Source of the DNA: Epithemia pelagica
Lineage: Eukaryota; Protista; Bacillariophyta
Assembly: GCA_946965045.2 (NCBI GenBank)
Contig: OX337230.1
Location: 2,666,001-2,730,000 of the forward strand
Length of the DNA stretch: 64,000 nucleotides
Direction: 5' to 3'
The position numbers were made by a program, and so were the translations under genes. Positions 1 to 64,000 of this stretch are shown piece after piece (the stretch's first letter is position 1; each line of letters opens with the position of its first letter). The notes beneath the pieces are model-generated. The model saw only the letters and a program-made list of their open reading frames with translations. It searched no databases and had not been told where the DNA came from.

Positions 1-690
1 AGCATACGCACTGAAGAGTCCACCGTAGCCTCACCAAACTTAAAAGTTTCTTAGAACACACCACCAAGGTCTCAAAGCCACAATTCTAGCCTGGTTCATT
101 CGATTTCCATGAAGTGGTGCACCATTCCCAACCCTGCCCATTGGCCAAAAACGAGCCCAAATCGTGCCCACTGAAAAAATGGTCCTACTTTAGCTACTTC
201 TATCTCTATAACCATGGCCCCTGGACAAGACCACCCATCAAGGGGACCGAAGGCATTGTCTGGAGATGCTAAATATCGAACACCATGGTCTGGGAGTCAA
301 TATTCGAGAAGTTATCCCCCGTTCCCAACCGTGCGATTTGGGCGGGCGCGCCACCCTAGTAGGCACTAGGATTAGTTATTCCTTAAATCTATGCGAACCT
401 CTGATTAATGTCGCTTTCTGCATCAGAATAGGTCATTCCGTTTCTAGACAACCATAGTTGGAATACCCCCATAGGATTAATTCATAAATATAACCAAGGT
501 TAAGGGTTCCTAGCTTAATAATATGGCCCGGAGGTTTTCACCTAGTTGCTTACGGCAGAAGTAACTTTGTAAGAAACCGAGTCTTTTTGCACTTCCCTGC
601 AGATCATCATGATTTTACCCAATTACCGCTTTAAATACTCATTCGTGTTCCGACCACTTCATCTCCCTTGGCTTCTTCTGCCCGTCCACC

Positions 691-845
691 AACAACGACT
701 TGATCGATCAGACGCAACATATTGACCTCGTCATGGGCCACTGTCTCGACCGGATCCTCCTCATCCACCACATCGTCACTCCGCTGGTATCACCCCAACG
801 ACCGTATATTGTTGAGCAAGTTTGACTGGGCCTCTGCATATCGAC
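691..845 (+). mobile_element. Tyrosine-recombinase (DIRS/Ngaro-like) retroelement RT fragment, frameshifted
   Basis: Manual translation gives LRWYHPNDRILLSKFDWASAYR, matching the RT fragment at 9425-9700 (HPTERILISKFDWASAYRR). Confidence 0.7.
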
Positions 846-1149
846 AGGAGATCGATTGCTGCGTGTTCCGCATGTGAGGCTTGGGTGTCCGCGGCTGTGT
901 AGGGAGGGCAACGCTTGCTGTAGCCAATTGTTATGGTGTATCCGCGACCTACAACTCCCAAACCAAATCCATCCTTTTCCGCTCTTCCATCCTACCAAAA
1001 ATCACCACTTGTTCACATCCGACATCCTTCTACTCCTCCGTCACCCATCCCACACACAAAACATCCCCGACCACTCCCTCAATGCTGAAGACTCCTCTAC
1101 ATAAAAAAGAAAGCATGCTATGAGCTACTTTGCTTTGACATGGAACATG

Positions 1150-1795
1150 AATGACAAGAAATGGTTCAAACTGCTTCTGCAGGACAGGGATACGTAAGCA
1201 CAGGTTAAACATGTTTGTGAGATCGAGTAAAAGGAGGGCTCGAGTTGGGGAGTGTGGTGGGAGTGGTGGTGGTGATGTATTTGCCAATCTGTGTTTGGGT
1301 CATGTGGACGGTGAAGTCGACTCCGCCACTTGTTTGGATTCGTATTGACCATGTTGGGTTAGGATTGGTTCGATGTGGTCGGTGGTTGCGGTAAGTGTGA
1401 TGGTGGCGGCAGTCCGTCGTAGTCCGGTGCCTATCCCGATTGGTCTCAGGTTGTTTAGTTTGTTGATGTCCTTGTGCAGGGCGAAGAAGTGGATCGAGGC
1501 GAGGTAGGGGCGGATAGGTGTGGGGATCGGGTTCTTGCTGAGGATGAGTTCGTATAGGGCTTTGAGCTTTGAGGGACAAGAAGTAAGGGTGGTCAGATTG
1601 GGGGTGGGAGGTGGAACTGTGGAGTCCCATTGCACGGTATACGTATATGGAATTGGCATAGGGTCCGGGTGCGGTGCCTTGGCTGAGTCGGTGTTGTACT
1701 TGTTCAAACGTGGAGTCGGATATGGAGTTGTGGAAGGTGGGTAGGTATTGTTGTTCTCGGGTTTGTCGTGGTGGGTCCAGTCGGGGTGGGAACAA
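1150..1795 (-). mobile_element. CRE-like non-LTR retrotransposon RT N-terminal part, frameshifted
   Basis: Ordered RT motifs across three frames: GTAPGPY; FALHKDINKLNNLRPIGIGTGLRR; GQY/IQTSGGVDF; TRALLLLDLTNMFN. Confidence 0.8.
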
Positions 1796-2016
1796 CTCGA
1801 ATGCGAGAAAAGAAAGATTCGTTCTTGATGGCAGTGAAGCAGTCTTGAGTCGTCATCAGTAGAGATCGTCGACGATGATCTTTGTGCACGACTGCTGAGG
1901 TGTGCAGCCGCAGATTCGTCATCATTGTATCTGGTTGGGACCAAAGGCGGCATGGAAGATCGAAGAATAGCCACTCGGTTTTCCCATTTGTTGTGTGGTT
2001 TATTGTTTTGTAGCTT

Positions 2017-2170
2017 CTAGTCCAACACATAGACTGGACAGCCGAATGGCTTCCAGTGTTTCTTGTTTGTGTTGACTGTCGTTTGTGAGAATAGCTGTAG
2101 TGGTGATTGTTTCAATTCATGTTGCATGTTTGGGCTCGCATTGATACAATCGTTTGCGTGTAGAAGTTGG
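2017..2170 (-). mobile_element. Ty1/copia integrase C-terminal fragment
   Basis: HANDCINASPN...SPLQLFSQTTVNTNKKHWKPFGCPVYVLD*; FGCPVYVL is a copia integrase motif. Confidence 0.8.
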
Positions 2171-2479
2171 GAATGACCATTGAGTGGGATTTTCCCAGGT
2201 CGTCTTCCCATTCCCAGTGGATTGTGCCCGTCCAGGGTGAGACAGTCTCCCAAACAGGGAACGGAATGCGACTGTCCGGCATAGATGGCGACCCACAACG
2301 TCGTCCCATCATGGCTTATGCCAATCCTTTCAACGGTCTGCCAATGTCTGTGGGATATCACTACGGTTCGGTGACTGAAGCAACACAACAACTGGCCAAC
2401 ACTGTATCGGTTATACACGACAATAATTTCAATCTATCTGCTGCGCAAAAGGAATGGTGGTCGGGAAATCACGAGAAAG

Positions 2480-2751
2480 GTCTTAAGGCAACGACAGTGC
2501 GAGGAATTGTAAATCCCACAGGTCATGGAAAGCCGAAAAACACGCGGCATGTCAACCTCGATGAGTTGGTGATTGAGAGGAAGTTGAACTGGAAGCAAGA
2601 CAGAACTAAGGTCCATATCTTGCCAAGTGTGTTCTCACCGACCGGCATGGTAGAAAGATGTTTGACTCCACAAGAACTCGCGTTGGCCTTGGATTTCCCG
2701 GCCGCATTAAGCAAACGAGCCACTGACACTGAGTTTTTCCGCATGAGTTAA
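2480..2751 (+). mobile_element. ORF fragment, probably from a YR retroelement, ending in a cytosine-methyltransferase motif-X-like segment
   Basis: LPSVFSPTGMVERCLTPQELALALDFP resembles the R-LT-xxE...FP pattern; assignment from recall, not searched. Confidence 0.4.
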
Positions 2752-2869
2752 AGCATCGTCCTTTTGTTGAGCACACAAAATGATCTACAGAGACACATTG
2801 TCCAGGATGGAGGTTGCCATCTTTGGTGACACCTCGCCGATCTTTGACAATGGTGGTCGTCGAACCGGG

Positions 2870-3110
2870 TTCAGTACGCCGTCTTTGCTTACCAAATGCC
2901 CACCCTGCAAATATCTGGGAAGTTTTTCTTCAAGTGAGGTATCTCTGATTTCGACAAAGCGTTCGATAACGTCAAAAACGTCGGGAAGGGAGCGGTGCTT
3001 GTTGTTGTAGGTCCCTCCCAACCAGCGGAAAATGTCCGCGTAGACGAAGTTTTGTCTACAGAGGGCGACCGAAAGGAGGTAGGCTTTTCGGTAATGAAGT
3101 GGGGCATCCG
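2870..3110 (-). mobile_element. YR retroelement RT-ORF N-terminal fragment
   Basis: DPDAPLHYRKAYLL...DIFRWLGGTYNNKHR resembles the R[YW]LGGxY...HR segment recalled upstream of RT in diatom YR elements. Confidence 0.55.
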
Positions 3111-3235
3111 GATCGACTTTTGGTGGTTGCCTACAAAGGGAAAGTGAGATTCCCGGGCAGCGTGTTACACGAGTATACCGCCAATGTGGTGGCTGAGAAC
3201 TTGTTTGCCCAAAAATCGACAGTGAAGGGAAACGC

Positions 3236-3700
3236 CACGTGATGATGAAAGAGATAATAGGGCACAGGAAAAACGGGGACGCGGTTAGTCGAGACGATGG
3301 GTTCACGTTATCTGCAAATGGGAACAAGCACCCGAAATGGACGACGAAAGGATGGGAGATAGCCGTCGAATGGGTGGATGGGAGCCAGGATTGGGTACCA
3401 CTCAAAGATATGAAGGAAGGATACGCGGTAGAGTTGGCGGAATACGCGGTCGCATTTCACTAGTGGGTACCGCAGGTACTAAACCACTTACGAAGAATCG
3501 TGAAGAAGGTGAAAAAGAAGTACTGGAGGACGACCAAGAAATACGGGATCCAGCTACCTCAACCTCACTCAGTTGAGGAAGCGTTAAGGATAGACGAGAT
3601 CACGGGGACTACCTACTGGAGGGACGCTATAGAAAAGGAACTTAAGGGCGTGAGTGTGGCATGGGAGGCCAGAGACGACCTCAACCTAGAAGAGGAGAAA
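3236..3700 (+). mobile_element. pol: CoDi-type copia pol fragment (chromo-like segment and pre-RT region), frameshifted
   Basis: KEIIGHR...TTKGWEIAVEWVDGSQDWVPLKDMKE...AEYAVA and KKYWRTTKKYGIQLP.SVEEALRID...YWRDAIEKE, collinear with the pol at 32864-34711. Confidence 0.9.
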
Positions 3701-3764
3701 GCGGGACATCGTAACAAGGGCCATCAAGTCTCACAAAGCGAGACTCAATTTTGATGGCTCGTGC

Positions 3765-3830
3765 ATGGAGAAAGGGCAAGACTATGATCAGACCACATAC
3801 GCACCAGTAGCCAACAGCAGAAGCATACTA
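3765..3830 (+). mobile_element. Copia RT start micro-fragment
   Basis: MEKGQDYDQTTYAPVAN resembles GxDYxETYAPV. Confidence 0.5.
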
Positions 3831-4239
3831 TGCCCCATTTCAACTTCGGAGGGAATGACTTGTCTGGGGGACAACGGGGAGCACACGTGCCCGACCCACG
3901 CGTGCATGACGAGTCAGTCGAGCCTCCTTTGGACTTCACCATTCTCCAGCAACACATTTTACTCGCAAGTATGCTGAGCCTTCTGATCATACTACCAACT
4001 ATCCTGTGGATTCTACCTAATCCACATTCGTTGGAAAATGCAAACACAGTGTTCAAGAACGGATTCGAATTACTATGGAAAGGAATTACACAATTATGGG
4101 GAGGGGGCTGCAATCTGACCTATGGATTCCTCACCATGGGGTGGGGACTGTTGATCCATCCCTCCTATGGGCGTTCTCTCAACGTGAAGCCGACGCTGAG
4201 ACAGTTGCCTTTCTTAATCGATTACTAAACTCTTTTCCT

Positions 4240-4610
4240 ATTACTCCTCACCTACATATGTTGATTCCAAACCGACATGGTCCCAGTGCGCGCCATCGCT
4301 CCGGAGCTCCGTCCTCCACCTTCCACAAGCACCCGCACGTTCGTGGGTGCCCGATATACTTCGACTCCACTGTCCGTCTTCACTTTTACCCGGGCGCGAG
4401 TCACTTTCATCACCACGCTTGGCTCAAACACGCGGCACGCAGTAAACGTCCTGCCGTCCGTCGTCTTGCTCGTTTCTTTCAGGCTTTACTCACGACTTCC
4501 CCTTTGCCCGTCCACCTGCAGGCGTCGCACAAACCAGGAGAGGATAATCACAACGCCGACCTCGTCCTGTCCAGACCCAGCAAAGCTCCCACCTGGGCAT
4601 CCGTTACAGG
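4240..4610 (+). mobile_element. YR retroelement RNase H fragment
   Basis: AWLKHAAR...LQASHKPGEDNHNADLVLSR fits the HxPGxxNxxADxLSR motif. Confidence 0.7.
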
Positions 4611-4759
4611 TCTGAAGAGGAAGCCGAAAAGGATGAATCTCCCAAGAAGAACTCCATTATGGAGGAGGAGGCGGTTTCCTCGGAAGACAAAAACGCTGAG
4701 GAACCGGCTTCACTCACCCCTGTCCCACAGCAAGAATGTGAGCCGGCAAAGCCAACGCA

Positions 4760-5025
4760 ACCCTCGAAACCGTGTAGATCACTTTCTTGTTTCCCTCCAT
4801 GGTGACGTATTGTTTGTACTAGTCGTTTATCTTGCAGAACACGTCCACTACTGGTCCTTCCAGTTTCATCAGGACGAAGTCTGGCATGAGGGCTTTTAGG
4901 TACGCCCCCGCGATATCGGCCGTTGCCACGTCGCGTCGCTCAAGGGCGTCGATTATGAGCGTGAACATCAAACCGTCGCTTGATAGTGCCGGTGACGCAA
5001 TCTCCCCTTTCTCGTACTTGTCTCT
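4760..5025 (-). mobile_element. Copia RT fragment with internal stop
   Basis: Manual translation IASPALSSDGLMFTLIIDALERRDVATADIAGAYLKALMPDFVLMKLEG...D*YKQYV. Confidence 0.85.
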
Positions 5026-5039
5026 TTGTGGCCTTCCAT

Positions 5040-5255
5040 CTTCACAGCTGATCCCGCTTCCCTAAGCAATCATCCTTCTCCCTTCCTCTCCTCCTTGATG
5101 GACCGTCGCTTCGCCATGTTCCCCCTCCCGGACTTCCCTCCCAAGGAGAACGATCGTTTCGAAGATGTTGTCAACCGCCTCTCCTCCATTCCTCCTACGG
5201 ACTGGTGCGATGCCTTTTCAACTTCCTACCACCTCGAGATCTCACGTGACACCTC
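5040..5255 (+). mobile_element. Unidentified ORF fragment, possibly YR element ORF1; paralogous to 31780-32035
   Basis: PTDWCDAFSTSYHLEISRDTSKW aligns with PVGWADAFCSDFHLALDSNPKLW on the minus strand near 32000. Confidence 0.35.
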
Positions 5256-5395
5256 GAAATGGGACACGAATGGGAGCAACCAACCCAGCACCAAAAGGAG
5301 GTCTTGGCCCTCCAGGCCGAGGTGCTCCATCTCAAGAAACAGTCCAACAAGAACAGCGCGGACAAAGCAAAAGCCAAGGATGGAGTACACAAGAA
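5253..5395 (+). mobile_element. Copia gag fragment
   Basis: LEMGHEWEQPTQHQKEVLALQAEVLHLKK resembles the W..P...Q..I.AL.AE gag segment of diatom copia elements. Confidence 0.5.
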
Positions 5396-5626
5396 ATTCA
5401 TCGCAGCCCAAAAATGTGGGTCCAACCTTTTATATGGATCTTTTGCTACTCAGCCTTAATGGGAGTTTTCCGACACTTCCTCAGCCATCATGGAATGTTT
5501 GATGAAAATGAAGGAGGCAGCCAATCTATTTAACTACTCTTTTCGATACGCAAATCATTACAAGTTTTATATCAAAGAACTTGGAATCAATTATTTGAAT
5601 TGGAAAAAAAATCATGTTGTTCACAG

Positions 5627-5644
5627 AACCCTAACCCTAACCCT
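5627..5644 (+). repeat. Interstitial telomere-like repeat (AACCCT)3
   Basis: Three perfect copies read directly. Confidence 0.85.
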
Positions 5645-5898
5645 CACACTGAATATGCAAGAACAATTTGCGATGCATCATATGAACATAAGATCCAGGT
5701 CAAACTGGTGAACCAAACACCGAAACGGAAGATTCATGTTCTAGACCAGTAGCACCGCGAATAAAAATACACTGCGAGTCCTCCCCCACAAGGGCAGACC
5801 ACGAAGCTTTCTTGACGGCATGCGATGCCACACTGCACTCCAAACGCATATAGATGCGATGTCCCGAACCAATGACTCCACGACACACATCCCCAAAA

Positions 5899-6455
5899 TC
5901 AGAGAGTCAGGTCAAAGCTGGACTGCAGATATTTCAATACACGGGTCAACTTTCGCTTATCATCAACGTCGGGGCTTGCAACTCTGGTACTGAGAAACGC
6001 CACGGCTGTCCGGATGTCGGGTCGACCGCGTTGCGCTAGGTAAGACAATTGCATGGTTCTGTGAAACTCCTCGGCCTCACTTGACGACAGTTTGGTGGCG
6101 TTGTCCCGTATCATGGTCAGGTGATTTGCTGCTGGGGACTGTGCCTTCCCTTGCATGGACTTTGGTAGATCATCCAGGATCGTCGCTAAATACAGACGCA
6201 TGTCCACTTCGAGGCCACCGTCCTTGCTGTAGTCCAAGTACATCCCGAAGTAGTCGTGACGCCGTCCCCGTGACACAGAGAGCTCACCAAGACACCCAAA
6301 CTCAGCCTTAAGATCCTCAATGATCTTGGTCAACACTTCTTCTTGGACGTGCGAAATCTTGAGATCATCAATGTGCCATGTAATGGTACATTGTGCTCCA
6401 TCTATCCATTTGTTTGCCACGCAAGCGTCATAAGGATTGATGACGAATCCCACAG
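5899..6455 (-). mobile_element. pol: Copia RT C-terminal fragment
   Basis: GFVINPYDACVANK...ITWHIDDLKISH (catalytic HIDD)...HDYFGMYLDY...RPDIRTAVAFLSTRV. Confidence 0.92.
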
Positions 6456-6589
6456 TAGGAACTTGGCAACCTTTGACCAACCGTCAAGATTTGTGTTACT
6501 CATTCCATCATAGACGGTGCATTGTCTAAGATTTATCGACAGATGTAGGACGACATAATGAGAATTTCCAGATGCCAATACAACAATCT

Positions 6590-6880
6590 TTGTATAGACC
6601 CATCTTCCGTCATTTCAACTCACGACAATGGGAACACAAACTCCCAAATTCCCAATGCCGGCGATGACGAAGATGCCAACCCCGCCGTCCACTACGGCAC
6701 AGCATTTCTACGGTTCCTCTGGTATATTTATAATTTGCGACTAGATCACCCTCAAGAAGACATCTTGTTGTCGGCGGATGATATCAGAGCGGCTTTTCGC
6801 CGCATAAATTATAATCCCACCGCTGCTACAGCCTTTGCTTGTGTTTTGGGGTGGTTTCTCATAATACCGGTGGGGATGAA
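6590..6880 (+). mobile_element. YR retroelement RT fragment
   Basis: NPAVHYGTAFLRFLWYIYNLRLDHPQEDILLSADDIRAAFRRINYNP...FLIIPVG. Confidence 0.75.
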
Positions 6881-6884
6881 GTGT

Positions 6885-7429
6885 TCGTAATGAAGGGTCT
6901 GGAGTACAACTCCATGGATCGTACGGTGTACGTGATCCGGTTGTGCGTTCATCCGAACGACTCGAAGCTTTACACTGCCAAGGTCAACATGACCGACGAT
7001 GACTTCAAGGAGAAGTCAGTGAATGTGACGGGGCCTTGGCGTCGCAGCTGGCACAAGGACAGCGACCAATTTCTTGAGATGGTCGATGAAGACTTCCACC
7101 AGGCTTGTCAGAAGGCACTCAAGAAGGCCGCGACAAAGAGCACCAGCTCCAACTATGGGAACAAGCACTGGGAATTGATCTTCCCCGACGGCGTTGTCCT
7201 CGACAACACCGTCTTTCGTCCAGGAAACAATACGTTGATTGCAAAGGAGAAGGCCCTGATGCATCAGGTGGCCAGAAAAGATGAAAAAGGCAAGGACATT
7301 GTCTTGTATGGAATGTTCTTGCACTGGTGGATTGCTGAGAAGAATGGAGCTGAAGAATTGGGTCACGACGCGGAGGAAGAAGAACTTGCTTCCCTTTTGA
7401 AGCGCAAGGCAAGGATCACGAACAAGTGA
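6885..7429 (+). CDS. 3' part of an unidentified protein gene, 5' end replaced by the RT fragment
   Basis: About 180 open codons of globular-looking sequence (KHWELIFPDGVVLDNTVF...WWIAEKNG), stop at 7429, AT-rich tail follows. Confidence 0.55.
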
Positions 7430-8221
7430 TCACATCATGAGAATTATGAGAGAATGAATGAACGAATTGTGATAGCACACTATAACAAGACTTAACTCGT
7501 GATTGAGAGAATCGAACAATAAGTAGAAATCATTGAACACATCCATTAATTGTGACTCCTTATAAGCATCACTTGGTTCGAAACCCAGAATTGTAGTGAT
7601 TTTGGAAACAACACCTTCTTGATTTCTTGTTTTTCGGAATGGATTTGTTCTTGACGACATGCGAGCTCCACAATGTGTAAGGTATTTTTGCCATAAATGA
7701 GATATGACCCAACCATACCAGTCCTTTGTTGATACAACTGCATCGGATACAATGGTCCACAGTGAAGGCACATACAGCAACATTATTGAAAGGATCCATA
7801 ATAAACGGTTTTTTCCTGGTTATGTTTCTGGGATCACAACGAACTTACGTCCAAACACACAACCTGTGGGGTGAGTTCCGACTAAAAGTCGTGGCCATGG
7901 TGCATCAAAGAATCGTTCTTCATAAACACTATTGTTGTCATTGTCAACCTGGGTGATGAATTATCTCAGAACTTGCTTCGACCCGGCGAACCAAGAGCAC
8001 ACTCTGTCGAGATCGTCTGAAATCTCCATACATAGCGATGCTATCTTCAAGGGTTATATACGTCGATCCAACCAAACATTGCTCTGCATTTTTCTATTGG
8101 TTCATTTTCTCGGTGCTCTATCATTGTTCTGTAGTCCTTGTATTGGTATTCAGAATCCAGCCCCTGATGCGTCTCCAAAGTAATATCTAACCTTGGCTGT
8201 ATCCTTGTCTGGACGCAAGTA

Positions 8222-8530
8222 TCACTCGAGAGGTTCTGCGGATTGGGTGAGGTCCTCCATTGCTTGGACGTCGAAGATCATTCGCTTCACTAGTTTCACT
8301 GGAGTGGGTGCATTCTCCATCGCTTCATTGTCCCTCAGACTAGCTGGGTCATTTGTTACCTTCCAGCCATCCTCATTTCCGCCTGGTCGCCAGATGTTGA
8401 TGGTGGCGTACACACCATTGAGATAGAGGAGGAGAGTCGGGTAGGCGCGTCCAACATGGTTGATGAAACCTGCAACTTGCTCTAGAGTTTTTGGATGCAC
8501 AGTTGCGACCCGTATCTTCTTCTGGAAAGT
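8222..8530 (-). mobile_element. YR retroelement RT-RNase H connection fragment
   Basis: KTLEQVAGFINHVGRAYPTLLLYLNGVYATINIWRPGGNEDGWK...APTPVKLVKRMIFDVQAMEDL. Confidence 0.7.
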
Positions 8531-8544
8531 GGAGTCTAGCCACG

Positions 8545-8775
8545 AGTCCGGCGACCGGACATGGCGACGATGGATGGACCACCTCCGACTCATCCACCAC
8601 GAATCAGACCCCTTTTTGGACCAAGTCCAAACCGAACACGGACGACTCACCATCGTCGCCACCTTCTTACAGCGACTCCGAGACGGCGATTGGGATCGAC
8701 GAACAAGTAGCGGACCTATTCGTGTAACGACTATCGACAAAGCCCTTGGCGAGCTGGCAGCGGCTTTCAGGCCTG
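8545..8775 (+). mobile_element. Tyrosine recombinase N-terminal fragment
   Basis: TWRRWMDHL...DPFLD...IVATFLQRLRDG...PIRVTTIDKALGELAAAF resembles the N-terminal domain of YR-element recombinases. Confidence 0.6.
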
Positions 8776-8905
8776 CGCAAAGGCATTCGAGAAGTCGGTC
8801 TGAATTGTCGTCTAGTTGAAGACGAGAGTCAGGAGCAAGACGAGACGGATTGTTGTCCATTGGACAACCGGCGCGTAAGTTTCGAAGAAGTCGACGCCAT
8901 GTGTT
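8765..8905 (-). mobile_element. Copia RT N-terminal micro-fragment with stop
   Basis: Manual translation GVDFFETYAPVVQWTTIRLVLLLTLVFN*TTIQTDFSNAFAQA. Confidence 0.85.
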
Positions 8906-8936
8906 TGTTGATCGCCTCTAACGCAGAGTCAAGGGT

Positions 8937-9424
8937 GGGGCAAGGGTGTGGCCAGCAAGGGTGCAAAAAGAATCTGCCAAGAGTCCAGGAAGAGTGGGGC
9001 AAGGGTGTGGCCAGCAAGGGTGCAAAAAGAATCTGCCAAGAGTCCAGGAAGAGTGGGGCAAGGGTGTGGCCAGCAAGGGTGCAAAAAGAATCTGCCAAAA
9101 TTGGGGCAAGGGTTTGGCCAGCAAGGGTGCAAAAAGAATCTGCCAAGAGTGGGGCAAGGGTGTGGCCAGCAAGGGTGCAAAAAGAATCTGCCAAGAGTCC
9201 GCCAAGAGTGGGGCCAGCAAGGGTGCAAAAAGAATCTGCCAAGAGTGGGGCAAGGGTGTGGCCAGCAAGGGTGCAAAAAGAATCTACCAAGAGTGGGGCA
9301 AGGGTGTGGCCAGCAAGGGTGCAAAAAGAATCTGCCAAGAGTCCAGGAAGAGTGGGGCAAGGGTGTGGCCAGCAAGGGTGCAAAAAGAATCTGCCAAGAG
9401 TCCGGCAAGAGTGGGGCAAGGGGT
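8937..9424. repeat. Minisatellite, 9 copies of a 48-bp core with an optional 11-bp extension (59-bp variant)
   Basis: Core GGGGCAAGGGTGTGGCCAGCAAGGGTGCAAAAAGAATCTGCCAAGAGT, with or without CCAGGAAGAGT; one copy is internally deleted. Confidence 0.97.
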
Positions 9425-9700
9425 GCATCCGAGTCAACGAAAATGTGTGGGCCGACACCACATTGGAGTGGCGACTGACAAATGTCAGGAGTCCAATCTG
9501 CAAAATCGGCAAGGTCGTTGCACAAGTCGGTGCCAATTTCCGAAACTATGGAAAACTCGTCGAAGGTTGAGGTGCGTGAACTCGTTGGATGGATCAATGG
9601 TGATGTTTCTTGCAGCTACTTCACCATCGCCGTGGATCCGTCGGTATGCCGATGCCCAATCAAATTTTGAGATCAAGATGCGCTCGGTTGGGTGGAGCAT
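9425..9700 (-). mobile_element. YR retroelement RT fragment, frameshifted
   Basis: HPTERILISKFDWASAYRRIHGDGEVAA...HLNLR then FSIVSEIGTDLCNDL...WTP...SPLQ...DAPLA. Confidence 0.8.
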
Positions 9701-10364
9701 ACACGGTTGATTGTTATCCTTCTTACTGCTTTCCGTCTTTTTGGGTTGGTCTTTACTTCTTTGCCTCTCGCTTCTTTGTTACTCTCAAGATCCCTTGGTG
9801 GCGTTTTACATGGTCTTACGGTCGTCTCTCTTGTCGGTTTTCCACGTCTCGCTTATACGGTTGCTTCTTTTGGCTTTGGTTTCTCTTTAACGGGTTGTTT
9901 GAATCTACGTTGATTGCTGGTTGTCACGCTGTCGGATTGTCCAACGCTGCTCCCCCTCTTCTTCTTCACCTACAGAACCTCGATGCTGATTCTCTTTTAT
10001 CGACCAAGTTTCCTCCTAGCGGTTTTGATTCTCGTCTTGGATTGACTGATCATCTCATTTCGTTGTCTCCCACTTCGTGTTCAGCTCTACATCATGGCTT
10101 CTTTTCGTTTGCTTCAAGTACAGATCCGCTCCGTCTTCCTTTCATCTCTTCGCGTCACTGGGGCGAGAATGGCAAACGCAAAATCAAGCGCCCTTTTGAA
10201 GCTCTTTACCGCTCTTACTTGCATGGCCTGGACGATGACAGCCTCACCAATTTGTTTCTTATGCAGTGTTTGACACCCGTAGACAACTCAAGTTTTTGGG
10301 ATCCTATACTTTGGACCCATCTGTCCGACACTTTTGGCTTCGACACTTCTGAAGATGACACTCC

Positions 10365-11342
10365 TCAATTCACCAAAACCAGGTGGCAACGTCTATACTC
10401 CTGACTAAAACTATTTTCCTGCGTATCTTCAAATCCATCATCTACGTGTGAATCGTAAGTTGCTGCGTCGTCATCCGAAGCATCCTCGCAAAAGAGACTC
10501 GGGCTTTTGTGCTGCGGCTCAAATGCACGACTTCCAGGCATGAACTGCACAGTCTTCTCCGCCTCACGTCGATTGTGTGCGTGCTTTTCACCTGGCGTCA
10601 TGTATTGCCAATCCACATTGGATTTTGCAACAGTCTCCGCTTCAGCGATCGAATCGTCCTCCTACTTCAAGGGAGTGCTGGTTACCATCATTCCATCCTG
10701 TCCTGAAATCAATACAAGGTCAGTACAAGCTCATTTCAATTGCAAAGAGTCCACGTTCAACTTGCCATTGTTGTTGACTGTTTTGTCAATTCTGGGATTG
10801 TGGTTGCTCTCGGTTTGCCGGAGCGTTTCCACGATCTCTCCAATGGAGACTTTCTTACCCGTGCCTTGATAGTTTCTTCCAATCATAAGTGTTGTCGCTC
10901 CATTGGCATCACCAAGGATGAGATGCCACTGCGTTGCTTCCTTGAGCGCAGTCTCGAACCTCTTCTCTGCGTCACTGCTGGCCGCCGGCACCAATACCAC
11001 AGCGTCGTTCATTCCTCCTCCTGCCAGCTTCTTGTCAACCCCGCTGTTGTCCGGAGTCTCCCCAACCACCTCTGGAGACTGGGGTGGGGGGAGATCCTCG
11101 GGATTTGTCTTCTTCGTCCGGCGTTTTTTCCTGGCATTCTTCTTTCCGGAGCTCTTCTTCGGAGGGAGCTTCGTTGCCGATGCCCTTCCTCCTCGAGAAG
11201 GCTTCCATGGAGTAACAGCAGCTTCTTCCTGGATGTCCTCCAGGAAGATTGCCGTTTTCGTGCGGGTACGACTTGGGTAGCGATGGTTGCTGTTGCTGCT
11301 CATCCTTTGTTTTTTGTGAGACACACTCACAGAACTCGCCAT
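10365..11342 (-). pseudogene. Unidentified gene with basic low-complexity N-terminus, disrupted by stops
   Basis: ATG at 11342 in an A/C-rich context (CAACACACAGCATGG); about 200 open codons, then in-frame stops before the 10365-10616 ORF. Confidence 0.4.
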
Positions 11343-11582
11343 GCTGTGTGTTGGTTGGATGGCATGTGGGAATGTGCATGCTCGGACAAGACCAAACTCG
11401 ATCAACCTACTTAGAGCAACGGATAGACCAACGGAAAGCGGTGCGCGCCCAAGATCCGACCAACCCGTGTGGCTCCCACATTTTGGATGCATCCGGAAAC
11501 GATACGCGAACAAGAAACAAAAGTGATTTGAATCTAACAATCAACTCGGCGTGGAGTAAACAGTTTTCCACAATCGACAAGC

Positions 11583-12089
11583 ATGGAGGAGATAGACTTC
11601 TATTTCAACAAGGACCATGACGGCCCTGAAAATGACAAAAGTCGGTGCAACTTTCGGACAAGTTTCTACGCAGATAGGGTGAATGTTCTCGTGTTGGACA
11701 TTGTTGATGACAAGGAAGAACGAAATGGAAGAAATGTTGCGGACCGTGGGCATGCTCTCCTCCAACGCGAGACAAGCACCGACTATCTTCGGTTGGCTTT
11801 CTACAAAAGGGAAGCGCGGTCTGAGTTCGCTGACCCGCTGCTCGTGCTGCCAGTTGGGTTCATTGTGAAGACCGTGATGAAGGAAGTTCTTTCACCCACG
11901 GACTCCAGCAAGAAGAAGGGCCGCATTCAATTCTTTACACGCTGCATAATTGATACCAAGAGCAGCATGGACCCAATGGTCCTGACCATCTATTTGAGCC
12001 TCTTCCACATGAACGAGCTCAAGACTGCTCTGGGCTACATGACGACGAAGTTCCCCAAACAGAACCTATTTTTCACAGCAGATGCCTAA
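11583..12089 (+). CDS. Hypothetical protein, 168 aa, no recognised domain
   Basis: Uninterrupted ATG-to-TAA ORF with globular composition, followed by an AT-rich tail. Confidence 0.55.
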   Translation: MEEIDFYFNKDHDGPENDKSRCNFRTSFYADRVNVLVLDIVDDKEERNGRNVADRGHALLQRETSTDYLRLAFYKREARSEFADPLLVLPVGFIVKTVMKEVLSPTDSSKKKGRIQFFTRCIIDTKSSMDPMVLTIYLSLFHMNELKTALGYMTTKFPKQNLFFTADA

Positions 12090-12681
12090 TAGAACCTACT
12101 TAGTCGATTAGTAACAGCAGTTCTAGTGTTTGAGGCCATGAATGCCATCGTATTTGCCCAAACATCGGGCCGTCCCATTGTCATGGTTGCTGCGGATTTT
12201 TCACTGTGGAGTTTTGTGTACGAGTTTTTTCTTGGTACAGTCTTGTAAACTAATATACTCATGCACTACGAAATGTGAGCCAGCTTGTAAAGGTTCTTGT
12301 ATGTCTGTCAAAAGGTGGATGCTTGGCAACGCGGGGGCATTTCAAGAAGAAGGATTGCGCTTCATGTTGCAAATGTGGCACCTCCACAAAAAAGATGACT
12401 TCTCCTTCAATGAGTTCGGGGACCAGAGTGTCCTACGAATGGTACACCCCAGTCCAACCCCACCATCAACCCTTGCTGGGATCAGATCAATGAATACCTG
12501 CCAGCAAACAACAACAGAACAAGTGATACCTTTGGAATGGTACGAGTCGCTGATGTCCGGAGGGAGAAAAGGTTGGATTTGCTTGTGGATGGCTTCTTCG
12601 AGGTGGTAGAAGCCTTGCTTGTTCTTGATGGCAAGGGCGGGGATGCCGCCGACTATGCCCATGGCTTTGGCGTGGGGGTTG

Positions 12682-13377
12682 TTACATGCCGGAAGGTATA
12701 GTACGAGTTGTTGGGCCCTTGGGCTGGTTCGGCGACGCATATTTGAAAGGGCGTACTAGGATGATTTGGTCTCCATCGACCGTGGTAGAGATGGAGGTTG
12801 AATCGTTCAAGACGGAGGGTGGACGAGGAGAAGGTGCAATGGAAGAGATTCCAGGGAAGCTGTGACGGGGAAGAGGATGATTTGGAATGGGAGTACCATC
12901 GATGTGCCATCCCATCTTCCACTCTTCGTCCAGGACACGTTCGTAGGCTTCATCCAAGGTGAGGTACGGTTCTTTCCACTTGCGGGCATGAATCATGTGT
13001 TGAGCACGTTGGAATCTCATGCCGTCACGTCTTGCATTTTCTGCTTTGCCTCTGAGACGATCTTGTTTCAATTGAGCAAGGTCTTGGAGAAGATGACGAG
13101 GTAACTCGGGAGGCAAAGGGTCAGTACGCCAGTGGGGACCAACCGGTCGAGGGATTGCTGCCGCTTCTACAGGTGAGATGAGGGGCAGTTGATTCACTGG
13201 TGCGACGGGTTGGTGCTCAGGGATAGCGTCCCCTTCAATTCGAAGAGCAGAGTTGAAGCGAACACCACGACGAGGTGAGTTCTTGGCTGCGGGCTTTTTA
13301 TCTTGATCATCTTGATTGTCGTTAAAGGTGTCCTCATGAGCCTCGGTGTCTTTATTTTTGCAGATAGGTGACGTCAA
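12682..13377 (-). CDS. Unidentified ORF downstream of gag, probably mobile-element derived
   Basis: 231 open codons, Pro/Arg-rich, no recognised motif. Confidence 0.3.
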   Translation of the reverse strand: MTSPICKNKDTEAHEDTFNDNQDDQDKKPAAKNSPRRGVRFNSALRIEGDAIPEHQPVAPVNQLPLISPVEAAAIPRPVGPHWRTDPLPPELPRHLLQDLAQLKQDRLRGKAENARRDGMRFQRAQHMIHARKWKEPYLTLDEAYERVLDEEWKMGWHIDGTPIPNHPLPRHSFPGISSIAPSPRPPSVLNDSTSISTTVDGDQIILVRPFKYASPNQPKGPTTRTIPSGM

Positions 13378-13526
13378 AACGACCGTTGTTGGAGTTTTGT
13401 TGTTGTTTGTGGATGAGTCTGATCCAGGTTGGGCGGATCATGAAAGACGTCCATCGATAAGGCTTTGCATTAGGGCAGATGGAGTGGCTTCCGGGGCATC
13501 AGGATAGCCGTACGGAGCTGGGATAT

Positions 13527-13702
13527 CGGAGAAGAAGGACGTGTAGGCATGGTTGACAATGTTGTCCTCGTCTTCTGTGACGGTGGTAGAGTCATCGTCA
13601 CTGTCTTGGTAATTCGGAGAAGAAGGACGTGTAGGCATGGTTGACAATGTTGTCCTCGTCTTCTGTGACGGTGGTAGAGTCATCGTCACTGTCTTGGTAA
13701 TT
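13527..13702. repeat. Perfect 88-bp tandem duplication
   Basis: CGGAGAAGAAGGACGTG...GGTAATT starts at 13527 and at 13615. Confidence 0.95.
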
Positions 13703-13748
13703 CCCAGCATCAAACATGTCTGAGCTTGAGTATCCATAGGAGTACTCA

Positions 13749-14957
13749 TCATCTTCGCTTGTGATACTTAGAATTGGCTTCATCTGTTACGTGGGTGTGT
13801 AGAAGCTTGTTTGTAGTCATGTGTTTGTCAGCCACAGACTTGTCAAGGAACCTGATGTGATCCACTGCTTCTTGCACCTTCTGCTTAAGGGTTAGAAGAG
13901 CAAACTTAGGTGTCTCAGGCCATTGTGCGAGAATGATGTTCTGTAGGAAGGTAGCAGTGAGTCCGTGGTCGTATAGTCCAGTCGCGGTAAGAGATCGTGC
14001 TTTGATCGCGAAGTCTTTAGTCATGAGTGTGATGTCATGGCCGGGGTAGTTCTGAGGAACGAGCGACCGCATTTCTCCTTTGACAATCTCCCGGGAGTCG
14101 CCTGTCAAGATTCGCACATGAGCCATAAAAAGCTCAGGGAAAGATTGTGCATCTCTACTTTGTTCTTCGACTTCACGACGGAACTGATGCTCAAGACAAT
14201 CCAGTAAGTAGTCCCTCGCACAAGCGTCATTGCTCTTGTCGTACTTATCGTAAAGGAGCAATTGAGCAGCCATCAACTCACGAACTTTTTGATTCGTGAA
14301 CTTGGGATGTTCCGTAACAATATGGAGCATTTCCGAAGAGTTGGAAGGATTGGCCAAGTATGCAATGGTGTCCATTCCATGCATTTCAAGGTGTTTCACA
14401 AGATCGTCTTGGAGTCGAGCAAAGTCTCCGGTCTTTTTATCGTACTCTTCAGTCAATCCAGTTACACGTTCTGTGTATTTCTTATCGGTGTGTGTCCGAA
14501 TTTGTAAACCACGCAATGGTGTTGTTTCGGCATTATCGTCTAACCCTGCCCATTTTGGTTTGGGTTTTCCACCGGTCCAGGGAACCCATTCGTTATATCG
14601 GCTTTGGATTCGCCCTCCCATTCTGGGCTTGTCGGGCATGAAGACAGCGGTAGTTGTTGGTGACCCTTCTTCGTCACTCGTGGTGTCGTCGGATGTGTTG
14701 CCGGAGGAATCTGAGTTGCTCTTTTCTTCTTCTCCTTCTTCTGGACAAGGATTCGTCTCAACAATCAACAATGGTCGAGGTCGTACAGGTGGTTGTTGTC
14801 CTTGCGCTTGATCCAACAATCCCCTTTCAGTTGTAGCCTCTTGTAAGTCGCCTCCCGGTGCGTTGTTTCGATTGGCTTCTGCTTCGTCTGCTTCAGTTGC
14901 TGAAATCCAGTCAAAGCTACCAGGTCCAGAGGAGGTAGGCGAGATTTTGTCCGCCGT
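13749..14957 (-). mobile_element. gag: CoDi-type copia gag, 3'-truncated
   Basis: WVPWTGGKP...HLEMHGMDTIAYL...YDKYDKSNDACARDYLL; the frame stays open upstream of the listed TTG to 14963, with ACG-GCG-GAC at 14957 as a probable decayed start. Confidence 0.8.
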
Positions 14958-15109
14958 GATGACTCAACAATTCAATCAAGGAGTGGTTGAACGTCGTGCA
15001 CCACCAAAGGAAGGCTCGACTTGACAATCAATCAGAGTCTGCCTTTACCGTCGATCTATCGCAGAGGGATGCGTAGATAGTCAATCTTCTTAATTGGGCG
15101 AAGATAACC

Positions 15110-15417
15110 ACTTAAGATATTCAGATCTTGTCTTACTGGGAGATAAACTAGGTAACGAGGTTAGATGTAGTTTTCTCTCTTTGTAGCTCTAGTTGAAACA
15201 CGACGATGGGGCCCTCACCTTCGTAGTCCAACTAGATGCTCTTACAGGAAGGTTGCTTGTCACTTTCTTGTTTTATAAAAGAGTGAGTTTAATCTTGAGT
15301 GTAATGGTTTTGTTGATGATCATCCAGGAAGGATTTCCTGGAAGTTCATCTTCAAGGATCGTTCGTCATTGATCTAGATGATGTGGCCACTAGGCCACTT
15401 CATCGTCATCTATGACA
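15110..15417 (-). mobile_element. Probable 5' LTR of the gag-bearing element
   Basis: Minus strand begins TGTCATAG at 15417 and is followed near 15110 by a PBS-like TGGTTATC; there is no second LTR to confirm the ends. Confidence 0.4.
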
Positions 15418-15651
15418 TGTGTTATGTTTACTATGTCGTGCATCCTTTATTGTGTTGGCTTATGATATGCATTGGATATTGTGGTTCTAAGTCCATCGTC
15501 TGGTAGACTTATGACTTAAAGTTGTTTTCTCTAAATGTGGCTGAGGGGCGTGGGTTCGGTCGACTGGCGACACTTAACCCCTCGGGACTCGTGCCACTCT
15601 TCAACGGACATACAATGTTTATTGCCCTTTATATTCATCCTTTATGTACGT

Positions 15652-15853
15652 CAGAATCATTGTTGTTGAACATGACACATGACTTCTTTGCTAGCAAGTA
15701 CAGAACAAGTAGTAGTCCTACTGATGTTTGGAGGAAGTTGATGAAGCCATTGCAATATAAACAGAATCATTGTTGTTGAACATTACACATGACTTCTTTG
15801 CTAGCTAGTACAGAACAAGTAGTACTTCTACTGATGTTTGGAGGAAGTTGATG
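15652..15853. repeat. 110-bp period direct repeat, with a third partial copy at 20797-20882
   Basis: CAGAATCATTGTTGTTGAACA... at 15652 and 15762. Confidence 0.92.
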
Positions 15854-15998
15854 GTACTGTTCTTGTTCTTTCACTGACCATTTTGCCTGTTTGAGTAGCT
15901 TAACAAAAAGCACAGCTCACCCTTTCCTCCACAGCCCCTCACATTGGCTGGTTCTTCAGTCACTCTCAATAAACCGTCGACACTGCAACCTGGACCAG

Positions 15999-16014
15999 CA
16001 CACACACACACACA
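15999..16014. repeat. (CA)8 microsatellite
   Basis: Read directly. Confidence 0.9.
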
Positions 16015-16368
16015 GCCACACACTCATACACATGACATAACGTACTGTGCATTTTTCACTTTCTAAGTTGTTGTACATTTCCAATCATCACTGAATCATC
16101 TTCTTTTTCCCTTTTTCCCAGTGTCGCACGGCTGGACCTGTATACCCCTTCCGACGTGGCCCATCATAGGGCGGCGGCAGAGGGTATGCGGGGACTGTCA
16201 ACTTCCTTGTCAGACCTCTGACGACGTTCTTCAATGCATGTTTCATGACATATGGTTTCTGTTTCGATCCGGCTGTATGAACTAACCCTGCCACATGACA
16301 TATCACCCTCAGTGCATTCGGCCTGGGGCTCCTTACACAATGCACCGATTGCACTTGGGCGGCCTCAG

Positions 16369-16948
16369 ATGACACATATCACAAATATCACATCCCAGAT
16401 TATTATCATCCCATTCTTCTCATTTGAAATACAAGTCGACAAAGCTCATTACACATATCACACTGTTTGAACTGACCAAATCACACAATACCAACCACAA
16501 AACACTGATGGCAGACCACCATCTGATAATCCATCATATTAGCTACATGACACATATCACAAATATCACATCCCAGATTGATATCATACCATTCTTCTCA
16601 TTCAAAACACTAGTCGACAAAGCTCATAACACACATCACACTGTTCGAACTGACCAAATCATACGATACGAACCACAGAACACTGATGGCAGACCACCAT
16701 CTGATAATCCATCATATTAGCTACATGACACATATCACAAATATCACATCCCAGATTGATATCATACCATTCTTCTCATTCAAAACACTAGTCGACAAAG
16801 CTCATAACACACATCACACTGTTCGAACTGACCAAATCATACGATACGAACCACAGAACACTGAGGGCAGACCACCATCTGATAATCCATCAGATAAGCT
16901 ACATGACTCATATCACAAATATCACATCCCAGATTGATATCATACCAT
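16369..16948. repeat. 178-bp tandem repeat, about 3.3 copies
   Basis: Units start at 16369, 16547, 16725 and 16903 (ATGAC[A/T]CATATCACAAATATCACATCCCAGATT). Confidence 0.97.
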
Positions 16949-17229
16949 AACTAGTAGTAAGCTCACAGTCAATATCATTACCATATCATCACGTCTTTAG
17001 TGTCCTGACTATCCCTACGATAGGACCCTTGGGTTTCCTCTGTTCTCTGACCCATGGAGAACCTAGGTATCAGTTGGTAATCGATTGTGGCTTTCCTAGA
17101 GCGTGTACTGACGGATTCTATCAGATTAACAGTGTCACCTGTCGTATTTCCCATGTTTAGTGGCCCCCAATACTCCTGTCCGTCGGATCTACAATTCTTT
17201 TCAGCAGAGTGGTGACCCAACACAGCAGA

Positions 17230-17470
17230 TTACCGTCCAGTCTGGATGTAACATTGCTGAGCAAAAAGAACATCAAGATTATGTTCAGGAATTTTTCTTG
17301 TGAGAGGATGATGAGGAGTCGCCGCGTGTCGAGTTCCCACCCAAGGACTTGCATGACTTGGCTTGGGCTGCCTATTTTATCTTCTGCGAGAATGTTCGTA
17401 CGCTTGATTGGTTCCTCTGTTGGGTGGTTTGGTCGGATGAACAAGTGCAAGACTAAGGGGACCACTTCAG
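17230..17470 (-). mobile_element. YR retroelement RT fragment
   Basis: VPLVLHLFIRP...EPIKRTNILAEDKI..SPSQVMQVLGWELDTRRLLIILSQEK. Confidence 0.75.
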
Positions 17471-19229
17471 AGGCTCTCCCGACTGTCTTCTCACTACACT
17501 TATCAACGCTCTTCTTGGATGTCTTTAGAAGATTGTCTTCTTCCATTGCTTTCCCTTTGAGTCGTTGGTCTTTTCAACAAACATTTTTATATCACATTGT
17601 TTCTTACTACACTTCGATGGGATTTCAATGATACCAACAATTTTCTGACGACAGAGACCTGTTTTCTGAAACAGATTTTTTCTTTTTACTGTTCACTACA
17701 ATATCATACACATTCGAAATACGATCACAAGTCTTTGCAGAAGACTAGTTGATGGTCCTTGTCCCATGGAGACAAATGGACTCCAATCCAATTCTGACAC
17801 TTGCTCTATTCTTATTTGGCAATAACTGAAAGCATCATGCAGGTTCAAAACAAGCAATGCCATGGACAATGGTTGGTATGCTTACGGATAGTGGACCAAT
17901 TTCTTGTGGTCAGTGGCACATTGAAATAAAGGATTGTTCATGGATTGAATTCTAATTACTATGGAGGTGCTGCTTAGAGCTAGGTAACATTCATGGGGAC
18001 ATAGATGGTCTTTTTCCTGGTATGATGCACAGTCACCTTTGAGGGCACTAGCTAGCTCTAGTCTAGCTCTACTAGGAGTAGCTATCACCAGTGGGTCACA
18101 TCAAATAATCTGCGATTGCATTAGTTCTTCCTCCTGATACTTGGTGTTGTGCAAGATCACAAAATAAAAGTTTCTTACGTGTGTGGTGTTTGGTGTTGTC
18201 TTCGCTGTGGAGAGAGAAAGACAGAGTGCGAGAATAAGATCTGAGGTGACTGGTGGTCTGTCCATTGTCTGTGTCTGGCCCAGTCCCTATGTTCATCCAA
18301 ATCCCGAGACCATCCATCTCCTCGCACTATATTTCCCATTTTAGTACTATAATACCAATAGTCTCTGTGCTTTCCCATTTTGAATTTCCGATATCATGAT
18401 CGGTTCTGAACTTGTGATTGGCTTGTTTGTTGCCAATGTCTCTTCTCATTGGCCCCTTTCTTGGCACCTCCATCGAACCTACTCTCTTCTGGATACAAAA
18501 TCCATCCAGCCACCATAACTTTTGCTGCACCGACCTGTTTAAGTCAATGCCACAGATTGAAGGAATAGAGGATGTGGATGTGGGAGAATCACGCGTACAA
18601 CTTGATCAAGTTCCCATTATTTTTTGAAACAGGCCCATTGGTTCAGTCTTTGGGGTTGCGACCACATTGTAACACGTCTATTTTGTGGCCCAGTTTTTTT
18701 CCCAAACAAGGGACACAGTCAACCAGGTCTTCAGTTGAAGTGCCAGGAGCCTATTGATTGACAATTGTTTGTGGGAGCTGAAAAGGTGCAGTAATAGGTT
18801 CCTGGCAGCAGTTGGTTCACCCCTCAACTTTGCTTGTGTTTGGGTTGTCGCAAGGAGCATACTTGTCTTCTTGAACCATCAGGCCCAACTATAGTAACAC
18901 TTGTTGTACCAAAGTGGGGCGGTACCACCATAAGCCAGACCTTTGACAACATCAGTCACATTGAGCCCCTTGAAATGAAAAACCATTGTTTTGGTATAGA
19001 CAAGCAGTTGGATGCTACGAACAGCCCACCTTGCCAACCATCACACCCTCACACAAGATCTCAAAGTCTTGTTCGACTTGATTTTGAGAATTGCATTATC
19101 CCAAATTCATTCATGACAGCTGAACAAGAGTTTTCCAATGGGAATCATCTCAGGAGGGTGAAAGATGTCATGACAATTTTGCCTCGGCCATTTCAGATAC
19201 CCCTGGCTTTCTCATCGACCAAGAGTTGA

Positions 19230-20018
19230 GTGGGTATTATGTTTCTTTCTGATGATTTTGTCTCTGAAATGAATGCAGGACAAATGGGGAGTCTTCATCT
19301 TCTTCATCCCTCCTATGAGAGCAATTGTGTAGACTCAGTTGCTTTCCTTCAAAATGAAGAATTGGCCATGGATCAGACAAGTCTTCCATGCCTTCCTCTG
19401 TTGTATTTGTTCTCAAAGTTGTCTGATGAGATTTCTCCTGTGAGAGTATCCACTCAATTCAAAGAAGCACAAAAGGACAAATCTTTGGATGAATTGCAAA
19501 GATGTAGAGTTTATCCCCCTGACAAGTCACAGAAAAAACCAGAAGCACATTCCCGATCACATGTGTGTCGGCAAGAATCCAACGTGAAGAAGTCAAAAGC
19601 TAAGAAGAAAATTAACCACCCCAAGTGCAAGTCTCCAAAGGTGAGTGAAAAAGCTTCACCCAGGCCTGTTGGTAGCATACGAATTGGCGTAAATGATGCT
19701 GTCTTTGGTCGTGGTGGAGAAGCGAACAAGCTAAGGAAGGTATTAAAGCTGTTTGGGTCTTTAATTGACAAGCACAGCATTTCCTACGGTTCTTCAGACA
19801 ATGTTGAAAAAGAATGAATCGTCATGGAAAATATTCATGATGTAGAACAAGCAGGGGGGCGATTTTTTGTTTTACAGAAGGGAGATTTGGTTCAAACATG
19901 CAACTCTCAGCTGATCCAAACTAAGATCCGACAAAAGCTCAGAGACAAGAATATACTACCAAGGAAGAAGAGATGCTACAGTCGCAAAAAGGACACCATG
20001 AAGGTATTTGAGCTCTAA
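19230..20018 (+). pseudogene. DUF6824-domain protein pseudogene with one in-frame stop
   Basis: NDAVFGRGG...FGSLIDKH...Y...KE*IV...VEQAGGRFF...KIRQKLRD; ORFs 19230-19817 and 19824-20018 share a frame across TGA 19815-19817. Confidence 0.8.
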
Positions 20019-20364
20019 ATTTTAGCTGATTTGGAATGCGGTTGCAGTTGCTCTGTTCAGGTTCATTGTGTATGATCTACATGCACGTCATAAACAATGC
20101 CCCATGCTAGTGGTCTCTTTCGAGACTTTCGAGACTTTCGATGCCTTTTGCTTTTAACAGTACACCTTAGATAATACACCACGTTGTTCTTTAAATACTG
20201 TGATCCCCCTTTGTCTGCAAATGTGGTACGAGGAATTTTCTTGACAAAACCAGATGTTTCATCTCAAAGATCATCTTCTTCAGGATTTTTGAAAATATAA
20301 TAATCACAAACACCAAGGTGAATCATCACTAACTGCTGAATCTGACTTTTAGACCTTAGGGAGA

Positions 20365-20882
20365 GGAGACTGCAAACACCACTGACCCGCAGGATTTTCT
20401 GACACACCATTCATGTGCTTTTTTGTTACATACACAGTGTCAGAAGACTGTTGATATTGCAAAACTCCAAACATGGGCAACAAGAAGTTTGTATGAACAA
20501 ATTTATTGTGAATTGGAAATTGTGATAAGGATCATTTTTTGACATCTTCCCCAACTTAAGATATTCAGATCTTGTCTTACTGGGAGATAAACTAGGTAAC
20601 GGAGACTGCAAACACCACTGACCTGCAGGATTTTCTGACACACCATTCATGTGCTTTTTTGTTACATACAAAGTGTCAGAAGACTGTTTTGATATCACAA
20701 AACTCCAAACATGGGCGACAAGAAGTTTGTATGAACAAATTTATTGTGAATTGGAAATTGTAATAAGGATCATTTTTTGACATCTTTCCCATAACAGATG
20801 CAGCCATTGCAATATAAACAGAATCATTGTTGTTGAACATTACACGTGACTTCTTTGCTAGCTAGTACAGAACAAGTAGTAG
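20365..20882. repeat. Composite repeat: about 190-bp unit, 48-bp insert, second unit, 86-bp insert
   Basis: Units at 20365-20552 and 20601-20790; 20554-20601 equals 15110-15157; 20797-20882 matches 15740-15824. Confidence 0.9.
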
Positions 20883-21289
20883 CGACTTTTTTCCTACCCC
20901 TACAGAATTCTGTACAAACGACAGAATTCTGTATCAGTTTATTTTGCGTTTAGCTCTGTCGGAACTCAACAGACGTCTTTCGTTAAGCCCAATTCTGAAA
21001 GAGTATTTCTCCCTGTTGTGTATGGAGACAATCGTGTGATGGGGTTGCTATCAATATAAGGCAGTGTTGTAGCTGTTCTTTATTCACCTTTGCATCCAAT
21101 GGTGTCGAGATGCAACAGATTCTACCCGGAGTTCCACTGGAAAACCCCAGGCCTTTGCACTGGGAGAGAGTGGCACCGACAGGGGGAGGCTAACTTAGAG
21201 TAAGGGATAGCCAGTTGGCTGATTGTAGCTTGCCATACATTTCCTTGCATAAGTCAGCACTCAATAAGTCAGCACTCATTGTGGCATCA

Positions 21290-22078
21290 TGAAAATGGAC
21301 AAAGCGACCCAAATGGACAAAACGACCCAGTACTTCTGTGCTCAAAAGTTTATTTTTTAGGTTGCCTTTTAATGAGTCATGTCCTAAGGTTTCTGTTGCA
21401 GGATAGCCACCAGTGGACAGACAAACCAATGCTTTCATGTTGCTCTGGAACATTGAGTCTGCATGGATCCATTGTCCATATGGAGTCGTTCCTTTCTTTG
21501 CAAGATATGCTTGCTTTCTAACAAGTGAACCCAATACTTTTGTAGCAACCTCTTTTACTTTTTCAACCACCTGCCCAATAAGCCATTCACTGAAAGGGTT
21601 TGAAGCACCTTGAAGCATTCATTACTATTTCAACTTGCTGAGTATTGTCACTGATCTTCGCAGCCACATGTTTTCCTCTCTTTGTCAAAGAGTTTTCGTA
21701 CATTTTCACTTCAGATCCATCTTGAGTTTGACCATACATCAGCAGACTTTGTGCATGAAGTCTCAATACTTCACTTTCCTCCTGAGTCAACATCTTATCA
21801 ATAACAACACTGCCATTTTCTTTCACTGACCAGAGAATGTGCTTATCATCAGGCATCATTGGAAGTAGTATTGGGAATTTCCCATGCTCTGGATTGTTCA
21901 ACAGCTTTTTACCCTGATTCTGCAACCTCCTTTTATCAATCATCCTCTGATTACACACAGATTGCCCTGTTTTGTGTTGAGGTGCAGGTTTTTCATCCCT
22001 TCCTAAGGAAACACCGTGCTTCCTCTTCCTCTGGTGCTCAGGACCTTGCTTGACGCCTTTCAACAGGCTCTTTATCAA
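21290..22078 (-). pseudogene. Degraded gene, possibly a 2OG-Fe(II) oxygenase (PhyH-like)
   Basis: Two consecutive frameshifted ORFs; QWIHADS...ALVCL...PAT resembles QxxHxD...L...GAT. Weak. Confidence 0.3.
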
Positions 22079-22599
22079 ATGAAGTCTCTTTTGTGCTCAT
22101 TCTGATTGACTTTGCATTGGAGAATGACAGAAAAGTGACGTCTACGGTGTTCAGGCAGGCGGAAATTCTCTCCTGCCCACATACAATAAACTTGCTGTCC
22201 AGCGTTATGCATTGGAGAGAACCGCTTGATTAGCTCATTGGAGATTTGAATTTTTAATATTTGAATTTTGAATACATTTAAAGATTGGACAGAGCCTGCT
22301 AGTTGTGCTATGTACTGTAAATTCATTATTTCTCAACTACTCCTAGCTCTAAATCACCATACGATAAAGGCACCATCTGCCTGGGTGGGAGTGTAGGACT
22401 TGGGGAAGATAAGGAACTATATAGGATAAAACTGAAGAGAGGTGCAAATGCAGGAAAAATGGAGTTGCGGACTTTGGAGGGATGGTGGGTTATACCATCT
22501 CTTCAGAGGGATGGTGGGTTATACCATCGTGTTTGACATTGATGTGCTGTCGTAGAAGTGCTGGCAGGTAAACGGGATTGACCAAGCATTTCATTGAAG

Positions 22600-23338
22600 C
22601 ACTACGTTGCGAAGGCGTTAGATAGGTTGTACAAGGCCTTGTGATGCACATTCGGACCGTGACAATTTTTGTATACTTCTTTGACAAACTCGTACATCAA
22701 CTTGTGCCAGAAACATCTATGCCCTCGAGTTTTGGCAAAAAAAATTCCCGGTCGTTCATGGGACGGTACTTGACTTTGCCATTTGGCTAAGTAAGACTTT
22801 CTTGAATAGGGGCACCAGCAGAAACTGCTGTTATAGCTCCCGCCGAGACCTGGAACAGCATGGAAGCCAAAGTTGAACATGACAATATCTGGTAGACACT
22901 CAACAAAGTCCTGCATATTCAGAGGGACGGGATCCCTGGGCCTCCATAGCTGACAAACATATTGGCTGGGATTTTCATCTTCTGTGCTGGCATCGTCGTC
23001 ATCGGTCTCGTCATCGTCACCGGTGTCAAATTCATCTTGGTACCACTGGCCTCAGTAAAATTGGCGCAAAGATCATCAAGTCGACGTAGGACATCCTCCT
23101 TAGCCCTGCTCTTCTTGTTTTCATAGCCGATAGGAAGTTTCTTCGAGTGATAATCGGGATGAAGAATGACCATAAGTTGTTGGTCTGGTTCTTGCATGAT
23201 TTTGTAGGCTGGAAATTCAGTTGAGATTGTGATCCAAGAATGTGGAGTTGGGAATGTCAATGCTTGCGCAGAAAAATCCCACTTGTCAGCACCATTTCCT
23301 TCAATACAACATGTCCAAATAATTGTTGACCAAATCAT
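22600..23338 (-). pseudogene. Degraded unidentified gene with an acidic tract and a Cys/His-rich segment
   Basis: Frame-hopping translation DEFDTGDDDETDDDDASTEDENP...MFNFGFHAVPGLGG...CWCPYS...HRCFWH. Confidence 0.35.
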
Positions 23339-24723
23339 CAGAAGGATACGGATCAGGGCGTAGTTAATACTTTGAAGAAGATACCTTCATATTGCAGGGC
23401 GTAGTTAATACTTTGAAGAAGATACCTTCATATTGGGAGGGGCAAAGGGCAAAACATGACTGGTAATTGTGAACCAGACAAATGTAGTGTCTCTTGTGTC
23501 AAAGAAGGGACTCGTGATTGCATGCAACATCATTCGCCCAATGGCCTGACCCAGAATTCTTGTTTAATTCAGGCATATTTTGTGGTAACCAAGTATCATA
23601 GGCAAAGTAATGTCAGAGACTTGCTCCCAAGCTTTACTGAGAAGCCCCCAACCTTTACTGAGAAGCCATCTGCTTGGTCCCCCTCCGTCTTGTGTTTTAT
23701 CTGCACAAGCTGTTGAGGGTTCCACAAAAAGCATTGAGTGACAAGTTCTAAGTGCAAGAAATTTCTTATGAACGCACCTTTCACCTTTGCATCATGTACT
23801 ACCTGTACATCCCAGTTGAACAACCATAAAAATTCCTCCTGTCCAGCTCTCTGATCATCAAAATATTGAGCATTCAGATCTTCTGTCTCCTGAAACAAAG
23901 GAGAAAGTGGAGTGGTTTCATTTGGTGAATTGAACTTATTCCATTCATCTGCAAGCTTGAAGTTGTATGGAACCTGGGCCAAGAAAGTCAGTACTAACTC
24001 AACAGAAGCCTGTTCCAAACGAAGAAGGACCTACCTCTGCAAAAACCACTTTGAGATCTTTTTTGCAGAATCACTTTTTTAAAAAAAATCTTCAAGAGAA
24101 TAAAGAAATTGGAAACAGCAACTTGATTCCCTGTTATGGCAATTGCACGTGTGTGCATGCTCTCGCTTGTGATCACGTGCTCTCGCTTGTGATCAAGCAG
24201 TGCATCAATCCAGAATTGAGACTTTTTTGGATAAAATACTCTTTTTTCTTGACACAGATGGGAAGCGCCTAACTCAGACTTGAACCGCTGAAGCCTTGTC
24301 ATTGGACAAACTTCCAACGGGAACTGAAACATCTTCAGGCAAGTCACGTTGACAAACTAGCCCTAATCCTAACCCTTCACGTTGACAAACTAGACTTAAA
24401 GTAAATCAAAGACTTTTTGAAAAACATAATCACGCAAGGCGGCCCCAGCCTTCTCAGCATAACACTGGATGGTGATTGTTTCAGGTTTTGTTCAGTTCTT
24501 GAGTGGCAACTTGTCCTTAACCCATAGTAGCAGCTAAAGCCGCTGTCCTCAGATGCCCGATCTCTGATTTCGTGTTCTCCGTTGACTCTGAAGTCTTCAA
24601 CCGTCGCCCACTGTAGGTTATGTTAGGGGATTGGTGGTGGACTCTGAATTGAGTTGGCCAGTGGTTGGGTTTTTTCTCATCATCCTTCCGGATCTTTGAT
24701 CTTGTGTTTTACATGCACATGAG

Positions 24724-25607
24724 TTGGCACATGAGGACAGAGGACACCTAGTCAATCTTATGAAGTACAAGCCCGTCAAGTCACCTCTTTCTGAACCTCT
24801 TATCCAGCATTTACAAGAGCACGATAGGAATGTAATCATTCAAAGAAAAATGGGAGGAAGAAGGCTATTATGCATAATGGAAAACAAAAGCTCTCTGCAC
24901 GGAACAGACAAGTACTCCAATGCTCCTTCTGAGCCAAATCTGGAGATTATTTCTCTTCCAAGCCTCAACAAGGTGTTCATGTTCCAAAGCTTCCTTGCAG
25001 TTTCAGACAACATGGATTGTTGTCAATGATAAAGCTTGATACAGATGATGAGTGTTTGGGTGTTACTGCAATGGGAATGAACTTTGAGGACAGTCAAAGC
25101 CAGGAACTACTTTTCCATCGTATTGCCAGGTGACAAGCATGGATTGCACATTCAAGAGTAATTCAAGAAGCTATGTCTGCTAAGAATAATCTTCATAGGG
25201 GTTCATGCAAGGATGGTCTCAATTTGAAATATATTCAGTTTGGATACAGAAAGTCTTATGCGAAACACGATTTGTTTGGTCAATACAAGTTCAAGAAAGG
25301 CATTGATCAGCAGGCCCAAGAGAAACTAGAGGAAGGAATCTCTTCGTTGATCAATGATATTGAATCAATTAGATTCAGGTCACTAAAGTCACCACTTGGA
25401 TTGACTTCATTCAATAACTCCCTCCAACATGCATTAGTCATACCAACTGCTTCTGCTACCAGCAACGATGCAGTTTCAACTCAATTTTCAATTGGATTTG
25501 ACTACTGGAGTCCTGTCCACCAGGACAATAACTACTTCTGGAGCATTCTTGGCTGTGTACCAAGAGAAATCAGCGTTGATGAAAATATCTCCTTCTTAAA
25601 TCCTTGA
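24724..25607 (+). pseudogene. TET/JBP-like 2OG-Fe(II) dioxygenase pseudogene, truncated after HxD
   Basis: YIQFGYRK...TQFSIGFDYWSPVHQDNNYFWSIL aligns with FSSIAFGKNVFLPAHTDKDFGYSVV at 55.4 kb; HQD at 25518-25526; in-frame TGA at 25131. Confidence 0.6.
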
Positions 25608-26226
25608 CTGCGCTGTCCTGCATCCCTGTAGCTACAGAATGGATCTCTTGCCCAAGACTCTGATTCTACATACTAGGAGTACCTTTGTAACATTTCTCTG
25701 CTGCTCTGCAACCAAGAGACATCCCAGGGGTCCCACCAGTAGTAGCTGGATCAATTTTATTGCACGTGGGCAGTGGGCACAGGAGGCGACCAAGAGACAT
25801 CCCATGGGTCCCACTGGTAGTAGCTGGATCATTTTTATTGCATGTGGGCAGTCGACACAGGAGGGAAGGAGATGTTGTCCCACACACACCCCCAAGCACA
25901 GATCCTATTGAAGCCTAACAATACTGATAATCCCTGTGGTTTGCCTGTTGAACTGTTCATGACAAGGAAATGAAAAAGTAAGGAACCATGTCACAGCAAG
26001 TCACAACCAACGTATTGGAAATTGGAAAGCCCCACCGATTCTGGGCCACACAGAGTTTCCTGATCTTTGATTATGCCAATAAAACCTTGATGGTGGATGA
26101 TATCATGACATCTGAACCAAAGAAAGATCCCCTTAGCCCTACATCTTCCCGTGAGGGTCACACATGTCAGGCAGATGAATCACCATCTTCCTTTTGTCAG
26201 TTGCCAGATAGGCTGGTGGGAGCACC

Positions 26227-26333
26227 TGTTTGGAGTATTGCAACATCAATAGTCTTGTGGCACTGCGTGCAACGAATAAGCGCATGAACCTTTGGTCAGT
26301 AAATCCTGTGGGTCAGTGGTGTTTGAAGTCTCT
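26227..26333 (+). pseudogene. F-box-like remnant, with inverted paralogues inside the 20365 and 20601 repeat units
   Basis: CLEYCNINSLVALRATNKRMN...NPVGQWCLKS versus CLEFCNINSLL/TLYVTKKHMN...NPAGQWCLQS on the minus strand at 20365-20474. Confidence 0.4.
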
Positions 26334-26627
26334 CCCCATGGTCTACAATTCAGATTTAACGTGGAATCATGAAACTCGGCAGTTTGTCATTTTTCAGCAA
26401 GATCACAAAGCCATTTGAAAATGGAAGTATTGTTTGTCCGCTTTTCCTTCCTTACTGCAGGAAGGAAGTTCAGTCAAGTGGTGGTCTCTCCAATCTTTAC
26501 GATAGTCAAAGGCAGGTTTCTTGGGTGGTGAAGAACAGAGAGGTGCAACCAACTTATAAATACACTTCATCCCAAATTGGGGGTATTCCTTGTGAATTCG
26601 CCACTCTGTAGGATGGGGCTACAAGTG

Positions 26628-26880
26628 AGGTAGTGATTCCCAGCCATTGTAAGCGGATGGATCCCCTCTCTTTGGATCCGAGTGCTGCTTCCAAGTGATG
26701 CCATTGTCATCTTCCCATATATCGTATGCTGTTTTGGCCAAATTGCTAGTTGACCAAGGTAGTGATTCCCAGCCATTGTAAATGGATGGATCCCCTCTCT
26801 TTGGATCCGAGCACTGTTTCCAAGTGATGCCATTGTCATCTTCCCATGCATCGTATGCTGTTTTGGCCAAATCGCCAGTT
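26628..26880. repeat. 129-bp (43-codon) tandem duplication inside a degraded Trp-rich gene
   Basis: Units start at 26628 and 26757; minus-strand translation repeats AKTAYDxWEDDNGITWKQxSDPKRGDPSxYNGWESLP. Confidence 0.9.
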
Positions 26881-27779
26881 CAGTATCTCCACTAGCTCAC
26901 GTGTCGTGGCTCAGCATTTTCTTTCATAATCATACAACAGAGATTTTGTTTTCCGTACGGTTTTTCCTTCAACCACGACATTGTCATTGTCTTGGGCTTT
27001 TGCGTGACATTTTTGAGGTCACCGAACTCTTGCCTGAATTCCATGCCGACAGTATCAATGTTTTTGCTTTCGAAGCGCCATGCCGTGGTTTGAATTGCTA
27101 TTGCACTGCGATTCTTGGAGAACGTGCTAATGAACTTGGAGGCATACATATGCATACTTTGTTTTGTATCCGCATCCTGTGGACACAATGCGGCACTTGC
27201 TAAGTCTCTTCCGAAAGTAGAATGGCTCCAATGACTTGATGTGTTGGTCTTAGATGAACTGGGCCATGTGTCTGCAGAATTACTATCAGTGCTGGCAAAA
27301 TGCACTACTACTTTTCTGGGTTGAAGATATACCAGTGGATTGGACCAGGGCAGTGACACCCATCCATTCAGCGGCTCAATAGATCGTTTGTTGAATGAGT
27401 GATCGTTTACTGGCAAAGTGTAACCATTTTGTCTGACATTCCAACACCCGTGATCCATTTGCCACCCCATGTACAATAGTAGCACTTGCAGACGCCATTT
27501 GCATCAATTCTCATTAAGCGGACATTACGTTGGTGCTCGATGTAAGGAAACGTCATTCCAGAATTGCTCGTGAGCAGTAACCAATCCCGTCTATAGAGGT
27601 ACACAACCAGTCCAATTCAATCTTATCCATACTTTGCATTAAGTAGCATCAAACATATTCTAAAAGAATGACATAGCTAGGTAGCCAGTTGGCAAGACCT
27701 AACTGTAACTGAATGCAACAGACCACTAAACCAATTGATTGCAGTGCAATGTCTCATGCCATGACATGGAAACATCATC

Positions 27780-28260
27780 TGAGGCTAGCCGATAGGAAAT
27801 TAATGGAAGAAGCAAAAGTAGCTAAAATAATGAATGACAGCCATGGTGAGTAACTAGAGATTCTATTTTCAATGGCCTCAACTACCGAGTCAAACATAGC
27901 CTCTGTTGTATGCACGCTCCATCGGCCTCTCTTAGCAGTGTTGCGATGCTTGGCAATTTGACCAACTCCTGGGATTTGGCGCAGCTTGTTGGCAACATAA
28001 AACATCAAGCCTGTATGTACTCCTTCCACTAGAACAATACAGCTATTGGCCAGAAATCTGTTCTATTTCAAGATAGCTTTGGTGTAGTTGGGAGCTTCTT
28101 CGGGGACATGTTGAACCTTGTGGAAAATAAAATTCATATTCTTCGAATATTCCTTTTGGAGAATTTGGATCAGTTTCCTAGCATCGTCTTGACGGCACTG
28201 GATGTCATAAGCCTTAGTCGAGACAAACAGAAATGGACAAGAGTGAATTTGTAACTAATT
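27780..28260 (-). mobile_element. LINE (L1-like) ORF1 fragment with stop
   Basis: TKAYDIQC...YTKAILK*NRFLANS..VLVEGV...LMFYV...GV...RGRWSVHT resembles recalled diatom LINE ORF1. Confidence 0.55.
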
Positions 28261-29086
28261 GGGTTTGCTCGATAATGGATAATAACGATGCTGTTTAATC
28301 AGACACGTTTTCTTTCTGATACTGGTGGACACTGGTAGAAAGGGAAGGTGCATACATGCAAGGCAAACCACAACACGTTCGACCTGCTGGTAAAGAAAAG
28401 GGCGACAACAATCAAGTCGACCTTTTGGAGTCGGGAGATAATTTCTGGTTGGGACAGCCCAGAAGATGGGGCGGGCGTCCATTACGATTAGTAGGACGTC
28501 TCGCCCAATCCAAGAAAGCCTGGCAACAAATCTGCTGTTGGGCTTTGGGTCGCTTGGTATGAGAAATGCTATTCCAAAACGATGGAGAACCAGAAGCCAA
28601 CGACCCGAATTCAATTGGACTCTCGCGAGTACCCGCCATCTCGAGCGATAAACAGACCCCTTCGGGAGGTGTGTACTTGACCTTGTAAGGGTTGGGCATC
28701 TTGACAGAAGCAGGTATAAAGAACGCCAATCATCAACACCCAGAGCATTGAGGCTTGCTAGATTGTGCAAATTGGTTGAAGGATGTGCAACTCGCCGAAC
28801 ACTTTCATGAATCGCTCCACAGGTGTCGGTTTGACAGTGTTCCCTGTTCCGTTGTCCCAAATGGAAAATGTGAATACGCTTTTCCATCCAGCCAGAGAAT
28901 AAAAACGGATACTAGCAAACTTGTCCTTCTTCGAGGAGACATACGATCAAGCCTTCGTCCGTGCCTTCGTTGGGCAACTTGCCTCGTCCAATGCCACTGG
29001 TCCAACAACATACGCTACCGATGCGAAGTTGCGAAAGACATGGCTCATCAACGAACGAGACATCCATAGGGGGTCATCATTATTCC

Positions 29087-29260
29087 TCACGTAGAATCGG
29101 AATAAAACTTGAGCGATTCTCTGATGGTAGAGAACATGTCTCGTGACATGGTGCTCGAGAATGAGGTCGAGCCAAGGAACATCTTAGAACTCCACAACTC
29201 TTTGATTGACGTCAAATTGCAAAGCGATATTGCAATATCGAGTCCCACAGCACACTGGAA
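29087..29260 (-). mobile_element. piggyBac transposase N-terminal fragment
   Basis: KELWSSKMFLGSTSFSSTMSRDMFSTIRESLKF fits the W...F...MSRxRF..I...L.F motif. Confidence 0.7.
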
Positions 29261-29734
29261 TAGATTCTTCGGGAGGAGAATCTTCTTAGCGGAACTGCTC
29301 TCTTTTGCAACGAGTTTCTCTTGGTTGCCTTCAACATGAACTTGTCCCAACGGTCCCTCATCTTTGTAGGCTTCAGCACATGCACCGGAGTTGATAACAA
29401 GAACGAGATCGGACGACGTGATCTTTTCCGATCGCTATTTCGTGATTTCGTCTTCGGTATGATGGCCGCAGGTTCCCTCTCCGAGGAAATGCGACTGCTT
29501 GGATGGCTTATCGACACACGTCGTTTAATCAACTGGTAACGCTTGGTCCAATTGTTCCTGGACCCAAAGCGTAAGAACTTCAAGTTCACGGAGATCTAGA
29601 GTCTGGTTGGAAAAATGAACAATGCATGCAAGGGTATCCCACTCGCCAGGTATTTTAAAGATCGGGTCTGCCAACCAAGATCCGGATCTGCCAAACAAGA
29701 TCCAGAGGCCCCAGCCTTTGTGAAGCTAGCAGAG

Positions 29735-30070
29735 AATTTTTCCATCGATTTTCCGAACTCGGCAAACCACTCGGCATCGACCTCAACTTCAACAAAACGA
29801 AAATACTGACGGCGACGAATGGTTCCTCTCCCAGCAACATTCTCTCCGACCACATTGAGGACAGACTCCAGGCCGCCTTGGCCCTCCTCTCCCCCAACAA
29901 CCCACAAGACGCCGAATCACCAGGGGAGCCCGATTCCTAGGACAACCAATCGGCTTACAACTCTTCGCCCAATCCTGAATCGACAAAATCCACAACGACA
30001 CTGCAACACTGCACCATCTGGACAACCTGCAGACACAGAGTATTTTATTCAAATACTCCGCGATCCCACC
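29735..30070 (+). mobile_element. CRE-like non-LTR RT C-terminal fragment, frameshifted
   Basis: FFHRFSELGKPLGIDLNFNKTKIL...GARFLGQPIG...LHHLDNLQTQSILFKY. Confidence 0.7.
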
Positions 30071-30269
30071 ACTGTTTCCAGTGTCCTGGTTTGATCGCTG
30101 GGATCCTGGCCGTCGTCTGTTGGGACCGTTGGCGGTTCTTCATTTTGTTGTTGCGCATTCTCTCTGTAGTCCTCTTCGGGTGTGTTGGCTAGATTCTTGG
30201 AGTCGAGGTCTTTTTCTCCTTTGTTTTGGTGGTCCCTCCGGTCCTTCCTCTGCCTCTGGCGTACAATGA

Positions 30270-30489
30270 ACGCTTGCCCTGCTTGGGGCAGTGGCAAAAT
30301 GCGTTTTGTATTGCCATTCCGATCCCAGAGTATGATGCCGCATCGTGTCGAAGGCCTTATCGAACTTGACGTGGAACTGTGGGCTTATGTGCCCTGTGAA
30401 GCAATGTAGAACCACGACCACATTTTTGTTGTGGATGGGCAATTGGCCGAGATATATTCCGACCCTGTCCCTTTTCCGACCCTGGCCCT
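30270..30489 (-). mobile_element. Copia integrase C-terminal fragment
   Basis: RARVG/RVGIYLGQLPIHNKNVVVVLHCFTGHISPQFHVKFDKAFDT...SEWQYKTHF. Confidence 0.85.
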
Positions 30490-31114
30490 GTGCTCAAGCC
30501 ATCCTTGCCTTGGTGAATCATTGATGTTCTTGGCACGTGCACCACTTGGAGCGTGCAATCCAAGGCTTACTCCAGGAGTTTGATTTGTTGAGTTGGGGAG
30601 ATTTACTGGTCCCCTTCCCCATAATCCAATATCTGGCCGAGCTATCCATAAAGTAAGAGATGGTCGTTCCTTTCATAACTTCTGGGTACGTGTCTCTGGC
30701 TTGCTGCACGGTGAGGAGCAGGGTCCGTAGTTCCTTCCAGTTGGAATGATGATGGAACATATACGGTAACCACTGTCCCATCCAGCACATGGGCATTGGT
30801 TGGTCTGGGACATAGAGGGTTCCGGCAGTTCCGGTCCTGCTACCATCTCCCCAGGTTGGCACTAGTACTGCAGACCTCTCCGAATACGCATCCCGCATGT
30901 CGTATTGTAGGATGGTCCGCCACTAGCGTGCTTTTGGGTCTGTTACAGGGATATCCTCGTGAATGCACGTATATAGGTGTCGAAGATAAGTTCTCCCCAC
31001 CCTAATGGGCGTTGCTTCCACCAATGACTCCAATACTCCCGCTACCACTGCCAGTGCGAGTCCAGAGAATTCGTAGGTCGGTCGTTGATTCAGCAAGTAG
31101 TTCACCATGGACAT
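30486..31114 (-). mobile_element. YR retroelement RT thumb and RNase H fragment
   Basis: SGLALAVVAGVLESLVEATP...; TWGDGSRTGTAG...SNWKELRTL...SYFMDS...; LQVVHVPRTSMIHQGKDGLS. Confidence 0.82.
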
Positions 31115-31779
31115 TGCCTTCTCTCACATAGCCGTTGGTATCCGGAGGCAAGGCGTGCCTCGGCAGTCAAAGGTGAAACCAGTGTAGTCTTGTACTTGAC
31201 GTGTCGGTCTCGCATTGTAGTCTTGTACTTGACGTGTCGGTCTCGCATTCAAGGCTTGCTTTTATGCGAGCGACGTTTGCGCGCTCCTCGGGCCCATGTC
31301 GAGAAGCATGGAAACTTGAACGAACAGCGTTGACCGTAGCCATCTGCGCATTCAACATGAGTTCTCAACAGACAATCTTTGTTTTGCTTTCATTACCTGG
31401 GATGCGACAAGCGAGCATGAGGAGCCAGCATTGGTTGTTCCAGTTCGGTTCGTTGCTCTGTCACACTTGGAGAAAGTCTCTGGAAAGGCTAAGAAGAACG
31501 GACTGGATGCATCCACCTATACACGCGCTGCTCCATCACCCCTAAAGCATGCATGGAACCCCAGGTTGTCACAATCAACATGGACTGCGATGACAGGGAT
31601 CGCTTGAACATTTCGCTTGGTGCGATGATGCTCAAGCACCCGCTTCAAAATCACTTCTTTAATCATCAACATGCCCAGGTAATGAAGAATGAAGTAGCGT
31701 TTTATGATTATCATTCGAGTATGATCTCCATTCTCTATGAATAGGATCAACGCGTTACGTTGACAATGGAACTGGAATC

Positions 31780-32035
31780 AGGGGCTAGGAGAACATTATG
31801 GATGACTCGAATCTTCTTGTCGTGGTCCACTCCCAGAAACATAAGAGGCATACCGTTCAAATCACAGGATAAAAAGCGCTGGAGGTATTGAAAGTTAGCA
31901 ACGTGTTGTTAAAACTTTCACATTGTTTTTCCCACAACTTTGGATTGCTATCAAGGGCCAAATGGAAGTCAGAGCAAAAAGCATCAGCCCAACCCACTGG
32001 GCAGTTCTCGGAAGAAGACATGGGAACCTTGGACT
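31780..32035 (-). mobile_element. Unidentified ORF fragment paralogous to 5040-5255
   Basis: CPVGWADAFCSDFHLALDSNPKLW. Confidence 0.3.
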
Positions 32036-32066
32036 TGTAGATATCAGTGCGACGAAAGGGTGCTCA

Positions 32067-32306
32067 TGAATAAAAACTGACGGTCAGACGCAATATACGG
32101 CTTGCAACAATCAAACTATCAGAAATTATGGTAGCTAAACTAGGGGTGCCCTTTGGGGGCAAATCGCTCATGTAGGGGCCAAACAGCAACCACGGTACCC
32201 ACTAGCGAACACGTAACTAGGGGCCGGGCGATGCCAGGCGATGCGTAGCGAGGCATGGCGAGGCACTTCGTAGGTTACAAAGGGGGTACCCGTGATTATT
32301 TATTCA
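32067..32306 (-). mobile_element. 3' LTR, 240 bp
   Basis: Perfect 8-bp terminal inverted repeat TGAATAAA...TTTATTCA, directly after a PPT-like tract and 121 bp after the pol stop. Confidence 0.85.
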
Positions 32307-32314
32307 GTCCCCGC
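32307..32314 (-). promoter_or_regulatory. Short polypurine-tract-like primer site (GCGGGGAC)
   Basis: Abuts the TG start of the LTR on the element strand. Confidence 0.6.
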
Positions 32315-32427
32315 GAACAAAATCGGGGTGGGCAACTTCGTTTAGTTCGTCATGTCAGCAGAGGCCGGTCCAGTACGTCGGACTATTTTCCAAAAGGGGC
32401 GATCCCATTTTGGATCAAAAAGGGGTG

Positions 32428-32982
32428 CTACCACATGATATGTTGGGCCAGGAATCGCAATCGAGGTCCGGGTAGCAGTTTGGTTAGGATATCGGCAAGA
32501 TTCGTTTCACCTTCTTCCCATGCAATGCGCACAAGTCCAGCAGCTTGCGCTTCACGAGTCCGATGATAAGCAATTGCGTTGTGCTTCTTCTTTAGGACTG
32601 ATTCCGGCTGCGTCGAGTTCTTAAACACAGATTCATTGTCGCAAAACACATTCGTCTCTCCATCCAACGGGATACCCATCATTCGCAACTTATAACGAAA
32701 TGCTTCAGTCATTTCAATGGCAGTTTTCATCGCCACGAACTCACTGCCAAATGTAGACGTCTCAACAGTGTTTTGTCGTTTTGAATACCACATGATCGGT
32801 GCTCGTTGCAAGAACAGTAGGACTCCTGTTTGAGAGCGCCGTGTGACACGACATCCAGCATGATCAGCATCGACAAAGCAAGTCGTGGTGACAGCGTTTC
32901 CATGCGGTGCTGGTGCGTTTGGCGGAATCAGGATAATACTCAGACCAATCCGGTCGGGTAAAACGTGACTCGTCAAAGTCAT
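32428..32982 (-). pseudogene. pol: Copia RNase H, frameshifted from RT
   Basis: FVDADHAG...RSQTG...WYSKRQNTVETSTFGSEFVA...VFCDNESV...KKHNAIAYH...NLADILTK. Confidence 0.96.
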
Positions 32983-34711
32983 GGGTTATGTCGTCGAACA
33001 CAATGGCGGATTTATCGTACTTCTTCAGATTCGCGAAGATGTGCTGATGTCCTTCTCGTGGATTTGCCATGAAACGGGACATATGGGAGACTGCGGTTGT
33101 AATGTCGATACGACCGAGTTCAACAATCCAACGGAGAATACCGATCGGTCGTTGGTAATAGTTTGCACGTCTTGCGTCGAGTTCAGGAGTCGCATCCAAT
33201 TCCGGGCGATATCCATCGGCGATCGGCGTCGTCACTTTTGACTTCAGCTTTTCTCCGGATTTCTCCAGTTCCGTTTCGACTTCGGCAAGAGCACGCTTAC
33301 AATACTTGTCAGCGGACATGGCCCAACGATCACGGTTCGACGGATCTTGCGTGTCGGGTATGGTATAACGCCGAATTTCGGATCCCAAGTATTCGTCCGG
33401 CGGTTTGATACTGTCGGGCTTGATCGTATAGCGCCTCTGCAGGTCCTGCATCACGGTTTTGGGATCATGACTAATAATCAGCAGATCATCAATATAGACC
33501 AAAACATACTCATAATACTGGAACCCATCAGATGGTCGAGTGTTCGCTCGAAGCCATACATCCGGATCAGCTTGACACATCTTAGATCCCATATCGCGGA
33601 GCGTTGCAGCGTTGTGATCACGCCACCTTGCGGCAGAACGTTTGAGACCATATAATGCGCGCACTATCAGTGCAGGTTGTCCAACCTTATCTAGTCCAAA
33701 TTCGAGTCCCGCGGTGGTATAGGTCTTCTCTTTAGTCGGTGCGTTGAGATATGCCTTTTGCACGTCCCCGACGAGAACATCTAGACCATTTAGTGCAGCG
33801 ATAGTAAAAGCAATGCGTACGCTATCGCGTGATACCACACTAGAATAGGTCGATTCTTTGGGTGGATCAGTTTTGTGGCCTCCGGCCACTAACCGTGCTT
33901 TTCGTCGCAGGTCTGATTTGATATCAAAAACCATATGACAGGGAATATGCTTGTATCCAGGAGGCACTTCGCCATCAGCTGGAAATTCGAAAGCAATGCC
34001 AACGTTCTTCATTTCTTTCTCAATAGCCTTGCGCCAGAAGTCAGTCCCCGTTCGACGGTCAATCGCCAGGGCTTCTTCCACAGAGTGGGGCAGCTCAATG
34101 CCATACTTGTGCGTTCGCTTCCAATAACGTGACTTTAACTTTTTGATAATGCGGTCTCGTTTGCGAAGTGCACGTGGCACCCACCATGCGAAAGCAGGCT
34201 CTTTTGCGATGTCAGCGGATACTGCGTATTCGGCGGCGTCAATCATATTTCCATTCTTGACGTCTTTGAGCGGCAGCCAAACAGTCGATTGATCGGACAG
34301 TTCACATTGCAATTCCCAGCCTTTCGTTGTGTGGTGTGATGTGCAGTCAAGGAACGATGCGTCTGTTCGCTTAACTGCGGTCTCATCACTGCGGTGACCC
34401 ACAATGGCTTTCAATGTGTTGAACGCATTGCCCTCCGGGTCAACTAGCGAATACAGATTCTCTGCGATCATATTGGTTGCATACGACTCAACCGATCCAT
34501 CCGGAAACTGTACGTTGTAGTACCGGGTATCAAGGATTGGGTTTGCGTTGCGCTCACCAATAGGTCGCCCATGAGCATCTTTCGTGCGTCCAATGATTTT
34601 CGCTCGAGCGCTTTCACCTCCTCGCGGCAGCATGACTTCAGCGGTGAGATATTCGTCTAGTTCCTCCGGCGTGTACGCGTCGGATTCCAGGGCTTCGGCC
34701 TCTGGGAACAA
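32864..34711 (-). pseudogene. pol: Copia pol: linker, chromo-like segment and reverse transcriptase
   Basis: RRKARLVAGGH, YSSVVSRDSVRI, GDVQKAYLNA, RALYGLK, CQADPDVW, LVYIDDLL. Confidence 0.97.
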
Positions 34712-34716
34712 GGGCT

Positions 34717-35105
34717 CTAGAAGTTCACCTTCGTCAAAGAGGTCAGGGGTGGATCGCTCCCAGTTGTGCCATCAGATGGCGGCTCTTTCATTTGCGTTTG
34801 AATAGCGGCATCATAGTCCAACAACTGCTGATGAATCGTCGGATTCTTCAGGTCGTCTTCCGGAATGGCCCACACATCTTTCCGTGTGACATGATTGCCC
34901 TCTTGCGTTAGGATTTCATAGGCCATATCATCGGTGCAATCATCGGCTAAGCCCAACCATCGGCCAATCAGTCTTTTTTCGAAGGGAAACTGTGCCATGG
35001 GCATGCGATAATACACCGGCTGATAGAATTGGAACATGGCTAATGAAGAGATGTCTGGCGTTGAGCCAATTACATGCTCGAACGGTGTACGTCCATCTAA
35101 AGGCG
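34717..35105 (-). pseudogene. pol: Copia integrase C-terminus; element truncated 5' of about 35105
   Basis: LDGRTPFEHVIGSTPDISSLAMFQFYQPVYY...EKRLIGRWLGLA...MAYEIL. Confidence 0.9.
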
Positions 35106-35599
35106 AAACTCGAAGAGAAGTTCAAGGAAAAAAGATATAGAGGCCGAAGAAGAAACAAAAGGCCCTTAAAACAGATCTGCAGGAAACAAGGGCAGCTGAA
35201 AAAAAGGTGCAAGAGCAAGAAGTAGCCTTGAAAATTACTAAAAGGGAATTGGCCAATGCTCAGGTGGCCGAAACGAGCACGCAAGGGATGGAGCTTAGAC
35301 AGGGCCAGCATGAATTAGCCGCAGGCGACGACAAGAACGAGGATTATCTCCAAGTTGTAGATACCGACGAGAGTTTCGAAGTTCAACAGCAGAGGCGACG
35401 ACAAGAATGAGGATTGTCTCCAAAATGTAGGTGACAATGAGAACGTGGGGCCTTCTGAAGTTGTAGCTGACGGCAAAAATGCAGACATACTGGCAAACGT
35501 CACTGGCCATCTGGGAATGGCATCAAGTCCTACTCGGTTGTGCAGGAACCAATTCACATCTCCAGTTCTATACAATGGCACCCGGGAAACATATCCGAT

Positions 35600-36700
35600 C
35601 ACGAGGGTGGTCGCAAATTCCATCCTGTATGTGCACTCAAGTTGAAATCGAATCAGTTGACTTACTTTGAGATTGTTTGTGAGAATGGTGTAAAAGCAGA
35701 TGGTAAGAAAGATTCCGCGAGAACAAGTGCAAGGAAGAACCTAATTCGACATCATGAACAAAATCATAATAGACCTCAGTGTCATTCTTTGTGGCCAATC
35801 ATGAGATTTTCGCAATTGACAGGAATCTCTGCAAATGACAGCGTTTCTTTGACAGCCTTGGCCATCGCAAACGCAACTCAAAAAATCCATTTCAGATGGA
35901 GCACCTGGAGTCTCGAAAGATAACATTGGAACATTTAAAAACAATTCTCTACGAAGCCCACGAAAACTCTGGGAGGGATGAGGTTTTATTTCATGGCAAA
36001 CACGTGACCCTGCTGAATTTTATGACTAAAGAGATATTGGGAGGGAACTATTTCAATACCCATGCCCAGAAGTTCAAATCAAAGTCACCAAAGAGAATGA
36101 CAAATAAAGAAAAGGCATGTCTATTGTCTCCAACTATACAAACAATCATTGTTAACATATGGAAAAAACATCAGAAAGGCAATATTGCAGGAAGGATATT
36201 TCAAAACTCTCTTGTTCCATGTCGTCCAAACACAAGGGAAGGATTTTGAAATATACTTTCAAAATGCCCAATCACTGTATGTTTGTAAACGTGTTAGCTC
36301 ATCATCATGATTGCAATTCTTCCCCACTTATTTCTACTTTCCTTGCCCATAAATGTCAGATACATTTGTTGTCAAGCTTAATACCGGGGAGTGGCACAAA
36401 ATGTGGGATGTCTAGACTGAAACAGGCGAGATTGCCTGTGTTATCTTGGTTCCAAACTGTGAAAACAAGACCTTGAACCAAGACATTCTCCCATGCTGCC
36501 CAGCAACTCTGTATACGTGAGAATGCTAATCCAAGTGTAATCTAGTTGGGCACATTCCCCCAAAAGCATGACTATTGGGTTGGATTGTTGGGTATGGATG
36601 TCACTCCAAGGCTGGGACTGTTCCATTTTCTCCAGAAAATTTCCAAGAAGACCATGACAAATTGACTTAGGTGACGCGTTATGTGAATTGAATTGTTTGC
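35600..36700 (+). mobile_element. Degraded DDE-transposase-like gene
   Basis: Frame-hopping FVVKLNTGEWHKMWDV*TETGEIACVILV / FSHAAQQL / *LGTFPQKHDYW...RLGLFHFLQKI; family assignment from recall. Confidence 0.4.
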
Positions 36701-36789
36701 TTGCGTCTACAAGTACCACGATGGCAACATCCACAAAGTTATTTCTGCACTCAAGAATGATGCGGGGGCTTTTCCAGTGAACATCTAGG

Positions 36790-38586
36790 TAGTAGAACGG
36801 GAGCTGTCAGATTCTTTCTTGCGCTTGGACTTCTTATGTGACTTCTTGCGGGAAGAATGCTCAGAAATGGATTGCTCACCTTCAAGAGGACCACACTGGG
36901 GGTTATTTTCTTCTCAGTGAATAAAATCGTCGATGGTGATGAGCGTGATATCGAGGCCACGTGCCCAGGGATATGCGATGTAATCAGTAGTGGTAAACTT
37001 GGTAATACGGACCAGATGGTACATTTCTTCGAACGTGAGCGAGTGTACCGGGTCGGAATAGCCTTCGATGGAGTGTGAGGCACGGATGACGTCGAGGGCA
37101 CCAGGGTTGATGTCCATGGTCATCGCCAACTGGTACAGTGTGGTGTAGGTCATACGACACGTAATCGGTCCCCCATAGGTGAAAAAGCCGGGGAGTGTAC
37201 CGATCGTGTGGAGGATATTGCGCAGGGCCTGAATCTGACGTGAGGTCGGTGGGTCGTAACCGTCGTAGTAGTCCCACAACATCACGTGCACATACTCCAA
37301 GTTGTTGGTTGATATTGACGTCATAGTAGAATTCGGAGTAACGGGATCACCATTCTCAGACAATATGGCCGGAAGAATTCCTCAGATGAGTCTTGAAGAG
37401 CCGAGTCTTGGAACTGGGTCTTGTAGCTTAAAAAGTTAATCGTATAACTTGAAATTTAAATCTTGTCTTGATGTCTTGATTCTTGTACTTAAAACTCGAT
37501 TATTTGAATCTTGAATCCCACGAATACACGATAAGTGTGCGTAATAATTACTTAGTGGGTCTTCCCTACTTTTCACTTAATATTGACAATGTCCCGTGAG
37601 TTCAATACCAATTACATATATAGCTGTTATGCACAAACATGATTCTGCAGTCGCTGTAAGTGCCACACTGGCGGATTCGGGCTTCTCAAAGGCAATTCTT
37701 AGTAGTAGCCCAGGTCCAATGCGAGTGCCAGACAGGGACCTCTTACACGTTCTGCTCGCTCGACGATTGGCGCCGAGTCGGGCTGACTGTATGACAGACA
37801 TAGGTCGGGTGGTACTTTCAAGACTGCTTTCCCTCAAGCCCTAGATGTCAGTGACTCCCTGTGCTTCTGCATTTGGCAGTAGGATGCTCGTAGCTGTTCT
37901 CCGATGTTCTTCGTAGTTTCTCCGCGTATCTCGGTCTCTCCGTAGATCGCTTCCCATGTGTCCGTGTATCGAGTCTCGCCGTGTGTGCACTTCACCAACA
38001 TAGGAAACGGATCACTTATTTTGTGGTAGGATAGCTGTGGTCTTTTCCATCAGTCCGTTGTCTCCAATTGTGTCCCATAGGCTCGTCTCAGTCTCGCGTT
38101 GTAGGATCTGTCATCACCGTCGCGTCGTGTCGTAGGGTAGTATAGGTATGGTTGGTAAGATGGATGAGAGATGGGTCCAACCTTCCAACTTGGAAAAGAC
38201 AATCCCCCGCGTGATCAAGCCGATGAGACTCTTACCTGACAAGCTGGAAGGAAGGGAGGTTAGATAGGGTGTAACAAACACACAGATACAACGATGAGAT
38301 AGTTACGATAAGAAATAGGTTTGCAAATAGTTGATGAAAAAATATTGTGATTACATGAAGTGATTATCTAGATTGGATCCTTTCGATCCCAGGTTCCCAT
38401 TGAGGTGATTCTGGACCTTGGATCCAGGTGTAAAAGGCTTCTAGACGGAAAAGATCGCCGTCTAGGGTCATCGGCATAGGCCTATGTCACCTAGAGGTGC
38501 ATATGTAAGTTAGATGTGATAGTTAGCCGTAGACTATCCGTTGCAACTCTTTACGTGCGATTGATATGCCTCAATCCGTGATTAGC
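36790..38586 (-). mobile_element. gag: CoDi copia 5' fragment, copy A (partial LTR, long leader, gag N-terminus)
   Basis: Collinear with about 60470-62262; ORF 36914-37363 is homologous to ORF 60075-60788, which leads into gag motifs. Confidence 0.85.
38230..38586 (-). mobile_element. Partial LTR of copy A
   Basis: Aligns to 61905-62262; similarity stops at AATCCGTGATTAGC. Confidence 0.75.
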
Positions 38587-40889
38587 CAATAGCAGCATTT
38601 CTGGTTCATCTTAAAGATCGAATGGACTTGAACTCACATTTGCCCGAACGACAACGCCATTGAAACCATGACTATTCGTGGAGGTCCTTCCCCTTCGGTC
38701 GAAGAGGACCTCCACAAGACGGACAAACAACAGGTAAGGGCCGCGACTTCGTCAACCAACAAATGACCCACCTCATTGAAAACAGGAACAGATCGATCAA
38801 ACGAACGATGAGCAGATGCAAACCGCATTTTTTGACCTCTCTCACCCTCTCCTTCTTGTTCTCCAGCAATCATTCGTTTATGAAGGTTGCAGTCGCCACA
38901 AGGCAGAGCAATCACACTCTCCTTTGTGGTGGCATCAATCAACAGGGACCGGAGCGAATCCCCATCGCGCTCGAGCCCGTCCTCGGGAGAACGATGTTGG
39001 AGGAGGCGCCATGGATGGTTTTGGGTCGGGGTGGAGCCTAAACCTCAGGATCGTAGGGTGCCTCGTTGGGGACCATTACCTTCGGGGCCTTTCGTTTTTT
39101 TGTTGGCTCGCCGTTGGAAATCACTTTTTACGGGGGATCGTTTGTCGATTGGCAGGCAGTCAAAAGTAACTCGGAAGCTCTGATTGGAGCGTCGCAAGTC
39201 TTTAAACGACTCACAACGTCACAGCAATCGGCCTCGGCGACCAAAACTTCGTAGAAGGCCTGGTCCTCACCGAGTTCTTGGGTAAGGCCCAGCGGCGACG
39301 GTCTCGGGCGTGTTTCACAACTGACAAGGGCGGGTAAGGGCGGGGCACCACAACCGGAGAATCATAGCAACAATCAACCAAAACGACTGGGCGGGCAAGG
39401 CCCGGCGACGAAAGGATTGGATTGGATATGGAAGAGGCGAAGCGACGGGCAGCATGACAGGTGGACATGATGGAGCACTCGTGGGCACGACGAAGAGAGA
39501 CGAGGACAGAAGGATAACAACACGAGAAGGGGCCGCAAAAATGAAGGGAAACATGGAAGTCAATAAAAGTATTAGTAGACAGTGCTTTTTAATGTTTTGT
39601 GACATTCCCTACGTGACGGATCGGAGTAAGAAAACCTATTCTCATACATAGTGGAGTCCAATGGACTCATAAATAACCAACTCATATAGAAACATTGTTT
39701 CTTTAGATACGAGATGTCACATTAGAGTTGGATTGTTGCATGGTTTGTCACAAGGGGCTCAATGGACCAACGACAAAAAATCAAGAAAGAAACCAAAGAC
39801 CGTGGAAACCAAAATGTGAGCGTCATAATTTTTGAAAAGATGACGAAAGCACCCGAGTTTGTGCGCGAAGAGTGCTCCAGAATCCAGAAGTGTTGGTTTG
39901 TCGCACCAGCACGCAATAATCCAAAATAGAAGCTGACGACAGCATATAAGAAAAAAGTACGACTAGAAAATAAACAGTAAAATTTCAAATATAGGGCCGC
40001 CTATTTTGTGATTATCGTTCAGTTGCATTGCATTTTGGGCCCATCGACCATGTCGTCCTTTTCTTCGTATTCACCGCGACTCGCCCACCAACGTCCTTTT
40101 CTTCGTATTCACCGCGACTCGCCCACCAACGAGGGCATCGACCTTGGGATGATTGCCATCCCACAAACAGCCTCAATGAAAGGGCTTGTGGGATGGGTCT
40201 TTGCCTTCCCAGAGTGTTGGGGCCGAGCTGGTTTCTGGTTTGGAATCCAGTTTCCAAACCGTCACACGATGTACTACGCCGTCCAAAACGTCCGCTTCCG
40301 AACGGACGTCCCACTCATCATCGCAACGGACCCACACTATAGGGCCTGGCACGCAACACGACTGGGAGGGGAAAAGCACCGAGCATGCGAGATCACAGAG
40401 GACAACATCGAGCCGCCTCCAGAAAATATGACCCGCAACTAAACGACTGATGCGCAAGGACGACATCGAGCCACCTCCAGAAAACGCGACCCGCAACTAC
40501 ACGACTGATGCGCCATCCGGGCGAGCTACCCCTAACTTTTGTCAGTCGGCCCCGCCTCCAGTATCCGTTCCTTCGTCGTCAACTGCCACCCCATTCACCA
40601 TAACCTTGATGACTGGTGCAGAGTCTGTGTTGATGGGTGTTCCATTGTGCACCTCATCATGCAGGTAGTCATTAACCAGGCTGTGTGTTGTATGGTAATG
40701 ACGTTGAAATACTTTATTTTCTTCTCTCATGGATTGGAACATTGGTGATCTACATAATGGTAGCCTTCATATCATAAACTGCCTAACCCAGAACTGGCAA
40801 AGGGATCTGTAACTGTTTCTGATAGGGATAATTTCAAAATTCAAGAGAGGGGAAGTCTAAGTCATGAAAGCAAAAACAGAAAATAAAGT

Positions 40890-41060
40890 TACATCATGTT
40901 TTAAAAGGCAGGAGAGTTGTTTGTGCCCAAAAGATTTTTGATAAAATCATAGATGAACATGAGAAAACTGAACATGCCTTGAGTGAGAAAACCGCATACA
41001 AGCTGCTCAAGGACAAGTATTACAATGTCACTATTTGTCAAGTAAAAGTGTACATCCTTG
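40890..41060 (+). mobile_element. Ginger2/KRBA2-like integrase zinc-binding fragment
   Basis: GRRVVCAQKIFDKIIDEHEKTEHALSEKTAYKLLKDKYYNVTICQVKVY; both His present, the Cys pair is cut off. Confidence 0.6.
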
Positions 41061-41846
41061 GTGGTTTCCAAATCACTGGTGGGTTATGTTTCTTTCTCTT
41101 TTGGTTTAATTTGTTAGTTTGTTGGAGGTCTTTGTTGTGTTTCTTTATCATTTCCTCCCTTGCCTCCTTTTTGACATTCTCTTGGATGCATGTGAGTTCT
41201 TGTCGATGATCCTGTAAGTCAGATCTTAGCAAGCGCATGCTGGGATAGTAACTAGTCAAATTGCATGAAGAATACAGTGTCAAAGAAATGGCCATACAGT
41301 GGTACTAGACCTTTGTTTATTTATCCAAAGGAAATTTGTTTATTTATCCAAAGGTAACATGATTCCTCAAAAACAAACCAAAACCAAAAACACCCCCAGT
41401 CAAAACTGTTATTGGCATCAATCCAGTCTACATGGGCGCAATCTTCTCCATAGTGGAATGCAAGGACACTGAGGCCAATTAAAGAAAGGTCATCGAAGAG
41501 CGCGTCCACACATTTTTGAACAAGGCATTCCCATCAACACTGCTCTCTTGGAAACTTCATGAAGCCCTGGAAATGTGGAATGGCATGTTGGCGTCCTATA
41601 AACAATGTTTCCGTGTTTGACTTCCATTCCACGACTGTTCATGCCTCCTCCTCCTCCTTACTTCATATGCTCCAAAGCAATCTTCATGTTCAAGGCCTTA
41701 CGTTGGTGTCTTTCATCTTTGAAGTTTGCAAAATACTTATGTTGATAAAAACAAATATCCATAACCAGATCAATTTAAAAGGGAAAGATGCCATATTTAC
41801 AATGGGAATCTTTGAACTCATGATCCTTGCTGATATTGGTCAAGTC

Positions 41847-42254
41847 CAAGATGGACAACTATAATTTGAAGGAATTATCCAGGGAACACAGAGTCACTGT
41901 CTTACAAGTTTAAAGAGAAAAGTTAGTCAATTCAATTACTATGAATTATTATGAATCAGGACTTTATCAAAGATTCTAACAGCAAGATGGACAACGTTAA
42001 TTTGAAGGAAATATCCAGGGAACACAGAGTCACTGTCTTACAAGTTTAAAGAGAAAAGTTAGTCAATTCAATTACCATGAATTATTATGAATTAGGACTT
42101 TATCAAAGATTCTAACAGCAAGATGGACAACGTTAATTTGAAGGAAATATCCAGGGAACACAGAGTCACTGTCTTACAAGTTTAAAGAGAAAAGTTAGTT
42201 AATTCAATTACTATGAATTACAATGAATTAGGACTGTGTCAAAGATTCTAACAG
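41847..42254. repeat. 136-bp AT-rich tandem repeat, 3 copies
   Basis: Units start at 41847, 41983 and 42119 (CAAGATGGACAAC...GATTCTAACAG). Confidence 0.96.
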
Positions 42255-43023
42255 CATGACAATCTGTCTTTACATAGATGGTATAGTGAACAAGGACACC
42301 CTTGCACATGTTGTCAAGGTTCTCTGAACTGTGTGCAGCAGACTAACACTACAGACTTGGAATATTGATAAATCAAAACCAGAATCCACCAAGTTTATTG
42401 TAGCCATAGAACACGGGTCGGAATATGTTACCGTAGAACTTGACTCAATCCAGGCTGTGGACTCTTCAAGTTCCCATTTCTGTGAATAGCGCATGAAATT
42501 CCTCTACTGCAGCGATTGTCATGCAATCATAGATGCCAAACGTTTGATTGGTTTTTTTGTTGACAATATGAATACCGAATGATTGGGATGGTCAGATATT
42601 AGACATTTATACCCTTAAAATGTAGATCGATAACCCCAGGCCCGACTCAGAGAAAAAGTGTCTACTCACAGCCAAAAGGCATCAATTCAAGAGCCTCCAA
42701 CTTCCACAGAATGACAAAGTCAGAGGCTTTAGAATTGTTAAATCCTTGCCCCTGGATAATCAAATGCAGGTTCCAACCGTACACAACAAGAAAAAGATAT
42801 AAAATCCCATTGTTTCAGACTACATGTATTATCCTTTTGAGGCCATTTAACCAACATTGCTTACATGTAACCAATGTTTCTTACATGTATTGTCCGTGCA
42901 TGTTTTTTCCGTGCATGTTTTGTCCGTACATGTTTCCTTACATGTTTTGTCCGTTGTAGTCTATCAATCAATTTGCTTACATGTCTTGGTCGTTTGAGTA
43001 TATGTAATCAATAAGTTCTCAAA

Positions 43024-43374
43024 ATGTTGCCTGCTATCACTGCTCCTGGAAAGATTAATGAGATGACTGCTTCTGGCGAAGGAGAGCAAAATAGTCCAAA
43101 CATTGAGCAAAATGGTCCTGAAGCTCCAGAACAAGACAATCCTGAAGTTTTGGACTCTGCCGCTTCTGGAAAGAACAATGAGACAACTTTCACTGGTAAA
43201 GTAGAGCAAAATGGCCTGAATATAGAGCAAAATGGTCCGGACATAGATGACTTTGCCGGTGAAGGAGAGCAAAATGGGCTGAATACAGAGAAAAATGTTC
43301 CGAATGTAGATCAAAATGCTCCTGCAGTTCCGGAACTAAACAATCTTGGAGTTTTCAACAGACAGAGTTATTGA
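43024..43374 (+). CDS. Low-complexity ORF with EQNG-type repeats
   Basis: Three GxxEQNxxNxExNxP-like units in 116 open codons. Confidence 0.35.
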   Translation: MLPAITAPGKINEMTASGEGEQNSPNIEQNGPEAPEQDNPEVLDSAASGKNNETTFTGKVEQNGLNIEQNGPDIDDFAGEGEQNGLNTEKNVPNVDQNAPAVPELNNLGVFNRQSY

Positions 43375-44299
43375 CTTCACCAAAGACATGATGATAACCC
43401 CAGTTACCATGAACCGGATAGTTAATTGTAACCCTTACCCTAATGGATATGACCATGTAGCAAAGCTCTACATTGAGACGACATGCTATCATCAAGAGAA
43501 CACTGCCCATTTTTAATTGTGTTTCATTGCCTGACATTCTAGGTCATACTGCTTTTTCTATCCTCAAGACCATTGTAAAAATAAAATCTGACTCTGAAAG
43601 TGACCCCTACCGGACTGTGGGTCTGCATATTTTTTTCAGGACATTGTACACTCTGGACCATTGAATGAAGATGACACTGACCACATTGCCAAATTGTGAC
43701 AATTAAGGATCACTGACCAAGCATACATTTCCTCTAGGGAAGATGAGGTTCACAAACTAGCAACTCCCAGAGCCACCGACAGGATGGAGCTATCAAAGGT
43801 CAAGTCTCGTTGCCGACACAGGCATGAGGCATTGAATGGATCAAGAAGAACTTCCACATTCTGTCTGGCACATACTGCCATTCCCTGGACAACCATCAGG
43901 AAGCTTTCGAAGCAAGTTGTGCCCTTGTCCACTATCAAATCATGAATAGTGCTACATTGTTTAACGTCTAGAGAGTAGGTGGAAAGTAGGTGAAACATGG
44001 CAAAATAATGTCATCCCATTCATGATTCGGCTTGTGATCGTTTTCAAATTGGTGCCAGAGATTAGGAAGCTCTGGCAGCAATTTCTGGACAGCTGCTTCA
44101 CAGCGGTCCATGAAGTTACTTGGAAAGTCGTAGAATGTCGAGCTGGAAATAACATCTTCTTCACGCGGAAGAAGGAGCCTCATCTTCCCTTTCCTGTCAA
44201 ATGTTTCCCATTTCTCTTTTGAAAAGGGTATCTAGGCAGGATCTTGTTGTTTGGTTTTCATGGTTACCATTGACTGTTGTTTTGTGTCATCGCATCGTG

Positions 44300-44870
44300 A
44301 GAGAGATGAATTGCCAGAGATGTGGCGATCGTCACGACGTCCTTGATAGCTTGCACGACCTGAATATCCTCTACCTTGGTAACCACCACGAGGAATTGGC
44401 TCTGCTCTCTCACACCACTTTCCTCGGGCTCCTCGTCCATCATGTTCATAGTAGACACGCTGTTGCTTCCGCTCATTTCCTTCATACCATCCATCAACTG
44501 AAGTTTCTCCACGTTGTTGGTGATCACGAGAAGGAATTGGCTCTCCTCTCCATGATTTCTTTCAAACCCTCCACCACGTGAAGATTCTCCACCTTGGTAA
44601 CCAGGAGGAGGAATTGGCTCTCCTCTCCATTTTGAAACAAAAGAATCACCAGAGCTGCGGTGATTGTCACGATTTCTTTCAAACCCTCCACCACATGAAG
44701 ATTCTCCACCTTGGTTACCAGGAGGAGGAACTGGCTCTCCTCTCTATCGTGAAACAAAAGAATCTCCAGAGCTGCAGTGATTGTCATCATTTCTTTCAAA
44801 CCTTCCACCACCTGAATATTCTCCACCTTGGTGACCAGGAGGAGGATCTGGCTCTCCTCTCCCCGTCTCG
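44300..44870 (+). repeat. 117-bp (39-codon) tandem repeat of a decayed Pro/Ser/Arg-rich coding sequence
   Basis: Units start at 44562, 44679 and 44796, with degenerate upstream copies; one frame reads SNPPPxExSPPW*PGGGxGSP. Confidence 0.88.
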
Positions 44871-46619
44871 GGATTGAGTCGGTACACCATTGCTTACTTC
44901 AGGAATAAAGAAGAATTCACGTCCAAGTTAGACCGGTGTTGGCACCTGTGTTTTCCAGCAGTGTCTTCTTACCTTTATCACTTATCCTATCTCTGCTCCA
45001 ATACCTGGTTAGCAGCTACTTCCTTCTACCCATGCCGATCAATTCGCATGCACGTGGCATCTTGATTCCCAATTGGCGATGCACTACCCCGCCTTATACT
45101 CATGTACTTCGGAAACGTTTCCGTCGTCTCTCTCGCACGACATCCATCCCGCGGACGCCTTGTTTACGCATCCCAAATTTGTCCTTGCCTGCATGTACTT
45201 CTATGATCTCCTTTTCCGTCTCTCTCTTACACCTACCATGAAATCAAAATTTCATACCTTTCTTCAAAAGCATATTTCCACCCTTTCAAAGCACGCTCCT
45301 TCTGTTCTCCTTCATAAGCCCGTCAATATCCTCCCATACCTGCCTTATCTCTGTGCCCCAGCTGCCCACTCTTGGCTTGCCCTATGTGGTTTTCGTGCAT
45401 TCGCTCTGCTGGACAATGATTCCCACCCCCTCCCATCCTTCATTTCCCCCTTGCTTCGCTCCCGCGACACCTCTGCCCGCGACACCTCTGTCGCCTCTGA
45501 TGCTGCTGCTCCTTCCGACCCAGCAGCTCCTTCTTTCCAACCCCTCCTACCTTGGGTTTGTAGCTCTAGATGAGAGTACATTGAGGCACGAACCCATCCC
45601 GGTCGTCGGTAGCGGGAGTGACAAGAGTCTCGTAGGAGTGGAAGGAATGTAGTAGAAGGACCGTGGTAGTGTCACTACGTGTACTCGTCCCTCGTCGTCT
45701 TCGATCTTCTGTAACCTCGTAGATGTCCAGGAAAAGAGCAACCAGCCCAAGCGCGTCCCACCTACAAGGACAAGGGACAAGGGTTTTCTCACCCGTTGCA
45801 CTGGTTGCCTGACGAAGTTCAACAAGTCGGACAGTCTGGACATGTTCCAGCACCGCCTTCTCCATCATTTAGTTACACATGGAATGGACACCATCAATTA
45901 CCTGTGTGATACTGGTGAAAGTACCATATAGTTGGCCATGGCCAAAATAAAACAGCATACAAGGTCAGATTCCATCAACATTCCATACGCCGGGTGGATC
46001 CACCCATAGATTTTTTGAACTAGTCTAAGACTTTCAACCAAAGTGGGTACATCGTCATCCTCTCTACGTAGCTTGTAGGACAATGCAACTTTACCAAGCA
46101 CATGACCTTTCAAACGAGCCAACACCCTCAATATCTGGAACGACCGTCAGTCACGCCGGACAATTCTGATAGACACGGCAGGGAATAATATCGCGACGTT
46201 CCACCTTGCAATTGGATACAAACAGTACCACAATTACTGTACCACAATTACTGCAAGGAATGTGGAACGGACCATGACCACAAGTATGACGCCGACCCAT
46301 TGCTACTAAAACATCAAGCAATGCCCACCATGGTGATTTAAGATGACAAAGGTGATGGGGACGAGACAATACACCCAATACCGGCACCGGAATGGCACAA
46401 CGCGATCCCAACACCGCCTGGAAAAACGACGACGAATGCTCCACAGACGACACAAACACAATGGAAGCACAAACAGAAGAAGCAGGTCCATCTCGGTCAT
46501 ACCACCTCGTTCTCAGCAATCAAAGATGAACTCTCCTGGTGGTTCCAGTCCGAGAGCCACGGCATTTGGGAAAGGCAACTCCAGTACAAATCTACATACA
46601 TGGTGGGGTGGGCCTTATA

Positions 46620-46800
46620 CTCCACACAGGCAATGCATATTCCGGAGCTTCACGGGTGTATTTGGGGAAGAGTGCTGTGAATTCGTCCATTGCGGCGAGT
46701 CGGTCCCAGTAACTGGCGGTGGTTTCAATGTTGATAGGTCGAAGCCGGATCTTGACACAGGAGTTGTGGTACTGGTCAAGAGCCTTCAGAGCTTCCAGGG
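46620..46800 (-). pseudogene. Unidentified gene fragment paralogous to 51720-51920
   Basis: RTATLEALKALDQYHNSCVKIRLRPINIETT versus RTTTLETLKDLDVHFNSCVKIRLRNINPEAT. Confidence 0.7.
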
Positions 46801-48129
46801 TTGCCGTACGGGAGGCTTGGGTTTTCAGGATTGAGTCAATGAAAACAACAACTGTACAAACCAAGTAGGAAAACAGTGACTGCACTTTTTGGATTGTTTG
46901 TCCAATACATGGAGCAGTGTTTCCACTGGTGGATCAACTCCATGTGGATCAGATCTCTTGGAATGGCAGGAGAATTGTTTGATTTCCCTAGCTTTCATGC
47001 CTCCCAAAACAAAGAACTTGATTTGGACAAGCTGCAGACCTCGGCAAACAGAGCCGCCTTCCAACGTCTGACAACCAACACGCCAACAGCAACGCTAACC
47101 CCACCGCGAATTGCCCGATGTCAACAAGAACTCTTTCCTCACGACGACAACCACCACCAGCAACAAGAACAGGCAGACAACGACAAACCAACCAACCACC
47201 GGAAGCAAACCAAATGCTCAAGCTCAAAGACAACCTCTTTGAGACGGCGTTCAGACAAATGAAGCCCGTGACGGCATCGGGCCCATTTGCAAATTGCACA
47301 GACGTTATTGTGTCCATGGCACTCCACCTGACTACACGAGCACCGGACTCAACGAGGCCTTAGTTTGGGACTCGTGGTGGAAGTATGCATGGACATGGAA
47401 AAGATCTGCGGGCTCAGGGTTGTCCTTCTTCGACGTATAAGAGTAAGGGTTGACTGGAGTGGGTGGGAGTGAGTCTGGTTGTCGCTGGGTTTGGGCAGTG
47501 GGCTGGTTCGGTGGATTTGTTGGTGGTGTTGTGTCGTTGGCTTTGTTCTCCGGTGGACGTTTTTTGGCCGTGAGGCGCTTGGAGCTGCTGCGGGGCATGG
47601 TTGAAGATGGTGATCAGATCTCCCTTTCTCAATATCAGGGCCACAATCCACCAGGAGCTCTGAGATTAGTACGACCACAACTGTAGTCATCAAGGGATCC
47701 TTGGTGGCATCAAGTAAGTCTGGACAACTAAGGAATAATTCTTTGAATCTTTGGTATAGGACTTCCCACCACAATGACCAGTGTCTTTCCAAAGTCGTTG
47801 CTGAAACGTTTTGGCTGCTGATCCAAGCCACCATGCAACATGTTCATGATGGCATCCCACAGAATGTCTGCACTCTTCACAATCCTTTTCATCTCCACAC
47901 ATTGATAATTTTCAATGTCTGTAGGAAATTGGCTGACTGTAGGAACCACTACTGTGATAGGAAGCCCAACATCTGGCATTTGATATCCTGGAGGTGAAGT
48001 CATATATTGATCATGGGGTACAGCAAGTGTCTGCACAATAGACATCATTGGTTGATGTTGTGACTGGCAAGCTACAAAGTGGCAAGACATGTGAATGAGT
48101 TGTGGTTGTTATAAAGGGTCATGGTTCAT

Positions 48130-48570
48130 CAACCCTTTTGGATGGACTGTCCTATTCCTTTCCATGAGTCAGAACAGACTTCAATCAGTAATGGTTTGCC
48201 ATATCAATACTTGCCTGAGATGCCTGGTTGTGTCTTGTTTTTATCTTTTTGGTGCTGGACTTGGACATATTTGTGGAATCTCTTGTTGCAGTGATGGTGC
48301 CACATCCGTCCAATGGATAAACCATACAATGTCTCAACAATCAATTATTCCAATAGATTGAAGAAAGGACAACCGTGGCAGAGACATGGAACTGACATCT
48401 CCCTCCAAGCAAAACACATCTCCCTCCAAGCAAAACACATTCCAGGCAAACAAAATGAAGTGTCAGACATTCTCTCATGTTTTTGGAATCTTAGTGATCA
48501 ACTACTAACCAATTAGATTCATGACAACTTCTCTTCTCAGATTCCAGAGAATTTTCACATCAAATACTTG
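48130..48570 (+). mobile_element. YR retroelement RNase H fragment containing a 21-bp duplication
   Basis: SLQAKHIPGKQNEVSDILSCFWNLSDQLLT*...SQIPENFHI; duplication at 48395/48416. Confidence 0.7.
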
Positions 48571-50299
48571 CTCAGCATAGTTTTATGCTGGATCTGCTCC
48601 ATCGTGCCTCAGTCTCCCAAATCTTCTTCGGAAAAACTGAGGGGTCGCACCAAAAATGCAACATGACTTTGCCTAGCTCTATATCAAACAGTCGATTACC
48701 ATACATAAATATTATAGTTCTCTAATGTTGCAAGTTTGGAAAAAATGTGGAACTTGTCCCTTGATCCGCCATCGACCAGTCTCGCTTGAAATCCCATCAA
48801 GAAAGCCTTATTCAACGCAAGAAGGTACCTACTGAATCAAAAATGACTTTGGGTGGGATTGTTCCTGGACCTGTTCGTCGCTCTAATCGTAATCTTTCAA
48901 AAAGGTGAGTATTCTTGGTTGTGCCATAAAGGTGATAAATATAGTAGATGGTTACGTTCGTCCATTTCATTCCATGATAGTGGGTAGCTGTTCCTTCAAG
49001 CTGACCTGAGCTTTACCTTGGTATGGTAATACTGGTTCATTCCTGGAGGCATTTTTGCCACTAGAGTTGTGCACAAACCTCCACACTTTTGGAAACACTC
49101 GAATGGTGTTTTGAAGCTGTCCGACACACCTTCTTGGAAATGTTCTGAATTATCGTAGACTTTAACGTTCTCAGTGTCGCAGCCCACCCAGTCATCACCT
49201 TCTGCAGACTCTTGGCAAAGGTTGAACTTAACTTCAAGGACTCCATCTTTTCTTTTAGCGACTGTGCTGATGACCCCTCCGATGTAGTAGTCACATTCTC
49301 TGTACGGTTATCTACTTTATCATCCAATGGATTATTGTGCCTCTTGTCACCATCATCCGACCAGGAGCTGTTGAATGAATCATCATCCCCATTCAAATTT
49401 TCTTCAGACAATTCCGAGGATGCACTAGTCATAGAATCAGACCGGGTACGTTGTTGAGTACAAGCTTTGGCTGGATGACATTTTTCCTCTCGAGAAGCAT
49501 CCTCCAGCAACGGTACAAGTCGTCGAGGCAAAACGGAATCGTTGGAGCTTGGGAGGGTCCGAAGCCAGGCACGGCATTGTGCACGCTGGGTAGAATTTGG
49601 TGGTTGCACATCTGGGGAAGCAGTTGTCTGGTCCTTTTGGTACAGAGAAGGAACTTGTCAGGGAAATCATACCGGCTTTCTGGTGCAATGTATCCTCTCT
49701 GGTCCTTTTGGTGCAAAGAAGGAACTTGTCAGGGAAATGATACCGGCTTGTGGTGCGATGTATCCTCTCTTTCGGACTTTGCTTATCTTTTTCTTCTCCA
49801 ACGCTCAGCTTTCGTCATCTGGATTTCGTCATTGCAGAATTCTGTATCTTGAGGGTGGTCCGATCCACATCGGTTTAACACCATCCCTCATTTCTATCCC
49901 TCATTTCTACATGCCAGACTCTAGCTGGCATTCTCCAGAAGAAGGGAGAAGAGCCACCGTCCCAGTCCCACCAAGAGGCAATTGCTACGTGTTGCAAAGC
50001 ACACAGCCCGGCCTCGATTGACGATCACTTGTCATGATCCTCCATCTTTTTCTGATACAGTCTCCACCAGATCCAAAAGTCATTTGAAATGGTTCGTTTC
50101 CAGTATCTCAAAGCTAACTTTCGGATTGAGTCCAACGCATGACTCCTCTCGCGGTTTCACTAACTGTTTGTGTTCTGTGTTGTCAAAGAAGAATTTGGGC
50201 TTGTCTGAGTATGGGATCAAGCAGACAGGGCAGATTGCTATCCAGAGGCACTATACACAACAGTGTTATCCATCCAGGCAAAAGGAGAATTAGTTTCTG

Positions 50300-50950
50300 G
50301 ACAATTTGGTTTTGCCCCCCAGATTGTACCCCGCCAAAAAAGGTACTCGGATGCTGCGCGGCCTGTTACTCGCACCTGCAGAATATAAAAACAAGAAAGG
50401 TGATTACACCCCACCACGCTATGCCATTGTTAATGGCCTATCAATCGGGACACCTCCTAAGTGTCTAACTGAACTGAATGAGGTAGAATTGGCCATGATA
50501 GCGCCTGCTAGGACAAACAAACATATTTTTCATCTACAGCTGGTAGCCATAAATCAATTATGGCATGGCATTCACTGTACTACAATGACCTTGAGGCCGT
50601 CCATGGTGTTGTTAATTGGTGGAGTGAGGCAACCATGTCACAACACCGGCATGAAGAAACTGGTGATAGTTTGGGTGATGGAGAAAACACAGAAAAGAAG
50701 TTGTACATCCCTACAATTGCGGTGGTACTGTGTTGCCCATTTACTCCGTCCCAGCACACAAAAGTGTACGAAAAAACTAAAGTGAGATGGGACAAAATTC
50801 AATATGCGCTGAGGTGGTTGAAAGAGAATAATTTGCTATATGCAGAATGTGACATCCCACCACGTGCAAAGGTAAAACCAATTGTTGTTGACAAAGATGA
50901 GGTTGATTCCGAATCTTCCTCTAATGTGGAGCTGGTTTTCGATATCAATG
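50300..50950 (+). mobile_element. Helitron-associated DUF6570 domain, frameshifted
   Basis: CAACYSHL / PRYAIVNGLSIGTPPKCLTELNEVELAMIAPAR / KVRWDKIQYALRWLKENNLLY. Confidence 0.8.
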
Positions 50951-51719
50951 CGGTTAAGAACAGGACCTCTTTGAAAAAGACAGTACGAACCACATCCTTC
51001 GTGAACATGTTGTACCACGACTGTTCCACGAAACAGCCCAGATGTTGTATATAAAACTTGTACTGACTTTCAAATTGTAAAAAATAATTGAACCAGTCAT
51101 TAGATTCATGTAGCGATCCCGGGACAGATGATAATTTGTAGTTTTCCGAAACAACATGATTGACAAAATAATTGTTTGGATGAATACAATTCGATGGTTT
51201 TGAGATAGGTGGAGTGAATAGAAAAATGCTTGTTTTGTCCTTTTGGAGGGAAACTACCGACTGGGCAAGGGACACATGGGTGAATCGGTAGAGTCAGCAT
51301 TGTCAGTATCCCATAGTGGATCGTATGATACTTCGGAGAGTATAAGATCTTAGTTGGGTCATTCCACTCTTAATGAGATTTTCTGTAATTCAGTACTTCA
51401 TTATTGTTACATGACTTAAATATGTTACCACAATTGTACTATCGACTTGTCCGACAAAATCGGCAATAGTGGATTCGTATAAACACACCAAGTTTGTCAA
51501 AGTATGGTAATGGGTCGTGTTCTATAAACAAGACACAAGCAGTATGTGATAATCGATTTACTGAGGGAACTTTTGTATGCTCACAAAAAATAGTTCAGCC
51601 ATGTCAACTCCTAACAAGAAGACATCGAGTGTTGTTGATTTATGTGGACACTCCACGCCTGTTGAAGAAAAAATGGAAGAAGGCACGGGTACTACTGCAA
51701 CTACAGCCAAAGAATCAAC

Positions 51720-51920
51720 CAACACGCACCACGACTTTGGAAACCTTGAAAGACCTTGACGTCCATTTCAACTCATGCGTGAAAATTCGTCTTCGCAACA
51801 TCAATCCAGAAGCAACTGACGCCGACTGGATGCAACTGACAGCACCGACCAACTTTGCGGCCCTGTACCCCGAATACAGCGACGTCGACCAGCGCCCCGA
51901 GTCCTACACGGTCTACCTAC
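51720..51920 (+). pseudogene. Unidentified gene fragment paralogous to 46620-46800
   Basis: Shared NSCVKIRLRxINxExT and FxALxPxY motifs. Confidence 0.7.
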
Positions 51921-52329
51921 TCCCTAGCCATCTACTCTTGTGTTTGATCGGAGCAAGAAAGAGGGCTTCTAGAATGAGGAGGACGAGGACACGGAACGAC
52001 GACGAACTGGAACATGCCAAGGACAAGCGTCAGTGGACAAGACCAAAGAACCATGCAGTAGTTTCGAAAGGATTTCCATGCTGTCAGACTACCACTACTT
52101 CTAACACCAGAATTGCACCAGTTGCTTAAATTCAACGGGATATGTCATCTTAGTTTTCTCCCAAGAAGTGCCATGTTCCTCACATGCCAATCTTAATAAA
52201 TTTTCTTCTGCTGCCGTCCAGAAAACCTTCTTCTTGCGCCTCCTGCAAAAGTTTTCGACCAATCCACAGTACCAGCTTCCTTTTCATTCATTCACCAGGT
52301 TTTATATGAATTGATTGAGCGTATGACCG

Positions 52330-52960
52330 TGTGCCATTTGCTATTTTTTGTCCACTTTTGCATTGTTATTCACAAGGACAGGTCCGTTGTAGAACAGCAG
52401 CATAGCGGGATCAAAGGGGCCCGAGAAACCTGATGGTTTGCAATGACCTTCTCCACAATGATGCCAGAAATAATGCCTTGACGCATTTGATGGAGAACGA
52501 TAGTGGCAGTTCCCTTCTTTAATTTTCAGAGAGCTTGACAAGACAAGGATGCAGCTTTCCTCGATATATCTTATGTCAGGTGCGGAGAGCAGGTGTTGAA
52601 AAAAGCCCAGTATTGATGTAGACTCGATCAATATTTTTGTAGCATGCATATCTGAGATCAGGAGGAAGAGTTAACTTGTTTTCATCAACCACTCTTGTGT
52701 TTAATAAATCAATATCTTTGTGAGTCCCCCATACAATATCATCAGAGAACCTGTGCATACCATTCAATTCTTACTAACAGTTGACACTCCCACGAGACTC
52801 GGGGATCTCTTCATCATATATTTTCATGTACCCATTAGCTGGTTGTTATTGACACATATCTCCACAGAAGATAATGTCGATACCACCATTCACTACCAAA
52901 GAAGTACTTCCTCTGGACCTTTCTCGACAACGAGATAGTTCATACAAACTACGGTGTCTC
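52330..52960 (-). mobile_element. PIF1-family (Helitron) helicase fragment, degraded
   Basis: GGIDIIFCGDMCQ*QP (motif III), LNGMHRFSDD, N..RVYINTGLF, CGEGHC...FDPAMLLFYNGPVLVNNN.V. Confidence 0.8.
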
Positions 52961-55118
52961 TATCGCAAATTTCTGCAAGAAAGCACAACAAACAAATGTC
53001 ATTGTTGTCGTTACGTAATGGGAGCACTACATCGGAACATTGGGAGCAACTGTTTGAGATACGACCACAATCCATGGGAGATGTTGTATTCCTCGTCACC
53101 ATTCGCAGCGGCAAAAAGAGACCAAACCGCTGATGTATTATGACGCACATTACCAACTGTACTGATCGTAAATTCTTGTAAATCCCTCAAATGACCGAGT
53201 GAATCATCGTAGATTCTTGCTTTTCTCATCCGTCCTATAGTAGTCCGGAACGATTTATCGTACATTCTTTGGTACGTAAAGATCATGTCGGTTGGGTGAC
53301 AAAACTTCCCAATCCAGAGAAGAGGAAGGCATGCGTTTTGGTTCAATTCACTGATGGCCAAAAAATTTCTGATTCTCCACAGAATCTATGAATTCCACAA
53401 GTTCCTTGGCAAAACAGGATTTACAAGTGTATTGGAAAAGCTGTGGCCACAGATGACCCAACACAGGAGGTGAAACATACCAGGGAGCTTTGCTCCTGGT
53501 ACAAGCATTTGGAACGCGTTTCCTTGTTGGAACTCCCGGTATGGAAATTTTGCTGTGTGACCGTGCAGCAGCAATCGGAGAAGCATAAAACAAACACAAC
53601 CACAACAACAAACAATAGTTCTCCTGATGTCTTGAGATCCTTGTTGGAATGGAAACTGTGGGAACACAGTGGCTGGAAGGTGTACAAAAAGCTACTCTTA
53701 TATGTAACAAAGTTGTGATTATCATGAATGCCAATTTCCTGGTGATGGTCAGTTGATTTGGTAAAGCGTCCTTCCTTTTGGAAGGTCAGGTAGCAGTTGA
53801 TTTGCTGTTGCAGGTGCTCTTCCATTATTGGCGTTTTTGGGTTTTGGCGCAACAGCACCATCGTAGATTTCTTGGGATGAGTTGGATTGATGGGTGCGAA
53901 TTACATTGTCTTCTTCAGGATGGACTGGATCTGCTGTGAAAGCAGAAGAGCGATTGAGGTGTGCCATTGTAAAATTGTTGTTAGGAATGGGAGTGCACGG
54001 TGAACTTCTGCCAGCCCATATTCCACTGTCATAGGTTTCAAGTTGTCATCCATTGTTCTAATGTTCAGTTCACTTCGAGTTCCTTACCTTGCTTCTTCCT
54101 CTTCCCACCTATATATGAACCGTGCCATAAATGCTTCTTCAAGAACTAAACGCCTAATCTCATTTCACTTAAAAACTAAACTACCCTGCTCACAGGTCCC
54201 TTTCCACGACTCCATTTCCTTCAATCACCAGTACGACTGAACCTCCCCAACACTACCCTCTACATCCCTTTACACCAGTGTCAAGCTGGAATCTGTCGAG
54301 GATAATGAGTAAAGGATCATACAAGTGTGGCAGACAAAATCTGTGTTCTATGACAAATCAGAAACAAACTGCTTGCATGAATAGTGACCTGTTTGTGACA
54401 ACAGAGGGTATTAGCATGGTGGATAGTCAGAAATGTTCTTCCCTTCTTCAGGAGTGCCGATGATACTGCTGAAGAACATCGCACACATTGGGTCATAGAA
54501 GAAGATATTGTTTCAGTACTATGAACAAAAACAAACTTGGGAGAAGATCATTGAGTTGGCACTTGTCAAGGGAAAGAGGCTGTCAGAATGCCACAAGCAC
54601 TTACATTTTATCAGGATGCAGCAGAACACAGTTTATCTGAGAAAATGAAAAGAACAAGAAATAGAACATTTCTTAATGAGAAGCTACGCCTTATGAAGCT
54701 TTCCGGCTGGTAAGTACCATTGTCTTCCCGTCTTTGAGTTGATGATAAGTGTCGCAACATATTATTTATCCTGTTGGTACCAACTACACACTTGCAAGAG
54801 AATCCCTGGACATTGATAACCCCACGGAGGATCAGTTATGAGGATGCCAAATGCACCCTCAAAGTGATGACGAAACACAGGTCACGCCCACATGACCCAA
54901 TTCTATTGCAAAACTACATAGCAATGACCGGATGCTACAGTACAAGCCAATCAAGGACTTTTACACCAAATTTGGAGCATTCCCGTCACTCTCGAGCAAA
55001 ACTGGGACTTACGCAGATTGATTGAGAACAATATAGTGTAAAAGGATTCTCCTCAGTTACTAAACGCACACTAGGAGATAATGGTTGCCCTATACAACGA
55101 TAGTACTAAGTACTAGTT

Positions 55119-55730
55119 CTAATAGTTATTACAGATACACTGCTCAAGGTTGTTCAGGGGGATAGAGTTGTCGTTCTTCCCAACGACTGCAGTCTTCATG
55201 TAAAATGAGGAGGCACAATAAACATCATCGTGGGTTACCCTTTTTGAAACACAATGATACACTTGTGGAATAAATATGATAAAGTCAAGATTTCTCATTG
55301 TTACTTTCTGCCCATGCTCTGGGAAAACAAAGTAGCATAGGATGTCTTCACCTGTCTTCTCGGGCTCTCTCACGAATGTCATGACAACCGAATAACCGAA
55401 GTCTTTGTCTGTATGGGCTGGTAGGAAAACATTCTTTCCGAATGCAATGGAAGAGAAAAAGGTTGATTCTTTGCCTTCAAAAGAGAGAGATTCGATTTTC
55501 TGGATTGCCTTCATCACGGAAAAACCAATTAAAAAGGAGGAGTCGACCCAATGACAGAAGTATTCTTCCACTTGTCGTACAAACCAAATAAGGGTTGCCT
55601 TTCCTCTCCAATGTGGAAGTTTCATTTTCGAATTGACAATGCCTTTTCTTCCACGGTTGGCATGTTTGCCAATTGCAATATAAAAAGAGTTGTGGGAACA
55701 TAGTTCTTTGCAAAAGAGTTTAGGTATTAG
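55119..55730 (-). CDS. TET/JBP-like 2OG-Fe(II) dioxygenase domain
   Basis: Open for about 200 codons; FSSIAFGKNVFLPAHTDKD (HTD 55415-55407), CYFVFPEHG.KV.MR..DFIIF, distal His in VYHCVS (55256-55254), SFYMKTAVVG. Confidence 0.78.
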   Translation of the reverse strand, partial: LIPKLFCKELCSHNSFYIAIGKHANRGRKGIVNSKMKLPHWRGKATLIWFVRQVEEYFCHWVDSSFLIGFSVMKAIQKIESLSFEGKESTFFSSIAFGKNVFLPAHTDKDFGYSVVMTFVREPEKTGEDILCYFVFPEHGQKVTMRNLDFIIFIPQVYHCVSKRVTHDDVYCASSFYMKTAVVGKNDNSIPLNNLEQCICNNY

Positions 55731-56312
55731 TTATCATTCCTGTGTGTCCCGACATCGAAGATGGTTGCTTCTTTTGAAGCATTCCGCGACAACTCCATTC
55801 AGGCTCTGGTCTTATGTTCATGTTGTTGTTCCAATTGTGATTTCTGGCTTCCAAGCATCTGTGATTGCTTGTTGAATCAATACATGGATTCTCTCAGGGA
55901 TATCTGGTGTATACCATGGAGGGTCGTATTCCGGGTATTGTTTCTTAGTCATGTCGACTGGGCCTCGGCATATCGACGGATTTATGGAACTGATAATGTG
56001 GTTGCCTCCTGCAGTTTTCCTGTCAAACCAAGAGATGTAAGCCATGATGTGTCCGTCCATTGATTTTATTGGATGTAGTTGGCTCCGTTGACATGCTTAT
56101 TTTCTGCAGAACCACAATATAGGTTTTTCAGTTCGAGCTGAAACCTTTCCGGGACACCAGATTTGTTGTGAATCGTAAATAGGTGAAACATTGCTGCCTG
56201 AATGTTGCTATTTGCTGACTTTGATATATATCCATCCTCAGTAGCACCAGTGTTGTTGTTATTGTGAACACACCTTCAATTCATTAAAATGGCTATATTC
56301 GTTGTAGTTATG

Positions 56313-56561
56313 ACATTATCGCCCATCATGGTGATAGAAGGCCAGGGGGATGCGGGACAAACTTACCTACAATCTAATTGTCCCATGTACAAACCAGCAT
56401 AATTTGGGGGAGTCGACATCTTTTTATTGCATTGAAGTTATTACATTATCGCCCATCATGGTGATAGAAGGCCAGGGGGATGCGGGACAAACTTACCTAC
56501 AATCTACTTGTCCCACGTACAAACCAGCATAATTTGGGGGAGTCGACATCTTTTTATTGCA
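56313..56561. repeat. 130-bp period direct repeat, each unit with a GGGACAA...TTGTCCC hairpin
   Basis: ACATTATCGCCCATCATGG starts at 56313 and 56443. Confidence 0.93.
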
Positions 56562-57059
56562 CACACCATAGAATGAGATATGCATGTTTCTAAAACATCA
56601 AGTGAATGTCAATTGACCTAGCCAACATGCAGTCATCTCAATATTGCCTTATGAATTTTTTCAATATTGCTTTTTTATGTCCCAATAGATTAATGATGGG
56701 AATTTCATTTTTTGATTCCCATTGGAAGCAAGGTATTGGTTTTAAATACCGACTGACTCACCGAAGTAGGAGGAAATTTTGTATTGCCGGGAATTTTGGT
56801 TTTAAATACTGTGTGGGGGTGGGCCAAAGTTCCCCAAAAACTTGGAGTGACATGAACATGTATAAGTAAACTTTGTGAAGCGTCTAATTCACTCTCCAGA
56901 AATGAATCATTAGGGAAGAAGTAAAAGCCCTCCTTCCGATGGAAAAGAGAAGCAGAAGAGAAAAGCTCTCCCTAGCTCTCGATGTTTTGCACACCACAGT
57001 CAACAAGTGGGTGAAGAGTGGACTTCTCAAGAGCCACAGGACCAAACAAGTTATCTCGT

Positions 57060-57485
57060 CTCATCATGGCTGTCAACAAATGGTATCACAAAACTAAACC
57101 TCAACAAATGGTATCACAAAACTAAACCTCAGGTTTGGGACCCGTGTCCCAAAGACAGTGCTGAAGGAAGCTCTTGAGTTGGACCAGGCCAATGGTAATA
57201 CTACCCTGTGGTGGGATGTCATAAAGAAAGAGATGGCTGCAGTCCGTACCACATTCATGATCCTTGACGATGGTGACAAGCCACCCCCCTACATCACAGT
57301 TCATTAAATGCCTTATGGTCTTTGATGTCAAGATGCAAAACTTTTGACGGAAGGCTCGACTGGTCGTGGGGGACACATGATGGAGGCACCTAGAACCCTC
57401 ACCTATGCAAGTGTTGTATCATGGGAGTCAGTGAGAATTGCACTCACAATTGCTGTATTGAATGATTTGGAAGTGAAGACTTCCA
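57060..57485 (+). mobile_element. pol: Copia RT N-terminal fragment, CpG-decayed, with a 28-bp duplication
   Basis: RLIMAVNKWYHK...KEALELDQANGN...KKEM...VFDVKMQNF*RKARLVVGGH...YASVVSWESVRIALTIAVLNDLEV. Confidence 0.9.
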
Positions 57486-57489
57486 ATCT

Positions 57490-57960
57490 GGCAGCAAGAC
57501 CAAACATGGCCATGGCTACTTCTGCAAATGCAATGCTAAGTCATTCATCAATGTCCACAAAGGATAGGAAAAGCACCACACAAATCCGCCAAATGGTTGA
57601 GGTTCCATTGTTTATCAAGACAGACTCCATGCACAACAATGATATACTCCGTAAAGTATCAAACATGGGCCAACATGTGATTTTCAGCAGTTTTCAGCAG
57701 AAACAATACACCATTCTTCATTACAATGCAAATGTATGGTATGTCCTCAGGAAATCCATCTCTCTCAAATCAGAGTTCCAGAAATATTCAATACATGGGT
57801 TGTCACCTCCATCCTTTAAGAAAGCCTGTTGCCTGAAGCTAAACTTGGATGGGGTCTTAACCTGTGATTGTGGATACAAAAAACGCAATGGGATTCCATG
57901 TCATCATTTGTTTGCTATAGAAGAAGAATGTGACCTATCTGACAAACACTTCCTTCTTCT
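57490..57960 (+). mobile_element. MULE-like transposase C-terminal fragment with SWIM zinc finger
   Basis: LTCDCGYKKRNGIPCHHLFAI fits the CxC...CxH SWIM motif. Confidence 0.7.
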
Positions 57961-58284
57961 GCCCTTCCATACAACTTGTCATCAACAGAGTGACAAGTTG
58001 AGTCTGATAGAGAAGTTCTATGCAACTGCATAAATTGCTTCAAATTGGTGTTCAATTTGTAATTATCATGTTCATCATCTTCCAGCAGATGTAACTTTGA
58101 CATCCCAGGACCACCATGATAGAGTGGAATGGAAAGATTGACTGAAATGGATTGTTGCATTAAGTACACTGTTGCATCCTCACAATCATTTGGAACTTGT
58201 CTCACACGATGAGGTTTGTTATCCCTCTTGTTGCTTGCACATGAGAACTTGTCTCACATGTTGAGGCTTGTTATCAGCTTAACC

Positions 58285-58525
58285 CTATTACACACTTTCA
58301 ATTGCCTTCCTCCATACCAAGGGGCACTCGGCAGAACAGGTTGCTCGACACACCGAGGAGATTCTTAACACAGTTGGATTTACACAATATGACTTGTTTG
58401 GATTTACCCAAGACGACTTGTTTGCTTCTGTGAATGATAATACCAACTCAGCTGTGTTGGCTGGTAAATATATCACCGGACAGAAGCGTGCCGGCAAGTG
58501 CAAAATGCAGAAAGCCGACATCTGG
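58285..58525 (+). mobile_element. hAT-like transposase core fragment
   Basis: IAFLHTKGHSAEQVA...ASVNDNTNSAVLAGKYITG...GKCKMQ resembles the GHxA...V-x-D...CxxH region. Confidence 0.6.
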
Positions 58526-58895
58526 CAGGTCGATCTTAGAGAAGGGAAAGATTGACCTCACGGGAAGAAGCAATATGATGAGAAGGGTTCTACAGTGGGG
58601 ACTCTCCTTCGACTAACACAGCCAGTACATGGCACAGGCAAGGTGTTTGTACTTGACTCCGGCCTTTCTGTGCTGCAGGCTTTTGTCGAGCTCAACTAAA
58701 AAGGGGTCTTTGCACATGCTCTCATAAAGAAGAGTCGGTACTGACTGAAGCACGCACCAGGTGATGACATCATTGTCCACTTCAAGAATGAGCCGATTGG
58801 GAAAAATGATGCAATCAAAGGAGTGCTTGATGAAGTCCCCTTCTATTTGTTTGGCATGAAAGAACCAGATTACACCATGCAAATCATGTCAAACA
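58525..58895 (+). mobile_element. piggyBac transposase core fragment with stops
   Basis: EGKD*P...GSTVGLSLRLTQPVHGTGKVFVLDSG...KGVFAHALIKKSRY*...KEPDYTMQIMS. Confidence 0.88.
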
Positions 58896-59129
58896 ACAGT
58901 GGCTATAGAGTTTAATTGCCGAATGTGTTCTTTTGAACCCAACCGCAACTGAGAGGGACAGTATGTTGTCTCATGGTGGCTTTGATTGTGCATGGAGTGT
59001 CTGCTCAACTGGCAGAACAGTGTTCAATGACAATATGAGCAGGTTTCTCAATGATCAATTAACTTTTCCACAGAAAGTTGCTGGTGTGAAATTAGTTCAA
59101 AATCAGCTGGATGGGTATAGGTTTTATAT

Positions 59130-59349
59130 ATCTCCATGGACTGCATCCATGAACTGCATTTCTAGATGTTTGCCACATCATTCTACACATCCACTTCATT
59201 GGGTTAAGTTGAACATGGGTGTTATAACCAAGAGCAAGGTATCTCCATGGACTGCATCCATGGACTGCATTTCTAGATGTTTGCCACATCATTCTACACA
59301 TCCACTTCATTGTGTTAAGTTGAACATGAGTGTTGTAAGCAAGAGCAAG
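59130..59349. repeat. 111-bp tandem duplication
   Basis: ATCTCCATGGACTGCATCC starts at 59130 and 59241. Confidence 0.93.
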
Positions 59350-59639
59350 ATATTATACAGGAGGATCACATAAAACCACACTTTCTACAAATAGCCATAG
59401 TTAGTCTCACTCAGACTTATGTAGTCTGAGACAACAAACTGACTTAAAATAGGAGAAGAATTGGCAGCAGCTGCAGCAAGAATATTCATGGGAACTCTGG
59501 ATCTTTCATCTTTGATGCACTCACTGTGGTTTGTGGCAGTCAATATCAAATAAAGAGTCTCTTGGTGGGCCAGTTGCTGCAATGGCAGGAGATGACACAG
59601 ATAGCCTTGGCTGTAATAAAGAGGAGCTCAAATTGATTG

Positions 59640-60961
59640 GCCACCATCCATAGCATAGTTTTCCAAACGGCATCGGATTCGCGATCAGCGAGAGCGGTGA
59701 AGCGATCCACTGTTATTCCCAATGATTCAGGAAGGCTTGTTTCGAGCTCTTCCAATCCTTAACGCGGAGCTGCGCGAGTCCTGCACGAACATCCTGCACG
59801 TTAGTCTGAGCTACTATGGAGCGTTCGTGGTGCTCACATATCGCTGTAACTATAGCCTGGGCATCTGCACGTTCTTCGTGACGTTTGACCATTATGCGCC
59901 CAGAGGCGGTCTGGAGCACACGACAGAACACGGAGTACATGAACTGCTGAATCTCTGGCCAAAGGGCAGATTCCTTCCGGGTCTTAGGGTAATAGCTAGG
60001 GTCGAAGACCTGATGAGTCCCATGGACTCTAGCTGTACTCTAGCTGTAGCAAGGGTGTCTCTATACCAAGCATATCATTGCTTGTCATCCTTGAAATTGC
60101 TATACATGCTAATATCCCGCTTGACTCCTTTCCTGAAGTTCCTATCATCTAGCCCATCATCACTACTATCACTATCATCGTCATCAGTAAGATGGACATA
60201 GCTAGAGGATGAACTTGAGGAGCTATCACTACTAGGAGGGTTATGGATAAATAGCTGGGGATCAAGAAAGACTTCGTCTTCGTTGATAGTAGGAGGTCCA
60301 CGTGTACCGGGTGTAGGAGTAACGCTACGGGTTATTTTATTCCGTAGGTTAATAATCGGCATCCACGTCAGAGATCTCTGGGTACCCATGAAGGGAGGGA
60401 CGGTACCAGGGGACAGATTCTGAAAAGGTGGAGGACAAGAGCGGTTAGAGTCTTTCTTCTTCTTGTGTTTCTTCTTCTTGCATTTCTTGGCAGAATGCTG
60501 AGAAGTGGATTGCTCACCTTCTAACGGGCCACGCTGAGGATTAGATTCTTCGTAACAGACGAAGTCGTCATGCGTGATGAGAATGATGTCATGTCCGCTC
60601 CGGAACTGAGACACGAGGACGTCGTAGGCAAACTTGTTGACACAAACAAGGCGGTAGATTTCCTCGAACGTGAGCAAACGGACAGGTTCGTTGTAGTCGT
60701 CGATGGGATGGCTGGCGCGCATTTGGTCGAGAGTGCCGGGATCGATCTCCAAGAACATTGCCAAATGGTACAGGTTAGTGTACGTCATGGGGCATGTGAT
60801 GACGCCGCCAAATGAGAGGAAGCGATGCGACGTTGTGAAGGAGATGGCTTAGTGCAGTGACCTGACGTTCAGTGCTGGGGAGAAATCATGGATTGGGTGT
60901 ATTCCAAGTTATTGGTAGAACACTCCGACATGGTTGAAACGGGATCTCCGCTAGCAGACAT
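59640..60961 (-). pseudogene. gag: CoDi gag, copy B, frameshifted and 3'-truncated
   Basis: ATG at 60961; FRKGVKRDISMYSNFKDDKQ*, WYRDTLATAR, QFMYSVFCRVLQT.SGRIMVKRHE...DAQ, FLNHW. Confidence 0.88.
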
Positions 60962-61904
60962 TATGACAACAAGAATTGTTGGGCAAATAGACTTGGGTCT
61001 TATGGATGAATCGTGTGAACCGGAGTCTTGGAAACTTGGTCTTGTAGCACGAAATTTTAGTCGTAGAACTTGAAATTTAGTCTTGTTCGGATGTCTTGAT
61101 TCTTGTTTGTGAATCTTGATTAAGCTTGAAACTTGAATCCCACGAAAACACGATAAGCGTGCGTAATATTTACTTAGTGGGTCTTGGTGGTAGAACACGA
61201 GCTACCCCTACTGTTCACCTAATACTGACCTGGTCCCACCTAATACTGACCTGGTCCCGTGACTTCAGTATCAGTAACAGATGTAGCAGATATGCACGAA
61301 CAGGATTCTGCAGTCACTGTTTGGCCACACTGGTAGATTTGGGCTTCTCTAAGGCAGTTCTTAGTAGTTCCCCAGGTCGAACGCTAATGCCAGGCAGGGA
61401 CCTCTTACACGTTCTCGATGTTGTGCTCGCTCGACGATTGGTGCCGAGTCGGGGTGGCTGTATGATAGAGATAGGTCAGGTGGTACTTTCAAGACCGCTT
61501 TCCCTCAAGCCCTAGATGTCAGTGACTCCCTGTGTCCCCGGACGTGTCTCCGCTCTTGATAGGATGCTCGTAGAAGTTCTCCACTGTTCTCGTAGTTCTT
61601 GTAGTTGTTCTCCGCGAATCTCGGTGTGTCCATCGATCGCTCGTAGTATCCGTGTGTCGATGTCCTCGCCCACGTGCGCAATCGTGAACGTAGGAAACGG
61701 ATCGCTTGGTTGTGGTCTTGTCCGTCAGTCCGTTGTCTCCAATTGTGTCCCGTAGGCTCGTCTCAGTCTCGCGTTGAATAATCGGTCGTCACCGTCGCGT
61801 AGTGTCGTAGGGTAGTATAGGTATGGATGATAGGATGGATAAGAGATGGGTCCAACCTTCCGACTTGGAGAAGACAACTCTGCGGGTGATCAAGCCGATG
61901 AGAC

Positions 61905-62520
61905 TGTTAATCTGACAAGCTGGAAGGAAGGGAGGTTAGAAAGGGTGTAACAAAACACACACGATAGCAACGAGATAGTTACGATAAGAAATAGGTTTGC
62001 AAATAGTTGATGATAAAATATTGTGATTACATGAAGTGATTATCTAGATTGGATCCTTTCGTTCCCAAGTTCCCATTGAGGTGATCCTGGATCTTGGATC
62101 CAGATGTAAAAGGCTTCTAGACGGAAAAGATTGCCGTCTAGGGTCATCGGCATAGGCCTATATCACCTAGAGGTGCATGTGTAAGTTAGATGTAATAGTT
62201 CGCCGTAGACTATCCGTTGCAACTCTTTACGCGCGATTGATATGCCTCAATCCGTGATTAGCGCGATACGGTTAAGTCCAGCGAATCTTGGAGGATAGAA
62301 ATATAACATAGCCTATGAGACATAGGACTAGTTTGATCGTGGAGTATACATAAATTAGGAGTGAATAGATCTTCGTGACTCAATCGTGCCTAATCTAGAT
62401 TTGTACAAAAATCTAGGCTATATGCGATTGATCTGCCGCGTACTTTCCGCGACTCTTCATTACTATAGAACTACCTATTGGAGAATATAGCCAATATAGG
62501 TGTTCTAGGTATTAGAAACA
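61905..62520 (-). mobile_element. 5' LTR of copy B, 616 bp
   Basis: TGTT...AACA termini; the outer end coincides with the interruption of the 62512-63618 ORF, whose last codons TGT TTC TAA come from the LTR; candidate target site ACCGG at 62521-62525. Confidence 0.8.
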
Positions 62521-64000
62521 ACCGGTCTGCGCAAGAACCAAATCACTCTTTCGAGCACGAAGACTCTTCTTTTTAGTGTCTCGGCCACTGATAACAGTCT
62601 TCCCAAAATGCGCACAAAGATGGGAAGCAACTATCTCTGCTTGTTGCCAGTTGATTCCAGATTGTGTGATCATGGCTTGGGTCTCTATGGCGTTCATTTT
62701 ATGAGCCACAAACACACCAGGACACTTGGGTACAGCCGACTGGAAAGCCTTCGGGTACCGGGAAGCAATGAGACGAAGGAGATGCGTTGCTGCTACTTCT
62801 TTGTTAGGCAGCTTTGCATATAGTTCTGGCTCACTGGTGTCGAAGACTTGCTCTTTGTCTAGCTCTTCGTCTGCTCCTTTCGTGCTTTCTACTGGCTCAA
62901 ACTGTGACAGCAAATCATCAAGGAATGGGAATTCAAATTCATTGCATTGGAGACGGTGGTAATCTTTGGAGCGAGGGATGCGGATCAAACAAGCAGTGCT
63001 TCCATTTGTCAATGGAACTTGAAAGATCTTGTATTTGCCTTTCGTCTTCTTCTCAAAATTTGTGATATCTCGGAGAACACCTTGCATTGCCATCTTGTTG
63101 ATAGGATCTATTCCAAGTTTGTTCATTGTTGGCACAGAAATTTGTGGCTGCGGTGTAATGATAAGACTAGAACTGTCCACTTTGTTAGCGAGTCGTTCAT
63201 CGGCACGCCGTTGGAGCTCTTGACCAAGAGCAATCAATGTCGGCACAACCCCCTGCTCAAACTTTTTTGGATTACGCCAAAATGCTTTTCTGAGATGATT
63301 TGGCTTCATCCACCGTGGAAGGATTGATTTCTCCCATACTACTTGCTGAATCATCTCATGGTCTTCTAGTCGTTCATGGTATTCCAAAGTCTCTTTTTTG
63401 TTTCGGGGAATTTGGTCATCACAGAAGGTTATGGCACGTTTTGGCAGCTGATCCTTTTGTTGATTGCCATTGCTGACCAACTTTGATCTCTGCATGTTCA
63501 AAGCAGACAATAAGTGGTCTTGGAAAGCCTTAATTCCATTGATACGAAGAGGACGGGGACAATGATCAGGTTCGACATAAGGAGGCATTATGCTTTGATC
63601 TTCTATGCCCAATGCCAACCAAATAAACCATTTATTCTCTGTCTAAGAAATAGGGTCGTTGGGGCTTTTGCGATCCTTGAATTTCCTCTGGAAAAACCTG
63701 ATTTCAGTGTCCAAGAAGAGAGATTCCCAGGATCTGGCTTTCATCAGCTGTCCAGATTGTGCTTTCGTCATCAAACCAAGCTGAATGAACATTTCAATGC
63801 GCTGTTCTTCATCTAGACCACACAGATTGCCAATGCTCCAGCTATGAGAGGCAGGGAGATACAATCCATAGTGTTGTTGGTGAGTTTTTGACACATGATA
63901 CAACAGGAAGAGAAATTCTTGTTTCACAGCATCCGTCATGACAGACACCAATATCTCAACGGGAATGTCAGAAAGTCTGCATGACATTGGCCGGCACATT
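62521..64000 (-). pseudogene. Large unidentified gene (more than 480 codons), frameshifted near 63630 and interrupted by the LTR
   Basis: Consecutive ORFs 63643-63999 and 62512-63618; last segment KMNAIETQAMITQSGINWQQAEIVASHLCAHFG. Confidence 0.65.

Follow-up and report, generated by a model that had tools for sequence, protein, structure and literature searches.

A dense mosaic of short transposon fragments and host DNA in the genome of the diatom Epithemia pelagica

Results

In the left part of the analysed window (64,000 nucleotides of the Epithemia pelagica genome), about 30 short pieces derived from many jumping genes, together with at least one host sequence, are packed into a dense mosaic. 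Comparison of the window DNA with its own genome (60.5 Mb), together with local BLAST against 26 loci, recovers at least 29 separate pieces of 40-660 bp (median ∼210 bp, E-values 1e-20 to 1e-280) between positions 650 and 10400, covering ∼83% of this span; the mosaic extends rightward to ∼12.8 kb. A sequence-only reading had recognized the patchwork, but its count of ∼17 pieces was too low. The parent of each piece is a different element elsewhere in the genome, of which only an internal part is matched, at 66-96% nucleotide identity, and BLAST against the parent loci finds none of their flanks (up to 5 kb per side) in the window. The pieces lie in mixed orientation, as had been claimed (∼10 sense, ∼12 antisense), and their lengths are consistent with a simple exponential. 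No inverted repeats, LTR pairs or Rfam matches were found in the mosaic, whose sole repeat is a minisatellite of 48/59-bp units (8930-9422, ∼9 copies). Likewise, element termini, LTR pairs and target duplications were not found within 376-10394, in agreement with the earlier description. Pfam recognizes no domain in the window fragments themselves, so their classes are assigned by homology to parents bearing RVT_2 or RT motifs. The families represented are copia, an RT-bearing DIRS-like group, a zinc-finger non-LTR element and several unclassified repeats; the earlier labels 'recombinase' and 'CRE-like' were not confirmed.

Among the copia pieces, a remnant of a 1431-aa RVT_2 polyprotein (L006) lies at 1966-2249 (− strand); in it, an internal deletion fuses aa 610-674 to aa 181-210 at base 2160. 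Two fragments derive from the integrase region: 2233-2454 (+; 86% to L017:1732-1828, and 41% to giant copia aa 1545-1617), whose top DNA match sits in another scrap heap, and 2711-2908 (−), from the giant copia family (aa 1666-1725, 85%; 89% nt to C8:630311, with five further copies). A fragment with one frameshift and one stop runs from the linker into the RT start (3144-3827, +; 79% nt to L003:4673-5216, aa 105-303, then L006 aa 952-995). Next comes a piece that lies upstream of the integrase region in its parent and is probably gag/protease (3865-4168, +; 71% to L023:1871-2174, where the parental ORF spans at least 1333 aa). The RT proper is sampled three times: by a piece of a distant family, interrupted by one stop (4774-5055, −; L007 aa 1039-1133, 47% aa), by a piece with an open frame (5902-6451, −; L007 aa 1162-1345, 79% nt but 90% aa) and by a piece with two stops (8755-8928, −; L011 aa 1242-1299, 50%, and aa 372-420 of the second giant copia ORF, 51%). 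An ORF upstream of the polyprotein in the L006 family, probably gag, contributes 5266-5396 (+; 95% to L006:4894-5024, 89% to at least 10 copies), and the gag-side N-terminus of a polyprotein contributes 9703-10359 (+; frame open, L011 aa 63-281, 77% nt, 69% aa). On the right, the heap is bordered by 2.8 kb from the 5' part of an old giant-copia-like element (12811-15582, −; 64-79% nt to C10:1826830-1830458 and giant copia copies, matching aa 12-403 and 798-944), which retains an LTR fragment at 15200-15295 and an open frame of 404 codons.

The DIRS-like group contributes two RT fragments of the L020 type, one from the motif A region (652-847, +; ORF aa 120-181, 79-87% aa, 80% nt), whose parents carry RT motifs A and C, and one at 9415-9694 (−; aa 163-265, 71%). 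Three pieces are of the L018 type: 2959-3171 (−; ORF aa 158-228, 73% aa, 81% nt), 4420-4614 (+; 3' region, 76% to C17:1177720 and 73% to at least 12 copies) and 6585-6878 (+; aa 325-422, 74% aa, 74% nt to C17:1176274). The others are an upstream-ORF fragment (5046-5267, +; 89% nt to L005:4899-5120, a single match) and a fragment from the place where two parental ORFs overlap (8487-8784, +; 84% nt to L010:4881-5149), for which a protein atlas suggests RT/RNase H in the matched ORF. The zinc-finger non-LTR element (L002), with a weak RVT_1 match and a C2H2 finger, is present as part of its downstream ORF (908-1006, +; ORF 2376-4490, aa 134-165) and as a fragment with one frameshift from just upstream of, and into, the RT domain (1204-1795, −; 77% nt to L002:4710-5286, aa 271-450).

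The unclassified pieces comprise a low-copy fragment (1080-1191; 86% to C10:1881746 and C10:1841071), a fragment whose best match lies in another scrap heap (4252-4418; 74% to L024:1924-2093), a multi-copy repeat of the L004 family (4611-4776; 96% to at least six copies), a fragment of a ∼750-aa ORF family (5685-5903, −; 77% nt to L019, aa 27-99) with a Pfam domain in none of 15 relatives, and a fragment with two frameshifts and one stop of an element with a 1403-aa ORF, for which searches gave no family (7526-8166, −; 92% nt to L009 and C1:919223). Youngest and largest of all is the truncated 1.9-kb terminal part of a bigger unclassified element with a SET-domain ORF (10395-12290; 97.5% to L012, 76% to L013 and at least 11 further copies), and 12290 is a true element end. 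Two short fragments follow (12340-12548 and 12547-12723; 77% to C11:1196761 and 80% to C7:1735051). The left border of the heap is the right end of a ∼1-kb unclassified repeat (1-375; 93-97% to L001:4110-5102) that starts upstream of the window (L014:9397-10000). It adjoins an AT-rich spacer, possibly native DNA (376-651, GC 0.39), of which only the first 41 bases were matched; a 53-bp stretch here (366-416) recurs at 90% identity 2.5 kb upstream. A second AT-rich spacer (5397-5684, GC 0.37) has no match and includes ∼2.5 telomere-type CCCTAA units at 5627-5645.

Two pieces contradict the earlier view that all are derived from retroelements, and both fall in the size range of the transposon pieces. 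The 116-bp piece at 1793-1908 is a copy (91% to L015:1921-2036) of unique intergenic DNA beside an alpha/beta-hydrolase gene (Hydrolase_4, E 3.5e-54) on chromosome C17; the rest of this 4-kb donor locus is also unique in the genome. It could not have arrived by transposition, because its donor is unique host DNA on another chromosome. The piece at 6869-7529 (+; 93% nt, 95% aa) contains the end of an orphan 415-aa ORF and 110 bp downstream, from a C13 locus (L008) of which no further copies were found in the genome; no relatives of the orphan protein were found. As a copy of a single-copy locus, this piece is not expected to have transposed here either, although the donor adjoins a SET-like ORF and a Harbinger-type transposase gene. 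The heap is thus not built from retroelements only, and capture of cDNA alone is insufficient. The 1793-1908 copy is the one piece that can be called securely host-derived, and the C13 donor may itself be part of a rare element.

At the eight resolved junctions, the pieces abut with gaps of 0-2 bp or overlaps of 2-4 bp (1790/1793, 4418/4420, 4611-4614, 4774-4776, 5266-5267, 5900-5903, 6878-6879 and 7527-7529), features that do not separate capture from deletion. The sequence-only reading had also held that no piece resumes beyond its neighbour. This is incorrect: three collinear same-strand series were found, namely 1966-2160/2160-2249, a possible one joining 2236-2454 with 3144-3827, and the giant-copia-like remnant at 15.6-12.8 kb with 8.93-8.77 kb. 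At least part of the structure is therefore made of resident elements whose interiors were lost or replaced, and 8755-8928 and 12811-15582 are possibly remnants of one old giant-copia-like element.

Despite ∼30 junctions in 10 kb, decay is modest. Ten in-frame stops in ∼2350 aligned codons suggest a neutral change of ∼3%, an estimate that rests on those ten codons, and several frames of 180-400 codons remain uninterrupted. Elsewhere, elements that carry 2-3 stops are unbroken over 3-5 kb. The CpG observed/expected ratio of the mosaic is 0.83, where intact elements have 0.86-1.09 (about 1.0) and other parts of the window 0.43-0.52, and CpG loss is weakly asymmetric (69 vs 49 sites). The claim that the pieces retain CpGs is upheld by these values.

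The heap is one of several, not singular. Equivalent mosaics occur within the window at 28.3-30.8 kb and on two other chromosomes, at C10:1.943 Mb (11 pieces within 4 kb) and C4:1.145 Mb.

Discussion

Our preferred reading, to which we assign a probability of roughly 55%, is a heap without function that arose when end-joining repair captured short DNA fragments, with deletions adding to the result. Capture is the most economical reading of internal, terminus-less and directly abutting pieces, since these also lack target-site duplications and at least one comes from unique host DNA. The proposal of a capture locus is partly supported in this form, on the strength of the internal pieces and direct junctions, but not as capture of retroelement cDNA alone, given the host-derived piece. 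The setting is a gene-poor transposon island on a diatom chromosome, in which DNA breaks would be repaired by end joining that ligates in short pieces of whatever DNA is available. Most donors would be retroelement DNA, as free cDNA or as copies of chromosomal elements, and some would be ordinary host DNA. Deletions within resident elements would contribute too, and most pieces would have been short on arrival rather than trimmed from full insertions.

Similar events are documented in yeast, where pieces of Ty cDNA and mitochondrial DNA, ∼45-300 bp long, enter breaks through end joining, and ∼12% of these insertions hold 2-4 fragments (PMC11372161). The transgene islands of the diatom Phaeodactylum, in which shuffled fragments are concatenated in both orientations, are a second precedent for this reading (PMC7290003). 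The heap resembles the yeast Ty1 cDNA/mitochondrial capture in its short internal fragments without element ends, its direct junctions, the joining of several fragments and the mixing of retroelement donors with others. Unlike the yeast insertions of 1-4 fragments, it holds ∼30, with pieces of up to 660 bp, and its donor molecules and repair pathway are ones that we infer. Complex numts and nupts, a natural mosaic in nuclear genomes, likewise bring together several unrelated fragments through non-homologous end joining (PMC6215612); their donors are organellar, whereas no organelle piece was seen in the heap.

A graveyard of ∼30 full-length elements inserted into each other and trimmed by deletions, with no fragment capture, is a less probable origin, which we regard as unlikely. 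Eroded by illegitimate recombination, the nested LTR-retrotransposon clusters of plants keep LTRs, solo LTRs, target duplications and split host elements. The heap shares with them truncated elements and microhomology at deletion junctions, and its few collinear remnants fit; however, the features that such clusters keep are almost absent, with no solo LTRs and no target duplications found. The three collinear series do resemble resident elements with altered interiors, a true element end is present at 12290, the exponential piece lengths are what random deletion would also give, and the entire 64-kb window is transposon debris. Yet this history would take ∼30 insertions plus no fewer than 60 deletions in the span of ∼3% neutral divergence, while elements of similar age elsewhere are still whole, and it cannot account for the 116-bp copy of unique C17 DNA.

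Improbable, too, is a single catastrophe, in which a local element cluster was shattered and randomly rejoined or a pre-ligated concatemer of free fragments integrated in one step. Such an event has a diatom precedent in the transgene islands of Phaeodactylum tricornutum, shuffled concatenations of many fragments joined at one site in sense and antisense (PMC7290003). Those islands consist of bombarded plasmid DNA with repeated fragments, whereas the heap has endogenous donors and pieces that are all different. One event would explain why pieces of the same family are permuted or inverted at matching divergence: the three L018-type pieces show 73-76% identity, and the two L002-type pieces, ∼660 bp apart in their parent, are 240 bp apart and inverted here. 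Best identities cluster at 91-96%, with none above 96.4%, and stop counts are compatible with one age, in an equal-age test of low power. Against this, the two L020-type pieces (652-847 and 9415-9694) overlap in parental coordinates and stem from different source copies (73% identity over 55 nt), unmatched AT-rich spacers divide the heap into several blocks, and identities spread over 66-96%.

The idea of a selected archive of transposon fragments, transcribed to feed small RNAs that silence many families in the manner of a piRNA cluster, is very hard to sustain. Clusters of the Drosophila flamenco type have a strong antisense bias and defined transcription. The heap is like them in its dense fragments of many transposon families, sampled in little space within a gene-poor region, but its strands are balanced, it includes non-transposon pieces and similar heaps are scattered over several places. 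It also lacks hairpin-forming inverted repeats and Rfam matches, many pieces differ by 20-34% from any living copy and would be poor silencing guides, and the asymmetry of CpG loss is weak. Small RNAs would probably arise here at least passively, because 25-30 nt small RNAs of Phaeodactylum map to methylated transposons (PMC4247016).

Finally, an assembly or read chimera, once considered equally possible and prompted by the odd structure alone, has no supporting point and a negligible probability: for practical purposes it is excluded, since none of the pieces is identical to another copy (every piece differs by 3.6-34% from all others in the assembly, where near-identity to the sources would be expected of a chimera), the pieces of 100-600 bp are far shorter than long reads, and the same architecture recurs at several loci.

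Architecture of the mosaic

A search of the diatom's own genome with the window DNA, followed by the retrieval of 26 loci around the best matches and by local BLAST at both the DNA and the protein level, resolves positions 650-10400 into at least 29 pieces of 40-660 bp (median ∼210 bp), which cover ∼83% of the span. The remaining ∼17% is without any match in this own-genome search, for which the reference is the small library of fetched loci. Each of them aligns with the interior of a separate parent element or locus, to which it is 66-96% identical at the nucleotide level. The matches end abruptly, and the parent runs on for kilobases on either side; where the ORF of a parent is classified or long, that parent is mostly a large, nearly intact element. 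The end-to-end patchwork of short, unrelated pieces described in the sequence-only reading is thus borne out.

The pieces are tightly joined. At the eight junctions for which both parents are known, the neighbors are separated by a gap of 0-2 bp or overlap by 2-4 bp, and between 4252 and 5396 six pieces succeed one another free of spacer. Coding sense is balanced (∼10 plus and ∼12 minus pieces). Within 1-12400, direct repeats are absent apart from a minisatellite at 8930-9422 (48/59-bp units), as are LTR pairs and inverted repeats; the same LTR and direct-repeat search recovered no solo LTRs or target-site duplications, and the inserted pieces lack element termini. The earlier statement that neither LTRs nor target-site duplications are visible therefore holds for 1-12400, the only LTR fragment lying farther right, at 15200-15295.

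On the left, the mosaic is bordered by a ∼1-kb repeat that begins upstream of the window. On the right, the short pieces give way to 10395-12290, where one end of a larger element survives in truncated form (1.9 kb, 97.5% identity), then to two further short pieces and, as the mosaic's end, to an old giant-copia-like element represented by its 5' part (12811-15582, 2.8 kb). The element truncated at 10395-12290 is large, multi-copy and unclassified; at the fetched loci L012:3933-9999 and L013:1-6150, it comprises a ∼900-aa ORF and a SET-domain ORF in addition to the 1.9-kb terminal part, which is all that the window contains of it.

Three smaller features were recorded in the same segment. A 292-codon open frame (4021-4896, plus strand) extends through four pieces of unrelated origin, junctions included; Pfam gives no match for it, and it is probably a chance joining of open frames. 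The junction at 7527-7529 gave no match in an exact-match scan of metagenome contigs. Approximately 2.5 telomere-type CCCTAA units lie at 5627-5645, where AT-rich spacer that has no match separates two pieces, and their 12-base exact run is improbable by chance in 64 kb.

Identity of the pieces

The copia pieces correspond to N-terminal (gag-side), integrase-region, linker and reverse transcriptase parts. Pfam searches of the window's own ORFs return nothing, the fragments being too short for Pfam thresholds, and the assignment is made by homology to polyproteins that carry RVT_2 together with the integrase-associated domains gag_pre-integrs and SH3_retrovirus. Window fragments align to four such RVT_2-bearing parents (L003, L006, L007 and L011), and this alignment confirms the copia pieces first recognized by eye. 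A young giant copia of ∼9.7 kb is present at C8:626605-636339 (fetched as L025 and L026); its 734-bp LTRs share 99.7% identity, and its two ORFs are 1961 and 824 aa long.

A second group of pieces derives from DIRS-like parents (L005, L010, L018 and L020 types) that display reverse transcriptase motifs A and C. In L020, L010 and L005, ∼110 aa separate motif A (a conserved stretch centered on D..A[YF]) from motif C (Y/F-LDD), and a protein-atlas language-model search suggests that the ORF encodes RT/RNase H. The putative tyrosine recombinase of this group, the overlapping ORF, gave no Pfam or PDB sequence match. The non-LTR parent L002 scores 40 bits against RVT_1 when read across one stop, its separate halves scoring weakly, and carries an N-terminal C2H2 zinc finger with a weak score; a restriction-like endonuclease was not identified in this element, for which the label CRE-like is a guess. 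The donors of the L004, L009 and L019 types are without class, and PDB sequence, protein-atlas and word-based protein searches gave no class for the 1403-aa ORF of L009, the orphan ORF of L008 or the L019 family.

Two pieces fall outside the ordinary multi-copy elements. Positions 1793-1908 are a 91% copy of DNA on C17 that lies 38 bp from an alpha/beta-hydrolase ORF, within a 4-kb locus that is otherwise unique in the genome. Positions 6878-7529 match, at 93%, the terminal portion of an orphan ORF on C13 (L008), a locus of which no further copy was found. Judged from these matches, 1793-1908 comes from non-mobile DNA still intact at its home locus. The nature of the donor is uncertain for 6878-7529: a rare element may be its source, since it is adjoined by a Harbinger-type transposase gene and a distant SET-like ORF. 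The C17 locus also contains a ∼55-bp motif (L015:2098-2156, C17:1478497-1478555) that recurs in at least 38 places genome-wide at 92-100% identity.

Age and decay

The mosaic has a CpG observed/expected ratio of 0.83, compared with 0.86-1.09 in intact elements and 0.43-0.52 in the rest of the window. The codons that align to parents, ∼2350 in all, contain 10 in-frame stops and about six frameshifts, and the stop count points to a neutral change of ∼3%, an estimate whose error is wide. Frames of 180-400 codons remain open in several places, and the best identities cluster at 91-96%, with a maximum of 96.4%. Compared with their parents, the pieces have lost CpG with only a weak asymmetry (69 versus 49 sites), and so give no clear sign of methylation-driven decay. 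The initial impression of a region heavily fragmented but not old agrees with these values: much rearrangement accompanies moderate decay. Elsewhere in the genome, elements with two or three stops are whole over 3-5 kb. Because such elements stay in one piece, the shredding is local and does not reflect a uniform genome-wide rate.

Origin of the heap

The main alternatives are capture of already-short fragments and decay, by deletion, of a nested cluster of LTR retrotransposons. The latter should leave parts of one element in the same order and orientation on either side of an insert, and three candidate collinear same-strand series speak for it. The first is a copia remnant that has lost internal sequence at base 2160. 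The second, a possible case, pairs copia pieces at 2236-2454 and 3144-3827 with foreign pieces between them. The third is giant-copia-like and runs from the 5' part at 15.6-12.8 kb to an RT fragment at 8.93-8.77 kb, across ∼3.9 kb of other pieces. Deletion inside resident elements has thus clearly contributed to the heap, and the earlier claim that no piece reappears beyond its neighbor would fail for these three candidates. It stands for most pieces, which have no collinear same-strand partner beyond a neighbor. Same-family pieces of the L018, L002 and L020 types also occur in permuted or inverted order, and two L020-type pieces overlap in parent coordinates yet derive from different copies. 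The failure to find LTR pairs, solo LTRs or target-site duplications within 1-12400 speaks against nested decay, which is the less economical account.

Capture is the more economical one, because it accounts for the absence of termini, for a piece of host origin and for a number of junctions that is high in view of the slight decay. The pieces resemble filler DNA in being short and internal, devoid of termini and target duplications, and joined bluntly or through microhomology of a few bases. We propose, by analogy, that the heap may have originated at breaks through the end-joining machinery: short fragments captured there, serially or in a few multi-fragment events, would have built it, and deletions in resident elements would have added to it. 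Precedents for capture are known from yeast (PMC11372161), mouse zygotes (PMC4516963), organelle mosaics (PMC6215612) and diatom transgene islands (PMC7290003). Of the serial fragment capture suggested by the sequence-only reading, the capture of short pieces is retained; its restriction to retroelements is not, given the host-derived piece at 1793-1908.

The remaining candidates were rejected. An assembly chimera, initially held to be equally possible, is out because every piece differs from its source. A Helitron-type or Pack-type cargo array is dismissed because the array as a unit occurs once, and junctions primed by telomere repeats because the CCCTAA run is short, stands alone and lies within unmatched spacer.

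Similar mosaics and the proposed small-RNA archive

The heap at the start of the window is not special, as three further regions have the same structure: pieces of 90-590 bp from unrelated repeats, 69-96% identical to copies elsewhere, whose sharpest junctions abut with 0-5 bp of overlap. One lies at 28359-30788 of the window and is more diverged, with at least six short copia, non-LTR and DIRS-like pieces; the others are at C10:1941300-1945299 (11 pieces in 4 kb) and C4:1143600-1147599. For some pieces of one heap, the best match is another heap, including other parts of the same island on C3. The apparent paralogy between the window and C10:1.83-1.84 Mb reflects two copies of one giant-copia-like element and is not an empty-site comparison. 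In the same repeat-rich part of C10, paired matches offset by ∼40.9 kb (C10:1826830-1891486) indicate a putative segmental duplication of ∼41 kb.

It had been proposed that the heap might serve as an archive for small RNAs. Like a piRNA cluster, it holds dense fragments of many transposon families; it has neither strand bias (∼10 sense, ∼12 antisense) nor inverted repeats that could give dsRNA. As far as sequence can tell, strand bias, hairpin potential and uniqueness lend the archive no support. Passive small-RNA output is likely, since small RNAs in Phaeodactylum cover methylated transposons in general (PMC4247016). Taken as a single locus, the heap shows no sign of function and amounts to ordinary debris.

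A broader reading would have the diatom regularly build heaps by multi-fragment capture at breaks, drawing on retroelement cDNA as well as on stray DNA of host or foreign origin, the heaps templating small RNAs and methylation as a heritable record of active elements and forming the natural counterpart of its transgene integration islands. We regard this as very improbable, at roughly 0.07.

If break capture is the main builder, as proposed above, the heaps would directly show the uptake of loose DNA by the diatom nucleus, and capture would bear on how diatoms came by their many foreign genes and on their shuffled transgene islands. Annotation would likewise be affected, in that short transposon or gene fragments in this genome would often be patches left by repair, to be told apart from insertions that have decayed and from new mobile elements.

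Genomic setting

The window corresponds to C3:2666001-2730000 of an assembly that comprises 60.5 Mb in 23 contigs. Intact copia elements, whose open frames span 1400-2900 codons, are numerous in it, and so are RVT_1-type elements. Transposon debris makes up the entire 64-kb window, and high-copy repeats common to the window and to positions 11-48 kb upstream suggest a putative island more than 100 kb long. Two stretches of the window (16000-28000 and 48000-60000) have a CpG ratio of 0.33-0.6 and a GC content of 0.40-0.44, against ratios of 0.75-1.2 in the GC-richer transposon blocks; greater age of the debris or a different methylation state may be the reason. Tandem repeats occur at 16369-16948 (178-bp unit, 3.3 copies), 13526-13703 (88 bp, 2.0 copies) and 15652-15853 (110 bp, 1.8 copies). 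The 334-bp repeat at 32067-32400 is 94-97% identical to its other copies, which bring the family to at least 35 members; the same chromosome carries three of these 11-48 kb upstream.

What the first reader, a model, noticed from the sequence alone, without database searches (positions are those of the whole stretch)
55119..55730. TET/JBP-like dioxygenase near Helitron parts: candidate transposon-borne DNA-modifying enzyme
Seen: about 200 stop-free codons with HTD, a distal His and the F-x-F-P...G...D...F...H strand pattern. A PIF1 helicase remnant and a DUF6570 remnant lie 2-5 kb away. Established: TET/JBP enzymes oxidise 5mC or thymine in DNA and travel with KDZ transposons in fungi; diatoms methylate TEs at CG. 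Seen: where TET enzymes have the 2OG-binding RxS...Y, this copy reads VYCASSFY with no Arg. Inference: a mobile-element-encoded anti-silencing or base-modifying enzyme, possibly with altered co-substrate use (the algal TET homologue CMD1 uses vitamin C). Physical linkage to a Helitron is not proven in this shuffled region.
Basis: partly seen in the sequence, partly recalled or inferred. Interest (0 to 1): 0.78.

Follow-up and report, generated by a model that had tools for sequence, protein, structure and literature searches.

The report
Truncated transposon-borne TET-like dioxygenase relic
This is the surviving back two-thirds of a gene for a TET-like DNA-base-oxidising enzyme, of a family that rides on jumping genes in diatom-like algae. 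The family is real and interesting, but this copy is a dead remnant, and its tie to the nearby Helitron scraps is not shown.

Summary
Window 55730..55119 (minus strand) is a 203-codon stop-free stretch with HTD, a distal His, the F-x-F-P..G..D..F..H pattern and VYCASSFY without Arg. A PIF1 scrap lies 2.2 kb away and a DUF6570 scrap 4.3 kb away.

The ORF belongs to a large unannotated family: 680 cluster representatives, nearest Atlas clusters from Bacillariophyta. Pfam does not recognise the family. Its fold is TET/JBP: the ORF model matches NgTET1 at Z 11.3, and a full-length relative matches TET2 at Z 18.7, against 12.2 for the best non-TET chain.

The full catalytic domain is about 330 aa, and this copy holds only the C-terminal 200 or so. 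A sister copy, 90% identical in DNA, continues 315 bp further 5' into the family's N-terminal part. That part is absent from the window. The near-identical duplicate or allele carries a 106-bp deletion. This copy is therefore a relic, not a working enzyme.

Intact relatives sit beside an intact Helitron Rep/helicase and beside a Plavaka transposase. Here the Helitron scraps are not collinear with the ORF, so linkage is unproven. No family member has a basic residue on strand VIII where the 2OG-binding Arg would lie; what this means for the co-substrate is open.

The scan has noted this family before elsewhere in this genome (66 notes). TET-carrying transposons, Helitrons included, are published for fungi.

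The parts
55119..55730 (-). 5'-truncated relic of a TET/JBP-fold dioxygenase gene: 203 stop-free codons plus stop. It covers the C-terminal ~200 aa of a ~330-aa catalytic domain (HxD, distal His, stacking Tyr, Lys).
55119..55625 (-). Longest ATG-initiated ORF within the relic (168 aa). Its ATG (codon 36) lies inside the fold, after two conserved beta-strands, so it is not the native start.
55700..55740 (.). Approximate 5' breakpoint. Similarity to the sister copy L064 and to all relatives ends here, and two in-frame stops sit at 55731-55736.
52600..52947 (-). PIF1-type helicase remnant with three in-frame stops. It is on the same strand as the ORF but 2.2 kb downstream of it.
50387..50859 (+). 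DUF6570 remnant (a Helitron-associated N-terminal domain), on the strand opposite to the ORF.
57480..58033 (+). C-terminal remnant of a MULE-type transposase with a SWIM zinc finger, 74-87% identical in DNA to a MULE remnant that lies next to another TET-like copy (L002). Its position relative to the ORF differs between the two loci.

Best explanation
The ORF is a dead, 5'-truncated copy of a gene for an Fe(II)-dependent dioxygenase of the TET/JBP fold. It belongs to a large, unannotated family found mostly in diatom-like eukaryotic DNA. Intact members are 300-600 aa with a ~330-aa catalytic domain at the C-terminus, and they are carried as passenger genes by several kinds of DNA transposon: a Helitron and a Plavaka element were seen here, and Mutator-like and Ginger-like elements according to earlier notes of this scan. 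The inferred job of intact members is to flip a modified base, most likely 5-methylcytosine, into the iron site and oxidise or otherwise modify it, which would counter methylation-based silencing of the carrier element. The copy in this window kept only the C-terminal ~200 codons, sits in a graveyard of transposon fragments, and cannot make a complete enzyme. Which transposon brought it here cannot be told. Shown: homology, fold, truncation, decay of sister copies, and transposon context of relatives. Inferred: substrate, anti-silencing role and co-substrate.
For: Family size and conservation.
Language-model features point to Tet_JBP clusters (score 0.96).
ORF model: pLDDT 90, pTM 0.84. Foldseek's top hits are CcTet and NgTET1, with CMD1 further down behind a run of PHD2 entries. 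In VIA-align the top 16 entries are all TET family: NgTET1 Z 11.3 over 166 aa, TET2 10.9 over 184, CMD1 10.6 over 180. AlkB follows at 9.0 over 127.
Full-length relative P0009: pLDDT 95. In an unbiased search of 48,161 chains it matches TET2 at Z 18.7 over 262 aa, NgTET1 at 15.6, CMD1 at 15.1 and CcTet at 14.6; the next chain scores 12.2.
Truncation: relatives have a median of 158 aa before the domain, and that N-terminal part is conserved (42 hits). The sister copy L064 is 89.6% identical over window 55237-55697 and continues upstream in frame to P0009 residue 14. Nothing like that exists in the window.
Decay: L003, which is 97-99% identical over 12 kb, has a 106-bp deletion in the ORF. L064 has two in-frame stops and a lost 3' end. 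The window copy has odd residues at near-invariant positions: G148 is L and N154 is I.
dN/dS of window versus L064 is 0.31, so the copies diverged largely under constraint before they decayed.
Transposon context of relatives: L007 has DUF6570, then Helitron_like_N/PIF1 (1589 aa), then the TET-like gene (626 aa), all on one strand. L010 has a Plavaka transposase, E 6e-16. L023 has the TET-like gene followed by DUF6570 on the same strand.
Against: No Pfam model reaches threshold, so the family assignment rests on fold and on weak profile hits (3 of 82 to PF20515, 1 of 82 to Tet_JBP). Many relatives sit in contigs with no recognisable transposase, so the claim that the family is always transposon cargo is not shown. 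Element termini were not defined for any locus.
Confidence: 0.8

Rival explanations
1. The relic is what is left of a Helitron that carried the TET-like gene. The PIF1 scrap 2.2 kb downstream on the same strand belongs to the same element, as in locus L023, where the TET-like gene precedes the DUF6570/Rep-helicase genes.
For: An intact relative lies within 700 bp of an intact Helitron Rep/helicase on the same strand. L023 has the TET-like gene followed 3.2 kb later by a DUF6570 ORF on the same strand. In the window the ORF and the PIF1 scrap share a strand and lie in that order.
Against: The order is the reverse of L007. About 5-6 kb of Rep/helicase would have to be deleted between the ORF and the scrap, and nothing recognisable lies between them. 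The DUF6570 scrap is on the other strand. Four other TET-like loci of the same assembly have no Helitron parts within 10 kb. In the quick tree the window copy groups with same-assembly copies, not with the Helitron-borne protein. The region is dense with unrelated transposon pieces (Copia, MULE), so proximity is expected by chance.
Confidence: 0.2
2. The relic comes from a Mutator-like (MULE) element that carried the gene. The SWIM/MULE remnant at 57480-58033 is the rest of that element.
For: Another copy (L002) lies 850 bp from the 3' end of a decayed MULE transposase. That MULE piece is 74-87% identical to window 57481-57939. Earlier notes of this scan describe Mutator-like elements with a TET-like gene in this genome (not tested here).
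Against: The geometry differs: gene and transposase are convergent in L002, but the MULE piece lies upstream and divergent in the window. The window copy is broken at its 5' end, with unrelated DNA and a Copia-like piece in between.
Confidence: 0.15
3. The ORF is a functional short gene, translated from codon 36 or spliced to an upstream exon, and encodes an active or regulatory DSBH protein.
For: There are 203 codons without a stop. The metal triad, Tyr177 and Lys179 are intact. dN/dS against a sister copy is 0.31.
Against: The conserved N-terminal third of the domain is absent from the window. The ATG lies inside the fold. The near-identical duplicate or allele has a 106-bp deletion in the same ORF. 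Near-invariant G148 and N154 are replaced. The low dN/dS is what is expected for divergence between once-active source elements.
Confidence: 0.06

Closest known systems
Transposon-encoded TET/JBP dioxygenases of fungi (Iyer et al. 2014 KDZ elements; Kojima 2025, PMC12730594: 11 DNA-transposon lineages including Helitron and Plavaka)
   Same: A TET-fold passenger gene sits beside the transposase genes of different DNA-transposon superfamilies. Relatives of this ORF lie next to a Helitron Rep/helicase and next to a Plavaka transposase. CcTet is Foldseek's best hit, and a few family members touch PF20515 weakly.
   Different: The host range differs: the nearest Atlas clusters are Bacillariophyta, whereas the paper covers fungi only and mentions no diatom or stramenopile. 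No Pfam model reaches threshold. The family has HxD, not the HxE of Kojima's PE type. The copy here is a fragment.
NgTET1 and human TET2 catalytic domains
   Same: Same double-stranded beta-helix with the same extra elements: Z 11.3 (NgTET1, ORF model), and Z 18.7 (TET2) and 15.6 (NgTET1) for the full-length relative. The HxD...H triad is present. An invariant aromatic residue sits where Tyr1902/Phe295 stack on 5mC. This mapping is inferred from the aligned ranges and residue numbers in PMC7854593.
   Different: About 13% sequence identity. Six residues before the stacking Tyr, where Arg1896/Arg289 hold the C5-carboxylate of 2OG, there is no basic residue: 0 of 82 in the whole strand. A Lys (80 of 82) stands where TET has His1904/His297.
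CMD1 of Chlamydomonas (vitamin C-dependent 5mC glyceryl transferase, PMC7854593)
   Same: TET fold (Z 10.6 and 15.1). The canonical C5-carboxylate contact is not used. A basic residue sits two positions after the stacking aromatic (Arg418 in CMD1, Lys179 here).
   Different: This family has a hydrophobic residue there. No evidence bears on vitamin C use.

Membership tests
TET/JBP dioxygenases | Fe(II) facial triad HxD...H | tested here: met
   H106, D108 and H159 are present in the ORF. H106 and H159 are invariant and D108 is present in 81 of 82 relatives.
TET/JBP dioxygenases | DSBH fold closest to solved TET-family structures rather than other 2OG oxygenases | tested here: met
   ORF model: the top 16 VIA entries are all TET family, Z 9.2-11.3 over 158-188 aa, against AlkB at 9.0 over 127. 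Full-length relative: TET2 18.7, NgTET1 15.6, CMD1 15.1, CcTet 14.6, against 12.2 for the next chain.
TET/JBP dioxygenases | Match to Pfam Tet_JBP (PF12851) or Tet-like PF20515 above the curated cut-off | tested here: not met
   The ORF has no hit even at E<=10. Among 82 relatives, 3 touch PF20515 (best E 3e-4) and 1 touches Tet_JBP (E 1e-3). Profile searches of PDB sequences find no TET.
TET/JBP dioxygenases | Arg at the start of DSBH strand VIII that binds the C5-carboxylate of 2-oxoglutarate (Arg1896 in TET2, Arg289 in NgTET1) | tested here: not met
   No Arg or Lys occurs in the six positions before the invariant Tyr in any of 82 sequences. The window has Tyr171 at that place and relatives have Val/Ile. 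Equivalence of positions is inferred from aligned ranges and PMC7854593.
TET/JBP dioxygenases | Aromatic residue that stacks under the flipped base, six residues after that Arg position | tested here: inconclusive
   Tyr177 is invariant. It falls where Phe295 of NgTET1 maps by end-anchored arithmetic. No residue-level superposition was available.
TET/JBP dioxygenases | Complete catalytic domain (N-terminal helices and strands plus DSBH, about 330 aa in this family) | tested here: not met
   The window copy covers only the part matching P0009 residues ~115-331. The N-terminal part is present in sister copy L064 but absent from the window.
TET/JBP dioxygenases | Oxidation of 5mC or thymine in DNA | not testable with these tools
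   This is a biochemical assay. No member of this family has been characterised, as far as the searches showed.
TET-carrying DNA transposons | The gene lies between the termini of an element that also encodes its transposase | tested here: inconclusive
   Relatives: same-strand adjacency to a Helitron Rep/helicase and adjacency to a Plavaka transposase, but termini were not mapped. Window: no intact transposase, and similarity to other copies ends at the ORF borders.
Helitron | Rep (HUH) plus PIF1-type helicase ORF collinear with the cargo | tested here: not met
   The window holds only a ~116-codon PIF1 scrap with stops (52947-52600, minus strand) downstream of the ORF and a DUF6570 scrap on the plus strand. 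No Helitron_like_N part was found.
Helitron | 5'-TC and 3'-CTRR termini with a subterminal hairpin | not tested
   Without further copies the ends cannot be placed. The inverted-repeat scan of 48-64 kb found only one short palindrome.

The most novel reading that the evidence does not exclude
Intact members of this diatom-type family are active DNA-modifying enzymes that lack the 2-oxoglutarate-holding Arg altogether and use another co-substrate or another way of binding it, as CMD1 does with vitamin C. They would write or erase a DNA mark not yet described in diatoms, and Helitrons, Plavaka and other transposons would carry them to escape CG-methylation silencing. The relic here would then be a fossil of that arms race.
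Probability: 0.2. Interest if true: 0.75.

Novelty: new variant of a known kind. Interest (0 to 1): 0.35.

Why it matters
Transposon-carried TET enzymes are published only for fungi. A second, very divergent family doing the same in diatom-like algae would show that stealing a demethylation-type enzyme is a recurrent transposon strategy wherever the host silences by cytosine methylation. This family occurs on Helitron and Plavaka elements in relatives and lacks the canonical co-substrate Arg. It would also point to an unexplored DNA-modification chemistry in a major group of marine primary producers. The locus in this window adds little to that: it is a decayed fragment. Its main use is as one more dated copy, and it led to the intact Helitron-linked relative.

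Tried and rejected
1. Pfam, PDB-sequence and PDB-profile searches gave no usable hit. The family assignment had to come from fold.

2. I looked for an upstream exon or N-terminal part. tblastn of 151 relatives, and blastn and tblastx of the sister copy's 5' part against the whole window, found nothing. The in-frame ORF 55818-56060 has no Pfam hit and no similarity to relatives.

3. I tested collinearity with the intact Helitron of L007. It fails on order and strand.

4. I first read a unique one-residue insertion (S174) in the window copy from alignment A1. The closer alignment A2 shows the loop length is shared with near relatives, so I dropped it as an alignment effect.

It worked with 10 sequences.

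6. A tree to tie the copy to a carrier type: only the quick tree finished. The window copy groups with same-assembly copies at SH-aLRT 85, with no well-supported link to the Helitron-borne protein.

8. Model coordinates are not returned by the tools, so I could not measure which conserved basic residue (R146, R164, K179, R26) faces the iron site.

9. Two paper searches for TET-like genes in diatom transposons found nothing. This is not proof of absence from the literature.

Full report
**What is in the sequence**

On the minus strand, 55730..55122 reads 203 codons without a stop and ends with a stop at 55121-55119. Two stops lie directly upstream. The first ATG is codon 36, giving the 168-aa ORF 55625..55119.

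The two neighbouring remnants are real:
- A DUF6570 piece at 50387-50859 on the plus strand (Pfam E 2.2e-5; E 1e-14 against the DUF6570 protein of an intact Helitron).
- A PIF1-helicase piece at 52947-52600 on the minus strand, with three in-frame stops (E 5e-6).

**Is it a real gene family?**

Yes. The word-based search found only four relatives, all from one ENA assembly. The exhaustive search found 680 cluster representatives at E<=1e-3 and 321 at E<=1e-10. None of the clusters looked up carries a name beyond 'hypothetical protein'.

In 82 aligned domains, H106, H159 and Y177 are invariant. D108, D110, F134, F136, P137, G140, D149, F153 and K179 are at 90% or more.

In most relatives the domain is the C-terminal part of a 300-600-aa protein, with a median of 158 residues before it. 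The 120-180 residues just before it are themselves conserved: 42 proteins hit the first 125 aa of P0009.

**What fold?**

Sequence methods do not place the family:
- The ORF has no Pfam hit at E<=10.
- Only 3 of 82 relatives touch PF20515 (Tet-like, best E 3e-4) and 1 touches Tet_JBP (E 1e-3).
- PDB sequence and profile searches are blank.

Protein-language-model features point to Tet_JBP clusters (score 0.96; 22 of 30 hits).

The AlphaFold model of the ORF, built with the 82-sequence alignment, is confident (pLDDT 90, pTM 0.84). Foldseek puts CcTet and NgTET1 first; CMD1 also appears, lower down behind a run of PHD2 entries. In VIA-align the 16 best entries are all TET-family structures:

| Structure | Z | Aligned residues |
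|---|---|---|
| NgTET1 | 11.3 | 166 |
| TET2 | 10.9 | 184 |
| CMD1 | 10.6 | 180 |
| CcTet | 9.8 | 164 |
| AlkB (first non-TET) | 9.0 | 127 |

Because the margin for a 200-aa fragment is modest, I also folded a full-length relative, P0009 (336 aa, 38% identical to the ORF). That model has pLDDT 95 and pTM 0.93. I searched it without Foldseek pre-filtering against 48,161 PDB representatives:

| Structure | Z | Aligned residues |
|---|---|---|
| TET2 | 18.7 | 262 |
| NgTET1 | 15.6 | not noted |
| CMD1 | 15.1 | not noted |
| CcTet | 14.6 | not noted |
| Gibberellin oxidase (first non-TET) | 12.2 | not noted |

The family therefore has the TET/JBP fold.

The nearest ESM-Atlas structure clusters are unannotated clusters whose few members with recorded taxa are Bacillariophyta (TM 0.77-0.80). 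Phage Tet_JBP (0.69) and basidiomycete PF20515 (0.71) follow. That is my only evidence that the organism is a diatom. I did not test it otherwise.

**This copy is a relic**

1. The ORF covers only the part matching P0009 residues ~115-331. Two conserved strands (residues 16-24 and 31-34) lie before the only ATG.
2. A sister copy in the same assembly, L064, is 89.6% identical over window 55237-55697. It continues in the same frame a further ~315 bp upstream and aligns there to P0009 from residue 14. Neither that DNA nor any relative's N-terminal part has a counterpart anywhere in the window. The window copy is thus broken at about 55700-55740.
3. L064 itself has two in-frame stops and has lost its 3' end.
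4. L003 is the same locus at 97-99% identity over 12 kb, either the other haplotype or a recent duplicate. It has a 106-bp deletion inside the ORF.
5. The window copy has unusual residues at near-invariant positions: G148 is L and N154 is I.
6. All relatives above 50% identity are short fragments of 88-203 aa.

dN/dS between the window and L064 copies is 0.31 (18.5 synonymous and 23.5 non-synonymous differences). This fits divergence between once-functional source elements followed by recent decay. CpG observed/expected is 0.33-0.6 across 54-60 kb, as expected for methylated repeat DNA.

**Which mobile element?**

Relatives give clear cases:
- In L007, a 10.7-kb JGI metagenome contig, a DUF6570 protein (313 aa), a Helitron_like_N/PIF1 Rep-helicase (1589 aa) and the TET-like protein P0008 (626 aa, 39% identical to the ORF) follow one another on one strand, with gaps of about 100 and 700 bp.
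- In L010 the TET-like gene lies near a 1101-aa Plavaka transposase (E 6e-16).
- In L023 the TET-like gene is followed 3.2 kb later by a DUF6570 ORF on the same strand.
- In L002, from the same assembly as the window's relatives, a copy lies 850 bp from the end of a decayed MULE transposase.
- Many other loci show no recognisable transposase.

The second refutation criterion, homologues never linked to mobile elements, is therefore not met either.

In the window itself nothing ties the ORF to a carrier:
- Similarity to every other copy stops at the ORF borders.
- The PIF1 scrap is downstream of the ORF, the reverse of the L007 order.
- The DUF6570 scrap is on the other strand.
- Nothing recognisable lies between them.
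- The MULE/SWIM remnant at 57480-58033 is placed differently from L002.
- A Copia-like piece lies between that remnant and the ORF.
- Four other same-assembly loci have no Helitron parts within 10 kb.
- In a quick maximum-likelihood tree the window copy groups with same-assembly copies P0003 and P0004 (SH-aLRT 85), not with the Helitron-borne protein.

I put the Helitron origin at about 0.2 and a MULE origin at about 0.15. The rest is undetermined.

**The missing Arg**

According to PMC7854593, TET2 Arg1896 and NgTET1 Arg289 hold the C5-carboxylate of 2OG. The base-stacking aromatic residue (Tyr1902, Phe295; Phe416 in CMD1) follows six residues later.

By the aligned ranges, Phe295 maps onto the family's invariant Tyr177. 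This equivalence is inferred, not a residue-level superposition. In the six positions before that Tyr, none of the 82 sequences has Arg or Lys. The window has Tyr171 there and relatives have Val/Ile.

It does not follow that 2OG cannot bind. R146 (78 of 82 basic), R164 (67 of 82) and K179 (80 of 82) are conserved, and other 2OG oxygenases place the basic contact elsewhere (my own knowledge: FIH and JmjC use a Lys on another strand). K179 sits where CMD1 has Arg418 and TET has His, which are contacts to the base. Model coordinates are not returned, so I could not test which residue faces the iron.

**Comparison with what is known**

Transposon-borne TET/JBP genes are established in fungi. Kojima 2025 (PMC12730594) lists 11 DNA-transposon lineages, including Helitron1, Helitron2 and Plavaka, and proposes escape from methylation silencing. 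That paper mentions no diatom or stramenopile. Two searches of the held library for such genes in diatoms found nothing.

This scan has already noted the family many times on other DNA of the same genome: 66 notes, covering Mutator-like, Ginger-like and 21-25-kb elements and the missing Arg. None of those notes mentions a Helitron. I used them as leads only. I re-derived the fold and the missing Arg here. I did not test the Mutator and Ginger linkages.

**Verdict**

It is right about the fold and about the family's life on mobile elements. It is wrong in treating this copy as a candidate enzyme. The Helitron link here and altered co-substrate use remain unproven.
- The family is a new variant of a known kind.
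- This locus is an ordinary decayed fragment of it.

- No contig looked human.

Noticed in passing
window 25173-25607 (+): A second, more divergent TET-like fragment: a 144-aa ORF with the family's RG...KY..G motifs and an H-Q-D triad start, ending shortly after it. hhalign against the full-length family profile gives probability 75%, E 2.4e-5, profile positions 117-246. tblastn to P0055 gives E 2e-5.
   Followed up: partly
L007 1694-10087 (JGI metagenome 3300028420): An apparently intact Helitron gene set (DUF6570 protein, then a 1589-aa Helitron_like_N/PIF1 protein) is followed on the same strand by an intact 626-aa TET-like gene. None of the earlier notes the word searches returned for this genome mentions a Helitron carrier. 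Termini were not mapped.
   Followed up: partly
L010 290-7267: A 1101-aa Plavaka-type transposase (Pfam E 6e-16) lies near a 493-aa TET-like gene, with an ankyrin-repeat gene between them. This is the pairing described for fungi, here in a metagenome contig of the diatom-type family.
   Followed up: partly
L030-L034 (five marine metagenome contigs): A conserved same-strand block of five large ORFs (about 1280-1415, 440 = TET-like, 500, 380 and 1351 aa), none with a Pfam hit. It may be a large unclassified element or a conserved host region.
   Followed up: no
L002 6286-10525: An N-terminal-to-middle TET-like piece (6286-6650) and a C-terminal piece (10001-10525) flank a Harbinger-type DDE_Tnp_4 gene and a DUF6818 gene. 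Either the TET-like gene was split by a Harbinger insertion or these are two separate fragments. The matched ranges overlap, so this is unresolved.
   Followed up: no
window 56302-56561 and 59129-59350: Two local tandem duplications (2 x 130 bp at 97% and 2 x 111 bp at 95%) lie in the repeat-rich DNA upstream of the relic. The sister locus L003 has one unit fewer of the first.
   Followed up: no
window 57344-57480 (+): The start of the 229-aa ORF that ends in the SWIM finger looks like a Copia reverse-transcriptase piece (61% over 36 aa to an RVT_2-type ORF in L065). The ORF is therefore a chimera of two transposon fragments.
   Followed up: partly
L020 and L024: In two related contigs the TET-like gene is followed by a convergent DEAD/Helicase_C gene (Pfam E 8e-13 and 1e-10). 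This recurring neighbour is not a known transposase.
   Followed up: no
window 16000-28000 and 42000-44000, 56000-60000: CpG observed/expected falls to 0.33-0.5 in these blocks, against 0.75-1.2 elsewhere, while GpC stays near 0.8-1.0. This is the signature expected of long-methylated repeat DNA.
   Followed up: no
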